Below, piece after piece: positions 1 to 64,000 of a stretch of 64,000 nt of DNA. Position numbers and translations under genes: made by a program. This stretch comes from an uncultured Spirochaetota bacterium. GTDB taxonomy: Bacteria > Spirochaetota > Spirochaetia > SZUA-6 > Fen-1364. Where the stretch lies: contig CAVUXE010000037.1 in the NCBI GenBank assembly GCA_963745235.1, forward strand, positions 160,001-224,000, read 5' to 3'. Position 1 is the stretch's first letter; every line of letters begins with the position of its first letter. The notes under the pieces are model-generated. The model had not been told where the DNA came from. It was given only the letters and a program-made list of their open reading frames with translations, and did no database searches.

Positions 1-992
1 AGTCATCGAACTCCTCGGCCGTCATGCCCTTCTCGTCGTATGCGCGGCGGAAGTCCTCGAACTTCCGCTCCAGCTCCTCCAGGATCTTCGGATCCACCGG
101 GGCGTCCATGCGGCTTCCACCGTCGACGTCGGAAGCGTTGAACCGCTTCTGCCACTCGAACGGGGGGGAAATCACGACGTCTCCGCCGATGAACTCGCTC
201 CAGTGCAGGTGGTTGCGGAACGCCGCGGACAGGAGGCGCAGCCGGTAGCCGCGCTCCCGGTAGATTGCGTAGGCCTTCTTCATCACGGCAACCCCCGCCC
301 AGTCGAAGATCCGCGGATCTGCGATGATGCCCTGCTTCTCCGCCACGACCTTCAGCCAGTCGTCGAGCCGGCCCACCATCAGCGTGCACACCGGCCCCAT
401 GCGGCTGATGTCCTTCCTTTCTTTCTCCCGACGGTTCAGTCCCCGCTCCACGGCCTCCGCCACCGCAATTGCCTGCGGAAGCGTGAAGCTCACCGTGGCG
501 TTGATGCTGATGCCCCGCTACGTGGCCTCCTCGATGGCCTGCAATCCCCGCGCGTGTGGCCGGGATCTTCACGATCATGTTGGGGGCAAGGGAGTCGAAG
601 TGCTCCGCCTGCGCGGCAATTGCCGCGGCGTCCCGATAGAGCCGCGGATCCGTCTGAATGGAGAGCCGGCCGTTCCTTCCTTTTTCCCGATCGAAGACCG
701 GCTTCAGCAGCTCCGCCGCCTTCAGCGACATCTCCTCCACGAGGCGCCAGGCCACCTCTCCCTCCGTGGCGCATGCCATTTCAGTGATGAGCTCGCCGAT
801 CCTGTCCTTCCACTGGTTCCACTCCTTTTTCAGCACGGCGAGCACGATCACCGGGTTGCAGGTCGCGCCGACCGTGCCGTTGTCCTGGATCGAAGCCCCC
901 AGCTCCTGCAGCGAGCAGGAGTCGTTCCAGAGCACGGACGGGGTGGTCCGGGTCATGAGGTGCAAAGGTGTTTCGTTCTGGTTGTTGCTCAT
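1..992 (-). CDS. Transaldolase-family protein (3' end runs off the window; +1 frameshift near 538 and in-frame TAG at 518-520, probably sequence errors)
   Basis: Motifs LWNDS, GATCNP, LSIQTDPR and Schiff-base IVKIPAT. After removing one G near 538 the frame continues AIEEAT*RGISINATVSFT...LMVGRLDDW...LLSAAFRN. Last visible gene of the iol operon. Confidence 0.85.
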
Positions 993-1035
993 GTGTGTGG
1001 TTCTCCTCCCTGTGATCGGCGTGAGGCTCTGTCCC

Positions 1036-1929
1036 TCACAGCCCGGCTTTCTCCCGGATGAACGCGCGGGCCTTGACCGCGTACTCGAACGGGTTCGCCT
1101 TGGCCGGATCCTGCTCAGCTTCCACGACGTACCAGCCCCGGTAGCCCTTCCTGTCGAGCAGGCGGAAAACCGGCTCGAAGTTCACGCCGCCATCCCCGGG
1201 GACCGTGAAGACTCCCTCCTTCACCGCGCGCAGGAAGCTCATGCGCTCCTTCTTCACCCGCTCGAGCACCGGCAGGCGCACGTCCTTCAAGTGCACGTGC
1301 CGCACGCGCCCGACGTGACGCTCCAGCACGGCAACATAGTCCTCACCCGAGAAGGCAAGGTGGCCTGAGTCATACAGGAGAGAGAGAAGAGAGGGATCCG
1401 TCATTTCCATCAGCCGGTCGACCTCCGCAGCGGTCTGTACCCCGGTTCCCATGTGGTGATGGTAGGTCAGGGTCATATCCTTCTCACGCGCCCGCTCCCC
1501 GAGCCTGTTCAGCCCCTCCGCGAGCCGCTTCCATTCCTCGTCAGTGAAGCGGGGCTTGCCCTCAAGCACGGGGACGTCCTGCATGCCCTGGATGGAATGG
1601 CCCTGTTCCGCGGCGCCAATGACGCGAGCGCCCACGGCGCAGAGAAAATCACGGTGCAGGAGAAATGCCTTCTCGACTTCCTCGTAGGGCCGGGTGGTGA
1701 GGAAGGAGCTGAACCAGGCGTTGCAGATGGTGAGCCCTCGCAGGTCCAGATAGTGCTTGAGCACCGCGGGGTCCCGGGGATACTTGTTGCCCACCTCGCT
1801 TCCTTCGTAGCCGGCGAGGGCCATTTCGGAGATGCACTGCTCGAAGGTGTTGCCGCCCCCGAGCTCAGGCAGGTCATCGTTGGTCCAGGCAATCGGAGCG
1901 ATTGCAAGGCGCACTCTCCTGTCTTTCAT
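1036..1929 (-). CDS. iolE: myo-inosose-2 dehydratase
   Basis: IAPIAWTNDDLPELGG, YHHHMGT, HVHLKDVR and VVEAEQDP motifs; iol operon context. Confidence 0.95.
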   Translation of the reverse strand: MKDRRVRLAIAPIAWTNDDLPELGGGNTFEQCISEMALAGYEGSEVGNKYPRDPAVLKHYLDLRGLTICNAWFSSFLTTRPYEEVEKAFLLHRDFLCAVGARVIGAAEQGHSIQGMQDVPVLEGKPRFTDEEWKRLAEGLNRLGERAREKDMTLTYHHHMGTGVQTAAEVDRLMEMTDPSLLSLLYDSGHLAFSGEDYVAVLERHVGRVRHVHLKDVRLPVLERVKKERMSFLRAVKEGVFTVPGDGGVNFEPVFRLLDRKGYRGWYVVEAEQDPAKANPFEYAVKARAFIREKAGL

Positions 1930-1951
1930 CTGACGTTCCTTTTCGTGGTCC

Positions 1952-3817
1952 CTAGAACTTCCTGGCAGATTCGACTTCCCGCCCGATCTTCTTCGCCGCC
2001 TCCACTACTTTCGGGTTCTCGGAGACCTGCGCCGTTCCGACGCGCCACCACGACTCGTAGTCGTGCGTCATTGACTTCTGGGTCACCTTCACGTCGATCA
2101 CGGTGGAGACCGCGCCCGCCATGGCGTTTTTCACCGCGTCGCCGAACTCCGCAAGCGACTTCGGCGAGTACCCGCGGGCCCCGTAGCTTTCCCCGTTCTT
2201 CGCGAAGTCCAGGGGCATCAGGCTGCCGGTGAGCCTGCCTGTTTTCGGATCTCTCCGCCGGAGGTCGTTTCCGAACTTCACGACGCCCTGGCTGGTCTGG
2301 AGGTTGTCGATGCACTGGTAGCCGGCGTTGTCGAAGACGACGACGTGGATCTTGATTCCTTCCTGGATGGCCGTCAAGAGCTCGGAATGCAGCATCACGT
2401 ACGAGCCGTCCCCGACCAGGGCAAACACCTCCCGATGAGGCGCGGCCATCCGCGCGCCGACTGCCGCCGCTATCTCGTACCCCATGCAGGAAAAGCCGTA
2501 TTCCATATGGTAGGAGTCAGGCTCGCGGGAACGCCATACCCGCTGCAGATCGCCCGGAAGGCTCCCGGAGGCCCCCACCACAATGGCGTCCCGGGGCAGG
2601 AGCTTCTCGTTCAGCTCGCCGAGGAGCCTCACCTGGGAGAGCCCCGCCGGATCTTCCTCCGAGTACAGCCTGTCCTCTTCCTTTCGCCACTCCGCGCGGA
2701 TCTTTTCCACCTCGCCTTTCCAGCCGGCTTTCCACCCGGCAGAGCGCAACGCCTGCGTCAGCGCCTTCAGGCTTTCCCGGGCGTCGGCTACGACCGTAGT
2801 CGCGTTCATCTTGGCGGCATCAAAGGAGCTCACGTTGATCGTGAGGATGACGGAGCTCGGGTTCTTGAACAGGTTGCGGGAACCGGTCGTGAAATCGCCC
2901 AGCCGGGTCCCCACGGCAATGACCAGGTCCGCTTCATGGGCAATGCGGTTGGCGGCAAGCCCGCCGGTGACTCCCACGCCGCCCAGGTTGAACGGTTCCT
3001 CCCACGATATGACCCCTTTGCCCGCCTGCGTCTCGCCCATGGGCACGCCGAATGCGGCGCAGAAATCCGAAAGCTCTCTGCCCGCCTCGGAGTAGCGGAC
3101 CCCCCCGCCGCAGATGACGAGTGGTCGGGACCGGGACTTTACCAGCGCGACTGCCCGCTCGATCTGCCCCTTTGTCGGCAGGCGTCGCTCCACGTGATGG
3201 ACCCGCTTCTCCAGGAACTCCACGGGGTAGTCATACGGCTCCCCCTGAACGTCCTGGGGCAGGGCAAGCGTCACGGGACCTGTTTCCGCCGGGTCAGTCA
3301 GCACCCGCATGGCGTTGATGCATGCGGCCATGAGCTGTTCCGGCCTGTTGATCCTGTCCCAGTACCGCGAGACGGCGCGAAAAGCGTCGTTTGCCGTGGC
3401 CGTGTAGTCGTCCCATTGCTCCACCTGCTGGAGAACCGGATCCGGTTGCCGGCAGGCGAATACGTCCCCGGGCAGGAGAAGCACCGGGATTCGATTGACC
3501 AGGGCAACTCCGGCCGCTGTCACCATGTTGAGCGCCCCGGGTCCGATTGAGCTGGTCACGGCGAAGATCTGCTTCCTGTTCATCTGCTTCGCGTAGCCGA
3601 TGGCCATGTGGGCCGCGCCCTGCTCGTTGTGTCCCTGGAAATAGGTCAGGCCGTGGTTCCCCTGGGCAAGCGCTTCACCAAAGCCCACAACGTTGCCGTG
3701 CCCGAATATCCCGCCCACGCCCTTCACGAACTTCGTCTCGACCCCGTCGAACTCCGCATACTGCGCGTCGAGGAAGCGCAGGAGCGCCTGGGCCATTGTC
3801 AGCCGGAGAGTCTTCAT
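1952..3817 (-). CDS. iolD: 3D-(3,5/4)-trihydroxycyclohexane-1,2-dione acylhydrolase (ThDP-dependent)
   Basis: LTMAQAL, GIFGHGNV, RQPDPVLQQ, YHMEYGFSCMGYE and GDGSY ThDP motif; 621 aa. Confidence 0.96.
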   Translation of the reverse strand: MKTLRLTMAQALLRFLDAQYAEFDGVETKFVKGVGGIFGHGNVVGFGEALAQGNHGLTYFQGHNEQGAAHMAIGYAKQMNRKQIFAVTSSIGPGALNMVTAAGVALVNRIPVLLLPGDVFACRQPDPVLQQVEQWDDYTATANDAFRAVSRYWDRINRPEQLMAACINAMRVLTDPAETGPVTLALPQDVQGEPYDYPVEFLEKRVHHVERRLPTKGQIERAVALVKSRSRPLVICGGGVRYSEAGRELSDFCAAFGVPMGETQAGKGVISWEEPFNLGGVGVTGGLAANRIAHEADLVIAVGTRLGDFTTGSRNLFKNPSSVILTINVSSFDAAKMNATTVVADARESLKALTQALRSAGWKAGWKGEVEKIRAEWRKEEDRLYSEEDPAGLSQVRLLGELNEKLLPRDAIVVGASGSLPGDLQRVWRSREPDSYHMEYGFSCMGYEIAAAVGARMAAPHREVFALVGDGSYVMLHSELLTAIQEGIKIHVVVFDNAGYQCIDNLQTSQGVVKFGNDLRRRDPKTGRLTGSLMPLDFAKNGESYGARGYSPKSLAEFGDAVKNAMAGAVSTVIDVKVTQKSMTHDYESWWRVGTAQVSENPKVVEAAKKIGREVESARKF

Positions 3818-3829
3818 GACCGCCTCCCG

Positions 3830-4837
3830 TCAAACGTCCACTTCGGAAATATTCACCGGGCGGCCTTCGGCCAGGGACTTCTTTGCGGCGAATCCCATGA
3901 GCAGCGGTTTCAGGCCGTCAATGTCACCCACGGGGCATGGTTTCCCGTCAATTACCATGTCGAAGAACGCGTTCATTTCGTCCAGGAAAGCCTGGTGATA
4001 GCGCTCCAGGAAGAAGTACAGCGGCTTGTCACCAGCCACCCCGATTTCGTTGGAGAGGACCACCGAGGTCGGAGTGTCGTTGGCGCAGGAAAGCGCCCCC
4101 TTGGACCCGAAGACCTCCACGCGCTGGTCATAGCCGTACGTTGCCTTGCGCGAGTTGTCGATCACGCCGATGCAGCCGTTCTGGAACGTGATCGTCACCA
4201 CGGCGGTGTCCACGTCTCCGGCCTTTCCAATGGCGGGATCCACGAGCACCGCGCCCTTGGCGTAGACCTCGACCGCATCGGATCCGGCCAGGTAGCGTGC
4301 CATGTCGAAGTCGTGAATGGTCATATCCAGGAAGATCCCGCCTGAGACTTTCACGTATTCGGGAGAAGGGGGAGCGGGGTCCCGAGAGGTGATGCGAAGG
4401 ATGTGCGGTTCCCCAATGGCACCCTGGTTGACGAGGTCTCGGACCCGGCGGAAATTGTGATCGAACCTCCGGTTGAACCCGACCTGGAGCGTCACCCCGG
4501 CTTTTTTCGCCGCGGCGAGCGCCTTCTTCACTTTCGCCACCGTGAGGTCCACGGGCTTCTCGCAGAAGATGTGCTTCCCCTTTTCAGCCGCCGCAATGAC
4601 CATATCCGCGTGCGTGTCGGTGGAGCTGCAGACCAGGACCGCTTTTATCTCGGGGTCCGCCAGCAGGTCGTGAGCGTCGCTACTCACCCGGGAAACGCCG
4701 AGCCCCTTCGCCCAATCACGCACCGTGTCAGCCGCCACGTCCGCGATGCGGGAAATCTGCGCGCGCGGGATGTGATGCGCAATGTTTTCCGCGTGGATCT
4801 TTCCGATCCTCCCCGCCCCGATCAGTCCGATCTTCAT
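3830..4837 (-). CDS. iolG: myo-inositol 2-dehydrogenase
   Basis: Start MKIGLIGAGRIG at 4837 with AAGGAGG RBS and ATGA overlap with the upstream gene; CEKP, GFNRRFD, SRDP, DMTIHDFD and GYDQRVEVFG motifs. Confidence 0.92.
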   Translation of the reverse strand: MKIGLIGAGRIGKIHAENIAHHIPRAQISRIADVAADTVRDWAKGLGVSRVSSDAHDLLADPEIKAVLVCSSTDTHADMVIAAAEKGKHIFCEKPVDLTVAKVKKALAAAKKAGVTLQVGFNRRFDHNFRRVRDLVNQGAIGEPHILRITSRDPAPPSPEYVKVSGGIFLDMTIHDFDMARYLAGSDAVEVYAKGAVLVDPAIGKAGDVDTAVVTITFQNGCIGVIDNSRKATYGYDQRVEVFGSKGALSCANDTPTSVVLSNEIGVAGDKPLYFFLERYHQAFLDEMNAFFDMVIDGKPCPVGDIDGLKPLLMGFAAKKSLAEGRPVNISEVDV

Positions 4838-5865
4838 GTGTCTCCTCCTTGTGAAAGCCGCACGAGCTCGTCCCGGCGGAACGACTGGGTTGCGGCAAAA
4901 GCCACCCTGGTTGCCATGACTCCGTCGCGGACGCTGACCTGCGGTTTGCGTCCCTCCCGGATGCAATCCACGAACTCCTGCGTTTCCGCGCAGTACGCCG
5001 CGCCGAATCGTTCCAGGAAGTTCTGCGAGCACTCCCGCACCGCGCCCCGGTCGTCGAGGAGCTCCACCATGTCCTTCTGCGGAACGCTGGCGATCCGCAG
5101 CGCCGCCCGCGTCCCGATGATCTCCGTCTCCACGGCATACCCGTGGGCAGCGGTCCTGCCGGCGAGCAGGAAGGCCATGGCATCGTTGTCGAACCGTATG
5201 AAGGCGGCCAGGTTGTCCCCGTCACCGTACTGCGCAAACTCGGGGTGCGCGTAGCAGCCTCCGGCGGCGAAGACCGTTGTCGCCTCGGCGCCGAGCATCC
5301 ATCTGGCCAGGTCGATGTCGTGCACCGCCATGTCCAGGAACTGGCCGCCGGAGGACGGCGCAAAGCGGATGGCACCGTCGATGGCGGATTCCGGGTCAAC
5401 AGAGTAGCCTCGAAAGAGTATGGGACGGCCGATATACCCGTCCTGGATCAGCTTGCGGGCCCTGCTGTACGACTCATCGTAGCGGCGCATGAATCCAAGC
5501 ATGAATACCTTCCGTGGATGCTTCGCCACGGCCTCTTCCGCCAGGACGCACTCTTCCAGGCTGATGCCAAGGGGCTTCTCGCAAAAGACATGGAAGCCGG
5601 CCTCCAGGGCCTGCCCGATCTGCCGGCAGTGCTCGCCGGAGCTCGAGGCAATGAAAATGGCATCCAGGTCCCTGTTCTCCAGCATCCCCTCGAACGAGGC
5701 GTAGCCTTTCGTCACCCCCCACGTCTCCTGGGCGTGACGCACCCGGTCCGGTTCCAGCGCGCACACCGCCGCCAGCTCGGCCCCCGCCGTTCGCACCGCG
5801 ATGTTTTCAGCGTGCTTCATCCCCAGTCTGCCAAGGCCGACAATCCCGACCCGTACCTTCTTCAT
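4834..5865 (-). CDS. Gfo/Idh/MocA inositol dehydrogenase paralogue (likely for another inositol isomer)
   Basis: GLGRLG, CEKP, GFMRRYD and DMAVHDID motifs; coupled to iolG. Substrate is inferred from context only. Confidence 0.85.
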   Translation of the reverse strand: MKKVRVGIVGLGRLGMKHAENIAVRTAGAELAAVCALEPDRVRHAQETWGVTKGYASFEGMLENRDLDAIFIASSSGEHCRQIGQALEAGFHVFCEKPLGISLEECVLAEEAVAKHPRKVFMLGFMRRYDESYSRARKLIQDGYIGRPILFRGYSVDPESAIDGAIRFAPSSGGQFLDMAVHDIDLARWMLGAEATTVFAAGGCYAHPEFAQYGDGDNLAAFIRFDNDAMAFLLAGRTAAHGYAVETEIIGTRAALRIASVPQKDMVELLDDRGAVRECSQNFLERFGAAYCAETQEFVDCIREGRKPQVSVRDGVMATRVAFAATQSFRRDELVRLSQGGDT

Positions 5866-5877
5866 GGAGCCTCTCAC

Positions 5878-6950
5878 TTACGATCCGCGCCCGCCCGTTG
5901 TCTCGCGGATCACCAGCTTCGGAGCCAGGAGCGTGCGCCGGGGATCACCTCGACCGCTCCCCGCCCTGCGGCCCCTGATGAGCTCCAGGAGCCGCTCGCA
6001 CGTCGCCAGGGAAAGCTCCTCCCTCGGCTGGTGGATCGTGCTGAGGGACGGTCGGACGCAGGCGGCGAGATCCGTATCGTCATATCCGATCAGGGCTATT
6101 CCCTCCGGCACGCGCAGACCGAGCCTGTTCACCGCCAGGAGAGCGCCAATGGCCATGAGGTCATTGAGGGCAAGGATGGCGTCGTACTCGCGGATCCTCC
6201 CCGCGACGCTCATCACGGCGTTGTAGCCGGACTCCATAGTCTGGTCCCCGAAGAGGAGGTCATCAGGACCGAGTGCGACCGCGGATTCCGAAAGCGCGCG
6301 CCGCGCGCCGGCAAGGCGGAGCACGAACTCACGCTCGGTGACTTTCTCCCCCGGAGTGGCGATGCACAGGATTCGCTTTTTCCCGAGCGAGCAGAGGTAC
6401 CGCGCCGCGATGTATCCTCCATACTCGTTGTCCGGGTAGATGATGTCCACGTCGGGCGGGCAGAGGTCCGGCGGCGGATAATGGGAGAACACAAAGGGCA
6501 TGTCCTTGGCATGGAGGTAGTCGATGAGCTCCCGCTCGAACACGGGCTGCACAATGATGAGCCCGTCCACCTTCTTGCGAGCGACAAGCTTCCTGACGTT
6601 GTTGCCGCCGGTGAAGTGGTTGTTCAGGAACGAGACAAGAAGGTCGATATCGTTGCATTCCAGGACGCTTCTCAGGGAGCTGTGCAGCGTGCCGTGATAC
6701 AGGTTCACCCCCAGCTGGTCATAGTCCGGGGGAAGAATGATTCCGATGGTTCCGACGCGTCGGGTGATGAGGCTGCGCGCGTGCGTGTTGAAGTCGAAGC
6801 CGAGCCCATCCGCGATCTCGCGGACACGTTTGCGGGTCTTCTCTGGGATCAGGGACGATTCATTCAGGCTCCTTGAAACCGTGGCCATGCTGACTCCCGC
6901 AGCTCTTGCCACGTCTCTGAGCGTGATCTCTTTGCAAACGTTTGCATCCA
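5878..6950 (-). CDS. LacI-family transcriptional regulator of the iol operon
   Basis: HTH TLRDVARAAGVSMATVSRSLN plus periplasmic-binding-fold effector domain (NDLMAIG, GYDD, LSTIHQP). Start could be 6950 or 6981. Confidence 0.92.
6933..6946. promoter_or_regulatory. Putative LacI-family operator TGCAAACGTTTGCA
   Basis: Perfect 14-bp palindrome with central CG, typical of LacI sites, over the first codons of the LacI gene. A minus-strand TTGACA lies at 6983-6988. Confidence 0.7.
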
Positions 6951-7036
6951 TTCGATCATGCAGTAAGGCATTTGTTTTCATTTGTCAAGCTCGAATCAAG
7001 TCAGCAGCGCCTCCTCCGAAGTGCCCGGAGTGACTA

Positions 7037-9607
7037 TCAGCGCACAAATGTGTTCTTGACCCGGTTGGATGTGAGCATGTAGGGAATCCAAATGGCGGCC
7101 CCTGCAACGGCCTGCAGGATTGCACGGGAAACTCCGCCGGGGTCCAGGGACTGGTCGGTGGGGACAGAGAGCATCCGATTGAACACCGCGTTTGCGATGA
7201 CAATCGCCGCCTCGAAACCAAGAAGCCAGATGAACAGCGTCGGGAATCTGCGGCGGCGCTGGAAGAACATCACGGCGAGAAAGATGTTTGCGGCAACGAT
7301 GGCAAGGTTTCCAATGATAACGTACATGAAATAAGGGGCCCACAGGGCCCTGAACCTCGCGCCAGCGGGGTTGGTCAGGTCGTACCAGTTCCCGGCGGAG
7401 AATGAACCCCAGCTCTGCCTCAAGGAAAGGACAGCGGTGATGGGCCTCAGGAGAAGACCTATTGCCACCAGCACGAGCCATCCCCCAAGGCCGCTGAGCT
7501 CTGGATACGCGTTTGTCGAGATAGCAGGTGACCGGGGCGGCCGGATTGCCAGGCGGTATCCGCCGAAGCCACCCACCGCCAGCAGGAGCGCAGAGAGCAC
7601 CATGATGACCGTCACTGACCCGTCGATGGCTCCGCCCCCGAGCGCGTTCATAGCCTGCCATGTCAGGTCAAAGCCGAGCTTGACGTCGATATCCTTGACG
7701 TCTTCATCATAGGCCTCGACCCTCGCCACGGGGACGGAATCAGCGAGAGACCGGTATCGATAGTCCAGCACGACGGTCGAGTCATGAGAGGAGTAGTCCG
7801 CTCTTATTTCAAAGGCCGCGGTGGTGATGGTCGCTGTCTCACCCTTCACCGGCCAGGGGCCGGGAAGGTTGACTTCGATCCTCTCCTCCGCGGATTTCGG
7901 GTACTCAACAGCGAAGGGGGAGGTGCGGATCTTCGTCTTTGGCACAGGAATCAGGCCGTAAATATACTCGGGGAAGAGTTTCGCCCGGTAGTTCCGCTTG
8001 TCGGAGAGGAGCGTCCAGAAACCGGGAACTCGATAGCGTTCGACCGTGGTGAAGATGTTTCGCTCACCATCATCATGGATTTCAAGGTTCCCCGCTGATT
8101 CGATTCTTGGATAGGTTGCCGCGTAAAAATTGAGGTAGTCCTGCTTTATCTCTTCCGCGCTCCTGGTGGCAAAGACCCCCCTGGCATCGTCAGCCGCGCC
8201 TCCGGAAGCCGTGGTCCGCACTTCCAGCAGGGCTGGTTCTTCCTGTCCGTTCGACGTGAAGGTGTCGACGACCGTGATCTCGGGAGCCTTTCCCTGGGAA
8301 GAGCCGAATCGCACAAGGCTCGTTTCTCCGGGCGCAACCACGAGGCCGTACCCGAAATCCGGAAGGTAGCGTTCCAGGACGGGACCCCGCTGATATGCCT
8401 CTGTCGGGTCCACGAAGACCCTTTTGCCTTCCAGGGTGACCACCACGATGACGTGATTGAAGTCGTAAGGGGAGGGCAGCCTCTCTGCAAGCAGGGAGCG
8501 GGCCCACGTGCTCACAAGCACGGGGTGAGCTTCCAACCCGAGCCGCGACAGGAGCGCGCACAGGAGATATGACTTGTCCTTGCAGTCCCCGAAACGCTCC
8601 TCGAAGACTGTCCGCGGAGAGCGCGGCCTGTAGGAACCATCCCCCAGCTCAATTCCGACGTAGCGCACCTGCTGCTGCACGTAGTCCAGGGCCGCCTGCA
8701 GCCGATCCTCCGGCTTCGTGAGCTTCGTGCTCCAGTCTGCGGCCAGGCGTGCCAGCTCGGATGGAAGCGAGGCCGGCGGGTACAGGGGCTGGGCCCAGCG
8801 GTCCACGGCCGCCCAATCCGAGAACTCTGAAACCTCGATCCATGGCCGCCTCACGTGCCACGAGGGTGTGCGGTCTTCCGAAAGGACGGGGGCAAGGTCT
8901 GAAAACTCCCACAGGTACTCAGTCGTCGCCCCCGCGTGGGAGATGCGCGGCTCGGCGCCCGCCCCGATGTCCCGGAATCCGAGCGGTCTCGAGGAGGGGC
9001 ACAGGACTCGAACTCTTTCCCGCCCAAGGGCGAATGTCCATCCGTGCGTGAAGGAGTCAGCGAACAGGTTTCCAAACACGGGGTTGCGCCCGCGGACAGT
9101 GTAGGCGTAATCGATGCGATCACCCGGCCTGATGTCTTTCAACACGAAGGACGCGGTCAGCGAGCCGTCAAGCATGGAAGACTCCAGGTCTGTTTCCCGC
9201 CGCAAGAGGCTCACCGCGCCCGGTGAAAGGCGTGAGGACGAAGCGCCGCCGCGAACAACGCTGATCTGGTGAAAGAGAAGAGTCTGATAGGCCGGGTCGT
9301 AATCCACCGCTATTGTCGAGCCGTCCTGCACTCCCTCCGCAGTCTTCAATTCCTTGACGATTCGCACGTACAGCTCACCGGCGGCGACATTTTCCTGGTA
9401 ATCGACCAGGAGGTACGTCTCACGGGCGTCGGAACCGTGCGTGGGCTCCACGAAGCCTCCGGCCGCTTCGGGAAGAACCCAGCGAGCAGGAGGAGCCACG
9501 GCAAAAGTGCTGCTGAAATCCTCCGCCGGGATGCGGGCAGGGACAAGAAACAGGAGGACAGCAAAAAGGTGCACCCCCACGCGCGAGAGGACGGCGGTGT
9601 TTCCCAT
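7037..9607 (-). CDS. DUF3857 / transglutaminase-like / DUF2569 membrane-anchored protein
   Basis: Signal peptide; Cys-His-Asp triad (GDCKDKS, FNHVI, VDPT); C-terminal TM region GLGGWL...WIPYMLTSNRVKNTF typical of DUF2569. Confidence 0.8.
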   Translation of the reverse strand: MGNTAVLSRVGVHLFAVLLFLVPARIPAEDFSSTFAVAPPARWVLPEAAGGFVEPTHGSDARETYLLVDYQENVAAGELYVRIVKELKTAEGVQDGSTIAVDYDPAYQTLLFHQISVVRGGASSSRLSPGAVSLLRRETDLESSMLDGSLTASFVLKDIRPGDRIDYAYTVRGRNPVFGNLFADSFTHGWTFALGRERVRVLCPSSRPLGFRDIGAGAEPRISHAGATTEYLWEFSDLAPVLSEDRTPSWHVRRPWIEVSEFSDWAAVDRWAQPLYPPASLPSELARLAADWSTKLTKPEDRLQAALDYVQQQVRYVGIELGDGSYRPRSPRTVFEERFGDCKDKSYLLCALLSRLGLEAHPVLVSTWARSLLAERLPSPYDFNHVIVVVTLEGKRVFVDPTEAYQRGPVLERYLPDFGYGLVVAPGETSLVRFGSSQGKAPEITVVDTFTSNGQEEPALLEVRTTASGGAADDARGVFATRSAEEIKQDYLNFYAATYPRIESAGNLEIHDDGERNIFTTVERYRVPGFWTLLSDKRNYRAKLFPEYIYGLIPVPKTKIRTSPFAVEYPKSAEERIEVNLPGPWPVKGETATITTAAFEIRADYSSHDSTVVLDYRYRSLADSVPVARVEAYDEDVKDIDVKLGFDLTWQAMNALGGGAIDGSVTVIMVLSALLLAVGGFGGYRLAIRPPRSPAISTNAYPELSGLGGWLVLVAIGLLLRPITAVLSLRQSWGSFSAGNWYDLTNPAGARFRALWAPYFMYVIIGNLAIVAANIFLAVMFFQRRRRFPTLFIWLLGFEAAIVIANAVFNRMLSVPTDQSLDPGGVSRAILQAVAGAAIWIPYMLTSNRVKNTFVR

Positions 9608-9608
9608 G

Positions 9609-11492
9609 TCACGCCTCGACGAGCTCGCTCATGGCTTTCTTCAGCTCCTGCAGCCTGTACGGCTTCGGAAGGACGCCAAGCGCTCCATGACGGCGGTGGT
9701 CCGCAAGAACGGGATCGTTTGAGTACCCCGAAGACACGATGACTCTTGCCGAGGGGTCGAGGGAAAGGATTCGGGAAAGGGCTTCTTTCCCGCCCATGCC
9801 TCCGATCACGGTGAGGTCCAGGATGACCACGTCGAAGGGATGATGGCCACGAAGCGCCGCGGCAAAGAGACTGACGGCTTCCTGGCCGCTGCCGGCCCCG
9901 ACGGCGGAAAAGCCCATTTCCGTCAGCATTCGAAGGGCCACCGCGCGGACCATCTCCTGGTCATCCATCACAAGGACCCGTTTTCCCTGGGCAAAAACCT
10001 CCAAGTCCCGGGGAGCCACGCGGGGGAGCTCACGGTCCGGCTCCGCGGGAATCAGGAAGGTGAACGTGCTGCCCCGGCCGGGCGCGGATTGTGCGCCCAG
10101 GTATCCGCGGTGGCTTCGGATGATGGAGTATGACGTTGCCAGGCCAAGGCCGCTGCCGGTCTGCTTGGTCGTGAAGTACGGATCGAATATCCTCCGAAGA
10201 AGATCTTCCTGGATGCCCGTCCCCTCATCGGAGACGGAGATCTCCAGGTAGGGGCCCGCGGGAAGGGCATGGCGATTCCCGCCTGCCAGCCGCCTGTTCA
10301 CCGCCCGTACGGTGATCCGCCCGCCGCCCGGCATCGCCTGGACCGCGTTGATGACGATATTCTGGATCACCTGGCTCAGCTGGCCCTCGTCGATCTCGGA
10401 TGGCCACAGGTCCGCGGCAATCTCGAAGACGCAGGCGCACGGGGAGCCGTGGCAGGCGAATCCAGCGGATTCGCGGACCAGGTGCCCGGCGTCGGCCAGG
10501 CGCCTGACGGGTGCACCGCCCCGGGCAAAGGTCAGGAGCTGCTGGGTGAGGTCCCTGGCGCGCAGCAGCGCCTGTTCAGCATTCCGCAGGCTCTCGTCAG
10601 CCTGCCGGGCATCAGAAAGCTCCAAGCGGGCAAGAGAGATGTTGCCCAGGACCCCGGCGAGCAGGTTGTTGAAGTCATGGGCAATGCCGCCCGCGAGGAG
10701 CGAGAGGGATTCCAGCTTCTGGGCGGTGAGCTGCGCTTCCTCCATGCGCCTGCGCTCGGTGACGTCCCGGGTGATTGTAAGGACGCATCGCACCCCGTCT
10801 ATTTCGATCAGGCGCGCCGACATCATTCCGGTGAGGATGGTTCCGTCCTTGCGACGGAATGGTGCTTCAAGCTCCGCCTCCCCGCGCTCCGCCAGCCCGG
10901 TGACCATGCGCTCACGGTCTTCGCTGTTCACCCAGATACCGAGATCTCCGGGCATGGAGGAGCGCCCAAGAACGTCCTCATCCGTGTAGCCCGTCATGCG
11001 GGTGAATCCTTCGTTGATCTCCAGGTACACGCCGTCTTCGAAGCGATTGATGTTGATGGAGTCCGGGCTTCCGTGAAACGCCCGGGAGAACTTCTCCTCG
11101 GAGTCCTTCAGCGCTTTCTGCGCGCGCACTCTGTCCGAGATGTCATGAATGATGCTGAACAGGAACCTCTCACCGTCGAGCTCCACCGGGCTGGAGTAGA
11201 TCTCAACGGTCCTGATCTCCCCGGAAGCGAGCCCATGCGGAAAGACGAAGTGGTTGCGCTCTTCCCGGAAGGCCGCATCCACGGCCTCCTCCAGATCCCC
11301 AGAGGCTATGCGGTTGATGTCCCGGATTCGCAGAGCGCACAGCTCATCATGGGTGTACCCGTAAAAGCGAACGGCGGCCGGGTTGGCTTCCACGACCCGT
11401 CTCTCTTCCTGGCTGATGAGGAGGATCATTGCCGCGTGTCGATGGAAACGTTTCATGAACGCGGCGACTTCCGCTGTTGCATGTCCGTGCAT
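9609..11492 (-). CDS. PAS-PAS hybrid sensor histidine kinase with receiver domain
   Basis: Two PAS domains, [12 protein letters not shown]-box, FTTK..GSGLGL and C-terminal REC (VMDD, ILDL, PKP). Confidence 0.92.
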   Translation of the reverse strand: MHGHATAEVAAFMKRFHRHAAMILLISQEERRVVEANPAAVRFYGYTHDELCALRIRDINRIASGDLEEAVDAAFREERNHFVFPHGLASGEIRTVEIYSSPVELDGERFLFSIIHDISDRVRAQKALKDSEEKFSRAFHGSPDSININRFEDGVYLEINEGFTRMTGYTDEDVLGRSSMPGDLGIWVNSEDRERMVTGLAERGEAELEAPFRRKDGTILTGMMSARLIEIDGVRCVLTITRDVTERRRMEEAQLTAQKLESLSLLAGGIAHDFNNLLAGVLGNISLARLELSDARQADESLRNAEQALLRARDLTQQLLTFARGGAPVRRLADAGHLVRESAGFACHGSPCACVFEIAADLWPSEIDEGQLSQVIQNIVINAVQAMPGGGRITVRAVNRRLAGGNRHALPAGPYLEISVSDEGTGIQEDLLRRIFDPYFTTKQTGSGLGLATSYSIIRSHRGYLGAQSAPGRGSTFTFLIPAEPDRELPRVAPRDLEVFAQGKRVLVMDDQEMVRAVALRMLTEMGFSAVGAGSGQEAVSLFAAALRGHHPFDVVILDLTVIGGMGGKEALSRILSLDPSARVIVSSGYSNDPVLADHRRHGALGVLPKPYRLQELKKAMSELVEA

Positions 11493-11532
11493 GGGCTTTT
11501 ACAGCAGCACATTTTCGCTGTCATGTCCACTT

Positions 11533-12318
11533 TCACGCGGACGCCCCGGAATAGCGTCGGCTTCCTCGCGTCCACACGATCCTGGCAGCCACGAAAAGCA
11601 GCGCCGCAAGGGCAAAAGCCCCGGCGAGAGTCTGCCAGGACAGGCGCCCCGCGAGGGCCTGCGCCGGCACCGTTGTCGCGAAGGCCACGGGCACCAGGAA
11701 GGTCAGACCGACGCGAAGCCAGCGGGGATACAGGGTAACCGGCCAGCGTCCCGCCTCGTAGATGGACTGGAAGATGACCAGGATGTTTTCCACCCGCACA
11801 AACCAGAAAGAGAGAGAGGCGAGGATCACCCAGAAGCTGTAGACGATCAGCCCACCGGGAACCAGGGCCGCCGCGAATGCCGCCAGCTGGAGCGCTCCCA
11901 CGTGGGTCCCCAGTCTGCCAAGGGAGACGATGATCACTGCGATCCCGAGGACGAAATCAGTGAGCTTCCAGATCTCCACGCGCTGGATGCTCGCAAGGAG
12001 CTGGGAGTCTTCGGGCTTGGTCAGGGTGAAATCCAGGGTCCCTTCGCGCACGCTCTCGATGAGCTGTTCCATGCTCGGCTGGATGACCAGGCGGATGGCG
12101 CCTCCTACCAGGAAGAACACCCCGATCAGCGCCGCCACTTCCTCGGGGCGCCAGCCGCCCAGTGTGGCGGTGTAGGAGAATACGACGGCAAGGCCCCCGA
12201 ACGCCGTGCCGAGGTCAATGGCGGATTCCAGGAGCTGCAGGAAGAAGTTTGTGCGGTAGGCAAGCTCTCCCATGGCGCCGACGCGAAAGAAGACCCACAG
12301 GAGACGAAGCAGCCTCAT
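11533..12318 (-). CDS. ABC-2 type exporter permease
   Basis: YRTNF, VREGTLDFTLTKP and C-terminal RRYSGASA motifs; hydrophobic; ATGA overlap with the upstream permease. Confidence 0.88.
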   Translation of the reverse strand: MRLLRLLWVFFRVGAMGELAYRTNFFLQLLESAIDLGTAFGGLAVVFSYTATLGGWRPEEVAALIGVFFLVGGAIRLVIQPSMEQLIESVREGTLDFTLTKPEDSQLLASIQRVEIWKLTDFVLGIAVIIVSLGRLGTHVGALQLAAFAAALVPGGLIVYSFWVILASLSFWFVRVENILVIFQSIYEAGRWPVTLYPRWLRVGLTFLVPVAFATTVPAQALAGRLSWQTLAGAFALAALLFVAARIVWTRGSRRYSGASA

Positions 12319-13115
12319 GCGCCCACCGCCGCGTACACACGCACACCCGCGCGCCACACGGTTCGCAGCAGGAGCAGGGCCAGGGCCAGCCATGCTGCCT
12401 GGGCGGCAAGACCCGTCATCGCCTGGCCGGGGCTCAGTCGTCCCAGAAGCAGCTCCACCGGGAAGCTGATCATCCACCGAAAAGGCAGGATGGCGGCAGC
12501 CACCTGCAGGGGGTGGGGAAGCAGCGAAAGCGGCGCCATCTGTCCCGAGAGAAAGAGGGCGGCAACGAAGTAGCCCTGGTTGATCGCGCCGACCCGCGTG
12601 GTCCAGAACGCGCTCAAGCTAAGGGTCCACTCGACGGCGAACTTGACGCCAAAAGCAAGAAGGAGCGCCGGGACAAAAAGGGCCGCGGCCCAGGGCGGCG
12701 GGGAAAACACCGGCCTGAAGAGGACCACGAGCACGGCCGCCGCAGCCAGCATCAGGGGAAGCGTGATCAGCTTGGATGAGACGTTATCCACGAGGTCCGT
12801 GTGAATGGGATGGATGGGTCGCAGCAGCGCAAAGGAAAGGGAGCCGTGACGGATCTTGTACTCGTACTCGAACATGACCCAGGTGTAGGTGACCTGGGTA
12901 ACGAGCATGAGGACGATGAAATAGGCGGCGAACTGGGCGGTGTCGAAACCACCAACGCTCCCGCCCGTGGCGCGCGCCACCGCGGACCACACAACGAGGT
13001 AGATGAGCGGTTCCAGTATCCTGTCGATGGTCCAGATGAAGATGGAGGCCCGGTACTGGATGAAGGAGGCGAGCGTGGTGCGGAACTGCTGGCGGTAGAC
13101 ATCTCCCAATCCCAT
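12315..13115 (-). CDS. ABC-2 type exporter permease
   Basis: Start MGLGDVY in a TGATG overlap; QYRAS, IRHGSLSFALLRP and C-terminal YAAVGA motifs. Confidence 0.86.
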   Translation of the reverse strand: MGLGDVYRQQFRTTLASFIQYRASIFIWTIDRILEPLIYLVVWSAVARATGGSVGGFDTAQFAAYFIVLMLVTQVTYTWVMFEYEYKIRHGSLSFALLRPIHPIHTDLVDNVSSKLITLPLMLAAAAVLVVLFRPVFSPPPWAAALFVPALLLAFGVKFAVEWTLSLSAFWTTRVGAINQGYFVAALFLSGQMAPLSLLPHPLQVAAAILPFRWMISFPVELLLGRLSPGQAMTGLAAQAAWLALALLLLRTVWRAGVRVYAAVGA

Positions 13116-14129
13116 CACGAACCCTCGGCGGCAAACACTCGTTCGATAACCTCTTCTATCGGCGGGTCCTCCACGGTCAAGTCTATCACCGGGCAGGTCC
13201 GCCAGGATGCGACCCGTCACGCGCGCCGTCTCCTCACGAGGCACGCGAAGGGTCACGACCCCTTCCTCCCGGGAGATCACATCCCCGTATTGTCCCAGGT
13301 ACGCGAGTACGCGTTCGGCGAGCACGCCGTCCGCCTCCCCGTCCTCCAGCTTCACCGCGATGGTCTTGTGCGCCGTGAACTTCCCCACCAGCGCGGCAAG
13401 CTCTCCATCGAACAGGAGCTTCCCGTGATGGATGACGATGACTCGGCGGCAGAGGGCCTCAACGTCCGCCATGGAGTGGCTTGTAAGGAGGACCGTCGCC
13501 CCGAAGCGCTGGTTGTACTGCGCGATGAATCCGCGTACGCGCCGCTGCATGGTGACATCGAGACCGATGGTCGGCTCATCGAGGAAAACGACCCGCGGCC
13601 GGTGCAGCAGAGCGGCTGCCAGCTCGCACTTCATGCGCTCACCGAGGGAAAGGTTCCGAACGGGCTTGCGAAGGAGCGGGCCGAGCTCCAGGAGGTCGGT
13701 GAGCTCCTGCACGGTGCTTTTGAAGTCGGAGGCGGGAATGCGGTAGATCGCCCGGTTCAGCTCGAAGGAGTCCGCTGCCGGTATGTCCCACACGAGCTGG
13801 CTGCGTTGTCCCATGACCAGCGTGATCTGGCGCAGGAATGCCTTCTCCCGCTTCCACGGCACATGGCCCAGCACGGAGACCTCCCCGCCTGTGGGGTGAA
13901 GGAGGCCCGAGAGCATCTTCAGCGTGGTGGTTTTTCCCGCGCCATTCGGGCCCAGGAAACCGACGATTTCTCCCGGTTGGAGGGCGAACGAGATGCCATC
14001 CACGGCTGCCACCTCTTCCCGCCGCCTGCGCACCAGGCTGGCCAGGGCGGCCCCGACGCCGGATTCCCGCTCCGTCACGATGAAGGACTTGCGAAGCTCT
14101 GTGGCGCGGACTGCCGCTGGATGCTCCAT
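13115..14129 (-). CDS. ABC exporter ATP-binding protein (+1 frameshift near 13191 falsely fuses it to the permease in the ORF track)
   Basis: GPNGAGKTT, LSLGE and FLDEPTIGLD motifs. The corrected frame ends VIDLTVEDPPIEEVIERVFAAEGS* at the TGA at 13115-13117. Confidence 0.88.
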
Positions 14130-14229
14130 CCGCCCAGTATAGGCGGACAGGGCGCGGGGGAACAATCCGGGCCGACAGCTCGGCGCGGGGTTTTCATGAA
14201 ACTTGTCCGTGAGTACACTTCCGGGCATA

Positions 14230-15234
14230 ATGCTTTCCCAGGTCGATGTTGCCAGAAAGGCGCGCGTGTCCATCATGACGGTCTCCCGAGTCATCAACGG
14301 CCGCTCGAACGTAAGCAAGGACACCCGTGAGCGTGTTCTGCAGGCAATCCGCGAGCTGTCCTATTTTCCGAACGCCGCGGCCCGGGCGCTCAGCCGCAAC
14401 CGGGCGAACGTCATCGAGGTGACCGTTCCCCGGCGGGACTATTTCTCCTCTTCCGAGTATTTCAGCGAGCTGATCTTCAGCGTCGAAGCAGTTGTCCGTC
14501 AGCACGACTACAACGTCATTTTCAACCCGTATGACCCCGCGGGCCCCGTGGACTACGGCGCCCTGTACAGGCAGCGCAAGGTTGACGGGCTCTTGATCGT
14601 GGCCCGCTCCATGAGCCAGCAGCAGGTCCAGAGCCTCTGCAGCGAGCAAATCGCTTTTGTCCTGGTCAATTCGCGCCGTGATGACAAACCGCTGAGCTAT
14701 GTGGACGTGGATAACCACAAGGGCGCGGTTATGGCCGTGGAGTACCTGCGGTCCCTGGGCCACACGAAAATAGCTGCCATGACGGGTGGGACAGAGGCCA
14801 TCAACTCAATCCACCGACTGCAAGGCTACCGGCAGGCACTGCAGCGAAAAGGGCTGCCCATGCGCGAAGAGTGGGTCATTGAGGGGAACTGGTCGGAGGA
14901 AAGCGGCTACGAGGCGTTCAAGAAGCTGGCCCATCTTGCTGACAGGCCCTCCGCGGTCTTCTGCGCCAACGACCTGATGGCAATAGGAGCTTTGCGCGCG
15001 GCGGCGGACAGCGCAGTCGCCGTGCCGCAGGATATGTCGATCATTGGTTTTGATGACATCCGGCTTGCCTCGTTCACGAATCCGCGCCTCACTACGATCC
15101 GACAGCCGATTGGGCAGACGGGACAGGTGGCTGCCAGGATTCTCCTGGACCTGCTTTCGGGCCAGGCAACCGAGCCGCAGAAGATAATCCTCGAACCAAC
15201 GCTGATTGTCCGTTCATCCTGCGCCGCGCGATAA
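14230..15234 (+). CDS. LacI-family transcriptional regulator
   Basis: HTH SQVDVARKARVSIMTVSRVIN; CANDLMAIG, GFDD and LTTIRQP motifs. Confidence 0.93.
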   Translation: MLSQVDVARKARVSIMTVSRVINGRSNVSKDTRERVLQAIRELSYFPNAAARALSRNRANVIEVTVPRRDYFSSSEYFSELIFSVEAVVRQHDYNVIFNPYDPAGPVDYGALYRQRKVDGLLIVARSMSQQQVQSLCSEQIAFVLVNSRRDDKPLSYVDVDNHKGAVMAVEYLRSLGHTKIAAMTGGTEAINSIHRLQGYRQALQRKGLPMREEWVIEGNWSEESGYEAFKKLAHLADRPSAVFCANDLMAIGALRAAADSAVAVPQDMSIIGFDDIRLASFTNPRLTTIRQPIGQTGQVAARILLDLLSGQATEPQKIILEPTLIVRSSCAAR

Positions 15235-15278
15235 GGGCGAAAGAGCAATCTCATCCCGGAGGACACGAAGGATTTTTC

Positions 15279-15331
15279 TTGACAAGACGGGCAGACTCGT
15301 GATTACAATTATCCCTGTGTTAGCGCTAACA
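15279..15331 (+). promoter_or_regulatory. Sigma70-like promoter (TTGACA 15279-15284, TACAAT 15304-15309) with LacI operator TGTTAGCGCTAACA (15318-15331)
   Basis: Consensus -35 and near-consensus -10 with a long 19-bp spacer, followed by a perfect 14-bp LacI-type palindrome near the predicted start site. Confidence 0.75.
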
Positions 15332-15394
15332 TGACTGTCGTCACCAGGATGGCTCATGTTGGATCCTGGTTGTGTGAAGGAGATGAAACGCAGT

Positions 15395-16150
15395 ATGGCA
15401 GCCAAGGCAAGAGTCCTTTTAGTCGGCGAAACATGGGTAACGATGAAAATCAACATCAAGGGCATCGACGTCTTCCCAGTGGGCGGTTACGAAAACTTCG
15501 GCATCTGGTTCATGGAGGCCATGGCAAAGTTCAGCGACATCGAGGCTGAGCACATGCCCAACCATGTGGCCCTGGCCTCCTTCCCGTCAACACTCGATCA
15601 AATCAACAAATACGATGTCGTGATTTTCAGCGACTGCGGCAAGAACACCATATTGCTGTACCCTGAAATGTTCACCGTGCCCATGGGGCCCGATCGCCTG
15701 GCCCTGATCAAGGAGTATGTGGACAAGGGTAAAGCTTTCGTCATGGCAGGAGGCTGGAACTCATACCAGGGGCTGAACGGCATTCCCGGATACCACGGGA
15801 CGTGTGTGGAAGAAGTTCTTCCCGTTGAGATCCAGGCCACAGACGACAGGGTGGAGACGCCCCAGGGAGTGCGCCCGAGCATCACCGCGAGGGAGCATCC
15901 CCTTTTCAAGGGGCTCCCAGCGGAGTGGCCTCTTTTCCTTGGCTACAACAAGGTCACTGCAAAGGCGGACGCGCAGTTGCTTGCAACCATAGGTGGGCAC
16001 CCCTTTGTCGCCGCGCACAGCTTCGGGAAGGGAAGGACCCTGGCCTTCACCTCGGACCTCGCCAAGCACTGGGGCACGGATTTCATAACGTGGGAAGGCT
16101 ATGGACGGTTCTGGCACAACGCCGTGCTTTGGCTCTCGGGCGGTGCATAG
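15395..16150 (+). CDS. Glutamine amidotransferase-like protein (DUF1355 / STM3548-like)
   Basis: VLLVGETW, YDVVIFSD, MAGGWNSYQG, VEEVLPV, GRTLAFTSD..HW motifs; AAGGAG upstream. Confidence 0.75.
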   Translation: MAAKARVLLVGETWVTMKINIKGIDVFPVGGYENFGIWFMEAMAKFSDIEAEHMPNHVALASFPSTLDQINKYDVVIFSDCGKNTILLYPEMFTVPMGPDRLALIKEYVDKGKAFVMAGGWNSYQGLNGIPGYHGTCVEEVLPVEIQATDDRVETPQGVRPSITAREHPLFKGLPAEWPLFLGYNKVTAKADAQLLATIGGHPFVAAHSFGKGRTLAFTSDLAKHWGTDFITWEGYGRFWHNAVLWLSGGA

Positions 16151-16350
16151 GCCTTTCAGCCGCGCCCCCCTCCCCCGCCGAACCCGCTCTCGACCAGTCC
16201 ATATCCAGCCCATCACCAATGGCTTGTTGAAACATCTTTTCCCAAGAGTCATGGCGTAGGACCCCCTGCCGCGCATGGCGAGGCTGTGCTCGGTATTTCA
16301 GAGAGCTTGCCATTCCCGTGTTAGTATGGATCTCGGAAGGACAAGACACC

Positions 16351-18832
16351 ATGCAGCAGGACTCTGCCTACTTCCTGGAAGCCAGCGCAAAGACCAGAAA
16401 CCTCGGGCTCGCCATGAGCATGATACTGGTGATCGTGCTGCCGGTATTCCTGTACCTCGATTCTACAACGCCGCAGCTGCACGGCATTCGGTGGTGGAGG
16501 ATCGGGGCAACCGTGCCGGCCCTCATTTTCGTGTTCTACGCATTCTTCCTGTTCCCGAAACACCGCCGCTTCGCCATTCCGCTCCACATGGCGCAGCTCG
16601 CCGGATTGATGATCATGATGTGCGGGATCAGCGCAGAGCTGGCCGCCCGGCCGGAGTTTCCGCAATTCGGACGGACCGCCCTCATTTCCTCTCTCATCAT
16701 CTGCATCTTCGCGGACTTCGCATTTGCCGCGGGGGCGCGCAAGTACCTTGGGGCAATTCTCATGCTGCCCTTGGCGGCCATGAGCGTGTATCTCGTTGCC
16801 GCGGGGAAGTCCCTGACGCACATGGAGCTGCTGTGGATCATCATCAACCCCGTGACAATGGCCGTTGTGCTTTCCGCGCTCGCCCTGTACCAGGAAAGAT
16901 CCAGCGCGAAGGAGTTCACCGTCCGCTCGGAGTTGAAACGCGCCGAAGGTGCGCTTCGCGAAAGCGAGAAGAAATACCACGAGCTCTTCGAGAACGCGGA
17001 GGTGGGCATGTTCCAGATGGAGCCTCGCGGCTTGAAAATCATCGACGTGAACCGCACGTGCCTGGAGCTCACAGGGCGAGCTCGTGAGGAGATGATCGGC
17101 AGCTCTTCAGCAATCCACTGGGCGGACCCACGCGAACATGAAGAGATGATGCGTGTGCTCGCCCGTGACGGCCATGTCACGAACTTCGAGTGTCGGATCG
17201 TCAACGTCCGCGGGAAAGACCGAAGTTGCATAGCCTCGCTGAGCCCGCATTCCGAGCTGCAGGTCCTCGAAGGATCCCTCCTTGATATCACCGAGCGCAA
17301 GCGCCTGGAGGCAGAACGCGAAGGGATGCTCCAGCGGCTGGAGTTTGTGATGGCGACAACGCAGACGGGTCTGGACATCATCGACGAAGGCTACGTCGTG
17401 CAGTATGTGGATCCCGCGCGGCGGAGGGTTTTTGGTGATCCGAGAGGCCAGCGCTGCTACGAGTACTTCCGCGGAAAATCCTCCCCCTGCGACGGCTGCG
17501 CGATGCAGGACGCTTTGAAGACCCGGCAGGTCCAGGTCCGGGAGCAGACTCCCCCCAGCAGCAACCGACCCACCCAGACCACGTCTTTGCCGTACCAGGA
17601 TGATTCCGGGAAATGGTTTGTCGCAGAGGTGCTGGTGGATATTTCGGAGCGCAAAAGGGTCGAAGCGGAGCGCCTTGATCTTGAGCGCCACATGGCTGAA
17701 TCACAAAGACTGGAAGGACTGGGAATCCTTGCCGGAGGGGTTGCGCACAACTTCAACAATCTCCTGACGGTCATACTCGGCCATGCGGAGCTGCTGAAGG
17801 AAGCGCTTCCACGAGACCCTGCCACAACCTCCTCGGTCCAGGAGATTCTCAAGGCGGGGGATCGATCACGTGAGCTGGTCAGCCGGCTGCTCTCATTGGG
17901 CAGACGGCAGGTCCTGGAATTGCGGCCCCTGGACGTGAACGCGGTGATCAGGGAATCCGGCGCAATGCTTCGCCAGGCGCTTCGCGAAAACATCTCCCTG
18001 GACCACCGCCTTTCGACTTCTCCGTGCCCCGTGGCCGCCGACCCGGCGCGAATCGAGCAGGTCCTTCTGAACCTCGCTTTGAACGCGCAGGATGCGATGC
18101 CACGGGAAGGGCGAATCGAGATAGCGACCACTGAGGTACTGCTTGAAGGAGCGTTGGCTCGGCGCTACAACGACCTCCCGCCTGGCCGCTACGTCCAGCT
18201 TGGTTTCAGCGACACGGGGCAGGGAATGGACAAGGAGACATTGACGAAGATCTTCACCCCATTTTTCACGACGAAGGAGCAGGGCAAAGGCACGGGGCTG
18301 GGGCTCTTTACCGTATACGGGATCGTGAAGCAACACAACGGCACCATTCGAGGTGGAAAGCCACCTCGGGGCCGGGACGCGATTCTCGATCTACCTCCCG
18401 CGAATTGAGCTCCCCGCGGAAGAAGCCCCACCTGCCAGGGAGATGCCCAGGGCAGAAGGCAGGGAAACGATCGTGCTCGTGGAGGATGAAGAACCCATTC
18501 GCAGGATGCTCTCACACCAGCTTCGAAGTCTCGGATACACGGTGATGGAAGCTTCCGACGGCATCGCCGCCCTCCAGGTTCTCTCAGAGCATGGAAAGGC
18601 CGCACACATCCTTGTCACTGACGTTGTCATGCCGGGAATGAACGGGACTGACCTGCGCGACCACCTGCGAAAACAAATGCCTCACCTCAAGGTGCTGTTC
18701 ATGTCCGGATATGCCAAAGAGGTGCTCAGCTCGCACTTTCCGGGAGAGAAGGACATGGAGCTGATGACGAAGCCCTTCACGGGGCGAGCCCTGGCGTCCA
18801 GGATTCGGGAAATCCTCGGCGGTCAGAAGTAG
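16351..18832 (+). CDS. Membrane-bound PAS hybrid histidine kinase with receiver domain (+1 frameshift near 18348)
   Basis: Several N-terminal TM helices, two PAS domains, [26 protein letters not shown]. The corrected frame continues IEVESHLGAGTRF into the REC domain (ORF 18353-18832). Confidence 0.88.
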
Positions 18833-19464
18833 ACTTCGGCAAAAATGCGGGAGGCGGGAACGCCGCAGCCCCGCAGGATGGCGTAGCACTCGTAGATCAT
18901 GTCGCTGTTCCCGCAGAGATAGCACAGCCGTGTGGCCTCCACCTGGCTCTCGCGAAGGTGCGCGGTCACGCGACCGCCTCGCCATCGTGTCTCCCCCCCG
19001 GGGGGCTCGGCCCCGCTGACGCAGGCAGTGAGCCTGTGAGGATCGAATACCTCATGATCGTAGAGCTGCCGGGGGGAGCGAACGCCGTGAAGGAGGGTGT
19101 AGTCGAGGCCCGGATAGCTCAGGGCAAAGCAGTGGAAGGGGGACACGCCCGTTCCGGTGGCGACAAAGAGGAACTTCCCCCCCGTAGCACCTCGATCGAT
19201 GAGGAATGAGCCGTGGGGGCCGTCCACCTGGAGCAGATCCCCTTCACGGCAGCGATGGAGGTCCCGGGATACCGTGCCGCCTTCCACTTCTTTGACCAGC
19301 ACTTCGATGAAATCCTCCGAGGGCGCGGAGTAGATCGTGTACTCACGGCGCTCGATGCTCCCGGTACGGCCAAGGTTGATCCATTGGCCGGCGCGAAAGT
19401 CCAGCCCGCCACGCTCCAGCCGAAGGACGAAGGCGCTGTCAGAGATCTGGCGGTTGCTGATCAC
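18823..19464 (-). CDS. FNR-type FAD/NAD(P)-dependent oxidoreductase (ferredoxin/flavodoxin reductase-like)
   Basis: RREYT, GPHG, ATGTGVSPF, CGNSDMI and C-terminal EVYF. The true start may be the GTG at 19537 overlapping the lipA stop, if one more +1 error exists. Confidence 0.85.
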   Translation of the reverse strand: MISNRQISDSAFVLRLERGGLDFRAGQWINLGRTGSIERREYTIYSAPSEDFIEVLVKEVEGGTVSRDLHRCREGDLLQVDGPHGSFLIDRGATGGKFLFVATGTGVSPFHCFALSYPGLDYTLLHGVRSPRQLYDHEVFDPHRLTACVSGAEPPGGETRWRGGRVTAHLRESQVEATRLCYLCGNSDMIYECYAILRGCGVPASRIFAEVYF

Positions 19465-19533
19465 CCGATGCGCGCGACCCGGGCAAGGGTTGCGTGTGAG
19501 CCGCCGGGAAAGACCCGCGGGGAGCGGCCTCTC

Positions 19534-20478
19534 TCACGAGGAAGCAGGCTGCCGTGCGGCGGCTTTCGCCGCGCGGAGCTCGGCAAGGTGCTGCTGGAAT
19601 CCCTGGAACTGGACATCGGCGTGATAGGAGGAGCGGACAAAAGGCCCGGCCTCGCAATAGAGGAAGCCTTTCTCCATGGCGATGCCCTTGAGCCTCTGGA
19701 ACTCCGTGGGCGTCCAGTAGCGGCGCACCGGGATGTGGTTGCGCGTGGGCTGGAGGTACTGGCCGATGTTCACGACGTCCACGCCGCAGGAGCGAAGGTC
19801 AGTGAGAGTCTCCTCCACTTCCTCCGAGGTCTCTCCCAGGCCGAGCATGATGCTGGACTTGGTCACCATGTCCGGGGCGAGCCTGCGCGAAACGCGGAGG
19901 AACTCCAGTGACCGCTCGTAGCTTGAGCGCGAGCGGACCCGGGGGGTCAGCCTGCGCACGGTCTCCACGTTGTGGCTGATGATGTCAGGGCCGCTCTCGA
20001 CCACAGCGCGGATTGCATCTTCAGACCCCATGAAGTCCGAGGTCAAGACCTCCACGGAACAGTCCGGGGCGCGCCAGCGAAGGGCCCGAACGGTGGCGGC
20101 CATGATGGAGGCCCCGCCGTCGGGAAGGTCATCCCTGTTCACCATGGTCACGTGGACATGCTTCAGCTTCATGTGTTCAACGGCGCCTGCCACCCGCAGG
20201 GGCTCCAGCGTGTCCACTTCGCCGGGAAGACCCGTGTTCACGGCGCAGAACCGGCACCGCCGGGTGCACGTATCTCCGAGGATCATGAAGCTCGCCGTGC
20301 GCAGTGTGCCCCAGCACTCCTGGAGGTTCGGGCAGCGGGCCTCCTCGCACACGGTGTGCAGGGTCTCCGCGCGCATGAGCTTCTTCAGGAAGTGATAGTT
20401 GTCAGTGGTATTGAGTCGGATCTTCAGCCATTCGGGCTTGCGTCGGGACACCGCCGGGTCAGACATTCCTTCCCTCAC
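19534..20478 (-). CDS. lipA: Lipoyl synthase
   Basis: RKPEWLK, CX4CX5C ([12 protein letters not shown]), CX3CX2C (CTRRCRFC), HNVETV, GQYLQP and RSSY motifs. Confidence 0.96.
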
Positions 20479-21524
20479 TCTCCGTCACCGTTGTTTTGAA
20501 ATTGGAGGACGCTGACACGGGCAGCAATTGCCCGGGCAAGCCGACGAAATGCCGCCGCGGACTCCAGGGGCTCCTCCACGGTCACTGGTGGCCTTCCCTC
20601 GTCTCCCAACCGGGAGACTGCGGGGTCCAGGGGGATGCGCCCCAGGAACGGGACCTCCATTTCCTGGGCGGCCCGCTCTCCGCCGCCTTCGCCAAAGACC
20701 TCTCCCGCCATGTTCTCAACGATCCCCAGGATGGGAACGTTCAGCTTCTTGAAGGCGGTCACGCCCCTGCGGGCATCGCTCACGGAAAGCATCTGCGGCG
20801 TTGTGACCACGACTCCGCCCGTGAGAGGGACCAGTTGCGCAACGCTGAGCTGCGCGTCCCCCGTGCCCGGCGGCAGGTCCACGATCAGGTAGTCCAGCTC
20901 GCCCCAGACCACCTCCGTGAACAACTGCTGGAGAGCCCCGTGGATCATGGGCCCCCTCCACACGAGGGCCTCGGTCTCGGAGACAAGAAAGCCCATGCTC
21001 ATGACGAGGACCCCATGGGCCCGTGCCGGGACGATCTTTTCTTTCAACGGAGGCGGAAGCTGCTGGATGCCCATCAGCGTAGGGACATTCGGGCCGTAGA
21101 TGTCAGCGTCCAGGAGACCGACTGCCGCGCCGGACTGCGCAAGCCCCACGGCGAGGTTGACCGCAACGGTTGACTTTCCCACGCCGCCTTTGCCGCTTCC
21201 CACGGCGACGATCGTCTTGATGGGCAGCTTCAGCTTGTCCATGATCCGACGGTCGGCCCGCATGCGGGCGTCGAACCCGACCTGGATCTGGCCGACGTCC
21301 GGCATGAAGTCGCGGATGGCCTTTTCACTGTCCTGCTTGAGCTTGTCCTTCAAAGGGCACGCGGGGGTGGTGAGCGTTATGGTGAAGCTGACATCCCTGC
21401 CGCTGATGCGTATGTCGCGGATGAAGTCCAGGGAAACGAGGTCCTTGTGAAGGTCGGGATCCTGGACAGTGCTCAGGGCCTCCCTGATGCGCTCCACGGA
21501 CACCGCGTTCTCAGTTGTTGGCAC
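20475..21524 (-). CDS. mrp: Mrp/ApbC/NBP35 ATPase with N-terminal DUF59 domain
   Basis: DPDL and TTPACP (DUF59); [33 protein letters not shown] and VENM motifs. Confidence 0.93.
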
Positions 21525-21639
21525 AAACCCTCCTCGGAAGCATGTTGAACAGGAAGCAGGTTAAATATCACATAAATAGGGGAAGTTGACAAAGCACGGC
21601 TTGACCCGCGCGCATCCTGACCGTGAATATTTGACGTAT

Positions 21640-24600
21640 ATGGAAGAAGTGAAGCTTCCGAGACCGCACCTGCTGAAGGTGTTCGCCGTCCTCTGTCTCC
21701 TTGCGGGCCTTCCCGCCCTTTCCTGGGGACAGTATTTCGAGCGAAACAAGGTGCAGTATGGAGCGCTCGATTTTTCCGTTCTGAAGACCGAGCATTTCCA
21801 GATCTATCACTATCCGCAGGGCGCCCCGGCCGTGATGGACGCCGCGCGCATCCTGGAGAGCGCGTACGCCCACCATGCAGATATCTTCGGCTACGGGATC
21901 AAGGGCCCGCAGAAAGTGATCCTGTACGACAGCTTTATCGACTTCGAGCAGACCAACGTCATCCCCGGCATCATCTCACTGGGGGAAGGAGGCGTGACAG
22001 AGGGCCTCGGGCGGAGGATTGTCCTCCCGCTCACGGGCACCTACAGCGAGAATGCCCACGTGCTTGCGCACGAGCTCGTTCACGCTTTCCAGTTCGAGAA
22101 GATGAACCCCCTGGGGTTGTTCGCTGCATCTTCCCAACCCCTGCCCCTGTGGTTCATCGAAGGCCAGGCGGAGTATCTCTCCCTCGGACCGGATGATCCC
22201 CTGACGGACATGTGGATGCGGGATGCCGTTCTCAATGATGACATCCCCAGCATTGGAGACCTCGCCTCGAAGCAGGGCAAATACTTCCCCTACCGATTCG
22301 GGGATGCCGTCTGGTATTGGATCGACAGAGGCTGGGGAAAGACTGGCATGCGGGATTTCTTCATCGATGCAACCGAAAAGGGCATCCCGAGCGCCGTGAC
22401 GACCGCTCTCGGCGTGAAAACCATGGATGATTTCTCCGCCCGCTGGAAGGGAGACTTCCTGATCACCTACAGGCCGAAGATCGCAGGGCGCGCGACCCCC
22501 GCGGAGGTGGGCCACGTGCTCCCGGGGCTCAAGAGCGGCCTGAACCTCAGCCCCGTCATCAGTCCGGACGGCAAATACATCGCAGTTTTTTCCCTGCGCA
22601 ACCTCTTTGGCCTGGACCTTTACCTGACGGACGCGAAAACGGGAGAGGTTCTCAAGAACCTCTCCAGCTCCGACAGCGACGCGCGCTACGACGTCCTGAA
22701 CTTCATCGACTCCGCGGGGACCTGGTCGCCTGACTCGCGCTCCTTTGCCTTCGTCGTTGAAAAGGGCGGCAAGGATGCGGTGGCAATTGTCGAGGTGCCC
22801 TCGGGAAAGCTTCAAAAAATCATCTCTCTGGACGTCAAGGGAGCGGCGGGGTTGGCCTGGTCCCCTGATGGCTCACGGATCGCGTTGTCAGCCACGCAGG
22901 AGGCGCTGAGGGACATCTACCTCCTTGATCCCGCCACCGGAGCCCTCGAGCGTCTCACCAGCGGCTGGCACACGAAGCTCCAGCCTGCATGGTCTCCCGA
23001 CGGAAAGACGCTGGCATTTGCCACCGACCAGGGGGCCCACACGGACCTCGCCACCCTCACTTTCCAGTCGATGAACATCGGGCTCCTGGACATGCAGACA
23101 CGGGAAACCCGGATCATAGCCGTCAAGGATGGAGCCCGGCACATCAACCCGCTGTTCACATCGGACGGGAAAGACCTGTACTTCATAGCGGACACTGACG
23201 GCTACAGCGACTTGTATAGATACGACCTTACGACGCAGCAGTTCTTCCGCGTGACCAACCTCGCTACCGGCATCAGCGGTCTCACGATACTCTCCCCGTG
23301 CCTGTCCCTGGCAGGATCAACGGGCAACCTGGTCTTCACCATCTTCAACAAAAAGAAGTACGAGGTGCACGTGCTCGCCATGGACCAGGCACAGGGCACG
23401 CCCGTGAGCCTGGAGGGCGCCATCAATGCCCCGTCCCTCCCCTCGGAAATCACCTCGGGCAAGATAGAATCCCTGCCTGTTCTCCAGAACACCAGGCTGT
23501 TTCACTACTCCCCCGCGTTCTCTCTCCTGGCAATCAGCCAGGTCGGGGTGGGCTTCGGTGTGAGCCCCTTCGGCACGAGCGTGGGCGGGGCCGCGGCATT
23601 TTCCTTTGCCGACGTGCTGGGGAACCACCAGATCGATACCGCGGTCCAGGCGTCGGGCTCACTCGACAGCGTGGGGGCCCAGCTGGACTACGTCAACCGC
23701 AGCGACCACATCAACTGGGGAGCTGTCGTAGCGCACATCCCGCAGCTCTACTACACGGCCCTGACTCCGCCCTTCCCCGTCGCAGGCGCGGATACCGGGA
23801 TCCTGCAGCAGGTCATCTTCCAGGAGGAGGCGGACCTGTTCGCCCAATACCCCGTCACGATCAATCGTCGCTGGGAATTGGACGTCGGCTACACGCGCTA
23901 CTGGTGGGAGGGGACCATCCCCGCCTACTACTACCAGGGCGGCGTGCTCGTGGAGACCGACCAGGTCTCCTACCTCACTCCGCCGCCGCTGGATCTCGCC
24001 CACGCCGGGCTGGCGTACGTCGGGGACTATTCCTTTTTCGGCTTCACGGGCCCCATCAGGGGCTCTCGCTACCGGTTCGAGATGGACGGAGATATCGGAA
24101 CCACGTATTACCTCACCGCCCTCGGGGACCTCCGGGAATACCTGTTCCTGAATCCCGTCACCATTGCCTTTCGCGCGGTTTCTATCGGCCGGTACCTCGG
24201 CGGCGCGGACAACCAGACCCTGACCCAGTTCTATCTCGGGGAACCCGACCTTGTGCGCGGGTACGAGTACTATTCCATCCTTTCCATCGAGGGAGCGGGA
24301 ACGAGCGGAAACATTCCCCAGATCAATCGACTCTTCGGATCGAAGATAGCGGTGGTCAACCTGGAGGTGCGCGTTCCCGTCCTGGGAAACGATCAGTTCG
24401 GGATCCTGAGCTTCCCGTACCTCCCGGTGGACCTGGTCGGGTTCGTTGATGGAGGAGTCGCCTGGACGGAGAGCGATTATCCCGCCCTCGAGCTTTCCAC
24501 GGACCAGTACGCGCGCATTCCCGTGTTCAGCGCAGGGGCGGCGCTCCGGATCAACCTCCTGGGCGCGCTGGTATTTCAAATCTACTGGGCATGGCCCTTC

Positions 24601-24654
24601 GAGCGCCAGAACATCGGAGGCTCCTGGGGGCTCGTCCTCGAATCCGGCTGGTGA
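21640..24654 (+). CDS. Outer-membrane protein: peptidase-MA-like domain + PD40/TolB beta-propeller + Omp85/BamA-type barrel
   Basis: Signal peptide; AHELVH (HExxH) and PLWFIEGQAEY; repeated (W/I)SPDG; VRGY lid motif; C-terminal aromatic residue (LESGW). Start between 21586 and 21649 is uncertain. Confidence 0.82.
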   Translation: MEEVKLPRPHLLKVFAVLCLLAGLPALSWGQYFERNKVQYGALDFSVLKTEHFQIYHYPQGAPAVMDAARILESAYAHHADIFGYGIKGPQKVILYDSFIDFEQTNVIPGIISLGEGGVTEGLGRRIVLPLTGTYSENAHVLAHELVHAFQFEKMNPLGLFAASSQPLPLWFIEGQAEYLSLGPDDPLTDMWMRDAVLNDDIPSIGDLASKQGKYFPYRFGDAVWYWIDRGWGKTGMRDFFIDATEKGIPSAVTTALGVKTMDDFSARWKGDFLITYRPKIAGRATPAEVGHVLPGLKSGLNLSPVISPDGKYIAVFSLRNLFGLDLYLTDAKTGEVLKNLSSSDSDARYDVLNFIDSAGTWSPDSRSFAFVVEKGGKDAVAIVEVPSGKLQKIISLDVKGAAGLAWSPDGSRIALSATQEALRDIYLLDPATGALERLTSGWHTKLQPAWSPDGKTLAFATDQGAHTDLATLTFQSMNIGLLDMQTRETRIIAVKDGARHINPLFTSDGKDLYFIADTDGYSDLYRYDLTTQQFFRVTNLATGISGLTILSPCLSLAGSTGNLVFTIFNKKKYEVHVLAMDQAQGTPVSLEGAINAPSLPSEITSGKIESLPVLQNTRLFHYSPAFSLLAISQVGVGFGVSPFGTSVGGAAAFSFADVLGNHQIDTAVQASGSLDSVGAQLDYVNRSDHINWGAVVAHIPQLYYTALTPPFPVAGADTGILQQVIFQEEADLFAQYPVTINRRWELDVGYTRYWWEGTIPAYYYQGGVLVETDQVSYLTPPPLDLAHAGLAYVGDYSFFGFTGPIRGSRYRFEMDGDIGTTYYLTALGDLREYLFLNPVTIAFRAVSIGRYLGGADNQTLTQFYLGEPDLVRGYEYYSILSIEGAGTSGNIPQINRLFGSKIAVVNLEVRVPVLGNDQFGILSFPYLPVDLVGFVDGGVAWTESDYPALELSTDQYARIPVFSAGAALRINLLGALVFQIYWAWPFERQNIGGSWGLVLESGW

Positions 24655-24711
24655 CCTGCCGGCGGCCCGCCGGCGCTTTGTTTTGGACCGGGGTTTTCTT
24701 ACATTTGCCCG

Positions 24712-25290
24712 ATGAAGGGAAAGATTGCAATCATTGGCAAAGGCCACGTGGGGGCCGCGCTGAACGACGGCTTGAAACGGGCGGGATACGAGACGCGCAT
24801 GACCGGCAAGGGGCCCGGCGTGAGGGAGACGGCGGCCTGGGGTGACGTCCTGATCCTGGCGGTGCCTTTCAGCGCCGTCGACGCGGCAGTCGCGGAGTTA
24901 GGGGGAGCCGTTGACGGCAAGGCGGTGGTGGACGTCACCAACGCGATAGGACCGAAGATGGAGCTTGCCCTCGGCTTCACCACCAGCGGGGGAGAGCAAC
25001 TGCAGAAAAAGGCGCCATCTGCCCGGGTGGTGAAGGCCTTCAACACCGTGTTCGCCCAGAATATGAGCACGGGAAAAGTGAAAGGGAAGATGATTTCCTG
25101 CTTCGCTGCCGGCGACGACCAGGCGGCCAGGGCCCAGGTGCTCGAGCTTGCGCGGGACATCGGCTTCGACCCGGTGGACGCGGGACCGCTCGCCAACGCC
25201 CGCTGGCTTGAGGCGATGGGCTATATGCAGATCCAGCTGGGATACGCGCTGGGACTGGGACCCGCCATCGGATTTGCGCTGGTGAGGTAG
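24712..25290 (+). CDS. NADP oxidoreductase, F420-dependent family (Rossmann fold)
   Basis: IAIIGKGHVG, ILAVPF, VDVTN, VVKAFNT and GFDPVDAGPL motifs. Confidence 0.85.
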   Translation: MKGKIAIIGKGHVGAALNDGLKRAGYETRMTGKGPGVRETAAWGDVLILAVPFSAVDAAVAELGGAVDGKAVVDVTNAIGPKMELALGFTTSGGEQLQKKAPSARVVKAFNTVFAQNMSTGKVKGKMISCFAAGDDQAARAQVLELARDIGFDPVDAGPLANARWLEAMGYMQIQLGYALGLGPAIGFALVR

Positions 25291-25362
25291 AGCCCCGGTA
25301 TCCCCGTTTCCCCCGGTTGACTCCGACCCGCCCCTCGGATACACAGAGGGTACAGGGCCCCA

Positions 25363-27625
25363 GTGAGCCGGGAAAGCGACATCCTGAATCTCATAGCAGA
25401 CGCCGTCCTCGTTTTCGACGATGACTCGGCCCGCGTGGTGGAAGCCAACCGGGCCGCCAGCGGCATGCTGGGATACGAGCGGGATGAGCTGCTCGGCACC
25501 CGCCTGGGCGACCTGTCAGCGGAGCCGGACCAGTCCCTGAGGGCGTTCGGTGAGCGTGTTCACTACATCCCCTTGCGCCGCTACCGCAGGAAAGACGGCA
25601 GCATCATTTCGGTTGAAATCACAACGATGTACGCCCAATGGAAGGGACGCCCGGCTCATGTGGCCACCTACCGGGACGTATCCAAGCGGGAGGAAGCGGA
25701 GCGCGCGCTGCGGGACAGCGAGGAGCACTTCCGGGCCCTGGTGAAGAACCTTGGCGCCGGCGTGTGCATCGTGGACCCCAGGGAGTTCTTCCTCTACGCA
25801 AACCAGGCAGCGGAGAAGATCTTCGGAACCCAGGGGGACCTGGTCGGGAGGAACCTGGGGGAGTTCACGGAGGAGGCGGAGTTCGCAAGGATCCAGGAGG
25901 AGACTGCACGAAGGAAGAGCGGGGAGAAGGGCAGCTACCTCCTGTGGATCCGGCGTCCTGACGGGGAACGGCGCCAGTTGTCCGTCATCGCCAGTCCGCA
26001 GTTCGACACCCAGGGCGGTTTCAGCGGCACCTTCGGCATCTTCCAGGACATCACGGAGCAGGCGCGGCTCGAGCAGAGCCTGCAGAGGGAGCGAAACCTC
26101 CTGCTCACGCTCATCAACAACCTCCCGGACCACATTTACCTGCGGGATAAGGAAGACCGCTTCATCCTGGCCAACCGGGCAGTGGCCGCCTTCATGGGCG
26201 CGGGGGACCCCGAGGCCCTCGTGGGAAAGCGGGATTCGGATTTCTACCCGCCCTCCGTTGCCGAGGTCTTCGCCGCGGACGATCGCCTGATACTGGAAGA
26301 GGGAAAGAGCGTCATCAACCAGGAGCGCTGCGATCGCTCGGCCTCGGGGGAGCTGCGGTGGACCATGACGACGAAAGTGCCCCTGTTCGACGAGTCGGGG
26401 AGCGTAATCGGGCTGGTGGGCGTGAGCCGGGACTTCACCGAGTCCCGGGAAACCAAGGAAGCGCTGCGCCGCAGCCAGGAGCAGCTGCAGCAGGGGCTGA
26501 AGATGGAGGCCATCGGCAGGCTGGCGGGCGGCATTGCGCACGACTTCAACAACCTCCTGACCGTCATCAAGGGATTTGCGGAGCTGATTGACGGCCGACT
26601 GCCGGACGGGCACCCCTCCAAGGTGGAGATCGCTGAAATCAGGGGCGCCTCGCAGAGAGCGGCGCGGCTCACGTCTCAGCTCCTGGCCTTCGGAAGAAAG
26701 CAGATCCTGCAGCCACGGATCGTAAAGCTCAACGACGTGGTCCTTGCCATGCGCAACATGCTTCCCCGCATCCTCGGGGAAGATATCGAGATCACCGTGC
26801 GCCTGTGCGACGACGCGGGCAGCATCCGGGCAGACCAGGGGCAGCTGGAGCAGGTGATCATGAACCTGTCCGTCAACGCGCGCGACGCGATGCCCGGGGG
26901 CGGGCGGCTCACCATCTCCACTGACAATGCGGAGCCGTCGGCCTCCATGAAGCGCGACCACCCCGAGCTCAAACCGGGTCCCTACGTGGCGCTCACCGTT
27001 GTCGACTCGGGAACCGGAATGGACGCCAATACCCTCGCGCGGATCTTCGAGCCCTTCTTCACGACCAAGGAGCTGGGCAAAGGGACCGGCCTCGGTCTGT
27101 CCACCGTCTATGGGATCGTCAAGCAGAGCGGGGGATACATCTACTGTGACTCCGCTCCGGGGAAAGGGACGTCTTTCATCATTTACTTTCCGCGCGTGCG
27201 CGGGGAGGACCCCGAGACGCACGTCGAAGGGCATGCGGAGGTGAAGGGCCCCGGCGAGTGAGACGGTGCTCCTGGTCGAGGATGAGGATGCTCTTCGCGG
27301 ATTCCTTCGCTCGACACTGGAGAGCAACGGTTACACCGTTGTCGATGCGCGGGACGGCGTGTCAGCCCTGGAGCTGCTGTCGAACGGCAGGCGCACCTTC
27401 GACGTCCTGGTCACCGACGTCGTCATGCCCCGCATGGGAGGGCAGGAGCTCGCCCGGCGCGTGCTCCAGGGAAGCCCCGAAACCCGGGTCTTGTACATGA
27501 GCGGCTACGCGGAGGAATCCGTGATGCCTCCGCACCTCGAGGGGCAGCGGGTGGACCTGATCCGCAAGCCCTTTGAAGCCGCTGCCCTGCTCGCCAGGCT
27601 GCGGGAGGTCCTGGACAGGGGGTGA
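25363..27625 (+). CDS. Multi-PAS hybrid histidine kinase with receiver domain (+1 frameshift near 27256)
   Basis: Three PAS domains, [26 protein letters not shown]. The corrected junction reads [11 protein letters not shown] into the REC domain (ORF 27266-27625). Confidence 0.88.
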
Positions 27626-27632
27626 GCCCGTT

Positions 27633-28541
27633 CTAGGAGACGGCCTCCAATGCCGCAACCTCGCTGTCAGTCAGGCGCCATCCGAGGGCCCCGGCGTTCT
27701 CCTGGAGATGCGGGATGCTGGTGGCTCCGGGAATGGGCAGCGCCCCCTTGCAAAGCACCCAGTTGAGCGCCACCTGGGAAGGAGTCTTTCCCCCGTGGAC
27801 CAGTCCGATCTGCCGCACCGTCTCGGCAAGGGATGGCCGCGCCTGCCTACCGGCCGCCATGAGCCTGCGCCAGCCATGAGTCTGGACGCTCTCCCCGCCG
27901 GCGAGGCGCCCGAGCGCCAGCGGCCGGTAGGCAACGAGCGTCACTCCCAGCTCACGGCACGCGGCGAGCGTGCCGTTTCCCTCCGCCGCCCTGTGAGCAA
28001 GGCTGAGCTCCACCTCGTTGCAGGCAAGGACGATGCCGCGGGAGGAGAGAACGGCGTGCGCCCTCCGCACCTGGGACGCGTTGTAGTTGGACACGCCAAC
28101 CGCGCGCACCAGCCCGGCCTCAGCCGCGTCCGCCAGCGCTTCCACCCACGTTTCGATGGAAACCGGACCCCACGGGAAGTGAATCAGGTAGATATCCAGC
28201 GCGGCGAGGCGCAGCCGGTCCATGCTTCGTCGAAGAGCATCGACCAGCGCTGTCTTTCGGAGACGCCACGGGAAGGGAAAGAACTTCGAAAGCACGGCGG
28301 GCCGCTCCCGCCCTTCGAGCCCGGCAAGGAAAAGGCCGACAGTGCGCTCCGAGCCACCGGCCCCGTATACTTCAGCGGTATCCACGATGGCCACACCGCG
28401 GGAAAGGGCGGCCTCGAACACCGCCTGCAGCTCGGGCTTCGGTCTGCCCGCCCTGCCCCACGCATTTGTGCCGAGCCCAAGAGGGCTGACAAGGACGCCG
28501 CTCTTTCCCAGCGGGATCTTCGACAACGGCGCGGGGCTCAC
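27633..28541 (-). CDS. Aldo/keto reductase
   Basis: LGLGT, DTAEVYG, SKF, IHFP, VGVSNY, AYRPL and PIPGA motifs; GTGA overlap with the upstream gene. Confidence 0.9.
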   Translation of the reverse strand: MSPAPLSKIPLGKSGVLVSPLGLGTNAWGRAGRPKPELQAVFEAALSRGVAIVDTAEVYGAGGSERTVGLFLAGLEGRERPAVLSKFFPFPWRLRKTALVDALRRSMDRLRLAALDIYLIHFPWGPVSIETWVEALADAAEAGLVRAVGVSNYNASQVRRAHAVLSSRGIVLACNEVELSLAHRAAEGNGTLAACRELGVTLVAYRPLALGRLAGGESVQTHGWRRLMAAGRQARPSLAETVRQIGLVHGGKTPSQVALNWVLCKGALPIPGATSIPHLQENAGALGWRLTDSEVAALEAVS

Positions 28542-29924
28542 GCGGTGTCCCTGGTGCACACCCTGTTCTTGCCCGACTCCTTGGCCCTGTACAAGAGCTC
28601 ATCCGCCGTGCGGATGAGCTCTTCCGGGCTCGCCGCGTCGTCAGGGCAGACGGCAAGCCCCAGGCTCGCCGTGACGGAGAAAGGCGGCCGGGAATCAGTG
28701 CTGGAAAACCCGGCGGAGGCAATGGCCGTCCGGATGCGCTCCGCCACCACTGCTGCTCCCGCCCTGTCCGTGTACGGGAGGACCACCGCAAACTCCTCAC
28801 CGCCGTAGCGCGCAGCCAGGTCGATCTCCCTCACTGACCGCCTGATCCGCTCAGCAGTTTCGATGAGGATCATGTCGCCGGTCGCGTGCCCGAAGTTGTC
28901 GTTCTTCCTCTTGAAGTCGTCTATGTCCAGCATGATGAGCGACGTGGGATGTTTTTTTCTCCGCGAACGCTTCACCTCGAGCTCGAGGAACTTCCTGAAA
29001 TAGCCGTGGTTGGAGAGCTTCGTCATTCGAATCGTTGGAGGCCGCGCTCAGCGCCGTCCTGTAGTGCTCTTTCAGCCAGGTGAGCTCCGTCTTCTGCTTG
29101 AGGAGCCGGGCAACGCGCAGGGACACCTCGCGGGAATCGAAGGGTCGCACCAGCAATTCGCTGACACCCCAATCCAGGAGGCGCACGCGGAGCTCAGGGT
29201 CATCCGGAGGGACCGCCGCAAGGGTCGGCAGGTTTTCCGTCTTTGACCGAAGCGCGCCGAGCATCTCCTGCGGCATCGAGGAGTCCAGGACCACGACGTC
29301 TGTTTCGCGCCGCAGGAAGCTCTGCGGGTCGTCCCCGCTGGATGCCATCTCCACGCGATAGAGGTCCGCCGGGAGCCCCGCGGCCACGAGGTCGCGCTCC
29401 TGCATGTCTTCAAGGAACACGAGGACGCTGCGAGGCCCGACGCCGTCCTTTTCCCTGTCCTCGCGGGAGGCCCCCTCTGCCGTGAGAGAAAGGGAGTGAT
29501 TGAGGAGCTGTTCCTGGTATTCCCTGAGCCGGAGCATGGACCGAATCCGCACCAGGAGCTCCGAACGATCCACCGGCTTGGGCAGGAGCTCGTCCGCGCC
29601 GGCCTCGAGGCCCTTGAGCTTGTTGCCCGGGTCGTTCAGACCCGTCATCAGAATTATCGGGATGGCAAGGGTGGCCGGGTCACTTTTCAACATGCGGGTT
29701 GCGTGGTACCCGTCCAGATCAGGCAACTGAACGTCAAGGAGGATGAGGTCCGGGGAATGCGCGCGCGCCTTTCTGATGGCGTCTTTCCCGCTGGTTCCAG
29801 CCAGGACTTCATACCCCTCCACTCTGAGAAGCGCGGAGAACGCCCTTGCCGTCTGCGGGTCGTCATCAACCACAAGGAGCCGAGCGCGGCTGCGCGTGGC
29901 CCCGTCCTGGAAGGTTTTTCCCAT
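28538..29924 (-). CDS. PleD-like response-regulator diguanylate cyclase (REC-pseudoREC-GGDEF; +1 frameshift near 29027)
   Basis: REC (VVDDD, LLDV, PKP); corrected junction NDSMTKLSN; RYGGEEF active site with RxxD I-site (REID). Confidence 0.87.
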
Positions 29925-30006
29925 GGAGCGCCCTGCAGGTAAAATAGTACGCGCCCCCTTTATCGAGCAAGCCCCCTTTGCGGCCTTTGTGCGGCGGCGG
30001 TCGCCT

Positions 30007-30588
30007 CTATGCCGCCTGGCCGGCTATCATGTCCAGGAAGTACCTGTGCACGCGCCCGTCTTCGGTCAGCTCAGGATGGAAGGCGGTAGCGAGCAGCTTC
30101 CCTTGCCGGGCGGCCACGACGCGGCCATCCGTCAACGTGGCAAGGACCCTGACTTCCCTTCCGGTCTTCTCGATGAGCGGCGCCCGGATGAACACTCCAC
30201 GAAATGGCGCCTCACCGAGGGCCGGCACGTTCAGGCTCTCCTCGAAGCTGTCCAGCTGCCGCCCGAACGCGTTCCTTTTCACGGTGATGTCCATGACGCC
30301 GATCAGGGGCTGATCCATGCCGCCAATGTCGCGCGCCAGGAGGATCATGCCTGCGCACGTGCCGTACACCGGCATCCCCCGCTTCACCGCGGCGCGCAGC
30401 GGCTCCAGCAGCCCGGAGAGGACCAGGAGCTTCCCGATCGTGGTGCTCTCCCCTCCCGGTATGATCAGGCCCGCAATGCCTTCCATGTGCTCGGGCAGCC
30501 TGACGAGGACCGGGGAAGCTGAGGCCCGCCTGAGGGCCTCAGCATGCTCCGCGAAAGACCCCTGGAGAGCAAGCACGCCGACTTTCAT
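30007..30588 (-). CDS. pdxT: PLP synthase glutaminase subunit
   Basis: GVLALQG, PGGEST, GTCAGMI, RNAFGRQ, FIRAP and FHPE motifs. Confidence 0.97.
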   Translation of the reverse strand: MKVGVLALQGSFAEHAEALRRASASPVLVRLPEHMEGIAGLIIPGGESTTIGKLLVLSGLLEPLRAAVKRGMPVYGTCAGMILLARDIGGMDQPLIGVMDITVKRNAFGRQLDSFEESLNVPALGEAPFRGVFIRAPLIEKTGREVRVLATLTDGRVVAARQGKLLATAFHPELTEDGRVHRYFLDMIAGQAA

Positions 30589-30590
30589 CT

Positions 30591-31472
30591 CTACCAGCCC
30601 CTCACCGCCAGGCGCTGGCCGTCTGTCATGCTGGCAACCTCCAGCCCCCGCATCGGCATCCCGAGCCCCTTGGACACCCGGGCAATCACGGCAGGGTCCT
30701 GGAAGTGAGTGGTCGCTTCAACGATGGCGCGGGCCATCCTCTCAGGGTCCTCCGATTTGAAGATCCCTGAGCCCACGAAGTTCCCCTCCGCGCCGAGCTG
30801 CATCATGAGCGCCGCGTCAGCGGGGGTTGCGATCCCGCCCGCCGCGAAGTTGACGACGGGAAGTCTCCCGGTTTCGGCAACCTCAGCGACCAGGTCGTAC
30901 GGCGCCCCGAGGTTCTTCGCCGTGGCCATGAGCTCCGTCTTGTCCATGGAGCGAAGCCGCCTCACCTCGTCCATCACGGTGCGCATGTGCCGCACGGCCT
31001 CCACCACGTTGCCCGTGCCGGCCTCGCCCTTTGTGCGGATCATGGCCGCCCCTTCCCCGATCCTGCGCAGCGCCTCGCCGAGGTCCCGCGCGCCGCAGAC
31101 GAACGGGATCTTGAAGGCGTGCTTGTCGATGTGGTGCGCCTCGTCGGCGGGCGTGAGGACCTCGCTCTCATCGACGTAGTCCACGCCCATTGCCTCCAGG
31201 ATCTGCGCCTCCACGAAGTGGCCGATCCTTGCCTTTGCCATGACAGGGATGGTCACGGCCTCCATGATCTGCTCGATGAGCGAAGGGTCGCTCATGCGCG
31301 CCACGCCCCCCGCCGCGCGAATATCGGCGGGAACGCGCTCGAGGGCCATCACGGCAACGGCCCCCGCCTGCTCCGCGATCTTCGCCTGGTCAGGGGTCAC
31401 GACGTCCATGATCACGCCGCCCTTCAGCATCTGCGCCAGGCCTTTCTTTGTGGCAAACGTCGACTTGTCCAT
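30591..31472 (-). CDS. pdxS: PLP synthase lyase subunit
   Basis: [40 protein letters not shown] and C-terminal RGW; GGAGG RBS. Confidence 0.97.
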
Positions 31473-31474
31473 CT

Positions 31475-32953
31475 TCATCCTCCTCTGGTCTTCAGTGCAT
31501 TGCCGAGAATCCGCATGCCTTTCTCGATTTTGTCCTCGTCGATGCCGGCGAACCCCAGCCGGAGGCCCGCCCTCTCCCACTCCTCGACGGAGAAGATCCT
31601 GTCAGGGGCAAAGAGGACCCCCTGGCTCCTTGCCTTCAAGAGGAGGGCAAGGACATCGGTTCCCCGGGGCAGATCCACCCACTGGAACAATCCGCCCCGC
31701 GGCTTTTTCCAGACCGCCTCCGGGGGGAAATGGGCTTTCATCGCCTCCAGCATCAGGTCCCGCCTCTTCCGGTAGACTGCCTGCTTGCGCTTGAGGTGCC
31801 GGTCCAGGAGCCCTTTCTGGCAGAACTCCAGGAGCGCTCCCTGGAGGATCCTGCTGGAGTACAAGTCGGTGAACTGCTTGATCAGCAGGAGCCTGTCGAT
31901 GACCGCCGCCGGGGCCACGATCCAGCTCAGCCGGATCCCCGGGCACAGGATCTCCGAAAAGCTCCCGAGGTAGATCACCCCGTCGCGCGCGTCCCGGGCT
32001 TTCAGGGGCAGGACTTCGCGGCCGTCGAAGGCCAGGTCGTGGACGTAGTCGTCTTCCACGACGATCACCTGGTGCTCCCGGGCCGCCGTAAGGAGGCGCT
32101 CGCGCCGGTCTGCGGACAGGACGACGCCCGTGGGGTTGTGATATGTCGGGATGGAATAGATGAGCTTCGCGCTCCTGCGGGCAAGCACGCTCTCCACGAG
32201 GTCCACCCTGATTCCGTCATCATCGAGGGGAATGCCGATGCAGCTGGCCTGGAGGGAGCGAAAGACACCCAGCGCCCCGGGGTAGCTCAGGTTCTCCATG
32301 ATGACGGTGTCCCCGGGATCCAGGAACAGCCTCCCCACGATGCTCAACGCCTGCTGGATCCCGTTGACGATCATGATTTCCCCCGCCGTGCACTGGATCC
32401 CGCGCCTGGCCAGGAAGCCGGGCATGTAGTCGATGAGCGGAGCAAACCCGCGGGACGGCCCGGCGGCCAGGAGGTCCCCGCCGTACTTCCTCATGGCCGA
32501 CTGCATGCAGCCGGCAAAATCATCCACGGGGAAAAGGGAGAGGTCAGGATCATGGGACGCAAATGATATGGTGCCCTCGATCTCGGGCGCCTCCAGGAGC
32601 TGCTCCGCTCCGGCGGGAAGCTGCGGATACGTGCTTCGCCAGGTGGCGGAGAGAAGGGCCTCCACCCGCAGCCGCTCCGCCTGCTCGCGCCGGACAGCGG
32701 AGGACCCGGAGGGCAGGTTCTCCCGGACGGCGGTGCCCCTGCCGACGTGAGACGAGACCAGCCCCTGCACTTCCAGCTCCTGGTAGGCGTTGATCACCGT
32801 GTTGCGGTTGACGCCAATAGAGCTCGCAAGCTCGCGTGTGGAGGGCAGCCGTGCGCCCGGCGCAAGCAGGCCGGACTGGATGAGCTCAACCAGCCTGTCC
32901 TTGATCTGGACGTACAGCGGAGTCGAGTCGTTCTTGTCGAGGTCAACGATCAT
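31475..32953 (-). CDS. MocR/PdxR-family regulator (GntR wHTH + aminotransferase-like domain)
   Basis: [25 protein letters not shown] and EDDY motifs; directly upstream of pdxST. Confidence 0.9.
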
Positions 32954-32995
32954 GTTCTTACCTCCAACACTCCTACTTTCCAGGCGATTGTTAAA

Positions 32996-33062
32996 GGTCC
33001 AATCCACAAGAATAATATACCATCCATACCAATTTTGAGTATCATTCGGGAGGAATTGGTCT
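32996..33062 (-). promoter_or_regulatory. Putative promoter and MocR-type operator for the MocR-pdxS-pdxT operon
   Basis: AT-rich. Minus-strand TGgTATATT extended -10 (33022-33014); ATACCA direct repeats (33017-33022, 33026-33031); related GGTCCAAT (32996-33003) and inverted AATTGGTC (33054-33061). Confidence 0.55.
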
Positions 33063-33148
33063 AGATCACGGTCTCGGGCAGCCGTCCACCGGAGACGATC
33101 GGGAGGAATCTGCGTCCGAAATGCCCAGCAGGCGAGAGCTGTTTGAGG

Positions 33149-33625
33149 TTAACCGGTTACCGAGATGGCGGCCACACTGACGTTGTCGTTGTCGAGAACC
33201 CGCACGATCTTCCCTCGAAGACTTTTCCGGGATTTTCCCCCGTTTCCGAAGACAACGGTAGCGTCTTTTCCTGTGTCGTCTTTTGAAAGCAGAAGGTCAG
33301 GCTGCTGACCCAAGTCAAGCAGAAGGCCCCCCGTGGACATGTTCAGGACAATGCAGGTGTAAGGCTTGTTCTCCAGCGTGAACGTGGCAGGGATGCTGAC
33401 AGAAACACGTTGTTCTTGCCTGCGCTCAGGTCTTTTCGACTTCACAGAGCCATCCCAGTCGAACCTGCTGAGGCCCTTGTCCCAAAAGCCCTGCTCCTCC
33501 AGGAACTTGATGACCAGCTCATGCGGCACCCCTCGCTGCGCGCACATCTGACGGATATCTCCCCCCATCACATTGCAGATCGCAAAGGCATTCGAGAAGA
33601 CTCTTTTGGCTTCCTGTTCAGTCAT
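33149..33625 (-). CDS. PilZ-domain (c-di-GMP receptor) protein
   Basis: RRQEQR (RxxxR) and NMSTGG (N/DxSxxG) motifs, preceded by a short unknown helical domain; lower GC than flanks. Confidence 0.78.
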   Translation of the reverse strand: MTEQEAKRVFSNAFAICNVMGGDIRQMCAQRGVPHELVIKFLEEQGFWDKGLSRFDWDGSVKSKRPERRQEQRVSVSIPATFTLENKPYTCIVLNMSTGGLLLDLGQQPDLLLSKDDTGKDATVVFGNGGKSRKSLRGKIVRVLDNDNVSVAAISVTG

Positions 33626-33931
33626 ACCGCTCCAACTTTCTGGGCCCCACGGCCTGAATCGAGGCTGACGCTGCGACGGCAGAGATCCAACAAAGCACAT
33701 CTATAACAATATCGCAAATAGCGCAGACTGCAACAGACTTGTTCCGACGGCTGCCAGTCGCCGCTTCATTCTCCACGGGGTGGCAAGCCCGCTGTTCTCC
33801 AGCGCCCGCGCCTGTTGCCTGCATGGGCAAAAACTACGTATTTTGAGGCAATCCGTTTCGCAACGCCTATGAGAACCCACACCGCTCTTGCACAACCTCC
33901 CTCGGAAACGAATAATCAAAGCCCTCCGAAC

Positions 33932-36900
33932 ATGAGCCCCGCACACAGCAAAATCGCCCCGCGCGCGCCGTCACGAAAGAGAGCATCCGAGGACTACATC
34001 CTCATCGAAGGGGCCAGGCAGAACAACCTGAGGAACCTGTCCCTCAGGATTCCCCTGCGGAAGCTGATCGTCATCACCGGCGTGAGCGGTTCGGGCAAGT
34101 CATCCCTCGCCTTCGACACCATCTATTCCGAAGGCCAGCGAAGGTACGTGGAGACATTCTCTTCGTACACGCGGCAGTTCCTCGACCGGATGGACAAGCC
34201 CAAGGTGGATCGCATCGAAGGCATCCCGCCCGCAATCGCCATCGACCAGACCAACCCGGTGCGCACCTCCCGCTCCACGGTGGGGACCATGACCGAGCTC
34301 AACGACCATTTGAAGCTCCTCTTTGCGAGGGCAACGCGCCTGTACTGCGGTAACTGTGGAAGGGAAGTTAGGCGCGACACCCCGGAGACCGTTGCTGACC
34401 AGCTCCCCGCGGGCAGGAGGCTGATCCTCACCTTTCCCGTGCGCGTGCCTGAGAACTTCACCGAGGAGGAGGTCCTGGACCTGCTCGGCAAGCAGGGCTA
34501 CACCCGCATCCGCGGAAAAGAGGGGAACACCCTGGAGGTGATCCAGGACAGGATCACCTTCAGCGAGGAGAACAGGCCGCGCCTCATCGAGGACCTGGAA
34601 GCGGCACTGAAGTACGGCCAGGGACGCCTCAGCGCCTACGCCGTGGAGAAGGAGGCGGAGGGGGAGGCCATGCGCTTCTCCTCGGACCTGCACTGCGCTC
34701 ATTGCGACATCCACTACCGCGACCCGTCGCCCAACCTCTTCTCTTTCAACTCCCCCATCGGCGCCTGCGACAGCTGCCGGGGATTCGGCCGCACCATCGG
34801 CATCGACTGGAGCCTCGTTGTGCCGGACGACACGAAGAGCCTGGCGGGGGACGCGGTGAAGCCATGGCAGACGGAAAGCTTCAAGGAGGTCAAGAGTGAT
34901 CTGCTGAAGTTCGCCCGCAAGCGCGGAGTTCCGGTGGACGTCCCGTGGCGCGAGCTCTCCGAGGCCCAACGCGCCTGGGTCATCGAGGGTGAGGGGGACT
35001 GGGACAACGGGGTCTGGTACGGGGCAAAGCGGTTTTTCGGATGGCTGGAGTCAAAGAGCTACCGCATGCACATCCGTGTCCTTCTCTCCCGCTACCGCGC
35101 CTATCAACCCTGCCCGGCGTGCGGAGGCGCGCGGCTGAAACCCGAGGCCCTCCTGTGGAAGATCGGGCCCGGGAAGCTTTCCATTCACGACGTGATGCTC
35201 CTGCCCATCGACGGCTGCCTGGCCTTCTTCGACTCACTTGCCCTGCCGCCGCCGCTGGATGAAGCCACCGAGGCTCTCCTGCGCGAGATCCGAACGCGCA
35301 TCCGCTACCTCGTCGACGTCGGCCTCGGCTACCTCACGCTGGACCGCCAGTCCCGGACGCTGAGCGGCGGGGAGGTCCAGAGGATCAACCTGACCACGGC
35401 CCTGGGGACGTCTCTGGTCAACGCGCTGTTCGTCCTGGACGAGCCGAGCATCGGGCTGCATCCCCGCGATATCGGGCGGCTCATCGGCGTCCTCCGCCGG
35501 CTGCGCGACAGCGGCAACACGATCATCGTGGTGGAGCATGACCCCGAGGTGATACGCGCGGCAGACATGGTGATAGACATGGGCCCGGGGGCGGGCGAGC
35601 ACGGCGGCAGGATCGTGTTCTCCGGCGGCCTTCCCGATCTGCTGCGGAGCGAACGGTCCCTCACCGCGAAATACCTGACCGGGAAGAAGAGAGTGTCCCC
35701 ACGCGGGACCGCGGGAGAGGCGTCGGCATTGGCTGCCTCGGGGAAGGCCCTCAGGCGGATCCGCGTCCTCGGCGCCGCGGAGCACAACCTGAAGGATATC
35801 GATGTCGACATCCCGCTGGACCGGCTGGTCTGCGTCACGGGGGTGAGCGGCTCCGGGAAATCCACCCTGATCCAGGAAGTGCTTTACAACGCCTTGCGGG
35901 CCCTGAAGCATGCCCCGGTTGACGCGCCGGGAAGACACCGCGCGATTGCCGGTCACGAGCTGGTGGAGGCCGTCGTCATGGTGGACCAGTCCCCCATCGG
36001 CAGGACAGCCAGGTCGAACCCCGTCAGCCACGTCGGCGCATTCGACGGCATCCGCAAGCTCTTTGCGGCCGAGCCGCTGGCTCGCGAGCGCGGATACACG
36101 GCGGGCAGCTTCAGCTTCAACGCGGGAAACGGCAGATGCCCCACGTGCAGCGGCAGCGGCTTCGAGCACATCGAGATGCAGTTCCTGAGCGACGTGTACC
36201 TGCGCTGCCCCGACTGCGACGGCCGCAGGTATCGAAAGGAAATCCTGGACGTCATGCTCCTGCCGCCGCGCGGGCCGGCTGGCGGGGCCGGGGCCGGCAA
36301 GTCAATCGCCGACGTGCTGGACATGACCGTGACCGAGGCCTGCGGGTTCTTTGCCGGCGCTCCGGATGTCGTCTCCGCGCTTTCGCCCCTGGCGTCGGTG
36401 GGGCTCGGCTACATGTCCCTCGGGCAGCCGGTCCCCACGCTGAGCGGCGGCGAGGCGCAGAGGCTGAAGCTCGCCGGATATCTCGCGCCGTCGCGCAATG
36501 GCAACGGCAGGAAGGGGACGTTGTTCCTCTTCGATGAGCCCACCACGGGGCTGCACTTCGACGACATCGCGGTCCTCCTGGGCGCCTTTCGGAAGCTCAT
36601 TGCCGCCGGCCACTCCGTGCTCGTGATCGAGCACAACATCGACGTGATCCGCGCCGCGGACTGGATCATCGACCTGGGTCCCGAGGGTGGTGAGGCCGGC
36701 GGAAGGATCGTGTGCGCGGGCACGCCGCGCCAGGTAGCCCGGTGCAGGGAAAGCCACACGGGGGCCGCTCTCCGTGCGGGCGCCTCACGCCGGGGAGGAA
36801 AGGCCGAACCGTCAGCGCAGAAGGAGGCGGCCGCCTTTGGCACGGCGAACGCCATCGTCATCAGGCACGCGAGGGAGCACAACCTCAAGAACATCGACCT

Positions 36901-39415
36901 GGTCATCCCGCGCGACGCGCTGAGCGTGATCACCGGCGTGAGCGGGAGCGGCAAGAGCACCGTTGCCTTCGACATCCTCTTCGCCGAGGGCCAGCGGCGC
37001 TACCTGGAATCCCTGAACGCATATGCACGGCAGTTCGTCCAGCCCGCGAAGCGACCCGACGTGGACGGGGTGTACGGCGTCCCTCCCACGGTTGCCATCG
37101 AGCAGAGAACCAGCCGCGGTGGAAGGAAGAGCACCGTGGCCACTCTGACGGAGATCTACCCGTTCCTTCGCCTCCTGTTCGTGAAGCTCGGGACGCAGTA
37201 CTGCCCTGACTGCAACCTCCCCATCCGGCCGCAGAGCATGGACGCCATCCTGGCGCGCATCCTCCGCGATTACCGGGGCAAACGGGTGGGCATCTTCGCT
37301 CCGCTGATCACGGCTCGAAAGGGATACTACACGGACCTTGCCGCGTGGGCCGCGGCAAAGGGGTTCAAGCATCTTCGGGTGGACGGCGCGCTCCTCCCCA
37401 CCGCACCGTGGCCTCGCCTGGACAGGTTCATCGAGCACACAATCGAGCTCCCCATGGGAGTGGAGTCCGTGAGCGCTGACAGGGAAGCTCGGCTGCGGGA
37501 TGCCCTCAAGCGCGGGCTGGACTTCGGCAAAGGCGTCGTTCACGTGAATGAGACGGTCTTCTCCACCCGCAGGGCATGTCCCCGGTGCGGAAGAAGCTTC
37601 GAGGAGCTGGACCCGCGCCTTTTCTCCTACAACTCGAAGCACGGGTGGTGCCCCTCCTGCTACGGCACAGGCCTTCAGCTCTCGGGCTTCGATTCCGAGC
37701 AGACAGGGGAGGAAGTCTGGTGGAACGACTGGTGGGGCGGACCCGAAAAAACCTGCCCCGATTGCGGGGGAATGCGCCTGCGGCCCGAGGCGCTTGCCGT
37801 GCGCTTCCGGGACAGGAACATCGCGGACTTCGCCCGGCTCCCGGTCCGCGACATGGAGCGGGAGATGAAGGGCCTGCGCCTGGCCGGCCGGGAAAAAGAA
37901 ATTGCCCGGGACATCGTGGCCGAAATGCTCTCCCGGCTCACGTTCCTGCAGGAAGTGGGGTTGTCGTACCTGTCCCTGGATCGCTCGGCGCCCACGCTCA
38001 GCGGAGGGGAAGCCCAGCGCATCAGGCTTGCCTCCCAGCTCGGCTCGAACCTCCGCGGGGTGTGCTACATCCTGGATGAGCCGACAATCGGGCTGCACGC
38101 CAGGGACAACGCCATTCTCCTGGACACCCTCCACGCGCTTCGCGTGAAGGGCAACACCGTTGTCGTGGTGGAGCATGACGAAGAGACAATCCGCAGGGCG
38201 GAGCACGTGGTGGATCTGGGCCCCGGCGGCGGGACGGCCGGCGGCTACCTGGTGGCGCAGGGGAGCCTTGCCGCCATCATCCGAAGCAGGAAGTCCCTGA
38301 CCGGCAAGTACCTCAGGAAACCGCTCGCGCATCCCTGGACCGGCGGCCGGCCGACAAACGGTGACCCTGCGGCCGCTCTCAGGATGACAGGCGCGAGCCT
38401 GCACAACCTGAAGGACCTCGACGTCATAATTCCGCTGGAGCGCCTGGTGTGCATCACCGGTGTCAGCGGAAGCGGCAAGAGCACGCTGGTGCGCGAGGTC
38501 CTCTACGGAAACCTGCATCACCTGCTGGCAGCGGCTCGGAGACGGGGGACGCGGGGGCAAGCCGACGGGCTCCACGGATGCTCCTCCATCGAGGGGTGGG
38601 AGAGAATCGGTCGGGTCCTGGAGGTGGACCAGACCCCCATCGGCAAGACGCCCCGCTCGTGTCCCGCCACCTACGTTGGGATCTGGGACGACATCAGGCG
38701 GCTGTTCGCCGCCTCCAGTGAAGCCCGCATGCGGGGATACACGGCAAGCCGCTTCTCCTTCAACGTTGCCGGCGGACGCTGTGACGAGTGCGAGGGCCAG
38801 GGCATGAAAAAGATCGAGATGAGCTTCCTGCCGGATGTCACGGTCCCCTGCGACGCCTGCTCAGGAGCGCGCTTCAATCCGGAGACCCGTGCAGTGAAGT
38901 TTCGCGGCAGGAGCGTCGGCGACGTGCTGGCCATGAGCGTGGACGAGGCAGTGCCGTTCTTCAGCTTCCACGCGGGCATCCGCCATGCCCTGGAGTTGCT
39001 GCAGCAGGTCGGGCTGGGCTACCTCTCCCTGGGCCAGCAGAGCCCTTCGTTGAGCGGCGGAGAAGCCCAGAGGATCAAGCTCGTCACGGAGCTTGCCAAG
39101 GCGCGCTCCAGCTCAGCCGGCCTGCGCACGCTGTATGTCCTTGATGAGCCCACCATCGGGCTGCACATGTCCGACGTGGAGAAGCTCGTGGGCGTGCTGC
39201 ATCGGCTGGTGGACGCGGGGAACACGGTGGTCATCATCGAGCACAACCTCGACGTGATTGCGGAAGCGGACTGGATCATCGACCTGGGGCCCGAGGGCGG
39301 GGATGAGGGAGGCAGGATCGTTGCCCAGGGAGCTCCGCGGGAGGTGATCCGCCAGCGCTCTGGCTCATACACGGCGAGCTACCTTGCGCGGTTCCTCAAA
39401 GAACGCACAGCGTGA
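33932..39415 (+). CDS. uvrA: Double-length excinuclease ABC subunit A (two UvrA units in one chain)
   Basis: Four GVSGSGKS Walker A, four LSGGE signatures, four DEP Walker B motifs and several Zn fingers in one frame of about 1830 aa. Confidence 0.93.
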   Translation: MSPAHSKIAPRAPSRKRASEDYILIEGARQNNLRNLSLRIPLRKLIVITGVSGSGKSSLAFDTIYSEGQRRYVETFSSYTRQFLDRMDKPKVDRIEGIPPAIAIDQTNPVRTSRSTVGTMTELNDHLKLLFARATRLYCGNCGREVRRDTPETVADQLPAGRRLILTFPVRVPENFTEEEVLDLLGKQGYTRIRGKEGNTLEVIQDRITFSEENRPRLIEDLEAALKYGQGRLSAYAVEKEAEGEAMRFSSDLHCAHCDIHYRDPSPNLFSFNSPIGACDSCRGFGRTIGIDWSLVVPDDTKSLAGDAVKPWQTESFKEVKSDLLKFARKRGVPVDVPWRELSEAQRAWVIEGEGDWDNGVWYGAKRFFGWLESKSYRMHIRVLLSRYRAYQPCPACGGARLKPEALLWKIGPGKLSIHDVMLLPIDGCLAFFDSLALPPPLDEATEALLREIRTRIRYLVDVGLGYLTLDRQSRTLSGGEVQRINLTTALGTSLVNALFVLDEPSIGLHPRDIGRLIGVLRRLRDSGNTIIVVEHDPEVIRAADMVIDMGPGAGEHGGRIVFSGGLPDLLRSERSLTAKYLTGKKRVSPRGTAGEASALAASGKALRRIRVLGAAEHNLKDIDVDIPLDRLVCVTGVSGSGKSTLIQEVLYNALRALKHAPVDAPGRHRAIAGHELVEAVVMVDQSPIGRTARSNPVSHVGAFDGIRKLFAAEPLARERGYTAGSFSFNAGNGRCPTCSGSGFEHIEMQFLSDVYLRCPDCDGRRYRKEILDVMLLPPRGPAGGAGAGKSIADVLDMTVTEACGFFAGAPDVVSALSPLASVGLGYMSLGQPVPTLSGGEAQRLKLAGYLAPSRNGNGRKGTLFLFDEPTTGLHFDDIAVLLGAFRKLIAAGHSVLVIEHNIDVIRAADWIIDLGPEGGEAGGRIVCAGTPRQVARCRESHTGAALRAGASRRGGKAEPSAQKEAAAFGTANAIVIRHAREHNLKNIDLVIPRDALSVITGVSGSGKSTVAFDILFAEGQRRYLESLNAYARQFVQPAKRPDVDGVYGVPPTVAIEQRTSRGGRKSTVATLTEIYPFLRLLFVKLGTQYCPDCNLPIRPQSMDAILARILRDYRGKRVGIFAPLITARKGYYTDLAAWAAAKGFKHLRVDGALLPTAPWPRLDRFIEHTIELPMGVESVSADREARLRDALKRGLDFGKGVVHVNETVFSTRRACPRCGRSFEELDPRLFSYNSKHGWCPSCYGTGLQLSGFDSEQTGEEVWWNDWWGGPEKTCPDCGGMRLRPEALAVRFRDRNIADFARLPVRDMEREMKGLRLAGREKEIARDIVAEMLSRLTFLQEVGLSYLSLDRSAPTLSGGEAQRIRLASQLGSNLRGVCYILDEPTIGLHARDNAILLDTLHALRVKGNTVVVVEHDEETIRRAEHVVDLGPGGGTAGGYLVAQGSLAAIIRSRKSLTGKYLRKPLAHPWTGGRPTNGDPAAALRMTGASLHNLKDLDVIIPLERLVCITGVSGSGKSTLVREVLYGNLHHLLAAARRRGTRGQADGLHGCSSIEGWERIGRVLEVDQTPIGKTPRSCPATYVGIWDDIRRLFAASSEARMRGYTASRFSFNVAGGRCDECEGQGMKKIEMSFLPDVTVPCDACSGARFNPETRAVKFRGRSVGDVLAMSVDEAVPFFSFHAGIRHALELLQQVGLGYLSLGQQSPSLSGGEAQRIKLVTELAKARSSSAGLRTLYVLDEPTIGLHMSDVEKLVGVLHRLVDAGNTVVIIEHNLDVIAEADWIIDLGPEGGDEGGRIVAQGAPREVIRQRSGSYTASYLARFLKERTA

Positions 39416-40558
39416 TCACGAGCCTGCCGGTTGCGCTGCGGCGCGCTGCGGAACATGAACGCAGGCAGGGTCTTCCTGGTACGGGTCCTGGTACTCCGCA
39501 TAGGCCCGTGATCGCGACCCGCCGCAGACATCAGCATATTCGCAGTCTCCGCATCTTCCCTTGAGAGCAGAAGGATTCCTGAGCCCGACCAGGAGGGGAT
39601 GTGACGTGTAGATCGACTTCAAGCTTTCCCTCTGGACGTTTCCCAGGGGCACCGGCAGGAAGCCGCTTGGATATACCTCTCCGTCATGCCCAATGAAAAC
39701 TATCCCTTTCCCGTCCCCCGTCCCGCTGAGCCTCACCACGGGAGGGTTCTTTGGCTCCCCCTCCAACTCGAGCAGCCTGGCCGCCAGGTGACCGTACAGC
39801 CTCCCTTTGGGCGCGTGCTGGCTTTTCTGGCGCTGCAGGAAGACGCGTCTGAAGTGGGGTCCTTCGGAAGTCCTTACCGGTATTCCGTACTGCGTGCAGT
39901 CATAGAGGAATTGGGCGGCTTCCTCGGACTCCCTGGGCTCGGGATTCTCCAGTGCCGACCCTCGTCCCGTGCGGACAAGGAAAAACACCTCCCACGCAAT
40001 TGCGCCCCTTTCCCTGATGAGATGGAAAATGTCGGCAAGCTCCCGGAGATTGCTTTTCATCACCGTTGTATTGACCTGTAGCCGCAGGCCGCATGATGAG
40101 GCCGCCCGGATTGCATCCAGGGTGGCCTGCCACGTCCCCGGGATATCCCGTATCTTGTCATGAACCGCGGCGGTTGCCCCGTCCAGGCTGACCGAGACGA
40201 CCTCCACACCGAGCTCTTTCATGCGCTCCAGCCGGTCCTTCCCAAGCAGGGGAGTAACGCTCGCGGCGACCGCCGTGTAGATGCCCTGGCCCACGGCGTG
40301 CTTGATCAGGTCAAACACATCCGGGCGCATGAGGGGATCACCGCCAGTCAGCAGGAGGGCGGGATAGGGCTCTCCGAACTCGAGAACCTGGTCGATCAGC
40401 CTCATTCCCATCTCGTGGTCGAGCTCGCCGGGGGCACTGCTCCTGATGGCCGTGGCCCTGCAGTGTCGACAGGAAAGGAGACAGGATTTCGTCGTTTCCC
40501 AGCAGACGAAGATGGGCTTTTGCGTGAAGTCAATTTTCCTGGTCCAGGGGGGCTGCAT
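39416..40558 (-). CDS. Radical SAM/SPASM protein (TIGR04053-like)
   Basis: WETTKSCLLSCRHCRA, TGGDPL, VYPSGFLP and CGDCEYADVCGGSRSRAYA...DPAC motifs. Confidence 0.8.
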   Translation of the reverse strand: MQPPWTRKIDFTQKPIFVCWETTKSCLLSCRHCRATAIRSSAPGELDHEMGMRLIDQVLEFGEPYPALLLTGGDPLMRPDVFDLIKHAVGQGIYTAVAASVTPLLGKDRLERMKELGVEVVSVSLDGATAAVHDKIRDIPGTWQATLDAIRAASSCGLRLQVNTTVMKSNLRELADIFHLIRERGAIAWEVFFLVRTGRGSALENPEPRESEEAAQFLYDCTQYGIPVRTSEGPHFRRVFLQRQKSQHAPKGRLYGHLAARLLELEGEPKNPPVVRLSGTGDGKGIVFIGHDGEVYPSGFLPVPLGNVQRESLKSIYTSHPLLVGLRNPSALKGRCGDCEYADVCGGSRSRAYAEYQDPYQEDPACVHVPQRAAAQPAGS

Positions 40559-40623
40559 CCGGAGATCCTCCAGTGCCGCCAGTCTATTTTCAATCCGTAC
40601 GCACTGTCAACGAACTCCGGGCC

Positions 40624-41260
40624 TCACGAGTGCTGCGCCAGCACCCCCAGCTTCAGGAGCCCGTCGTAGACGAACTGCACGGAAAGGCCGGTGAGGATGA
40701 TCCCCATGATCCGCTCGATCACTGATACGCCGGTGCGTCCGAGCACGCGCAGGAAGAACGAGCTCAGATTGCATTGTCACGCCGGCGATCACGAGGGCCA
40801 GCACGACGCTTCCGATCAGGACCGGCAGGATGAACCCCGGCGACTTGTCCTCGCTCACGTACAGGAGGATCGTGGTGATGGTCCCGGGGCCGGCGAGCAT
40901 GGGGATGGCCAGCGGAAAGATGGAGACGTCCTCACGCTCTTCGCCGTGCTCCTCTCCTGACGTCTTGGTCCGCCCCGGCTTGCCCAGGAGCAGGTCGATG
41001 GACACGATGAACATCAGGATTCCGCCTGCTATGAAGAACGATCCCGGCTGGATGCCGAGGAATCGAAGGATGGCGTTTCCCGTGAAGATGAAGACGCACA
41101 GCACGGCAAACGCAACCACGACCGCGCGGCGGATGGTGAGACGCTTTTTTCGAGCAGGGAAGTCCGCGGTAAGGGCAATGAATACGGGGACCACCCCGAA
41201 GGGGTCCACCACGATGAAAACCGCCAGGAATATGGTTACGACCTGACTCGCAAGGGACAT
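40624..41260 (-). CDS. MarC-family membrane protein (+1 frameshift near 40768)
   Basis: VDPFG, IAGGIL, PLAIPMLAGPGTIT. Corrected C-terminus LGRTGVSVIERIMGIILTGLSVQF...* ends at 40624. Confidence 0.87.
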
Positions 41261-41375
41261 CGCCCGGACTGTAGCACGCTCCCGCTGCGGGGGAAATGGG
41301 GGTTGCAAATCCACAGGCGCTGATGGGACAGTTCAGGACCGCGACGCCCGGCCTATCGCGGATTCCGCAACAGGT

Positions 41376-42985
41376 TCAAAAGACCCGATAGACGAACTCT
41401 CCGCCGACCATTGTTGCGCCCACCGCGGCCCGGTGAATCTCTTCCGCCGGGATAACGAAGATATCCTTTTCCAGTATCGTGAGGTCCGCGAGCTTCCCCG
41501 GCGCAATGGAGCCCAGCTCCGCCTCCCTGCCCGGCCGCATATGCGGCGCCCCGCGTGTACCCGTGCAATGCCTGCTCCACGCTCAGTCTCTGGGCGGGCC
41601 GCCAGCCCTCTGGTCCCGGGCTCCCGTCTGCCCGGCGACGCGTGACTGCCGCATGGATGCCCGCCAGCGGGTCAGGGACCTCCACGGGACAGTCGGACCC
41701 GAAGGCCAGGCGCGCGCCGTTGTCCAGGAGAGCCTTCCATGCGTACGCGGTTTCGCATCGAGATCCCCAGTGACGCTCCGCGATGAGCATGTCCGATGTT
41801 GCGTGAAGGGGCTGCATGGACGCTATGACCGAAAGACGAGCAAACCGGGGGAGGTCATCCGGGTGCAGGAGCTGGGCGTGCTCGATGCGGTTCCTGATGG
41901 CGCTCCCGCTTTCCGACTCGGGACCCCGGCGTGCTGCGGCGCGCCCGTACGCGTTCAGCACCACGTGGCACGCGGCGTCTCCGATGGCATGAACGGCGCA
42001 CGCCAGCCCTGCCGCGTTGGCGCGAAGGATGTCTTCGAAGAGCTGCTCCTCGCCCAGCGTCGGGATGCCGGTCGACCAGCTGCCCTCGTAGGGAGCGATC
42101 ATCCAGGCCGTCTGCGGCCCCAAGGCGCCATCCGCAAACATCTTCACGGCCCCCAGGCGCAGCATGTCATCACCGAAGCCCGTGCGGATCCCGAGCGCGA
42201 TCGCTTGAGAAAGCATCTCATGGGGAATGCCCTTGACCACGCGCAGGGAAAGCTCACCGGCCGCGCGCAGCTCCTGCAAGGCCTCGAAGGCAAGCACCCT
42301 GTCGAAGTCATGTATTCCCGTGAGCCCCCGGCGGTGAGCCTCGGTTTGAGCCCGGCGCATCATGCGGGCCAGCTCGCCGGCGGACGGACGGGGGATGACG
42401 GCCTGCACGAGCCGCATGGCGTTTTCCAGCAGTATTCCCGAGGGCACGCCGGTCCCGTCGTGAACAATCTTGCCGCCCTCCGGGTCAGCCGTGTCCAGGC
42501 GTATCCCCGCCTTCTGGAGGGCCAGCGAATTGACCCACAGCGCGTGCCCGCTCTTTGCCTCCAGCATCACGGGGTTGCGGGGGGCGGCCTCGTCCAGGGA
42601 GAGCCTGTCAGGGAGCCCGCCGGTCCCCCAGACGTTGTGGTTCCATCCTGATCCCGTGATCCACGTCCCCGGCTTGAGCTCCGCTGCCCGCGTGCGCACC
42701 CGGGCGAGGGCCTCCGACAGGGTGGCGGTCTCCGCGTCGACTCCCTCCAGGGATTGGGCGTACCACATGAAGTGCAGGTGGCTGTCCGTCAGGCCCGGCA
42801 GCGCGCACCGGCCTCCGAGGTCGACCTCCTGCACGAGGCCCGTTCCCGCAAGGGCGGAGCGCGCGCCGGCTTCATCCCCGACATGAAGGAAGCGGCCGTC
42901 GCGGATTGCCACGGCCGAGGCCGTCAGGCGCACGAGGCTCCATGGTGTGGAAGGCACCATTGAAAAGAAGGAGGTTTCTGCTCAC
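41376..42985 (-). CDS. Amidohydrolase 3 (YtcJ-like) (+1 frameshifts near 42925 and 41532)
   Basis: PGLTDSHLH, KMFADG, HAIGD, RIEHAQ and FGSDCP motifs. Corrected ends: N-terminal VSRNLLLFNGAFHTM, C-terminal GSIAPGKLADL...ATMVGGEFVY. Confidence 0.87.
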
Positions 42986-43003
42986 GGAGGGAAGCGCTTC
43001 GAC

Positions 43004-44116
43004 CTACAGCGGGTATTCGTAGACCCGGTACTTGCGGTAGGCCTTGCCTCCCAGCTTCAATGCCGTGTTGGTCATGTTCACGTTGTCCTCTTCCACCCAG
43101 GACATCTCAGCGGACACGTACCCCTTGGGGACTCCGTTCTTGTAGCTGTAGTAATAGAAGGCAAGGTCGATTCCCCGGTTCCTGTGATCCTTGAGAACCC
43201 CCATGCTGATGGTGCGCACGAGGGGGGTCTTCTTCTTGGCCGTGAGCAGGTGGAAGATCCCGAAGGGCAGGAGATGGCCGTGGGCGGCCTTGAACCCGAC
43301 ATTGAAGTCCGGCATGGTCAGCGACACGCCCACGGGCTTTCCGTCGACTTCCGCAAAGAACACGAGGTCCGGATCAACGGCCATCTTCAGGTCATTCGCC
43401 ATGAGCTCGATCTCCGCCGGGGTCATGGGAGTAAACACCGCGTTGATCTGCTCGAACTGGTTGTACAGCTCGTTGAAGCGCTTGATCTCGTTGTTGTAGT
43501 CCTTCATGTTCAGCGTGCGGAGCTTGAATCCCCCCTTCGCCTCCACCCGCGGCATTATCTTGGCCAGACGCTCAGGGATCTCGGGGTTGTCCATCAGCCA
43601 GGCAACGAGGTCCTTCCATTTGCGGTTTCCGTAGTTCTGGATGAGGCGGTCGTAGTATGTGGGGTTGTATGGCATGAGGAGGACGGGAGAGCCCTCGAAA
43701 CCCTCTATCTGGCAGCCGATCAGGTCGTTCGCGTTCGGAGACATGGGCCCGATGATGCGGACGCATCCCCGCTTGCGCGCCCAGTCGAACGCCGCCTCGA
43801 AGAGAGCCTTGGCCACCTCGGGATCATCCACGCACTCGAACCATCCCCAGTAGGCAGCCTTCTCATGGTGGGTCTTTTCCCAGATGGAGTCATGGATTGC
43901 CGCGATCCTGCCGACCACGGCGCCGTCCCTGCGGGCCAGGAAGAACTCTGCCTCCGCGTGCTGGTAGAAGGGATGCTTCTTGCGGTTGACTTTCTTGTAA
44001 TCGTCCATGAGGAGCGCGGGGACCCAGTTCTTGTCGTTCTTGTACAGGGCGTAGGGGAACTTTATGAACTCCCGTGTCTGCTTTTTCGTGACGACATGCT
44101 CGACAGTGACTGCCAT
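43004..44116 (-). CDS. GNAT-fold acyltransferase (YghO / bacterial ceramide synthase-like family)
   Basis: FIKFPYALY..D.NWVP, HPF, GRIAA, GWFECVDD, IGPM, MPYNP.YY, EMSWVEEDN and YRVYE motifs. Confidence 0.75.
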   Translation of the reverse strand: MAVTVEHVVTKKQTREFIKFPYALYKNDKNWVPALLMDDYKKVNRKKHPFYQHAEAEFFLARRDGAVVGRIAAIHDSIWEKTHHEKAAYWGWFECVDDPEVAKALFEAAFDWARKRGCVRIIGPMSPNANDLIGCQIEGFEGSPVLLMPYNPTYYDRLIQNYGNRKWKDLVAWLMDNPEIPERLAKIMPRVEAKGGFKLRTLNMKDYNNEIKRFNELYNQFEQINAVFTPMTPAEIELMANDLKMAVDPDLVFFAEVDGKPVGVSLTMPDFNVGFKAAHGHLLPFGIFHLLTAKKKTPLVRTISMGVLKDHRNRGIDLAFYYYSYKNGVPKGYVSAEMSWVEEDNVNMTNTALKLGGKAYRKYRVYEYPL

Positions 44117-44290
44117 GGGCGCGCCTCTCTTCGCAGATGGATGATATGTGCTACAGTAGGACGTGTTCATCGCCCTGTCAAGTGAGCGCGTGTGGCGGAG
44201 TGTGGCGGAGGCACAGCGGGCGCAGTCGAGGTGAGCTTTTCGCCATGATATATGTTGGGTGCGGAAAAAGTATTGTGTACAATGAAGGCA

Positions 44291-45121
44291 ATGGAAATCG
44301 GTAAGGGCGAATCAAAAAGGCAGGTCAAGAAACGACCCCGGGGGAGTCTGCCGCCGGCCCGGGGCAGGTGGGAGGGACGGAGGCTCCCCAGTCCGCGCGC
44401 GTTCTTCTGGATACTCGCGGCCGGGACCATCGTCCTTGCTGGGCTCCTCGGGCTTGCCTTCAGCGCACTCGCGTTCGGCGGCCTGCGCCCGGAGTTTCTC
44501 CTGGGGTGGCTGGTGGTCGCCGGCGTGACGGCGGCGGCGGCTTCCCTGGCGGCGGCCGGCCTGCTCGGGCTCGCGCTGGAAAGACAGAAGAGCCTGGAGC
44601 ATTTTGCAACGGTGGACGAGCTGACGGGCGCCCCCAACAGGAGGATCTTCGCCGCCCAGCTGGACAGCGAGGTGGACAGGTGCAGCCGCCTGGCAAGCGC
44701 GCTGTGCGTGGTGTTCATCGACATCGACTTCTTCAAGCGGATCAACGATGACTACGGCCACCAGGTCGGGGATGGCGTGCTGAAAGAGATCTATGCCCGC
44801 CTGGAAGAGAACCTTCGCCTGTACGACTTCATCGGACGGCTGGGCGGGGACGAGTTCGTCATGGCCCTTCCGGGAACGGACGCGCAGACCGCTTTTGGGG
44901 TGGCGGAGCGTCTCCGGGAATCCGTTCAGAACGACGCCGTGAGAGACCTGCCCCGGGTCACCGTCAGCCTTGGGGTGGCTGAGCTTGCCCCGGGCATGAG
45001 CGCTGACCAGCTTGTGCGCTGCGCGGATATGGCGTTGTACACGGCAAAGAACAACGGAAGAAACAGGACGGAAATCTACCAGCCGGCCCCCGCGGCCGGT
45101 CACTCCCCGTCGCAGATGTAG
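44291..45121 (+). CDS. Membrane-anchored GGDEF diguanylate cyclase
   Basis: Two TM helices; DELTGAPNRR, DIDFFKRINDDYGH and RLGGDEF motifs. Confidence 0.9.
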   Translation: MEIGKGESKRQVKKRPRGSLPPARGRWEGRRLPSPRAFFWILAAGTIVLAGLLGLAFSALAFGGLRPEFLLGWLVVAGVTAAAASLAAAGLLGLALERQKSLEHFATVDELTGAPNRRIFAAQLDSEVDRCSRLASALCVVFIDIDFFKRINDDYGHQVGDGVLKEIYARLEENLRLYDFIGRLGGDEFVMALPGTDAQTAFGVAERLRESVQNDAVRDLPRVTVSLGVAELAPGMSADQLVRCADMALYTAKNNGRNRTEIYQPAPAAGHSPSQM

Positions 45122-45411
45122 CCGTTCTTCTCCAGGTATTCGAAGACCAGCGCCACGATCTTCTCCCGCCGGGCCAGGGGAATCATTATGTCGAGGTTGG
45201 CCAGGGAATCCAGGGCGTTGACGCAGGTGTAGTAGCTGATCTCGCTCTCCGGCGCGTTCCAGATTTCGCCAATGATCCTGTCGATTTCGTCCGAAATGAA
45301 ATCAGGCAGGGGAAAGCCAAGACGCGGCACGACATACTGCCATACCTTCGCCGCATCGATATTGGCCGAGTTGCCGCGCCTGCCCCTGTGGAAATGCAAG
45401 ATGCGCGCCAT
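45100..45411 (-). CDS. Hypothetical protein (103 aa)
   Basis: Protein-like composition; fills the gap between the GGDEF and ankyrin genes; no recognisable domain. Confidence 0.6.
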   Translation of the reverse strand: MARILHFHRGRRGNSANIDAAKVWQYVVPRLGFPLPDFISDEIDRIIGEIWNAPESEISYYTCVNALDSLANLDIMIPLARREKIVALVFEYLEKNGYICDGE

Positions 45412-45501
45412 CGGAGTCCCCCGCGACCATTCTCACTCGGATGAATCCCTCCGCGCAAGAGGTGAGGCGCGGAAAGGCCGCCGGTGAGCCGGCGCGTTCC
45501 T

Positions 45502-46245
45502 CTACTTCCCGCGCCTGAGCACCTGCGGCACCGATGTGCCTGCCAGGTTCGCGTTGGCCTTCGCATAGTCCGCGGCGGTGAGCCCGGCGGCGGACTTCAG
45601 GCTTCGGTCCGCGCCCGCAATCAGGAGCGCTGAGACGACCTCCGGGCTCGTCGTGTACTGGGCCGCGTACATGAGGGCCGTTTTCCCCCCGGGGCCGCGC
45701 TCATTCACGCGGGCGCCTGCTGCCACGAGGGTGGAAATCATGTGCCTGTCTTCGTTGAGCATGGCGGCGAGCATCAACGGCGTCATACCATCCGAGTTGC
45801 GCGCGTTGACATCAGCGCCTTTGGACAACAGGAGAGCGGCCACCCGGGGATTGGAGTTGTGCGCCGCAGCCGCCATGAGCGGCGTCTCTCCTTCCTTCGA
45901 TGCCGCGTCCACCGACGCCCCGGCGGAGAGAAGGGCAGAGACGACCTCCGGTCGGGTGTTGGAGCGGCCGGCGAGCAGGAGGGCTGACTGGCCCTTGCCG
46001 TCCGACTCATTCACCCTTGCCCCCGCCGCAACGAGGGCGGAGATCACGCGGGGGTCCATGGTGAGCCCGGCGGCATGCATGAGAGGCGTCCACCCGTTTG
46101 CGTCCTTCTGGTTGGCGCCCGCACCCTGGGCAAGGGCGGCCCGCAGCTGGGCAGGCGTGCCATGCTCCGCAAGGCTGAAGATGTCGTCCGCGGCCAGTGC
46201 TGCGACAGGGAGCAGCAGGATCATTATCACTACCGCTTTTTTCAT
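45502..46245 (-). CDS. Secreted ankyrin-repeat protein
   Basis: Signal peptide MKKAVVIMILLLPVAALA; five or six GxTPLMxAA...LLxAGA repeats; GGAGG RBS. Confidence 0.9.
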   Translation of the reverse strand: MKKAVVIMILLLPVAALAADDIFSLAEHGTPAQLRAALAQGAGANQKDANGWTPLMHAAGLTMDPRVISALVAAGARVNESDGKGQSALLLAGRSNTRPEVVSALLSAGASVDAASKEGETPLMAAAAHNSNPRVAALLLSKGADVNARNSDGMTPLMLAAMLNEDRHMISTLVAAGARVNERGPGGKTALMYAAQYTTSPEVVSALLIAGADRSLKSAAGLTAADYAKANANLAGTSVPQVLRRGK

Positions 46246-46338
46246 TCCCCCTCCACGCACCACGAAGAAAGTATACTGCATCCCGGCTCGCATCGCCATG
46301 CACCGCTCGTCTCGATTCTTTGATTATATTAGGAACCG

Positions 46339-47091
46339 ATGAGAGGCCAGGATCAGCTGCTGGGAAGCCGCACGCGCGTCGCCTCCCGCTATGCAGTCCT
46401 TCCCCGGGAGGGCATCCCGTTCTCCCGGCTGCCCGAGTGGCCGCAGGCGCAGGTGCGCGTGCTCGCCGGACCGGCGTTAGGCGCCGGCTTTGTCGAATAC
46501 CTCCTGGACCTCGCGGCCGGGGGCTCCGGCGCGCACGCGGCGGACCAGCGGATAGAGTTCTTCCTCTACGTCCTTTCCGGAGGGGTGACACTGAGCATGG
46601 ACGGCCGCCACCATGACCTGGCCGCGGGGGGGTACGCTTTCATCTCACCGACAAGCGACTTCCGGGCGCTGGCCCGGGACGCGACGAGCCTCCTCATGCT
46701 GCGAAAACAATACCAGGAGGCCGCCGGGGTTGCTCCGTGCTCGAGCTTCGTGGGCAACCAGGCGGAGGTCCCTTCCTCGGTCTACTACGGTGACCCGGGC
46801 GCCCGGCTGCAGGAGCTGATCCCGAACGATCTGTCCTTCGACATGGCCATGAACATCTTCACCTTCGACACAGGCCACAGCCTTCCGGTGACGGAGACGC
46901 ACGTGATGGAGCACGGATTGTACATGCTCCAGGGGAAGGGCGTGTATTACCTGGGGGATTCATGGATGGAAGTGGAGGCCACTGACTTCATCTGGATGGG
47001 ACCTTTCTGCCCGCAGAGCTACTACGCGACCGGCCCCGTGGCCTCCCGGTACATCTACTACAAGAACGTGAACAGAGAGATTCCGTTGTAA
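46339..47091 (+). CDS. allE: (S)-ureidoglycine aminohydrolase (bicupin)
   Basis: ETHVMEHGLYMLQG, DFIWMGPFCPQ and YIYYKNVNR motifs; first gene of the purine operon. Confidence 0.92.
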   Translation: MRGQDQLLGSRTRVASRYAVLPREGIPFSRLPEWPQAQVRVLAGPALGAGFVEYLLDLAAGGSGAHAADQRIEFFLYVLSGGVTLSMDGRHHDLAAGGYAFISPTSDFRALARDATSLLMLRKQYQEAAGVAPCSSFVGNQAEVPSSVYYGDPGARLQELIPNDLSFDMAMNIFTFDTGHSLPVTETHVMEHGLYMLQGKGVYYLGDSWMEVEATDFIWMGPFCPQSYYATGPVASRYIYYKNVNREIPL

Positions 47092-47101
47092 AGGGGACCC
47101 C

Positions 47102-48082
47102 ATGGAAAAGATCTATCGCGATGCCGACGTTGACATGAGCATCCTGAAGAACAAGACCATTGCCGTGATCGGCTACGGGATCCAGGGCAAGGTGCAGGCA
47201 GCCAACGCCCGGGACAGCGGCTGCACCGTGATCGTCGGCACGAGGCCGCCGGAGCACAGCCCGTCTCGAGGGCAGGCACAGGCGGACGGGTTTCCGGCAA
47301 TGAGCGTCGCGGAGGCGAGCAGGAAGGCGGACATCCTGCTCATCGAGCTGGCAGACCCTGCCCAGCCCGCGGTCTACTCCTCGGATATCGCCCCGCACCT
47401 GCGCGCCGGCCAGACCTTGTGCTTCTGCCATGGCTTCAACGTCCTCTACGGCGCCATCCGGCCCCCGGAGAACGTGAACACGGTGCTCTTCGTGCCCAAC
47501 GCGCCCGGGGCTTTCGTACGGGAGAAGTACAAGAAGGGTGAAGGCGTCTACGGGTGCGTCAGCGTCGAGCACGACGCCACGGGGGATGCCCGGCAGATCG
47601 TCCTGGCAATTGCCAAGGCCGTCGGTTCCACGCGCGCGGGCGTCGTGGAGCTTTCGTTCCAGCACGAGACCGAGGGGGACAACTTCGAGGAGCAGATCCT
47701 GTACGGCGGGGCCATCCACCTCATGAGGCTGTGCTTCCAGGTCATGGTGGACAATGGCTACCCCCCGAGCTTCGCCTACGCGAAGGCGGTGCGCTCGCTG
47801 CGCAGCGTCCTGGATGTCATGGATGAGAACGGGATTGAGAGCTACCTGACCACCCGCAGCAGCCGCACCTGCGAGTTCGCCGTGCGCACCCGGGGCCCGC
47901 GCGTCATCAACGAGGAAGCCGTGCGGCAGATCTTCCAGGAAACGGAGAAGGGGCTCTTCGCGCGGGACTGGATGCAGGAATGGGCGCTGGGAATGCCGCA
48001 GCTCCACCGGCTGCGCAGGACGGCCGCTGAGAGCGCAATGGAAAAAACGGGGACCCAATGGCGCAGGGATTTCGGGAAATGA
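47102..48082 (+). CDS. Ketol-acid reductoisomerase (IlvC)-like oxidoreductase with altered active site
   Basis: KARI class I fold (IAVIGYGxQG, RDSG, HGFN, RAGVVE, GPRVI) with substituted catalytic positions; stop overlaps the allC start (ATGA). Confidence 0.85.
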   Translation: MEKIYRDADVDMSILKNKTIAVIGYGIQGKVQAANARDSGCTVIVGTRPPEHSPSRGQAQADGFPAMSVAEASRKADILLIELADPAQPAVYSSDIAPHLRAGQTLCFCHGFNVLYGAIRPPENVNTVLFVPNAPGAFVREKYKKGEGVYGCVSVEHDATGDARQIVLAIAKAVGSTRAGVVELSFQHETEGDNFEEQILYGGAIHLMRLCFQVMVDNGYPPSFAYAKAVRSLRSVLDVMDENGIESYLTTRSSRTCEFAVRTRGPRVINEEAVRQIFQETEKGLFARDWMQEWALGMPQLHRLRRTAAESAMEKTGTQWRRDFGK

Positions 48083-49311
48083 CCTCCTCGGCGCCCGCCG
48101 TGGACGGCAGGCGCATTGCCCGGGACATCGAGACGATTGGCGGCTTCACTGAACAGGACCCGAAGATCGGCCACAGCCGGCCCACTTTTTCTCCCGCGTG
48201 GAGAAAGGCGCGTGACTACGCGGCGCGGGAAGCCGAGGCGGCCGGCTGCGTGGCGCGGGTGGATGCCGCGGGCAATCTCCATGCCCGTCCCGCCGGGCTG
48301 GATTGGGAAACCCCCGCATGGCTGTGCGGCTCGCACGTGGACTCTGTCCCGACGGGCGGCAAGTACGATGGCGTGGTGGGCGTGGCGGTCGCCCTGGAGG
48401 TGCTTCGCGCGGTTCCGCGAGCGGCCGTCGAGCTGATCGTGTTCGCCGAGGAGGAAGGCACCACCTTCAGCCTCGGCATGCTGGGAAGCCGAGCCTGGGT
48501 GGGGACGCTGGGGCCGTCGGAGCTTCGCTCCCTTCGCAACGCGGAGGGAAAGGACTACCTCAGCGCCGGGGCGGACCACGGCGTGGACATCGGCCGGCTG
48601 GAAGCCGAGCGGTTTCCGGCCGAAAGGTACCGCGGGCTGGTGGAAGTGCACGTGGAGCAGGGGCCATCCCTCTGGAAATCAGGGGAGCCCCTGGCCGTGG
48701 TGACGGCCATCAACGGTCGCCGCCAGTACCTGTGCACGCTCACGGGTGCCGCGAACCACGCGGGCTCGACGAAAATGGCGGACCGCAATGATGCCCTTGC
48801 GGGGGCGGCGCAGGGCATGACGTTCCTGGAGTCAGTGGGCCGTGAGCTGGACAGGGAGGCCGAGCACACGGTGATCACCGTCGGGCGGCTGGAGGTGCAC
48901 CCGAATGCCCTCAATGTGATCCCCGGGCGCGTGCGGTTCAGCATCGACTTTCGCTCTCCGGTGGACGCCCTCCTCCAGAGCGGTGAGGAAAGGCTTCGGG
49001 CGCAGCTCCTGCAGATTGCCTCCGCCCGGGGGCTGGACATAGAGATCGTGTGCACGGAGCAGCTTCCGGTCGTCCCCATGGACCGCAGGATGTGCGACAT
49101 GCTCCGAGACGCGGCGCGGCGGCTGGACCTAAGGCTTCCCGACGTGAAAAGCGGCGCCCTTCACGACACCGCCATCGTGGCGCCTTTCCTCCCTTCGGTG
49201 ATGCTCTTCGTGGCCAGCAGAGACGGGATCAGCCACAACCCGGCTGAGTTCAGCCGCATCGAGCACATTGCCCAGGCGGCAAGGGTCCTGGTGGAGGCCT
49301 TTCGCGCATGA
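48079..49311 (+). CDS. allC: Allantoate amidohydrolase (M20)
   Basis: GSHVDSVPTGGKYDG, EEEG, EVHVEQG, NHAG, SGALHD and GISHNPAE motifs; context. Confidence 0.85.
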   Translation: MTSSAPAVDGRRIARDIETIGGFTEQDPKIGHSRPTFSPAWRKARDYAAREAEAAGCVARVDAAGNLHARPAGLDWETPAWLCGSHVDSVPTGGKYDGVVGVAVALEVLRAVPRAAVELIVFAEEEGTTFSLGMLGSRAWVGTLGPSELRSLRNAEGKDYLSAGADHGVDIGRLEAERFPAERYRGLVEVHVEQGPSLWKSGEPLAVVTAINGRRQYLCTLTGAANHAGSTKMADRNDALAGAAQGMTFLESVGRELDREAEHTVITVGRLEVHPNALNVIPGRVRFSIDFRSPVDALLQSGEERLRAQLLQIASARGLDIEIVCTEQLPVVPMDRRMCDMLRDAARRLDLRLPDVKSGALHDTAIVAPFLPSVMLFVASRDGISHNPAEFSRIEHIAQAARVLVEAFRA

Positions 49312-49832
49312 GCGGAGGACCCGTGGCTCTTGCGAAGCTCAACACCGAGACCCTCGAGGGGTTCCTCAGCGCGTGCGGGTCGCTCTTCGAGCGCTCCCCC
49401 TGGGTTGCGGCGCGAACGTGGCGCCGCAGGCCCTTCGCGTCACTGGAGGCGCTTCACGGGGAGCTTGTGTCCACGATGGAGAACGCGTCCGCGGAGGAGA
49501 AGGTGTCTCTGATCCGCTCCCACCCCGACCTGGTCGGGCGCATTGCGGAGGCCGCGGGCTTGAGTGAAATATCCGCTCGGGAACAGGCCGCCGCGGGACT
49601 GGACTCCCTGTCAGCGGAGGAAGTCACGCTGTTCAGGGCCTACAACAGGGAATATCGCGACACGTTCGGTTTCCCGTTCGTCATTTGCGCTCGGGAGAAC
49701 AGGAAGGAGGCGATCCTGCGGGCTTTCCCCGAGCGGCTGGGCCACACGCGGGAGCAGGAGATCGTCGCCGCTCTCGCCGAGATCGCGAAGATCGCCTGGC
49801 TGCGCCTGCGGGACGCGGTCACGGAGGCTTAG
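49308..49832 (+). CDS. uraD: OHCU decarboxylase
   Basis: FERSPW, HPDL, SAREQ, FGFPFVICAR and IAWLRL motifs. Confidence 0.93.
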   Translation: MSGGPVALAKLNTETLEGFLSACGSLFERSPWVAARTWRRRPFASLEALHGELVSTMENASAEEKVSLIRSHPDLVGRIAEAAGLSEISAREQAAAGLDSLSAEEVTLFRAYNREYRDTFGFPFVICARENRKEAILRAFPERLGHTREQEIVAALAEIAKIAWLRLRDAVTEA

Positions 49833-50690
49833 ATGGTCCGACTCCAGGAAAACAGCTACGGCAAGAGCGACGTTCGGTTGACCAAGGTCGTCCGCAAAGG
49901 GGAGACGCACATCCTGCTTGAGCTCACGGTGCAGATCATGCTGGGCGGGTCGTTCGAGCGCATCTACACGGACGGAGACAATGCCTCCTGCATTCCGACC
50001 GATACAATGAAGAACACCGTCTACGCTCTGGCGCGGAAGAACGACTTCGATTCCCCGGAAGCCTTTGGCGGAATCCTTGCCCGGCACTTCCTCCAGTTCG
50101 CGCAAGTGGCGTGGGCGGAGGTGACCATAGAGCAGGAGCCCTGGGTGCGCATCCCGGTGGACGGCTCGCCGCATCCCCACTCATTCACCCGCGGCGGAAG
50201 CTGCACCCGGCTGTGCACGGTGCGGCTGGACCGGGGCGGCGAGCCGGTGGTCAGCGGCGGCCTGAGGGGGCTGGAGGTCATCAAGACGACCAGATCCGGC
50301 TTCGCGGGATTCTTCAGGGACCCCTACACGACCCTTGCCGACACCACGGACCGGATTTTCGCCACGCGGATAGATGCGACGTGGAAGTACGTTCCGGGCA
50401 TTTCATCGTACGCGGAGGTCTTCGAGACGGCGCGCTCCGCGCTGCTGGAGGCGTTCGCCCGGCATGACAGCGCGAGCGTGCAGCAGACAATCTTTGCCAT
50501 CGGGGAAGCGCTGCTGGAACGCCTGCCGCGGATCGCTTCCGTCAGCATCACGATGCCGAACCAGCACCGGCTCCTTGTGAACCTCAAGCAGTTCGACATG
50601 GACAATCCCAACGAGATCTTCGTGGCCACGCGCGAGCCGTACGGCCTCATCAAAGGGACAGTTGCGAGGGATGGAAAATGGGAAGGTTGA
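49833..50690 (+). CDS. pucL: Cofactor-independent urate oxidase (uricase)
   Basis: YGKSDVR, PTDTMKNT, KTTRSGF..F.RD.YTTL...DRIF, SVQ and MPNQH motifs. Confidence 0.94.
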   Translation: MVRLQENSYGKSDVRLTKVVRKGETHILLELTVQIMLGGSFERIYTDGDNASCIPTDTMKNTVYALARKNDFDSPEAFGGILARHFLQFAQVAWAEVTIEQEPWVRIPVDGSPHPHSFTRGGSCTRLCTVRLDRGGEPVVSGGLRGLEVIKTTRSGFAGFFRDPYTTLADTTDRIFATRIDATWKYVPGISSYAEVFETARSALLEAFARHDSASVQQTIFAIGEALLERLPRIASVSITMPNQHRLLVNLKQFDMDNPNEIFVATREPYGLIKGTVARDGKWEG

Positions 50691-51025
50691 CGACTCATGT
50701 CCTTGATACGGCACGGGGCGTGCCGGCCCGCGGCATGCGGATCGAGCTTTTGCGGCAGGAGGACCCGGGGTCACCCCTCCTGAGCGCCTCGACGAACTCG
50801 GACGGCCGGACGGACTCCCCGCTTCTGGAAGGCCCCGGACTGAAGGCGGGCGCCTACCAGCTCGTTTTTCACGTCGGGGATTATTTTCGAAGCCGGGGCG
50901 ATCCGGACGCGGGCCGTTTCCTCGAGGAGGTGCCCGTGGCGTTCGTTGTCGATGATCCAGCCGGGAAGTACCACGTGCCGCTCCTTGTCTCGCCGTGGTC
51001 CTATTCGACCTACCGAGGGAGCTGA
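50678..51025 (+). CDS. uraH: 5-hydroxyisourate hydrolase
   Basis: LTTHVLDT, TNSDGR and YHVPLLVSPWSYSTYRGS signature. Confidence 0.96.
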   Translation: MGRLTTHVLDTARGVPARGMRIELLRQEDPGSPLLSASTNSDGRTDSPLLEGPGLKAGAYQLVFHVGDYFRSRGDPDAGRFLEEVPVAFVVDDPAGKYHVPLLVSPWSYSTYRGS

Positions 51026-51030
51026 GCCGG

Positions 51031-52377
51031 ATGACTCTTGATTGCCTCGTGAAGGGCGCCATGGTGGTGCGCGCATCCGGAGTGGAGCCGCTGTCCATCG
51101 GTATTGCAGACGGCCGGATTGCCGCTCTGGGACAGGAGATCTCCGAGCCGGCCCGGGAAACGATAGACGCCAGAGGCCTTCACGTCTTCCCCGGAGTGGT
51201 GGATGCACACGTGCATTTCAATGACCCGGGCCGCGATTCCTGGGAAGGTGTCCCCACGGGCTCAGCCGCCCTGTGCGCCGGGGGCGGCACGTGCTTCATC
51301 GACATGCCGCTCAACTCTTCCCCGCCGACCCTGGATGCCGCATCGTTCGACAGGAAGCTCGCGGCCTGCCGGGACCGCGCCTATGCTGATTTCGCCCTGT
51401 GGGGCGGGCTGACACCGGACAACCTCGATGAGCTGGAGGCGCTTGCGGAGCGCGGCGTGGTCGGTTTCAAGGCGTTCATGTCCGCAAGCGGGATAGATGA
51501 TTTCCGCGCGTGCGACGACGAGGCCCTCTACAAGGGCATGAGAATTGCCGCCCGCCTGGGCCTCCCCGTCGCTGTCCACGCGGAGAACAACGGGATGACG
51601 AGCGCTCTTTCCGAAATTGCGCGCTCGGCCGGCCGGACGTCTGCGCGGGACTACCTTGCCTCGCGCCCCATTGCGGCGGAGGCGGAGGCCGTCTCACGCG
51701 CGCTCGCGTTTGCGGAGGACACCGGCTGCGCGCTCCACGTGGTTCACACCAGCTCCGCGCGGGGTGTGCAGCTGATCCGAAAGGCCGTCGAGGCGGGGCT
51801 GTGCGATGCGACCTGCGAGACGTGCCCTCATTATCTGCTGCTGTCGGATGAAGACGTGGAAAGGATGGGCGCCCGGGCGAAATGCGCGCCTCCCCTGCGC
51901 TCTGAGGCCGAGCGGAGGAAGCTTGTCCAGGAGGTCGCTGCCGGCCGGGTGGACACCATCGGCTCGGATCACTCCCCCTCGCCCGCGGAAATGAAGCAGG
52001 GACCTGACTTCTTCAGAGTCTGGGGAGGAATCAGCGGGGCGCAGGCGACCCTCCGCGCACTGCTGAGCCTGGATCTGCCCCTGCCCCTGGTGTCCACGCT
52101 GGTGTCAGACAACGTGGCCCGGCGCTTTCGGCTTCCGGGCAAGGGCGGAATCAGGCTGGGTGCGGATGCCGACCTGGCATTCGTCGACATCTCGGACTCG
52201 AAGCCGATGAGGGAGAGCGAGCTCCTGGACCGCCATCACCTCAGCCCGTACGTCGGACGCACGCTGTGCGGCTCCGTCCGTCGAACGATGCTCCGGGGAG
52301 AGACGGTATGTCTGGACGGCAAGATGGCGGGAAAGCCGCGGGGAAGGCACCTTCGACCCGAAGTTACCGAAATGTGA
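51031..52377 (+). CDS. allB: Allantoinase
   Basis: DAHVHFNDPG, DMPLNSSP, GFKAF, HAE, ETCPHY, KCAPPLR, SDHSP and WGGISG motifs. Confidence 0.92.
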   Translation: MTLDCLVKGAMVVRASGVEPLSIGIADGRIAALGQEISEPARETIDARGLHVFPGVVDAHVHFNDPGRDSWEGVPTGSAALCAGGGTCFIDMPLNSSPPTLDAASFDRKLAACRDRAYADFALWGGLTPDNLDELEALAERGVVGFKAFMSASGIDDFRACDDEALYKGMRIAARLGLPVAVHAENNGMTSALSEIARSAGRTSARDYLASRPIAAEAEAVSRALAFAEDTGCALHVVHTSSARGVQLIRKAVEAGLCDATCETCPHYLLLSDEDVERMGARAKCAPPLRSEAERRKLVQEVAAGRVDTIGSDHSPSPAEMKQGPDFFRVWGGISGAQATLRALLSLDLPLPLVSTLVSDNVARRFRLPGKGGIRLGADADLAFVDISDSKPMRESELLDRHHLSPYVGRTLCGSVRRTMLRGETVCLDGKMAGKPRGRHLRPEVTEM

Positions 52378-52436
52378 CTGTTCGTGTTTGACTGGCCGGA
52401 ACCCGCACCGGTATTTTCTCTGCAAGGAGAATAGCA

Positions 52437-52637
52437 ATGCTTGCAGGTCGCGCCAGGAAAGGGGCCGGCTGGCTCCTCCTCCTGTTCCTGATACCGCTTG
52501 TCGCTCTGCTGTGGCCCCCTTTCTACAATATGACACAGCCCGAGCTCGCCGGGATCCCTTTCTTCTACTGGTTCCAGCTTCTCGCAATCATCGTGACGGC
52601 CGGTCTCACGCTCATCGCATACCTGGGCCGCGCGTGA
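52437..52637 (+). CDS. DUF3311 small membrane protein (SSS transporter partner)
   Basis: PFYN..P.LAGIPFFYWFQL motif; AAGGAG RBS; precedes the SSS gene. Confidence 0.82.
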   Translation: MLAGRARKGAGWLLLLFLIPLVALLWPPFYNMTQPELAGIPFFYWFQLLAIIVTAGLTLIAYLGRA

Positions 52638-52662
52638 GTCACGCGCACGGAGGGCATTCCGC

Positions 52663-54159
52663 ATGATCGACTGGGTAGCTCTCACCATATTCATCTTCTT
52701 CTTCCTCCTCGTGACGGTGATCGGGTTCGTCGCGGCCCGGTGGCGCAGGGGGAACCTCAAGACGCTGGAGGAGTGGGGCCTGGCGGGCCGCAAGTTCGGC
52801 ACCGTCATCACGTGGTTCCTGCTCGGCGGGGACATCTACACCGCCTACACGTTCGTGGCGGTCCCGGGGCTCGTATTCGCGGCAGGCGCCATGGGCTTTT
52901 TCGCCGTGCCCTATACGGTGCTCATCTACCCCCTTGCGTTCATCGTGCTGCCGAAGTTCTGGTCCGTGTGCAAGGCAAACGGCTACGTCACGCCGTCGGA
53001 TTTCGTCGAAGGCCAGACGGGAAGCAAGACACTCGCGTTCATCATCGCCCTCACCGGAATCGTGGCAACAATGCCCTACATCGCCTTGCAGATGTTCGGC
53101 ATTGCCGTGTCGGTTGCCCAGATGGGGATCAATCCTGAGGTCGCACTCGTTGTCGCGTTTGTCATCCTTGCCGCCTACACATACACAAGCGGCCTGCGCG
53201 CGCCTGCTCTCATTGCGATGGTCAAGGACGCGATGATCTTCATCGTGCTCTTTGCCACCATCATCGTGATCCCGATCTCACTCGGCGGATTCGGGCCGAT
53301 CTTCCGGGCCGCGCAGGAGCACGCGGCGGGGACGCCTGCCTTCCACTTCATCCTGGCCCCGGCCCAGTTCATGCCGTACGCCTCCCTGGTCCTGGGCTCT
53401 GCCCTGGCGCTGTTTCTCTATCCCCACGCCCTCACGGGCACTCTTGCAAGCGGCAGCCCCGAGGTGGTCAAGCGCAACGCGGCCTTGCTGCCGGCATACT
53501 CGCTTCTGCTGGGACTGCTCGCCCTGCTGGGATACATGGCAATTGCGGCCCATGTGACGCCCCCCAAGGCGTATGGGGCGAACGGGATCGTTCCCGCGTT
53601 GATTGCCAAGGAGTTTCCCTCCTGGTTCGCCGGTTTCTGCTTCGCGGCCATCTCTATCGGGGCAATGGTTCCCGCCTCCATCATGTCCATTGCGGCGGCC
53701 AATCTCTTCACGAGGAACATCTATCGTCCCTACCTCCGCCCCAACTACTCGAGCGGAGAAGAGACAAACGTCGCCCGGGTGGCGTCGCTGGTGGTGAAGT
53801 TGGGCGCGCTGCTGTTCATCTTCTTCGTGCCGACGACCTTCATCATCAACCTGCAGCTCCTGGGCGGCATCATCATCATCCAGACCCTGCCGTCGGTCTT
53901 CCTGGGGCTGTTCACGAAGTGGTTCAACAAGTGGGCACTCGTGGTGGGATGGGCGGCGGGCATCGCGAGCGGCATCTCGATGTTTGCCGCGGCGCACAAC
54001 AGCTCCGTGTACACGTTCGTGATAGCCGGTCACGGCCTGGGGATCTACTCGGCACTGTCGTCTTTCGTCATCAACCTGGCAGTGACAGCACTTCTCACGC
54101 CCGTGTTCCAGGTTGCGCAGATACGGCAGCGGCGGAATGCCGCGAAGGCGGAGGCGTAG
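52663..54159 (+). CDS. Sodium:solute symporter (MctP/YhjB-like)
   Basis: EWGLAGRKFG, WFLLGGDIYTAYTF, TMPYIALQ and ALFLYPH motifs; about 13 TM helices. Confidence 0.9.
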   Translation: MIDWVALTIFIFFFLLVTVIGFVAARWRRGNLKTLEEWGLAGRKFGTVITWFLLGGDIYTAYTFVAVPGLVFAAGAMGFFAVPYTVLIYPLAFIVLPKFWSVCKANGYVTPSDFVEGQTGSKTLAFIIALTGIVATMPYIALQMFGIAVSVAQMGINPEVALVVAFVILAAYTYTSGLRAPALIAMVKDAMIFIVLFATIIVIPISLGGFGPIFRAAQEHAAGTPAFHFILAPAQFMPYASLVLGSALALFLYPHALTGTLASGSPEVVKRNAALLPAYSLLLGLLALLGYMAIAAHVTPPKAYGANGIVPALIAKEFPSWFAGFCFAAISIGAMVPASIMSIAAANLFTRNIYRPYLRPNYSSGEETNVARVASLVVKLGALLFIFFVPTTFIINLQLLGGIIIIQTLPSVFLGLFTKWFNKWALVVGWAAGIASGISMFAAAHNSSVYTFVIAGHGLGIYSALSSFVINLAVTALLTPVFQVAQIRQRRNAAKAEA

Positions 54160-54174
54160 ACAGGCCCCGCCGTC

Positions 54175-56359
54175 TCACTCGTCCGCGTTCTGGGCAATCA
54201 CCACCCGGTTCCTCCCTGCTTCCTTGGCCTTGTACAGCGCGGCATCAGCCGCGCCCAGCAGGGAGTCTCGTGTCCTGCCGTGGTCCGGGTAGAGCCCTAC
54301 CCCCAGGGAGACACTGACGGGCCCGAGCACCGTGTCGAGATGCCTGACTTCCATCTCCTGGGCTCGCGCGCGCAGATCCTCCGCGCGCCGAGCTGCCGCC
54401 GCCTCGGTGGCCTCGGGCAGGATCAGGACGAACTCCTCCCCGCCGAAGCGGCAGGGCACGTCCCCGGCCCTGAGGTTCGCCCGAATGAGCTGCCCGAGCG
54501 CCTGCAGAAGCTCGTCACCGGCCGCGTGGCCGAAGCGATCGTTGAAGGTCTTGAAGTGGTCGATGTCCAGCATGATGACGCCGATGGAATGCTCCTTGCG
54601 CTCCGCCCGACTGATCTCCAGCTCCAGTGTCTCCTCCATGTAGCGGCGGTTGAAAAGACCGGTGAGCGGGTCGCGGATGGAAAGCTGCCGCAGGTCGCTT
54701 CGAAGCATGAGGTTGGACAGGGCAAGCCCGATGTGCTCCGCCACCGAGACGGCGAATGCCTGCGACTCCTCGGGGCAGCGAAGCGCATTGAAGAGCCCGA
54801 TGGTCTTCCCCGTGACCGCGATGGGGACGCACAGCGAGCCTTGCTCCTGCCCGGCCTCCAGATGACGACACGGGACCGTCGGGGACGAGCCGTTGGGAGG
54901 GTAGACTCTCCCCCGGCGCAGCGCCCAGCAGTCCTCAGCGGTGAACACCGCGGCTGACGGCGGACGGTCTCCCCACTCCGCCATTGCCGTGAACACGTTC
55001 TTCAACGGATCCTGCACGTAGAGAGACCCCGAGGTGCCGGGGAGGAGGCCGGGGAGATGCCGGCGGATGAGCGGGTATGCCTCCTCGGTCGACACGCAGG
55101 ATTGCAGCATGTCGCCAACCTCGTTGAGGAGCTGCACCTCGCGGTTTCTCGATGCCAGTCGATCCACCTGCCCGGCCAGGGTGGCCCGGGACTCCGCGAG
55201 CGCCTTCTCCAGCTGCTCATGCTCGGCGATCTCGTGCGCAAGGGCCTGCGTCCTTTCGGCAACCACGGATTCCACGCGGGCTGTCCTGCGAAGCCCGCCG
55301 CCGAAATAGAGGCTGCCCATGGCCGTCAAGAGCAGCCCAACGGCGAGAATGGCCCAGGACTGCCAGGAGCGGTGTTTGGCCATGAAATCATTTGTCGGGT
55401 ACGCGCGCATGGTCCAGGTGCGTTCCCCCGCATCTATGGTTGTGCTCCAGGACAACCAGTTGCGAAGCGGGGGAGTGACCTCGTAGCCAACGACTTTGGC
55501 CCGACGGTTGTCCAGCTCCTGCTGGGGCGCGGGAGCCTGCAAGTCCAGAAGCTGGATGTCTATCCCCGCGGGGCTGAGGTCTCTGAGCGCCAGGTCGATC
55601 ATCAGGTCCACCCGGAACGCGACCGCGACAATGCCGATCATCTGGCCTCTCGCCGAGGGCGACGCGGCGGACGAAGAATCGCGGTACACGGCGAGGAACT
55701 GCCAGATGACCGGCCAGGGGGCTGCCGCGGGGAGGCGGGTGCCGCTGCTCGTCGTTATTCTCCCGGTGGCAAGGGCCCGGTCGCAGGGCGGACCTCAGAG
55801 CCGGCACCGAGCCGAAATCCAGCCCATTCATTCCGGTGGTGCTTTCATAGGGCTCAATGACGGTGGCGGGAAAATAAAGGGCCCTCTTGCCCGCGGGATG
55901 AGGATCTGGGCCGGTCCCCAGTTCCGTGATCGACATGCCGCCGGTGAGCTCCTTTTGCCAGTTTGACTCGAATGCCGCCCTGTCCGGTCCTGCAACGCGC
56001 GTGATGAATGCCACCGCCTGGGTGTCCGGCTCCTGCGCGGGGATTCGACGCGCAAGCTTCCCGAACTCCAGCGCGAACTCTCCGTAGCGGTTCCTTGAAA
56101 GCTCCAGGGATGACCTGACGTATCCGCCAAGCAGGTCGAGCTCTATGAAATCCTCCGCCAGGGCCGCGCGGATGGCCTGGGCCCGATCTGCCGCCATTGC
56201 CTCGAACTCGCTGTGCATGCGGGCGCGCTCGGACCCCTGGAACACGGCAAAGACCACCAGGGTGATGGTCAGCCCCGCAATCACCGTCAGGAAGATGGGA
56301 AGGTACAGGGGCCAGCCCCGCGGAAGCCAGGCGCGCCGCTGACGACTATCATTTTCCAT
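54175..56359 (-). CDS. CHASE-GAF-GGDEF diguanylate cyclase (+1 frameshift near 55783)
   Basis: TM-CHASE-TM (YFP..IEP, GLD, DRALATG, RTWT), GAF (CWALRRG, LCVP), DPLTGLFNRR and RFGGEEF motifs. Confidence 0.82.
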
Positions 56360-56424
56360 TGATCGACTCCCTTTCCCCTGCCTCATGATATCACGGAAAA
56401 CAAGGATCCCTGCGCCTGTCACCG

Positions 56425-56453
56425 TTGCAGTGGGCCGCACCGGTGAGTAAACT
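56425..56453 (+). promoter_or_regulatory. Putative xdh promoter TTGCAG-17-TAAACT (leaderless geometry)
   Basis: -35 at 56425-56430, -10 at 56448-56453, ATG 6 nt downstream, no SD sequence. Confidence 0.55.
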
Positions 56454-56459
56454 AGAATC

Positions 56460-59400
56460 ATGAAAAGCCCGCGCGGATTGACCCGCACACGGAAGAAGGC
56501 CGCGGCGTCGGCTCCGACGCCGGCGAGCTTTACCGTCGTCATCAACGGAAAGCCCGTGGTCGTGGAGGACATCGCCCCGACGACCACCCTGCTGGAATAC
56601 CTGCGCACGCACGGCTACACGGGGACGAAATGCGGCTGCGCAGAAGGGGACTGCGGGGCCTGTACCGTTGCCCTGGTGGACCGCGACGCCGCCGGGAAGC
56701 CCACCTATCGGGCATTCAACAGCTGCATCGCCCTTCTCCCCATGTTCGCCGGGCGTGAGATCGTGACAGTTGAAGGGCTTGCCACCGGGGAAAAGCTCCA
56801 TCCGGTCCAGGCGCACATGGTGGAGAAATACGGCTCGCAGTGCGGGTACTGCACACCGGGATTCGTCGTCTCCCTTTTCGAGGCGTACTATCGTGAGGAC
56901 TGCCATGACGCAAGCCAGCTCAGCGACCAGCTGAGCGGCAACCTCTGTCGGTGCACGGGATACCGGCCCATTCGTGACGCCGCGCTGGCAGCGCTCGGCC
57001 AGAGGGACGCGGAGAACGGGAAGCCGGACCCGTTTCGGGCCCGGTTGGGCTCACCTGTGGAGCCGATTTCGTTCCTGGACTACAGCGCGCGCGGGGAAAG
57101 GTTCCTGCGGCCGGCAACCCTGGATGACCTCTTTGCGCTCCTGCAGGAGCATCCAGAGGCGCGCCTGGTGGCCGGTGCCACGGAGATCGGGGTGGACATC
57201 AACAAGAAGTTCCTTCCCTGTCCGCTTCTCATCTCGACGGAGGGAGTGCCCGAGCTCACGCGGATCTGGAGCACGCCCTTGGAGTGGCACGTCGGCGCCG
57301 CGGCCACCCTGACCGCCATCGAAGAGCTCCTGGGCGCCGAGTATCCGTCTCTCGCGAAGATGCTTCGCGTGTTCGCCTCACGCGGCATCAGGAACCGGGC
57401 CACCATGGGCGGGAACCTCGCAACGGCGTCGCCCATCGGTGACAGCGCGCCGGTTCTCCTGACCCTGGACGCGCGGCTCGTGCTTGCATCCGCCGCCGGG
57501 GAAAGGACCGCGGCGATGGACGAGTTTTCACTCGGATACCGAAAGACCGATCTGCGCGCAGGGGAGATCATCAGGGAGATCGTGATTCCCCGGATATCCG
57601 GGGCGCAGGGGGCAGCCCGGAAAGCGGAGTTCATCAAGGTGTCCAAGCGGAGAGAGCTGGACATCAGCATCGTGGCGGGAGCATTCCGGGTGGACCTGGC
57701 CCCTGATGGAAGGGTCCACGAGGCCCGCATCGCATTCGGCGGCGTGGCCCTCGCCACGCGGCGTGCGCGCAAGGCTGAGGCGGCGCTGGAAGGCCGCACC
57801 ATCGCGGAGGCGCGGGAGGCCGTGGCAGCCGCCCTTGCCGGCGAATACCAGCCAATCGATGACGTGCGCGGCAGCGCGGCGTACCGCCGCGGCTTGATCG
57901 TGAGCCTGTGGGAGAAGTTTGCCTCTGGCGAGAAGAGCATAGCGGTGGACGGCTCGCTGGAGTTCGCCGCGGGAAACTCCCCGGCCGTTGCCGACGCCTC
58001 CCGTTCCCTGCACCACGAGAGCGCCCGGGGGCATGTGAGCGGAGCCGCGCAGTACGTGGACGACCTGGCGCAGCGCCGGCCCATGCTTGAAGCCTGGCCG
58101 GTCTGCTCGAAGCACGCCCGGGCGCGCATCACGCGCAGGAACGCTGACACGGCGCGAAGTGCACCGGGGGTGGTCGCGGTCCTGATGGCTGAGGACATCC
58201 CTGGCCACAACAACGTCGGCACCTCGAGGAACGATGAGCCCTTGTTCGCCTCCGAGGAGGTCCTCTACCACGGCCAGCTCATTGCGCTCGTGGTCGGCAC
58301 CTCGCTGAAGGAATGCCGGGCCGCGGCGGGGCTCGTCGAGGTCGACTACGAGCCGCTGCAGCCTGTCCTGGGAATCAAGGACGCTATTGCGAGGGGAAGC
58401 TTCCTGACCGAGCCGCACACGATTCGCCGTGGTGACTGCGAGAAAGCCCTCTCTTTCGCTCCCCATCACCTGGAGGGAGAGGTCAGCTCCGGCGGCCAGG
58501 AGCATTTCTACCTGGAGACGCACGCGGCGTGGGCTGAGGCTGGTGAGAAGGGGACCCTGTTCGTCTGCTCCTCCACGCAGCACCCATCGGAGATCCAGGC
58601 CATCCTCTCCGAGCTCCTCCATGCTCCGCGCAACAGCATCGTGGTCCAGTCTCCCCGCATGGGCGGCGCTTTCGGCGGCAAGGAAGTGCAGGGGAACACA
58701 TTTGCGGCCCTGGTTGCCCTGGCCGCGGTCAGGACGGGAAAACCGGTGCGCATGCAGCTGGACCGGGACCTGGATATCATGATCAGCGGCAAGCGCCATC
58801 CCTTCTGGTCGAAGTTCTCCGCGGGCTACGATGACCAGGGAAAGGTGCTCGCGGTCCGCGTGGACATCTTCTCCGACGGCGGCTGGTCGCTGGACCTCTC
58901 CCAGCCCATCATCGATCGGGCCGTTTTCCACCTGGACAACATCTACTATCTCCCCGCCGTCGCCTTCACGGGCAGGGTGGTCCGGACAAACACCACCTCG
59001 CACACGGCATTCCGCGGCTTCGGCGGACCGCAGGGCATGTTGGTCATAGAGGAGATCATGGACAGGGTGGCGCGCCGGCTCGGCCTGCCTCCCGAGGTGG
59101 TGCGGGAGCGCAACATGTACCATGGCTCGGGAGAGACCAACACCACGCACTACGGAGAGGACATCGGGGACAACAGGCTGCAGACCATGTGGAAGCAGGC
59201 GTTCGACCAGGCCGGCTTCCGCGAGCGCAGGCTGGAAATAGATGCCTGGAACAGGCAGCACGACCGGGTGAAACGGGGCCTTGCGATCACGGGAGAAAAG
59301 TTCGGCATCTCCTTCACCCTGGCCGCCTACAACCAGGCGGGCGCGCTCGTGCTGATCTACCAGGACGGCACGGTCCAGGTGAACCATGGCGGCACGGAAA

Positions 59401-60323
59401 TGGGTCAAGGCCTTCACACCAAGGTGCTCGGCGTGGTCATGCGCGAGCTTGGCATTCCCGCCTCCAGCGTGCGCGTGATGCCGACCAGCACCGACAAGGT
59501 GCCCAACACCTCGGCAACCGCTGCATCCTCGGGGTCGGACCTGAACGGTGCAGCGGTCAGGGCAGCCTGCGCGACCCTCCGCGAGCGGCTGGCGCCCGTT
59601 GCCGCGGGGATGCTGGCCCGCACAGCAGGCGCCCAGGTTCCACCAGGGAGCGTGGTATTCAGCGACGGCTGCGCTCACGCGGGTCAGGGAGGAGGCACTG
59701 GTGCGCGGCTCAGCTTTGCAGAGGTCTGCCAGGAGGCGTACCGACAGCGGATCAGCCTTTCGACAACCGGATACTATGCGACGCCGGGAATCACCTGGAA
59801 CTGGGAAAAGCAGGAAGGCCACCCCTTCTACTATTTCGCCTGCGGCGCGGCGGTGAGCGAGGTGGAAGTGGATGGCTACACCGGGATGCACCGGGTGCTT
59901 CGAACGGACATCGTGCACGACGTGGGTGAATCCCTGAACCCCGGCGTGGACCGGGGCCAGATCGAGGGAGGGTTCGTGCAGGGGGTTGGCTGGCTCACCA
60001 GGGAGGAGCTGGCATGGGACAAGGAAGGTCGGCTCCTGACTCACGGCGCGAGCACCTACCAGATCCCCGCCATCAGCGACGCACCCCTGGAGATGCGCAT
60101 CACGATGCTGCCCAACGCGGCCCAGCATGGCACCATTCACGGAAGCAAGGCAGTCGGGGAGCCGCCGCTGATGCTCGCCTTTTCGGTTCGGGAGGCAATC
60201 CGTGACGCAGTTGCAGCCTTCGGCAGGCCTGGCGGTGAGATAGGACTTGCGGCGCCATCAACGTCTGAGGCCATTTTCGCTGCAATTGAGGCGCGCAGGA
60301 ACGGCCAGAACAGCCTCGGCTGA
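56460..60323 (+). CDS. xdhAB: Xanthine dehydrogenase, XdhA-XdhB fused in one polypeptide
   Basis: 2Fe-2S motifs (GCAEGDCGAC, QCGYC, NLCRCTGY); FAD domain (AGATE, RNRATMGGN); Mo domain (GGAFGGKE, AFRGFGGPQG, GGTEMGQG, SKAVGEPP). Confidence 0.94.
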   Translation: MKSPRGLTRTRKKAAASAPTPASFTVVINGKPVVVEDIAPTTTLLEYLRTHGYTGTKCGCAEGDCGACTVALVDRDAAGKPTYRAFNSCIALLPMFAGREIVTVEGLATGEKLHPVQAHMVEKYGSQCGYCTPGFVVSLFEAYYREDCHDASQLSDQLSGNLCRCTGYRPIRDAALAALGQRDAENGKPDPFRARLGSPVEPISFLDYSARGERFLRPATLDDLFALLQEHPEARLVAGATEIGVDINKKFLPCPLLISTEGVPELTRIWSTPLEWHVGAAATLTAIEELLGAEYPSLAKMLRVFASRGIRNRATMGGNLATASPIGDSAPVLLTLDARLVLASAAGERTAAMDEFSLGYRKTDLRAGEIIREIVIPRISGAQGAARKAEFIKVSKRRELDISIVAGAFRVDLAPDGRVHEARIAFGGVALATRRARKAEAALEGRTIAEAREAVAAALAGEYQPIDDVRGSAAYRRGLIVSLWEKFASGEKSIAVDGSLEFAAGNSPAVADASRSLHHESARGHVSGAAQYVDDLAQRRPMLEAWPVCSKHARARITRRNADTARSAPGVVAVLMAEDIPGHNNVGTSRNDEPLFASEEVLYHGQLIALVVGTSLKECRAAAGLVEVDYEPLQPVLGIKDAIARGSFLTEPHTIRRGDCEKALSFAPHHLEGEVSSGGQEHFYLETHAAWAEAGEKGTLFVCSSTQHPSEIQAILSELLHAPRNSIVVQSPRMGGAFGGKEVQGNTFAALVALAAVRTGKPVRMQLDRDLDIMISGKRHPFWSKFSAGYDDQGKVLAVRVDIFSDGGWSLDLSQPIIDRAVFHLDNIYYLPAVAFTGRVVRTNTTSHTAFRGFGGPQGMLVIEEIMDRVARRLGLPPEVVRERNMYHGSGETNTTHYGEDIGDNRLQTMWKQAFDQAGFRERRLEIDAWNRQHDRVKRGLAITGEKFGISFTLAAYNQAGALVLIYQDGTVQVNHGGTEMGQGLHTKVLGVVMRELGIPASSVRVMPTSTDKVPNTSATAASSGSDLNGAAVRAACATLRERLAPVAAGMLARTAGAQVPPGSVVFSDGCAHAGQGGGTGARLSFAEVCQEAYRQRISLSTTGYYATPGITWNWEKQEGHPFYYFACGAAVSEVEVDGYTGMHRVLRTDIVHDVGESLNPGVDRGQIEGGFVQGVGWLTREELAWDKEGRLLTHGASTYQIPAISDAPLEMRITMLPNAAQHGTIHGSKAVGEPPLMLAFSVREAIRDAVAAFGRPGGEIGLAAPSTSEAIFAAIEARRNGQNSLG

Positions 60324-60354
60324 CGGACGCGCGCCCGGGGGTCAGACGCCCGGG

Positions 60355-61155
60355 TCAGACGTCCTGAAAGAACACCGGGCCCGAAGGGGTGTCCCCTCGA
60401 AACGGCTCACCGCCGAGCACCTGATCACAGGCTCCCCGCCAGCCCGAAACCCTCAGCTTCGCGTAGATGTGCTCCAGGTGCTTCTCCACCGTATGCCTGC
60501 TGACGAAAAGGCGTTCGGCAATCTCTCTGACCGACAGTCTCTCGCAGAGCATCCCGGCAATCTCCAGCTCGCGTCGGGTGAAACCCGACTGGGACGCCCG
60601 GGCATGGAGACTCTGCTTCCGGGTGATCGCGGGATCAGCCACGAGGAGGAAGAGATTCTGCAAGTGAGGATAGAGGATTTGCAGCCGGGTCAGCTCAGCA
60701 TCCGAGAACCTGGGTCCCGGTCCCCGGAAAAGACCGAAACAGAAACCTTCCGCCCCGTTCCCCACCCGGGGGAGGTTGGTCATGACGAGGGTTTGCGAGA
60801 TCCTGTTCGCCTCGGCAAAGTCCCTTTGGAACTCCTTGTCCCCGAACCGGGCGGGGTCAATGATCGCGACAACCGGCCACCATGGCTCAGCCGGAGGCGG
60901 AAGGCGATCAAGCGATGCATAGTGACGGAAGTAGCCCTCCCAGATGGAGGAATGCCGGGCGTGGACCAGCCGGGGTGTCCAGAATGCTGCCGTGGACAGG
61001 GTGGCGCAGGCATGGTCGAAGGCAACCACGGTTTCGATCTGCTCCAGGGCGCGACCCAGGAAGCCTTCCGGGGTGCGCTCGGCCTCGAGAGCTTCAATGA
61101 CCGTGAGTATCTTTTTCAGTACCGGGGAGGAGCTCCCGGGCCGGTGTGGCGACAT
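60355..61155 (-). CDS. LuxR-family HTH regulator with N-terminal sensor-like domain
   Basis: FTRRELEI...EIAERLFVSRHTVEKHLEHIYAKL. Start is 61155 or 61167. Confidence 0.82.
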   Translation of the reverse strand: MSPHRPGSSSPVLKKILTVIEALEAERTPEGFLGRALEQIETVVAFDHACATLSTAAFWTPRLVHARHSSIWEGYFRHYASLDRLPPPAEPWWPVVAIIDPARFGDKEFQRDFAEANRISQTLVMTNLPRVGNGAEGFCFGLFRGPGPRFSDAELTRLQILYPHLQNLFLLVADPAITRKQSLHARASQSGFTRRELEIAGMLCERLSVREIAERLFVSRHTVEKHLEHIYAKLRVSGWRGACDQVLGGEPFRGDTPSGPVFFQDV

Positions 61156-61270
61156 GCTTCTGGTCACTGAAATCTACAGGTCGCCTGGACGGTGGGTCAA
61201 GAAAAATACGCGATAATCGCTGATGCCTCCGTCGACCCGCGCCGGCTATGCTTGGGTGCGGGAGGCGCAC

Positions 61271-61957
61271 ATGAAACATTCCCTCATTGTGGGCGTGGTG
61301 CTTGCGCTGTGGGCAGTGACGCAATCACCGGCGGCATCGATCGACTCCAACTGGAGTCAAAACGGCAAGAGCTATCCCGCGGCGCAGTTCACGAAGCCGA
61401 TGCCCTGGGCGGCGGGACAGTACGTCGTAACCGGCGCCACGATGAACGGCGCCCGCAAGGCGGTTTCCCGGACCCTGCTCGTGCGCCAGGAACAGGGGGG
61501 GTGGGTCATCGAGACATCGACCACCGGCGGCAACGGAGAGGAAAAAGTGACGCAGATGTTGATCACCGGTTTCGAGCAGGCCATGACGACGGGTGACACC
61601 TCCGGCCTGGATCTCGTCTGGCTCAAGACCCTCAAGAAAGGCGGCGGCGTGACCACGATGCAGGGAGCCCAGCTCGGTTTCCTCAAGGGAATGTACAAGT
61701 CCGCCTACGAAGGCCTGGTCACGAAAACGTCCGGCCTTGCCGACGGCGGCGCCATCCAGGTGCCCGCGGGGTCTTTTGCCGGCACGAGCACGATCAAGGC
61801 CACGGTGAAGGTCCTGATGTCGACCGTCGAGTCGCAGGTCTGGCTGAACCCGGCCGTTCCCGTGAACGGCGTCGTCAAGAGCATGACCACTGACGGCAAG
61901 ATGGTCGTGGAGCTCCTCTCGTTCGGCTTTGACGGGGCACCGAAAATCCCGAACTGA
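61271..61957 (+). CDS. Secreted hypothetical protein
   Basis: GGAGG RBS; signal peptide; beta-rich with IQVPAGSF motif (DUF3108-like). Confidence 0.7.
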   Translation: MKHSLIVGVVLALWAVTQSPAASIDSNWSQNGKSYPAAQFTKPMPWAAGQYVVTGATMNGARKAVSRTLLVRQEQGGWVIETSTTGGNGEEKVTQMLITGFEQAMTTGDTSGLDLVWLKTLKKGGGVTTMQGAQLGFLKGMYKSAYEGLVTKTSGLADGGAIQVPAGSFAGTSTIKATVKVLMSTVESQVWLNPAVPVNGVVKSMTTDGKMVVELLSFGFDGAPKIPN

Positions 61958-62004
61958 AGACCTGCAGCTTCCCATTCACCGCTGTCCGCCTGTAATCTCC
62001 CCTC

Positions 62005-63180
62005 ATGCCCGTCTCTCGTCCCTTCGACAGGGAAGATGCAATTCGTCTCCTCGCGGACCTGGTGCGCGTGCCCACCGTGAACCCCCCGGGCGCGGACACG
62101 GAGGGCGCGCAGCTCCTTGCCCGCGAGCTGGACCGCAGGGGTCTGCACCCCGAGCTGACCGAGATTGCCCCGGGACAGGCAAACGTCACCGCCCGGCTGC
62201 GGGGGACGGGCGAGGTGCCGGCCCTTCTGTTCAACGGGCACATCGACGTGGTCCCGCCGGGCGAGGTGCCATGGAAGCACCCGCCGTTTGGCGCCCAGAT
62301 CGAGAACGGCAGGCTCTACGGGCGCGGTGCCGCGGATATGAAAAGCGGGCTTGCGGCCATGGTGACCGCCTTCGACGTGGTGGCGCGCACAGCGGGCAGG
62401 CTCCGCGGGGACCTTCTCTTCTCGGCAGTCTCGGACGAGGAAATGGGGGCGAGCGGCGCGCGGAGGCTTGCCGCGGACGGGTTCCTGCGGGGAGTCGGCG
62501 CCGTGGTGATAGGCGAGCCCACGGGCTTCAACGCGTATATCGCGCAGAAGGGCCTCTGCTGGCTGGAGCTTGAAACTGTGGGCATGACGGCCCATGGATC
62601 CATGCCTCACCTCGGCCACAATGCGATCGTGGATATGAACGGGTTGCTGGAAGAGGTCCTCGCCATTCCCCTGCGGGAAGGCCCGGACCCGGGCCACGGA
62701 AGGACCACCCTCAACATTGGGATGATTCACGGCGGCGTCGGGCCCAACGTGGTCCCGGACCTCTGCCGCGTGAGCCTGGACTTCCGGCTGCCGCCGGGCA
62801 TCACCCAGGGAGAAATCATCAAGGAGGTTCGCGCCGCCATGACGCGAGCCCAGGCAGGAAAAACGGGGATGAAAACGAACATCCGCACCACGGGCAGCAG
62901 GGCACCGGCTGCGACCTCGGCGGGTGATCCAATTGTGCGGCTTGTCCTCAAGGTGTGCGAAGAGAAGTTTCACCGGCGGCAGGAAGCCCTGCCGACGCCG
63001 GGGTATGCCACGGATGCCAGTGAGATGTGCTCGGATCCCCCCGTTCCATTTGTCATCATTGGTCCCGGACGGGAAGAGCTTGCCCACAAGCCTGATGAGA
63101 ATGTGGAAATCGATGACTACCTGAAAGCCATCGAGCTGTACACGGAGCTGGCGGAGAGATACCTGCGCGGGCCTGACTGA
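62005..63180 (+). CDS. M20 ArgE/DapE-family deacylase
   Basis: NGHIDVVP, GRGAADMKSG, DEE, GEPT and AHKPDE motifs. Confidence 0.88.
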   Translation: MPVSRPFDREDAIRLLADLVRVPTVNPPGADTEGAQLLARELDRRGLHPELTEIAPGQANVTARLRGTGEVPALLFNGHIDVVPPGEVPWKHPPFGAQIENGRLYGRGAADMKSGLAAMVTAFDVVARTAGRLRGDLLFSAVSDEEMGASGARRLAADGFLRGVGAVVIGEPTGFNAYIAQKGLCWLELETVGMTAHGSMPHLGHNAIVDMNGLLEEVLAIPLREGPDPGHGRTTLNIGMIHGGVGPNVVPDLCRVSLDFRLPPGITQGEIIKEVRAAMTRAQAGKTGMKTNIRTTGSRAPAATSAGDPIVRLVLKVCEEKFHRRQEALPTPGYATDASEMCSDPPVPFVIIGPGREELAHKPDENVEIDDYLKAIELYTELAERYLRGPD

Positions 63181-63220
63181 GGCCTCGGCTCCGACGGCCT
63201 GCGCCCGTGAGCCGCGCAGG

Positions 63221-63259
63221 GGGGCGCGCTTCTGCCTTTGCTTCACATAGGCGCGCCCT
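63221..63259. terminator. Possible hairpin between convergent genes
   Basis: Inverted repeat GGGCGCGC...GCGCGCCC with a long loop between the M20 gene and the 63272 gene; no clear U-tract. Confidence 0.3.
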
Positions 63260-63271
63260 CTGCCGGATGAT

Positions 63272-63649
63272 CTAGTTGGGAAGCGCGATCTTTATGGCTT
63301 GTGACTCCAGGTGCGTGTTCCCCGTGTTGACGAAGAGTTTTTCCCAGACTTGGGCGGGGTGGCCCGGACCCATTTCCCAGGTGGTTGAAACCGGAATCGA
63401 GGTAACCCCTGGTTTCACGGTCCACAGCTTCATCTCTGACTTTGCACCGTCGCTTCTCTCCCAGTGGTAGTTGAACACCAGCGGGGTGGTGAAGACTGCC
63501 ACCCGAACGGTGAAGTGGACAAGCGTGTTCCCGTTTGCAAGCTTCTGGGAGCTTGCCCCGACGCCCTGGATGCCTACGGGGTCGGCGAAGAGCACCCCTG
63601 GGACGAGTATGGCGCCCAGGAGAATCACAAAGAGCAGCGTCTTCTTCAT
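63272..63649 (-). CDS. Small secreted beta-rich hypothetical protein
   Basis: AAGGAGG RBS; signal peptide MKKTLLFVILLGAILVPGVLFA; YHWERSDG motif. Confidence 0.7.
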   Translation of the reverse strand: MKKTLLFVILLGAILVPGVLFADPVGIQGVGASSQKLANGNTLVHFTVRVAVFTTPLVFNYHWERSDGAKSEMKLWTVKPGVTSIPVSTTWEMGPGHPAQVWEKLFVNTGNTHLESQAIKIALPN

Positions 63650-63798
63650 GCCCAACACCTCCTTACGACCGTGCTTGAATTGTACTCGTAAAAGACGCCT
63701 CGGACCACAGTTTCCGCCCGCGAATTGCCTTGCCCGGGGAGCGTGCAAGCCCTATTTTGTTGGAAAAGAGCTCTTCAGCAAACGAAAGGCGTCAAAGC

Positions 63799-64000
63799 AT
63801 GGTACGAACCGCAGTTCTCGGCTACCCGCGCATGGGCCCCGCGCGGGAGATGAAGAAGGCCCTCGAACAGTTCTGGTCCTCGAAGACAGGCCAGGGGTCA
63901 CTCATGGAGGAGGCGAGGAAAGTCCGGGCAAGGCACTGGGATCTCCAGAAGGAAGCCGGGATCGACTTCATCCCTGCCGGGGATTTTTCGCTGTACGACC
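63799..64000 (+). CDS. metE: Cobalamin-independent methionine synthase, 5' fragment (runs off the window; absent from the ORF track)
   Basis: Manual translation gives MVRTAVLGYPRMGPAREMKKALEQFW...RARHWDLQKEAGIDFIPAGDFSLYD, the MetE N-terminus. Confidence 0.9.
   Translation, partial: MVRTAVLGYPRMGPAREMKKALEQFWSSKTGQGSLMEEARKVRARHWDLQKEAGIDFIPAGDFSLYD

Follow-up and report, generated by a model that had tools for sequence, protein, structure and literature searches.

The window, by which we mean the whole stretch of 64,000 nucleotides that was analysed, carries a run of purine-catabolic genes on its forward strand (Table 1). The gene under study lies between allE, the first gene of the operon, and a gene for an allC-like M20 amidase. 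The TAA stop codon of allE (47089-47091) is followed after ten nucleotides (47092-47101) by the ATG of the KARI-like gene at 47102, whose own TGA stop (48080-48082) shares an ATGA with the allC-like start codon at 48079; this tight arrangement had been pointed out in the initial annotation and can be read directly in the sequence. The allC-like product falls under the cut-offs of all the allantoate amidohydrolase equivalog models. It matches the N-carbamoyl-L-amino-acid hydrolase 3n5f (208 bits) as well as it matches AllC from E. coli (1z2l, 207 bits), and the score is lower with the ureidoglycolate hydrolase 4pxe (169 bits).

The gene list of the initial annotation did not include the HIU hydrolase gene. 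An ORF homologous to it is found at the equivalent position in 62 of the 80 related loci (the best 80 of 204, from Spirochaetota, Planctomycetota and Verrucomicrobiota). The listed GTG start of allB overlaps the end of the HIU hydrolase gene, so the true start may be slightly downstream. The MctP-like symporter gene follows allB in only 2 of the 80 loci.

Table 1. Features of the locus and residue map of the KARI-like protein (positions in the window; canonical residues in brackets).
Feature	Position	Strand	Basis
allE, (S)-ureidoglycine aminohydrolase (bicupin), first gene of the operon	46339..47091	+	TIGR03214 276.1 bits (cut-off 200); Cupin_2
Spacer aggggacccc, 10 nt, with Shine-Dalgarno-like AGGGGA	47092..47101	+	read from sequence
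KARI-fold paralogue P0001, 326 aa (subject gene)	47102..48082	+	ORF translation, Pfam, TIGR/NF models, structure model
Residue map of P0001: Rossmann G24-G29; NADP-type loop R48/S53/S55; H110; N133 (K130); D193/E196/E197; K228 (E226); R231; S232 (E230); S254; R255 (D252)			
allC-like M20 amidase, hydantoinase/carbamoylase family	48079..49311	+	TIGR01879 315 bits (cut-off 204)
OHCU decarboxylase (uraD)	49308..49832	+	PF09349 151.8 bits; TIGR03164 179.7 bits (cut-off 96)
Cofactor-independent urate oxidase	49833..50690	+	PF01014 178.6 bits; TIGR03383 322.7 bits (cut-off 168)
5-Hydroxyisourate (HIU) hydrolase, transthyretin-like	50678..51025	+	PF00576 121.5 bits
Allantoinase (allB)	50995..52377	+	TIGR03178 527.7 bits (cut-off 357.85); match from residue 16
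MctP-like sodium:solute symporter, downstream, operon membership uncertain	52663..54159	+	NF046076 674.9 bits (cut-off 625)

The product of the KARI-like gene has the two-domain architecture of ketol-acid reductoisomerases (KARI, IlvC): an N-terminal Rossmann domain for NAD(P)H (KARI_N, PF07991, 186.4 bits) and a C-terminal knotted helical domain (KARI_C, PF01450, 97.7 bits). Its AlphaFold2 model (pLDDT 94.6) superposes on the class I KARI structures 8ep7, 4tsk and 7q03 with a TM score of 0.94 and an rmsd of 1.4-1.8 Å. The ORF, the Pfam domains and the superposition bear out the description of a class I KARI-fold gene given in the initial annotation, and all the motifs quoted there are found in the protein: GYGIQG, CHGFN, EGDNFEEQ (D193/E197), AYAKAVRS (K228/S232), VPNAPG (N133), RSSRTCEFA and GTRPPEHSPS. 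The score is above the cut-off of TIGR00465 for ilvC (277.8 bits, cut-off 226.15) and below those of NF004017 (322.2 bits, cut-off 336) and NF009940 (250.3 bits, cut-off 406). A match to 2-Hacid_dh_C (PF02826; 21.7 bits) is under the gathering cut-off of 25.1 and covers the Rossmann region 9-83 only. The Ldh_2 domain (PF02615) was not found in the protein by Pfam, which makes it at most an analogue of AllD and not a member of that family.

In canonical KARI, the two-Mg migration of the alkyl group requires the second metal site with its glutamates E226 and E230, and Lys130 of the APKGPG motif is a catalytic residue. An alignment of 80 sequences of the KARI-like family was used to count the residues at these positions, the canonical numbering being that of S. 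aureus KARI. In all 80 sequences Lys130 is replaced by Asn133, Glu226 by Lys228, Glu230 by Ser232 and Asp252 by Arg255; R231 (His229 in canonical KARI), E196 and N194 are also invariant. The residues retained in 80 of 80 are H110, D193 (D190), E197 (E194), S254 (S251), T256 and E258, and the Rossmann GxGxxG motif is kept. According to PMC13753588 and PMC12202844, the two Mg ions of S. aureus KARI are bound by D190 and E194, while E230 coordinates Mg(II) and S251 forms hydrogen bonds with ligands. The loss of the second glutamate pair, which the initial annotation had emphasized, thus holds for the whole family, K228 and S232 being invariant, but the loss of Lys130 and the basic residues gained by the family (K228, R231 and R255) had been given too little weight. 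The assignment of the cofactor loop to the NADP(H) type is upheld by the conservation of R48 (79 of 80) and of S53 and S55 (80 of 80); the positions mutated to switch class I KARIs from NADPH to NADH are the Arg and Ser positions of this loop (PMC5817062).

The same genome encodes a separate, canonical IlvC on another contig (C53), which scores 440.9 bits compared to 277.6 for the KARI-like gene. This IlvC has the motifs APKGPG, ETDLFGEQ, AYFECIHE and SVSDTAEYG, with K130, E226 and E230 present, and the two proteins are 37% identical. Similarly, 36 of the 40 other carrier genomes have an ilvC-model match of at least 379 bits alongside the KARI-like match of 268-300 bits. The gene is therefore a repurposed paralogue and not the housekeeping IlvC, as had been proposed. 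In the phylogeny, the KARI-like family forms a single clade (SH-aLRT 100) with a long stem. Its sister lineage, represented by P0123, is 50% identical and has kept Lys228, with Glu at the position of Lys130; the P0123 locus is a single 4.2-kb contig, and a scan of metagenome contigs returned only one, spurious match (27%). A search of the ESM Atlas with the KARI-like protein returned canonical KARI clusters only.

These results bear on the reading in which the gene simply encodes another ketol-acid reductoisomerase isozyme and only happens to lie in the operon. The fold is identical to that of KARI, the TIGR00465 cut-off is passed, and among the 120 homologues listed all 46 that have a name are called "ketol-acid reductoisomerase" (74 have none). 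The likeness to class I KARI (EC 1.1.1.86) indeed extends to 35-42% identity, the Arg/Ser loop, the histidine of HGF(N) and the D190/E194 and S251 equivalents. However, K130, E226 and E230 are replaced in every member of the family, NF004017 is missed, the genomes also have a canonical ilvC and the clade is separate. In addition, 77 of 79 loci have a purine-catabolic context and the KARI-like gene never adjoins ilv genes in the loci seen, which makes a simple isozyme extremely improbable.

Among the best 80 of 204 related loci, allE immediately precedes the KARI-like gene in 77 of 79 and allC immediately follows it in 74 of 75. Since it recurs in so many loci, the arrangement is not due to chance, and the association of the homologues with allE and allC, which had been put forward as a check, extends over three phyla. 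The other recurrent neighbors encode uraD, uricase, HIU hydrolase, allantoinase, xanthine dehydrogenase, guanine and adenine deaminases and XdhC. In the loci examined, the remaining genes of the cluster all serve steps that precede ureidoglycolate, and no downstream enzyme is encoded in the clusters.

The comparison of sequence identities indicates how the cluster spread. Compared with a close relative (G001), identity is 97% for IlvC and 92% for the KARI-like protein. The order is reversed with respect to 16 genomes of Planctomycetota and Verrucomicrobiota, where IlvC is 57% identical and the KARI-like protein 78% (median 78.2%), from which it follows that the purine cluster moved horizontally. 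The median identities of five cluster neighbors to the same 16 genomes are 47-60%, so that, within the cluster, the KARI-like gene has evolved most slowly. An extraordinary constraint on this gene was considered and rejected: the high identity across phyla results from horizontal transfer, and the gene is simply the slowest member of the cluster.

A non-redox or structural role could be imagined, for example a NADP(H)-binding scaffold or regulator that arranges AllE and AllC around ureidoglycine and ureidoglycolate, which are unstable, or else some other reaction. It would agree with the tight coupling of the three genes and with the slow evolution of the middle one. On the contrary, the invariance concerns residues of the active site and not the surface alone, and a search among longer proteins (572-2000 aa) gave only two matches (38% and 44% identity), neither of which is fused to AllE or AllC; such a role is quite improbable. 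Both of these long proteins are no nearer to the family than canonical KARIs are. The prediction of a complex between the KARI-like protein and AllE (score 0.00, mark 0.32, without control runs) speaks neither for nor against binding.

The ending of the ureide pathway varies between organisms, which use AllA, UAH, AllD or PucG. Ureidoglycolate is the carbinolamide of glyoxylate and urea, and oxalurate is N-carbamoyl-oxamate. The genes that handle these compounds were searched in the genome itself, which is 85.7% complete, and in 40 other carriers (11 spirochaetes and 29 Planctomycetota/Verrucomicrobiota); the incompleteness of metagenome-assembled genomes weakens every absence given here. The initial annotation had found neither AllA, AllD nor PucG in the window. 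AllA (PF04115) and Ldh_2/AllD (PF02615) were not found even in the whole genome, at its 85.7% completeness, nor was a class-V aminotransferase of the PucG family on the contig of the window. Glyoxylate carboligase (gcl) over the cut-off and the urease alpha subunit were not found in the genome either. In the carriers, the AllD equivalog (TIGR03175), gcl over the cut-off and oxalyl-CoA decarboxylase (oxc) were found in 0 of 40, urease is present in 4 and absent from 36, and 22 have a single M20 amidase. The expected exclusion of allD therefore holds and that of allA holds only for the most part: AllA has no match in 33 of 40 and weak matches in 7 of 40, the weak AllA-like match being present in 7 of the 11 spirochaetes.

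The genome also encodes malate synthase G and, away from the contig of the window, AllF, two copies of AllG, AllH and a carbamate-kinase-like protein; the AllFGH genes have a nucleobase permease and an Xdh-like gene as neighbors. AllG is present in 9 of the 11 other spirochaete carriers and in 0 of the 29 Planctomycetota/Verrucomicrobiota carriers. By comparison, 24 of the 400 Spirochaetota that were sampled have AllG, and the KARI-like gene is found in none of them; the higher share among spirochaete carriers may simply reflect their lineage. Of 401 Planctomycetota genomes sampled, only 3 have AllE, a number too small for anti-correlation statistics; one of the three, which has no KARI-like gene, has the arrangement M20-allE-M20.

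The known ureide endings are thus largely not encoded in these Spirochaetota, Planctomycetota and Verrucomicrobiota carriers, and the KARI-like family is an obvious candidate for the missing ureidoglycolate step. The residue changes, the allE-X-allC context and the scarcity of ureidoglycolate genes in the carriers point to a KARI paralogue dedicated to purine catabolism, and the loss of catalytic residues together with the same operon position in three phyla makes a last, undescribed step of purine breakdown probable. We consider it very likely that the protein, which we read as a neofunctionalized class I KARI-fold oxidoreductase, is not a KARI but a purine-catabolic enzyme tied to AllE and AllC. 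The earlier proposal that it fills the missing step is upheld in part, as regards the paralogue, its link with allE and allC, and the carriers that lack AllD (40 of 40) and AllA (33 of 40); of the two reactions that it offered, oxidation of ureidoglycolate is only tentatively placed before reduction of glyoxylate.

The reaction that we tentatively favor, from the genomic context, is (S)-ureidoglycolate + NADP+ to oxalurate + NADPH. The enzyme would act on ureidoglycolate, which AllE, encoded just upstream, produces. The second metal site would be replaced by hydrogen-bond donors and cations that fit the neutral, polar ureido substituent, while the remaining site would still bind a 2-hydroxy-carboxylate and hydride would be transferred between C2 and NADP(H); the acetolactate reductoisomerase reaction would no longer be performed. 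A CIP analysis shows that the arrangement at C2 of (S)-ureidoglycolate is that of the KARI product (2R)-2,3-dihydroxyisovalerate, and the title of PDB entry 6bul ("hydroxyoxamate inhibitor") indicates that KARI active sites bind N-substituted oxamates. In this genome, oxalurate could pass to AllF/AllG/AllH (oxamic transcarbamylase) and carbamate kinase.

The analogy with E. coli and the AllFGH genes of the spirochaete carriers lend tentative support to the dehydrogenase. According to PMC11326118, the E. coli allECD operon is directly upstream of allFGHK. The KARI-like gene is the third member beside allE and allC (allE-X-allC compared to allECD), as allD is in E. coli, and its product would have the same substrate and product as AllD, whose equivalog the carriers lack. 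Unlike AllD, which has the Ldh_2 fold, it has an unrelated fold and would probably use NADP rather than NAD, and its activity is deduced from context.

Several observations argue against ureidoglycolate oxidation. E. coli AllD uses NAD+, and the strictly conserved NADP(H)-type loop of the family is more usual in reductases than in catabolic dehydrogenases. Moreover, most carriers have no AllG (0 of 29) and no oxc (0 of 40), hence oxalurate would have no recognized fate in them: if neither the M20 amidase nor another enzyme takes oxalurate, half of the nitrogen that is left would stay locked in it. The possible lineage effect behind AllG and the weak AllA-like matches in 7 of the 11 spirochaete carriers also count against this reading. 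A route from oxalurate through oxamate to oxalate, which oxalate catabolism would mark, has no support since oxc is found in none of the 40 carriers.

A rival reading is a reductive route that forms glycine. In this case, NADPH would reduce the N-carbamoyl-imine derived from dehydrated ureidoglycolate to N-carbamoylglycine, which the neighboring carbamoylase-type M20 amidase would hydrolyze to glycine, NH3 and CO2; in a variant, iminoacetate or hydroxyglycine would be reduced to glycine after decarbamoylation. To our knowledge, neither this reaction nor the occurrence of N-carbamoylglycine has a precedent in purine catabolism. The clusters of Planctomycetota and Verrucomicrobiota hold no other downstream enzyme, their carriers lack AllG, none of the 40 carriers has the AllD equivalog, gcl or oxc, 36 of 40 have no urease and in 22 of 40 there is just one M20 amidase. 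The M20 neighbor in the window is as close to 3n5f as to AllC and is under the allantoate amidohydrolase cut-offs. The invariant or nearly invariant NADP(H)-type loop also agrees with a reduction. The loss of the catalytic lysine separates imine reductases from their hydroxyacid-dehydrogenase relatives, and the KARI-like family has lost its lysine too. The reduction of an imine is within the ability of the KARI fold: Streptomyces KARIs reduce pyrroline-5-carboxylate in vitro and rescue the growth of a S. coelicolor ilvC1 ilvC2 proC triple mutant (PMC4353338). The route leaves the AllFGH genes of the spirochaete carriers unexplained, although these might serve another pathway, and we regard it as rather unlikely. 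If it were true, the operon would be self-contained, with all four nitrogens recovered without urea, and would end in glycine and not in glyoxylate, urea or oxalurate.

Alternatively, the enzyme could be a NADPH-dependent reductase of glyoxylate, hydroxypyruvate or another small 2-oxo acid, with toxic glyoxylate as its target. Ureidoglycolate would then break down on its own or be cleaved by an M20 amidase of dual specificity or a weak AllA-like protein. Glyoxylate-handling genes are part of the allantoin regulon of E. coli, and the NADP(H)-type loop suits a reductase. Both allantoate and ureidoglycolate might be substrates of the M20 amidase; the planctomycete without the KARI-like gene has M20-allE-M20. 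KARI is described as a promiscuous reductase, and its scaffold reduces several 2-oxo acids (PMC4353338). Yet this reading needs an additional ureidoglycolate-cleaving activity, whereas AllA is absent from 33, a second M20 amidase from 22 and urease from 36 of the 40 carriers. It leaves unexplained why almost all loci have the gene flanked by allE and allC, so many invariant polar and basic residues are odd in the active site for such a small substrate, and the genome already encodes malate synthase G; we judge it unlikely. A tartronate-semialdehyde reductoisomerase, which would catalyze the demethyl analogue of the KARI reaction, was excluded because gcl over the cut-off is found neither in the 40 carriers nor in this genome.

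Coming back to the favored reading, a ureidoglycolate dehydrogenase of the KARI fold would differ from the other enzymes that act on the product of AllE, UAH and AllA, which have other folds and work as a hydrolase and a lyase, without redox chemistry; the planctomycete that lacks the KARI-like gene has its second M20 gene beside allE. The recruitment of a KARI paralogue outside the ilv pathway is already known from BurG, the cyclopropanol synthase of Burkholderia secondary metabolism (7pcc/7pce), which P0001 matches with 167 bits (7pcc). The KARI-like family forms its own clade and has Ser232 where BurG, which keeps most KARI active-site residues, has the general base Glu232, equivalent to E230 (PMC13753588).

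A search of the open-access literature returned no paper that ties KARI or ilvC to ureide catabolism, and the terms "ketol", "reductoisomerase", "oxalurate" and "Planctomycet" do not occur in a 2026 review (PMC13751858). The family is a clear case of active-site remodelling in a well-studied scaffold, in which a two-metal site has given way to Lys, Arg and Ser. It is also the source of a systematic annotation error: the protein passes TIGR00465 and all the names given to its homologues are ketol-acid reductoisomerase, so that too many ilvC genes are counted when the metabolism of soil and freshwater metagenome-assembled genomes is reconstructed. If the enzyme is a ureidoglycolate dehydrogenase, it would represent a second, non-homologous origin of that activity, and the gene might underlie EC 1.1.1.154, which we take to be the NAD(P)+-dependent ureidoglycolate dehydrogenase activity. 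If it works as a reductase on the imine, it would open a new route from purines to glycine.

The open reading frame of the KARI-like gene spans 326 codons, and its product contains the Pfam domains KARI_N (residues 14-180, 186.4 bits) and KARI_C (186-322, 97.7 bits). Its top relatives of solved structure are the class I KARIs 5e4r (271.6 bits) and 7q03 (267.8 bits), and its AlphaFold2 model (mean pLDDT 94.6, 42-row alignment) matches KARI structures with a TM score of 0.94 and an rmsd of 1.4–1.8 Å. The gene begins 10 nt after the TAA codon of allE (ureidoglycine aminohydrolase), and its TGA codon overlaps the ATG of the M20 amidase gene (allC) as ATGA. The genes for OHCU decarboxylase, urate oxidase, HIU hydrolase, allantoinase and an MctP-like permease follow in this order. 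The initial annotation had described the operon as devoted to urate and allantoin catabolism but had not listed the HIU hydrolase, the gene of which overlaps the listed uricase and allantoinase ORFs by a few codons each. Since this gene is present, the operon encodes all the steps from urate to ureidoglycolate. A consensus scan revealed no sigma-70-like promoter ahead of allE, whose start is only some 40 nt from that of the ankyrin-repeat gene (region 45502-46339).

Features of the window, of other contigs of the same genome (G000) and of one comparison locus
Feature	Location	Coordinates	Strand	Remarks
Very long open frame	window	33815-39415	+	1866 aa, TTG start; upstream of operon
Ankyrin-repeat gene	window	45502-46299	minus	upstream of allE
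allE	window		+	directly upstream of KARI-like gene; TIGR03214 276 bits, cut-off 200
KARI-like gene	window	47102-48082	+	326 aa
HIU hydrolase	window	50678-51025	+	transthyretin-like, 115 aa; between uricase and allantoinase
MctP-type monocarboxylate permease	window	52663-54159	+	after allantoinase; likewise in only 2/80 related loci (closest relatives)
FdrA/AllF	locus L084 (C62:29500-49499)	7497-9245
AllG	locus L084	9242-10693
AllH-like ORF	locus L084	15881-17017
Second FdrA-like/AllG pair	locus L085 (C3:18000-37999)	7926-10757	minus	directly downstream of PnrA/Bmp-type nucleoside ABC transporter
Adjacent allantoinase (29%) and M20 amidase (31%) paralogues	contig C29	160564-163243		about 31 kb from carbamate-kinase-like gene (194700-195633)
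M20 amidase genes on both sides of allE	locus L108 (G409:C37)	189423-193142		Planctomycetota without KARI-like gene

The genome of the window (5.85 Mb, 104 contigs, 85.7% complete) contains a second gene, on contig C53, which matches the ilvC model TIGR00465 with 440.9 bits, compared to 277.6 bits for the KARI-like gene. The two proteins are 37% identical, and the C53 IlvC has the canonical motifs APKGPG, ETDLFGEQ, AYFECIHE and SVSDTAEYG. The KARI-like type (268–300 bits) is matched in all of 40 other carrier genomes (11 Spirochaetota and 29 Planctomycetota/Verrucomicrobiota), 36 of which have a separate ilvC-model match of 379–468 bits. In two carriers (G011 and G021) the second KARI gene is in two pieces, and in two others (G015 and G036) the second match is weaker only (194 and 188 bits). 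The KARI-like gene is a paralogue, distinct from the housekeeping IlvC.

The window protein and 79 full-length relatives from the 80 best loci were aligned with the C53 IlvC, whose residue numbering is that of the S. aureus KARI. The residues G24, G26, Q28, G29, H110, T256, E258, D193 (canonical D190), E197 (E194) and S254 (S251) are kept in all 80 sequences, as are S53 and S55 of the NADP-type loop; Y25 and R48 are kept in 79. In the S. aureus enzyme, D190 and E194 are described as coordinating Mg(I) and Mg(II) (PMC13753588), and S251 as hydrogen bonding to bound ligands (PMC12202844). The family therefore retains the site for the cofactor, one of the metal pairs and the serine that binds the carboxylate. 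Ten positions are changed in all 80 sequences: N133 (canonical K130), K228 (E226), R231 (H229), S232 (E230), R255 (D252), E196 (G193), N194 (L191), G192 (T189), Y201 (C199) and C109 (A106). Mutagenesis has shown that K130 of KARI is essential. E230 is described as a Mg(II) ligand which hydrogen-bonds transition-state analogues (PMC12202844). The family has therefore lost both the catalytic lysine and the second of the metal sites, and has gained three basic residues. Judging from these substitutions, the canonical alkyl migration is very unlikely, and the active site contradicts the idea of an ordinary KARI isozyme, which is highly improbable. In class I KARIs, a switch to NADH in place of NADPH has been reported with mutations at loop positions matching R48, S53 and S55 (PMC5817062), so the use of NADP(H) is a reasonable prediction. 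The motifs listed in the initial annotation are all found in the window protein at the positions it gave, and two of the traits it had noted, the loss of the second glutamate pair and the NADP(H)-type loop, extend to the family. BurG, a known repurposed KARI, is described as keeping the KARI active site (PMC13753588), whereas that of the present family is remodelled.

A word-indexed protein search with the KARI-like protein returned 2741 proteins (E ≤ 0.001), of which the top 120 are 79–98% identical to it and 326–334 aa long; 46 are all named "ketol-acid reductoisomerase" and the remaining 74 are nameless. Relatives are encoded on 204 stretches (one genome per species), the best 80 of which were used for the neighbourhood counts. 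These 80 loci all come from MAGs of Spirochaetota, Verrucomicrobiota and Planctomycetota (Tepidisphaerales, Phycisphaerae, Pirellulales and Planctomycetaceae). A tblastn search with the seven proteins of the window's operon placed allE upstream (same strand, at most 2.5 kb away) in 77 of the 79 loci having at least 300 nt of upstream sequence (median gap 36 nt), and allC downstream in 74 of the 75 having at least 300 nt on that side (median gap 32 nt). A PriA-like helicase gene replaces allE in one exception (L055, upstream of 8001) and just 605 nt precede the gene in the other (L056); in the exception for allC (L041, downstream of 3003) methyltransferase and Fur-like genes are found instead. 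The genes uraD, uricase and allantoinase are present at 66, 57 and 60 of the 80 loci, many of which stop at contig ends. ORF clustering added HIU hydrolase (62 loci), fused xanthine dehydrogenase (36), guanine-deaminase-like amidohydrolase (29), adenine deaminase (17) and XdhC (15). All these recurrent neighbours act before ureidoglycolate, and the clustering of the 80 loci revealed no recurrent gene for a later step. The allE–KARI-like–allC arrangement is intact even where the other gene order has changed (Verrucomicrobiota L068 and L076). At L108, the two M20 amidases are each about 34% identical to the window AllC and the second occupies the slot of the KARI-like gene, an arrangement which resembles the plant-type AAH-UGlyAH-UAH.

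Within the operon, only the KARI-like protein has no step assigned to it, and among the intermediates only ureidoglycolate has no enzyme; therefore, the protein most probably acts on the product of AllE. A structural role is improbable. The initial annotation had noted the lack of AllA, AllD and PucG in the window; PF04115 (AllA) and PF02615 (AllD family) were not found in the whole genome either, nor was a class-V aminotransferase (PucG family) on the window's contig. The genome has malate synthase G, but no glyoxylate carboligase above the cut-off and no urease alpha. The 40 other carriers are all MAGs, so that every absence means "not found". The AllD equivalog (TIGR03175) is above the cut-off in none of them (best 243 bits vs. 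496), and AllA is matched in seven (27–43 bits, spirochaetes only). Ldh_2 (PF02615) occurs in 29 carriers, never inside the cluster (the nearest one noted, in G026, is some 47 kb away from the KARI-like gene), urease alpha in four, and gcl and oxalyl-CoA decarboxylase in none. The initial proposal that the protein fills the missing step is partly supported: it is a purine-operon paralogue which most probably acts on the AllE product. Of the two reactions proposed, oxidation is tentatively favoured, and glyoxylate reduction, which needs one more enzyme to cleave ureidoglycolate, is unlikely.

The reaction ranked first, possible but far from assured, is the NADP+-dependent oxidation of (S)-ureidoglycolate to oxalurate, which matches the E. 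coli allECD analogy. KARI active sites bind N-substituted oxamates (title of PDB 6bul), the C2 configuration of (S)-ureidoglycolate is that of (2R)-dihydroxyisovalerate by our own CIP analysis, and, even with NADP+, oxidizing a carbinolamide to an imide should be easy in thermodynamic terms. In E. coli, AllFGH is described as an oxamic transcarbamylase that consumes oxalurate, encoded directly downstream of allECD (PMC11326118). The genome of the window has two AllG copies (339.7 and 238.9 bits), and an FdrA/AllF gene (520 bits, cut-off 433) precedes one of them. Grouped with this pair on the contig are AllH, a PF04199 cyclase, a thiolase-domain protein, an NCS2 nucleobase permease, a GntR regulator and an XdhB-like FAD subunit, and L084 may be a second nucleobase-degradation cluster with an oxamic-transcarbamylase-like complex. 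AllH was not detected at L085. A carbamate-kinase-like gene on C29 is split in two frames (301.8 and 55.6 bits); the paralogues on that contig look like a hydantoinase/carbamoylase pair. Of the 11 other spirochaete carriers, 9 have AllG, vs. none of the 29 Planctomycetota/Verrucomicrobiota carriers; among 400 evenly sampled Spirochaetota genomes, 24 have AllG and none the KARI-like gene. The enrichment of AllG among spirochaete carriers is real, although it may be a lineage effect. The spirochaete carriers possess AllFGH and lack AllD, which favours a dehydrogenase; the weak point of this reading is that no oxalurate route is seen in most carriers.

A self-contained operon, as would fit the Planctomycetota/Verrucomicrobiota genomes, results if NADPH reduces the dehydrated N-carbamoyl-imine of ureidoglycolate to N-carbamoylglycine, or iminoacetate to glycine, and the M20 neighbour finishes the pathway. 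This neighbour is equally close to N-carbamoyl-L-amino-acid hydrolase and AllC, and promiscuous reduction of the imine P5C by KARIs has been reported (PMC4353338). Such a pathway has no known precedent, and this second-ranked reaction is rather unlikely. The M20 hydantoinase/carbamoylase family is represented by a single copy, the cluster's own, in 22 of the 40 carriers. The open-access full texts searched, and a term search of a 2026 review of urate catabolism, yielded no account of a KARI-like enzyme acting in the breakdown of ureides.

A tree of 77 rows was built from 19 family members, 13 canonical IlvC (12 from carrier genomes and that of C53) and 45 representatives, the first full-length ones (300–360 aa) of 150, shorter or longer ones being left out. 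The family forms a single clade (SH-aLRT 100) with a long stem and short internal branches; the next branch is P0123 alone, a representative protein of 50% identity which is the family's nearest outside relative. P0123, from a single 4.2-kb contig, keeps Lys228 and has Glu, Gly and Thr at the positions of Lys130, E230 and D252; it possibly represents a further KARI lineage with a remodelled site.

In 16 Planctomycetota/Verrucomicrobiota genomes, the median identities to the window proteins are 56.8% for IlvC, 78.2% for the KARI-like protein, 60.2% for AllE, 54.5% for AllC, 55.3% for UraD, 47.0% for Uox and 54.0% for AllB. With the close relative G001 they are 97.3, 91.7, 81.2 and 81.9% for the first four, with no value for the others. 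The divergence of the whole operon between phyla is much below the prediction for vertical inheritance: the operon has moved horizontally. Within it, the KARI-like gene evolves most slowly, with about half the divergence of its neighbours. This gene is, we firmly conclude, a neofunctionalised KARI paralogue which belongs to the purine operon.
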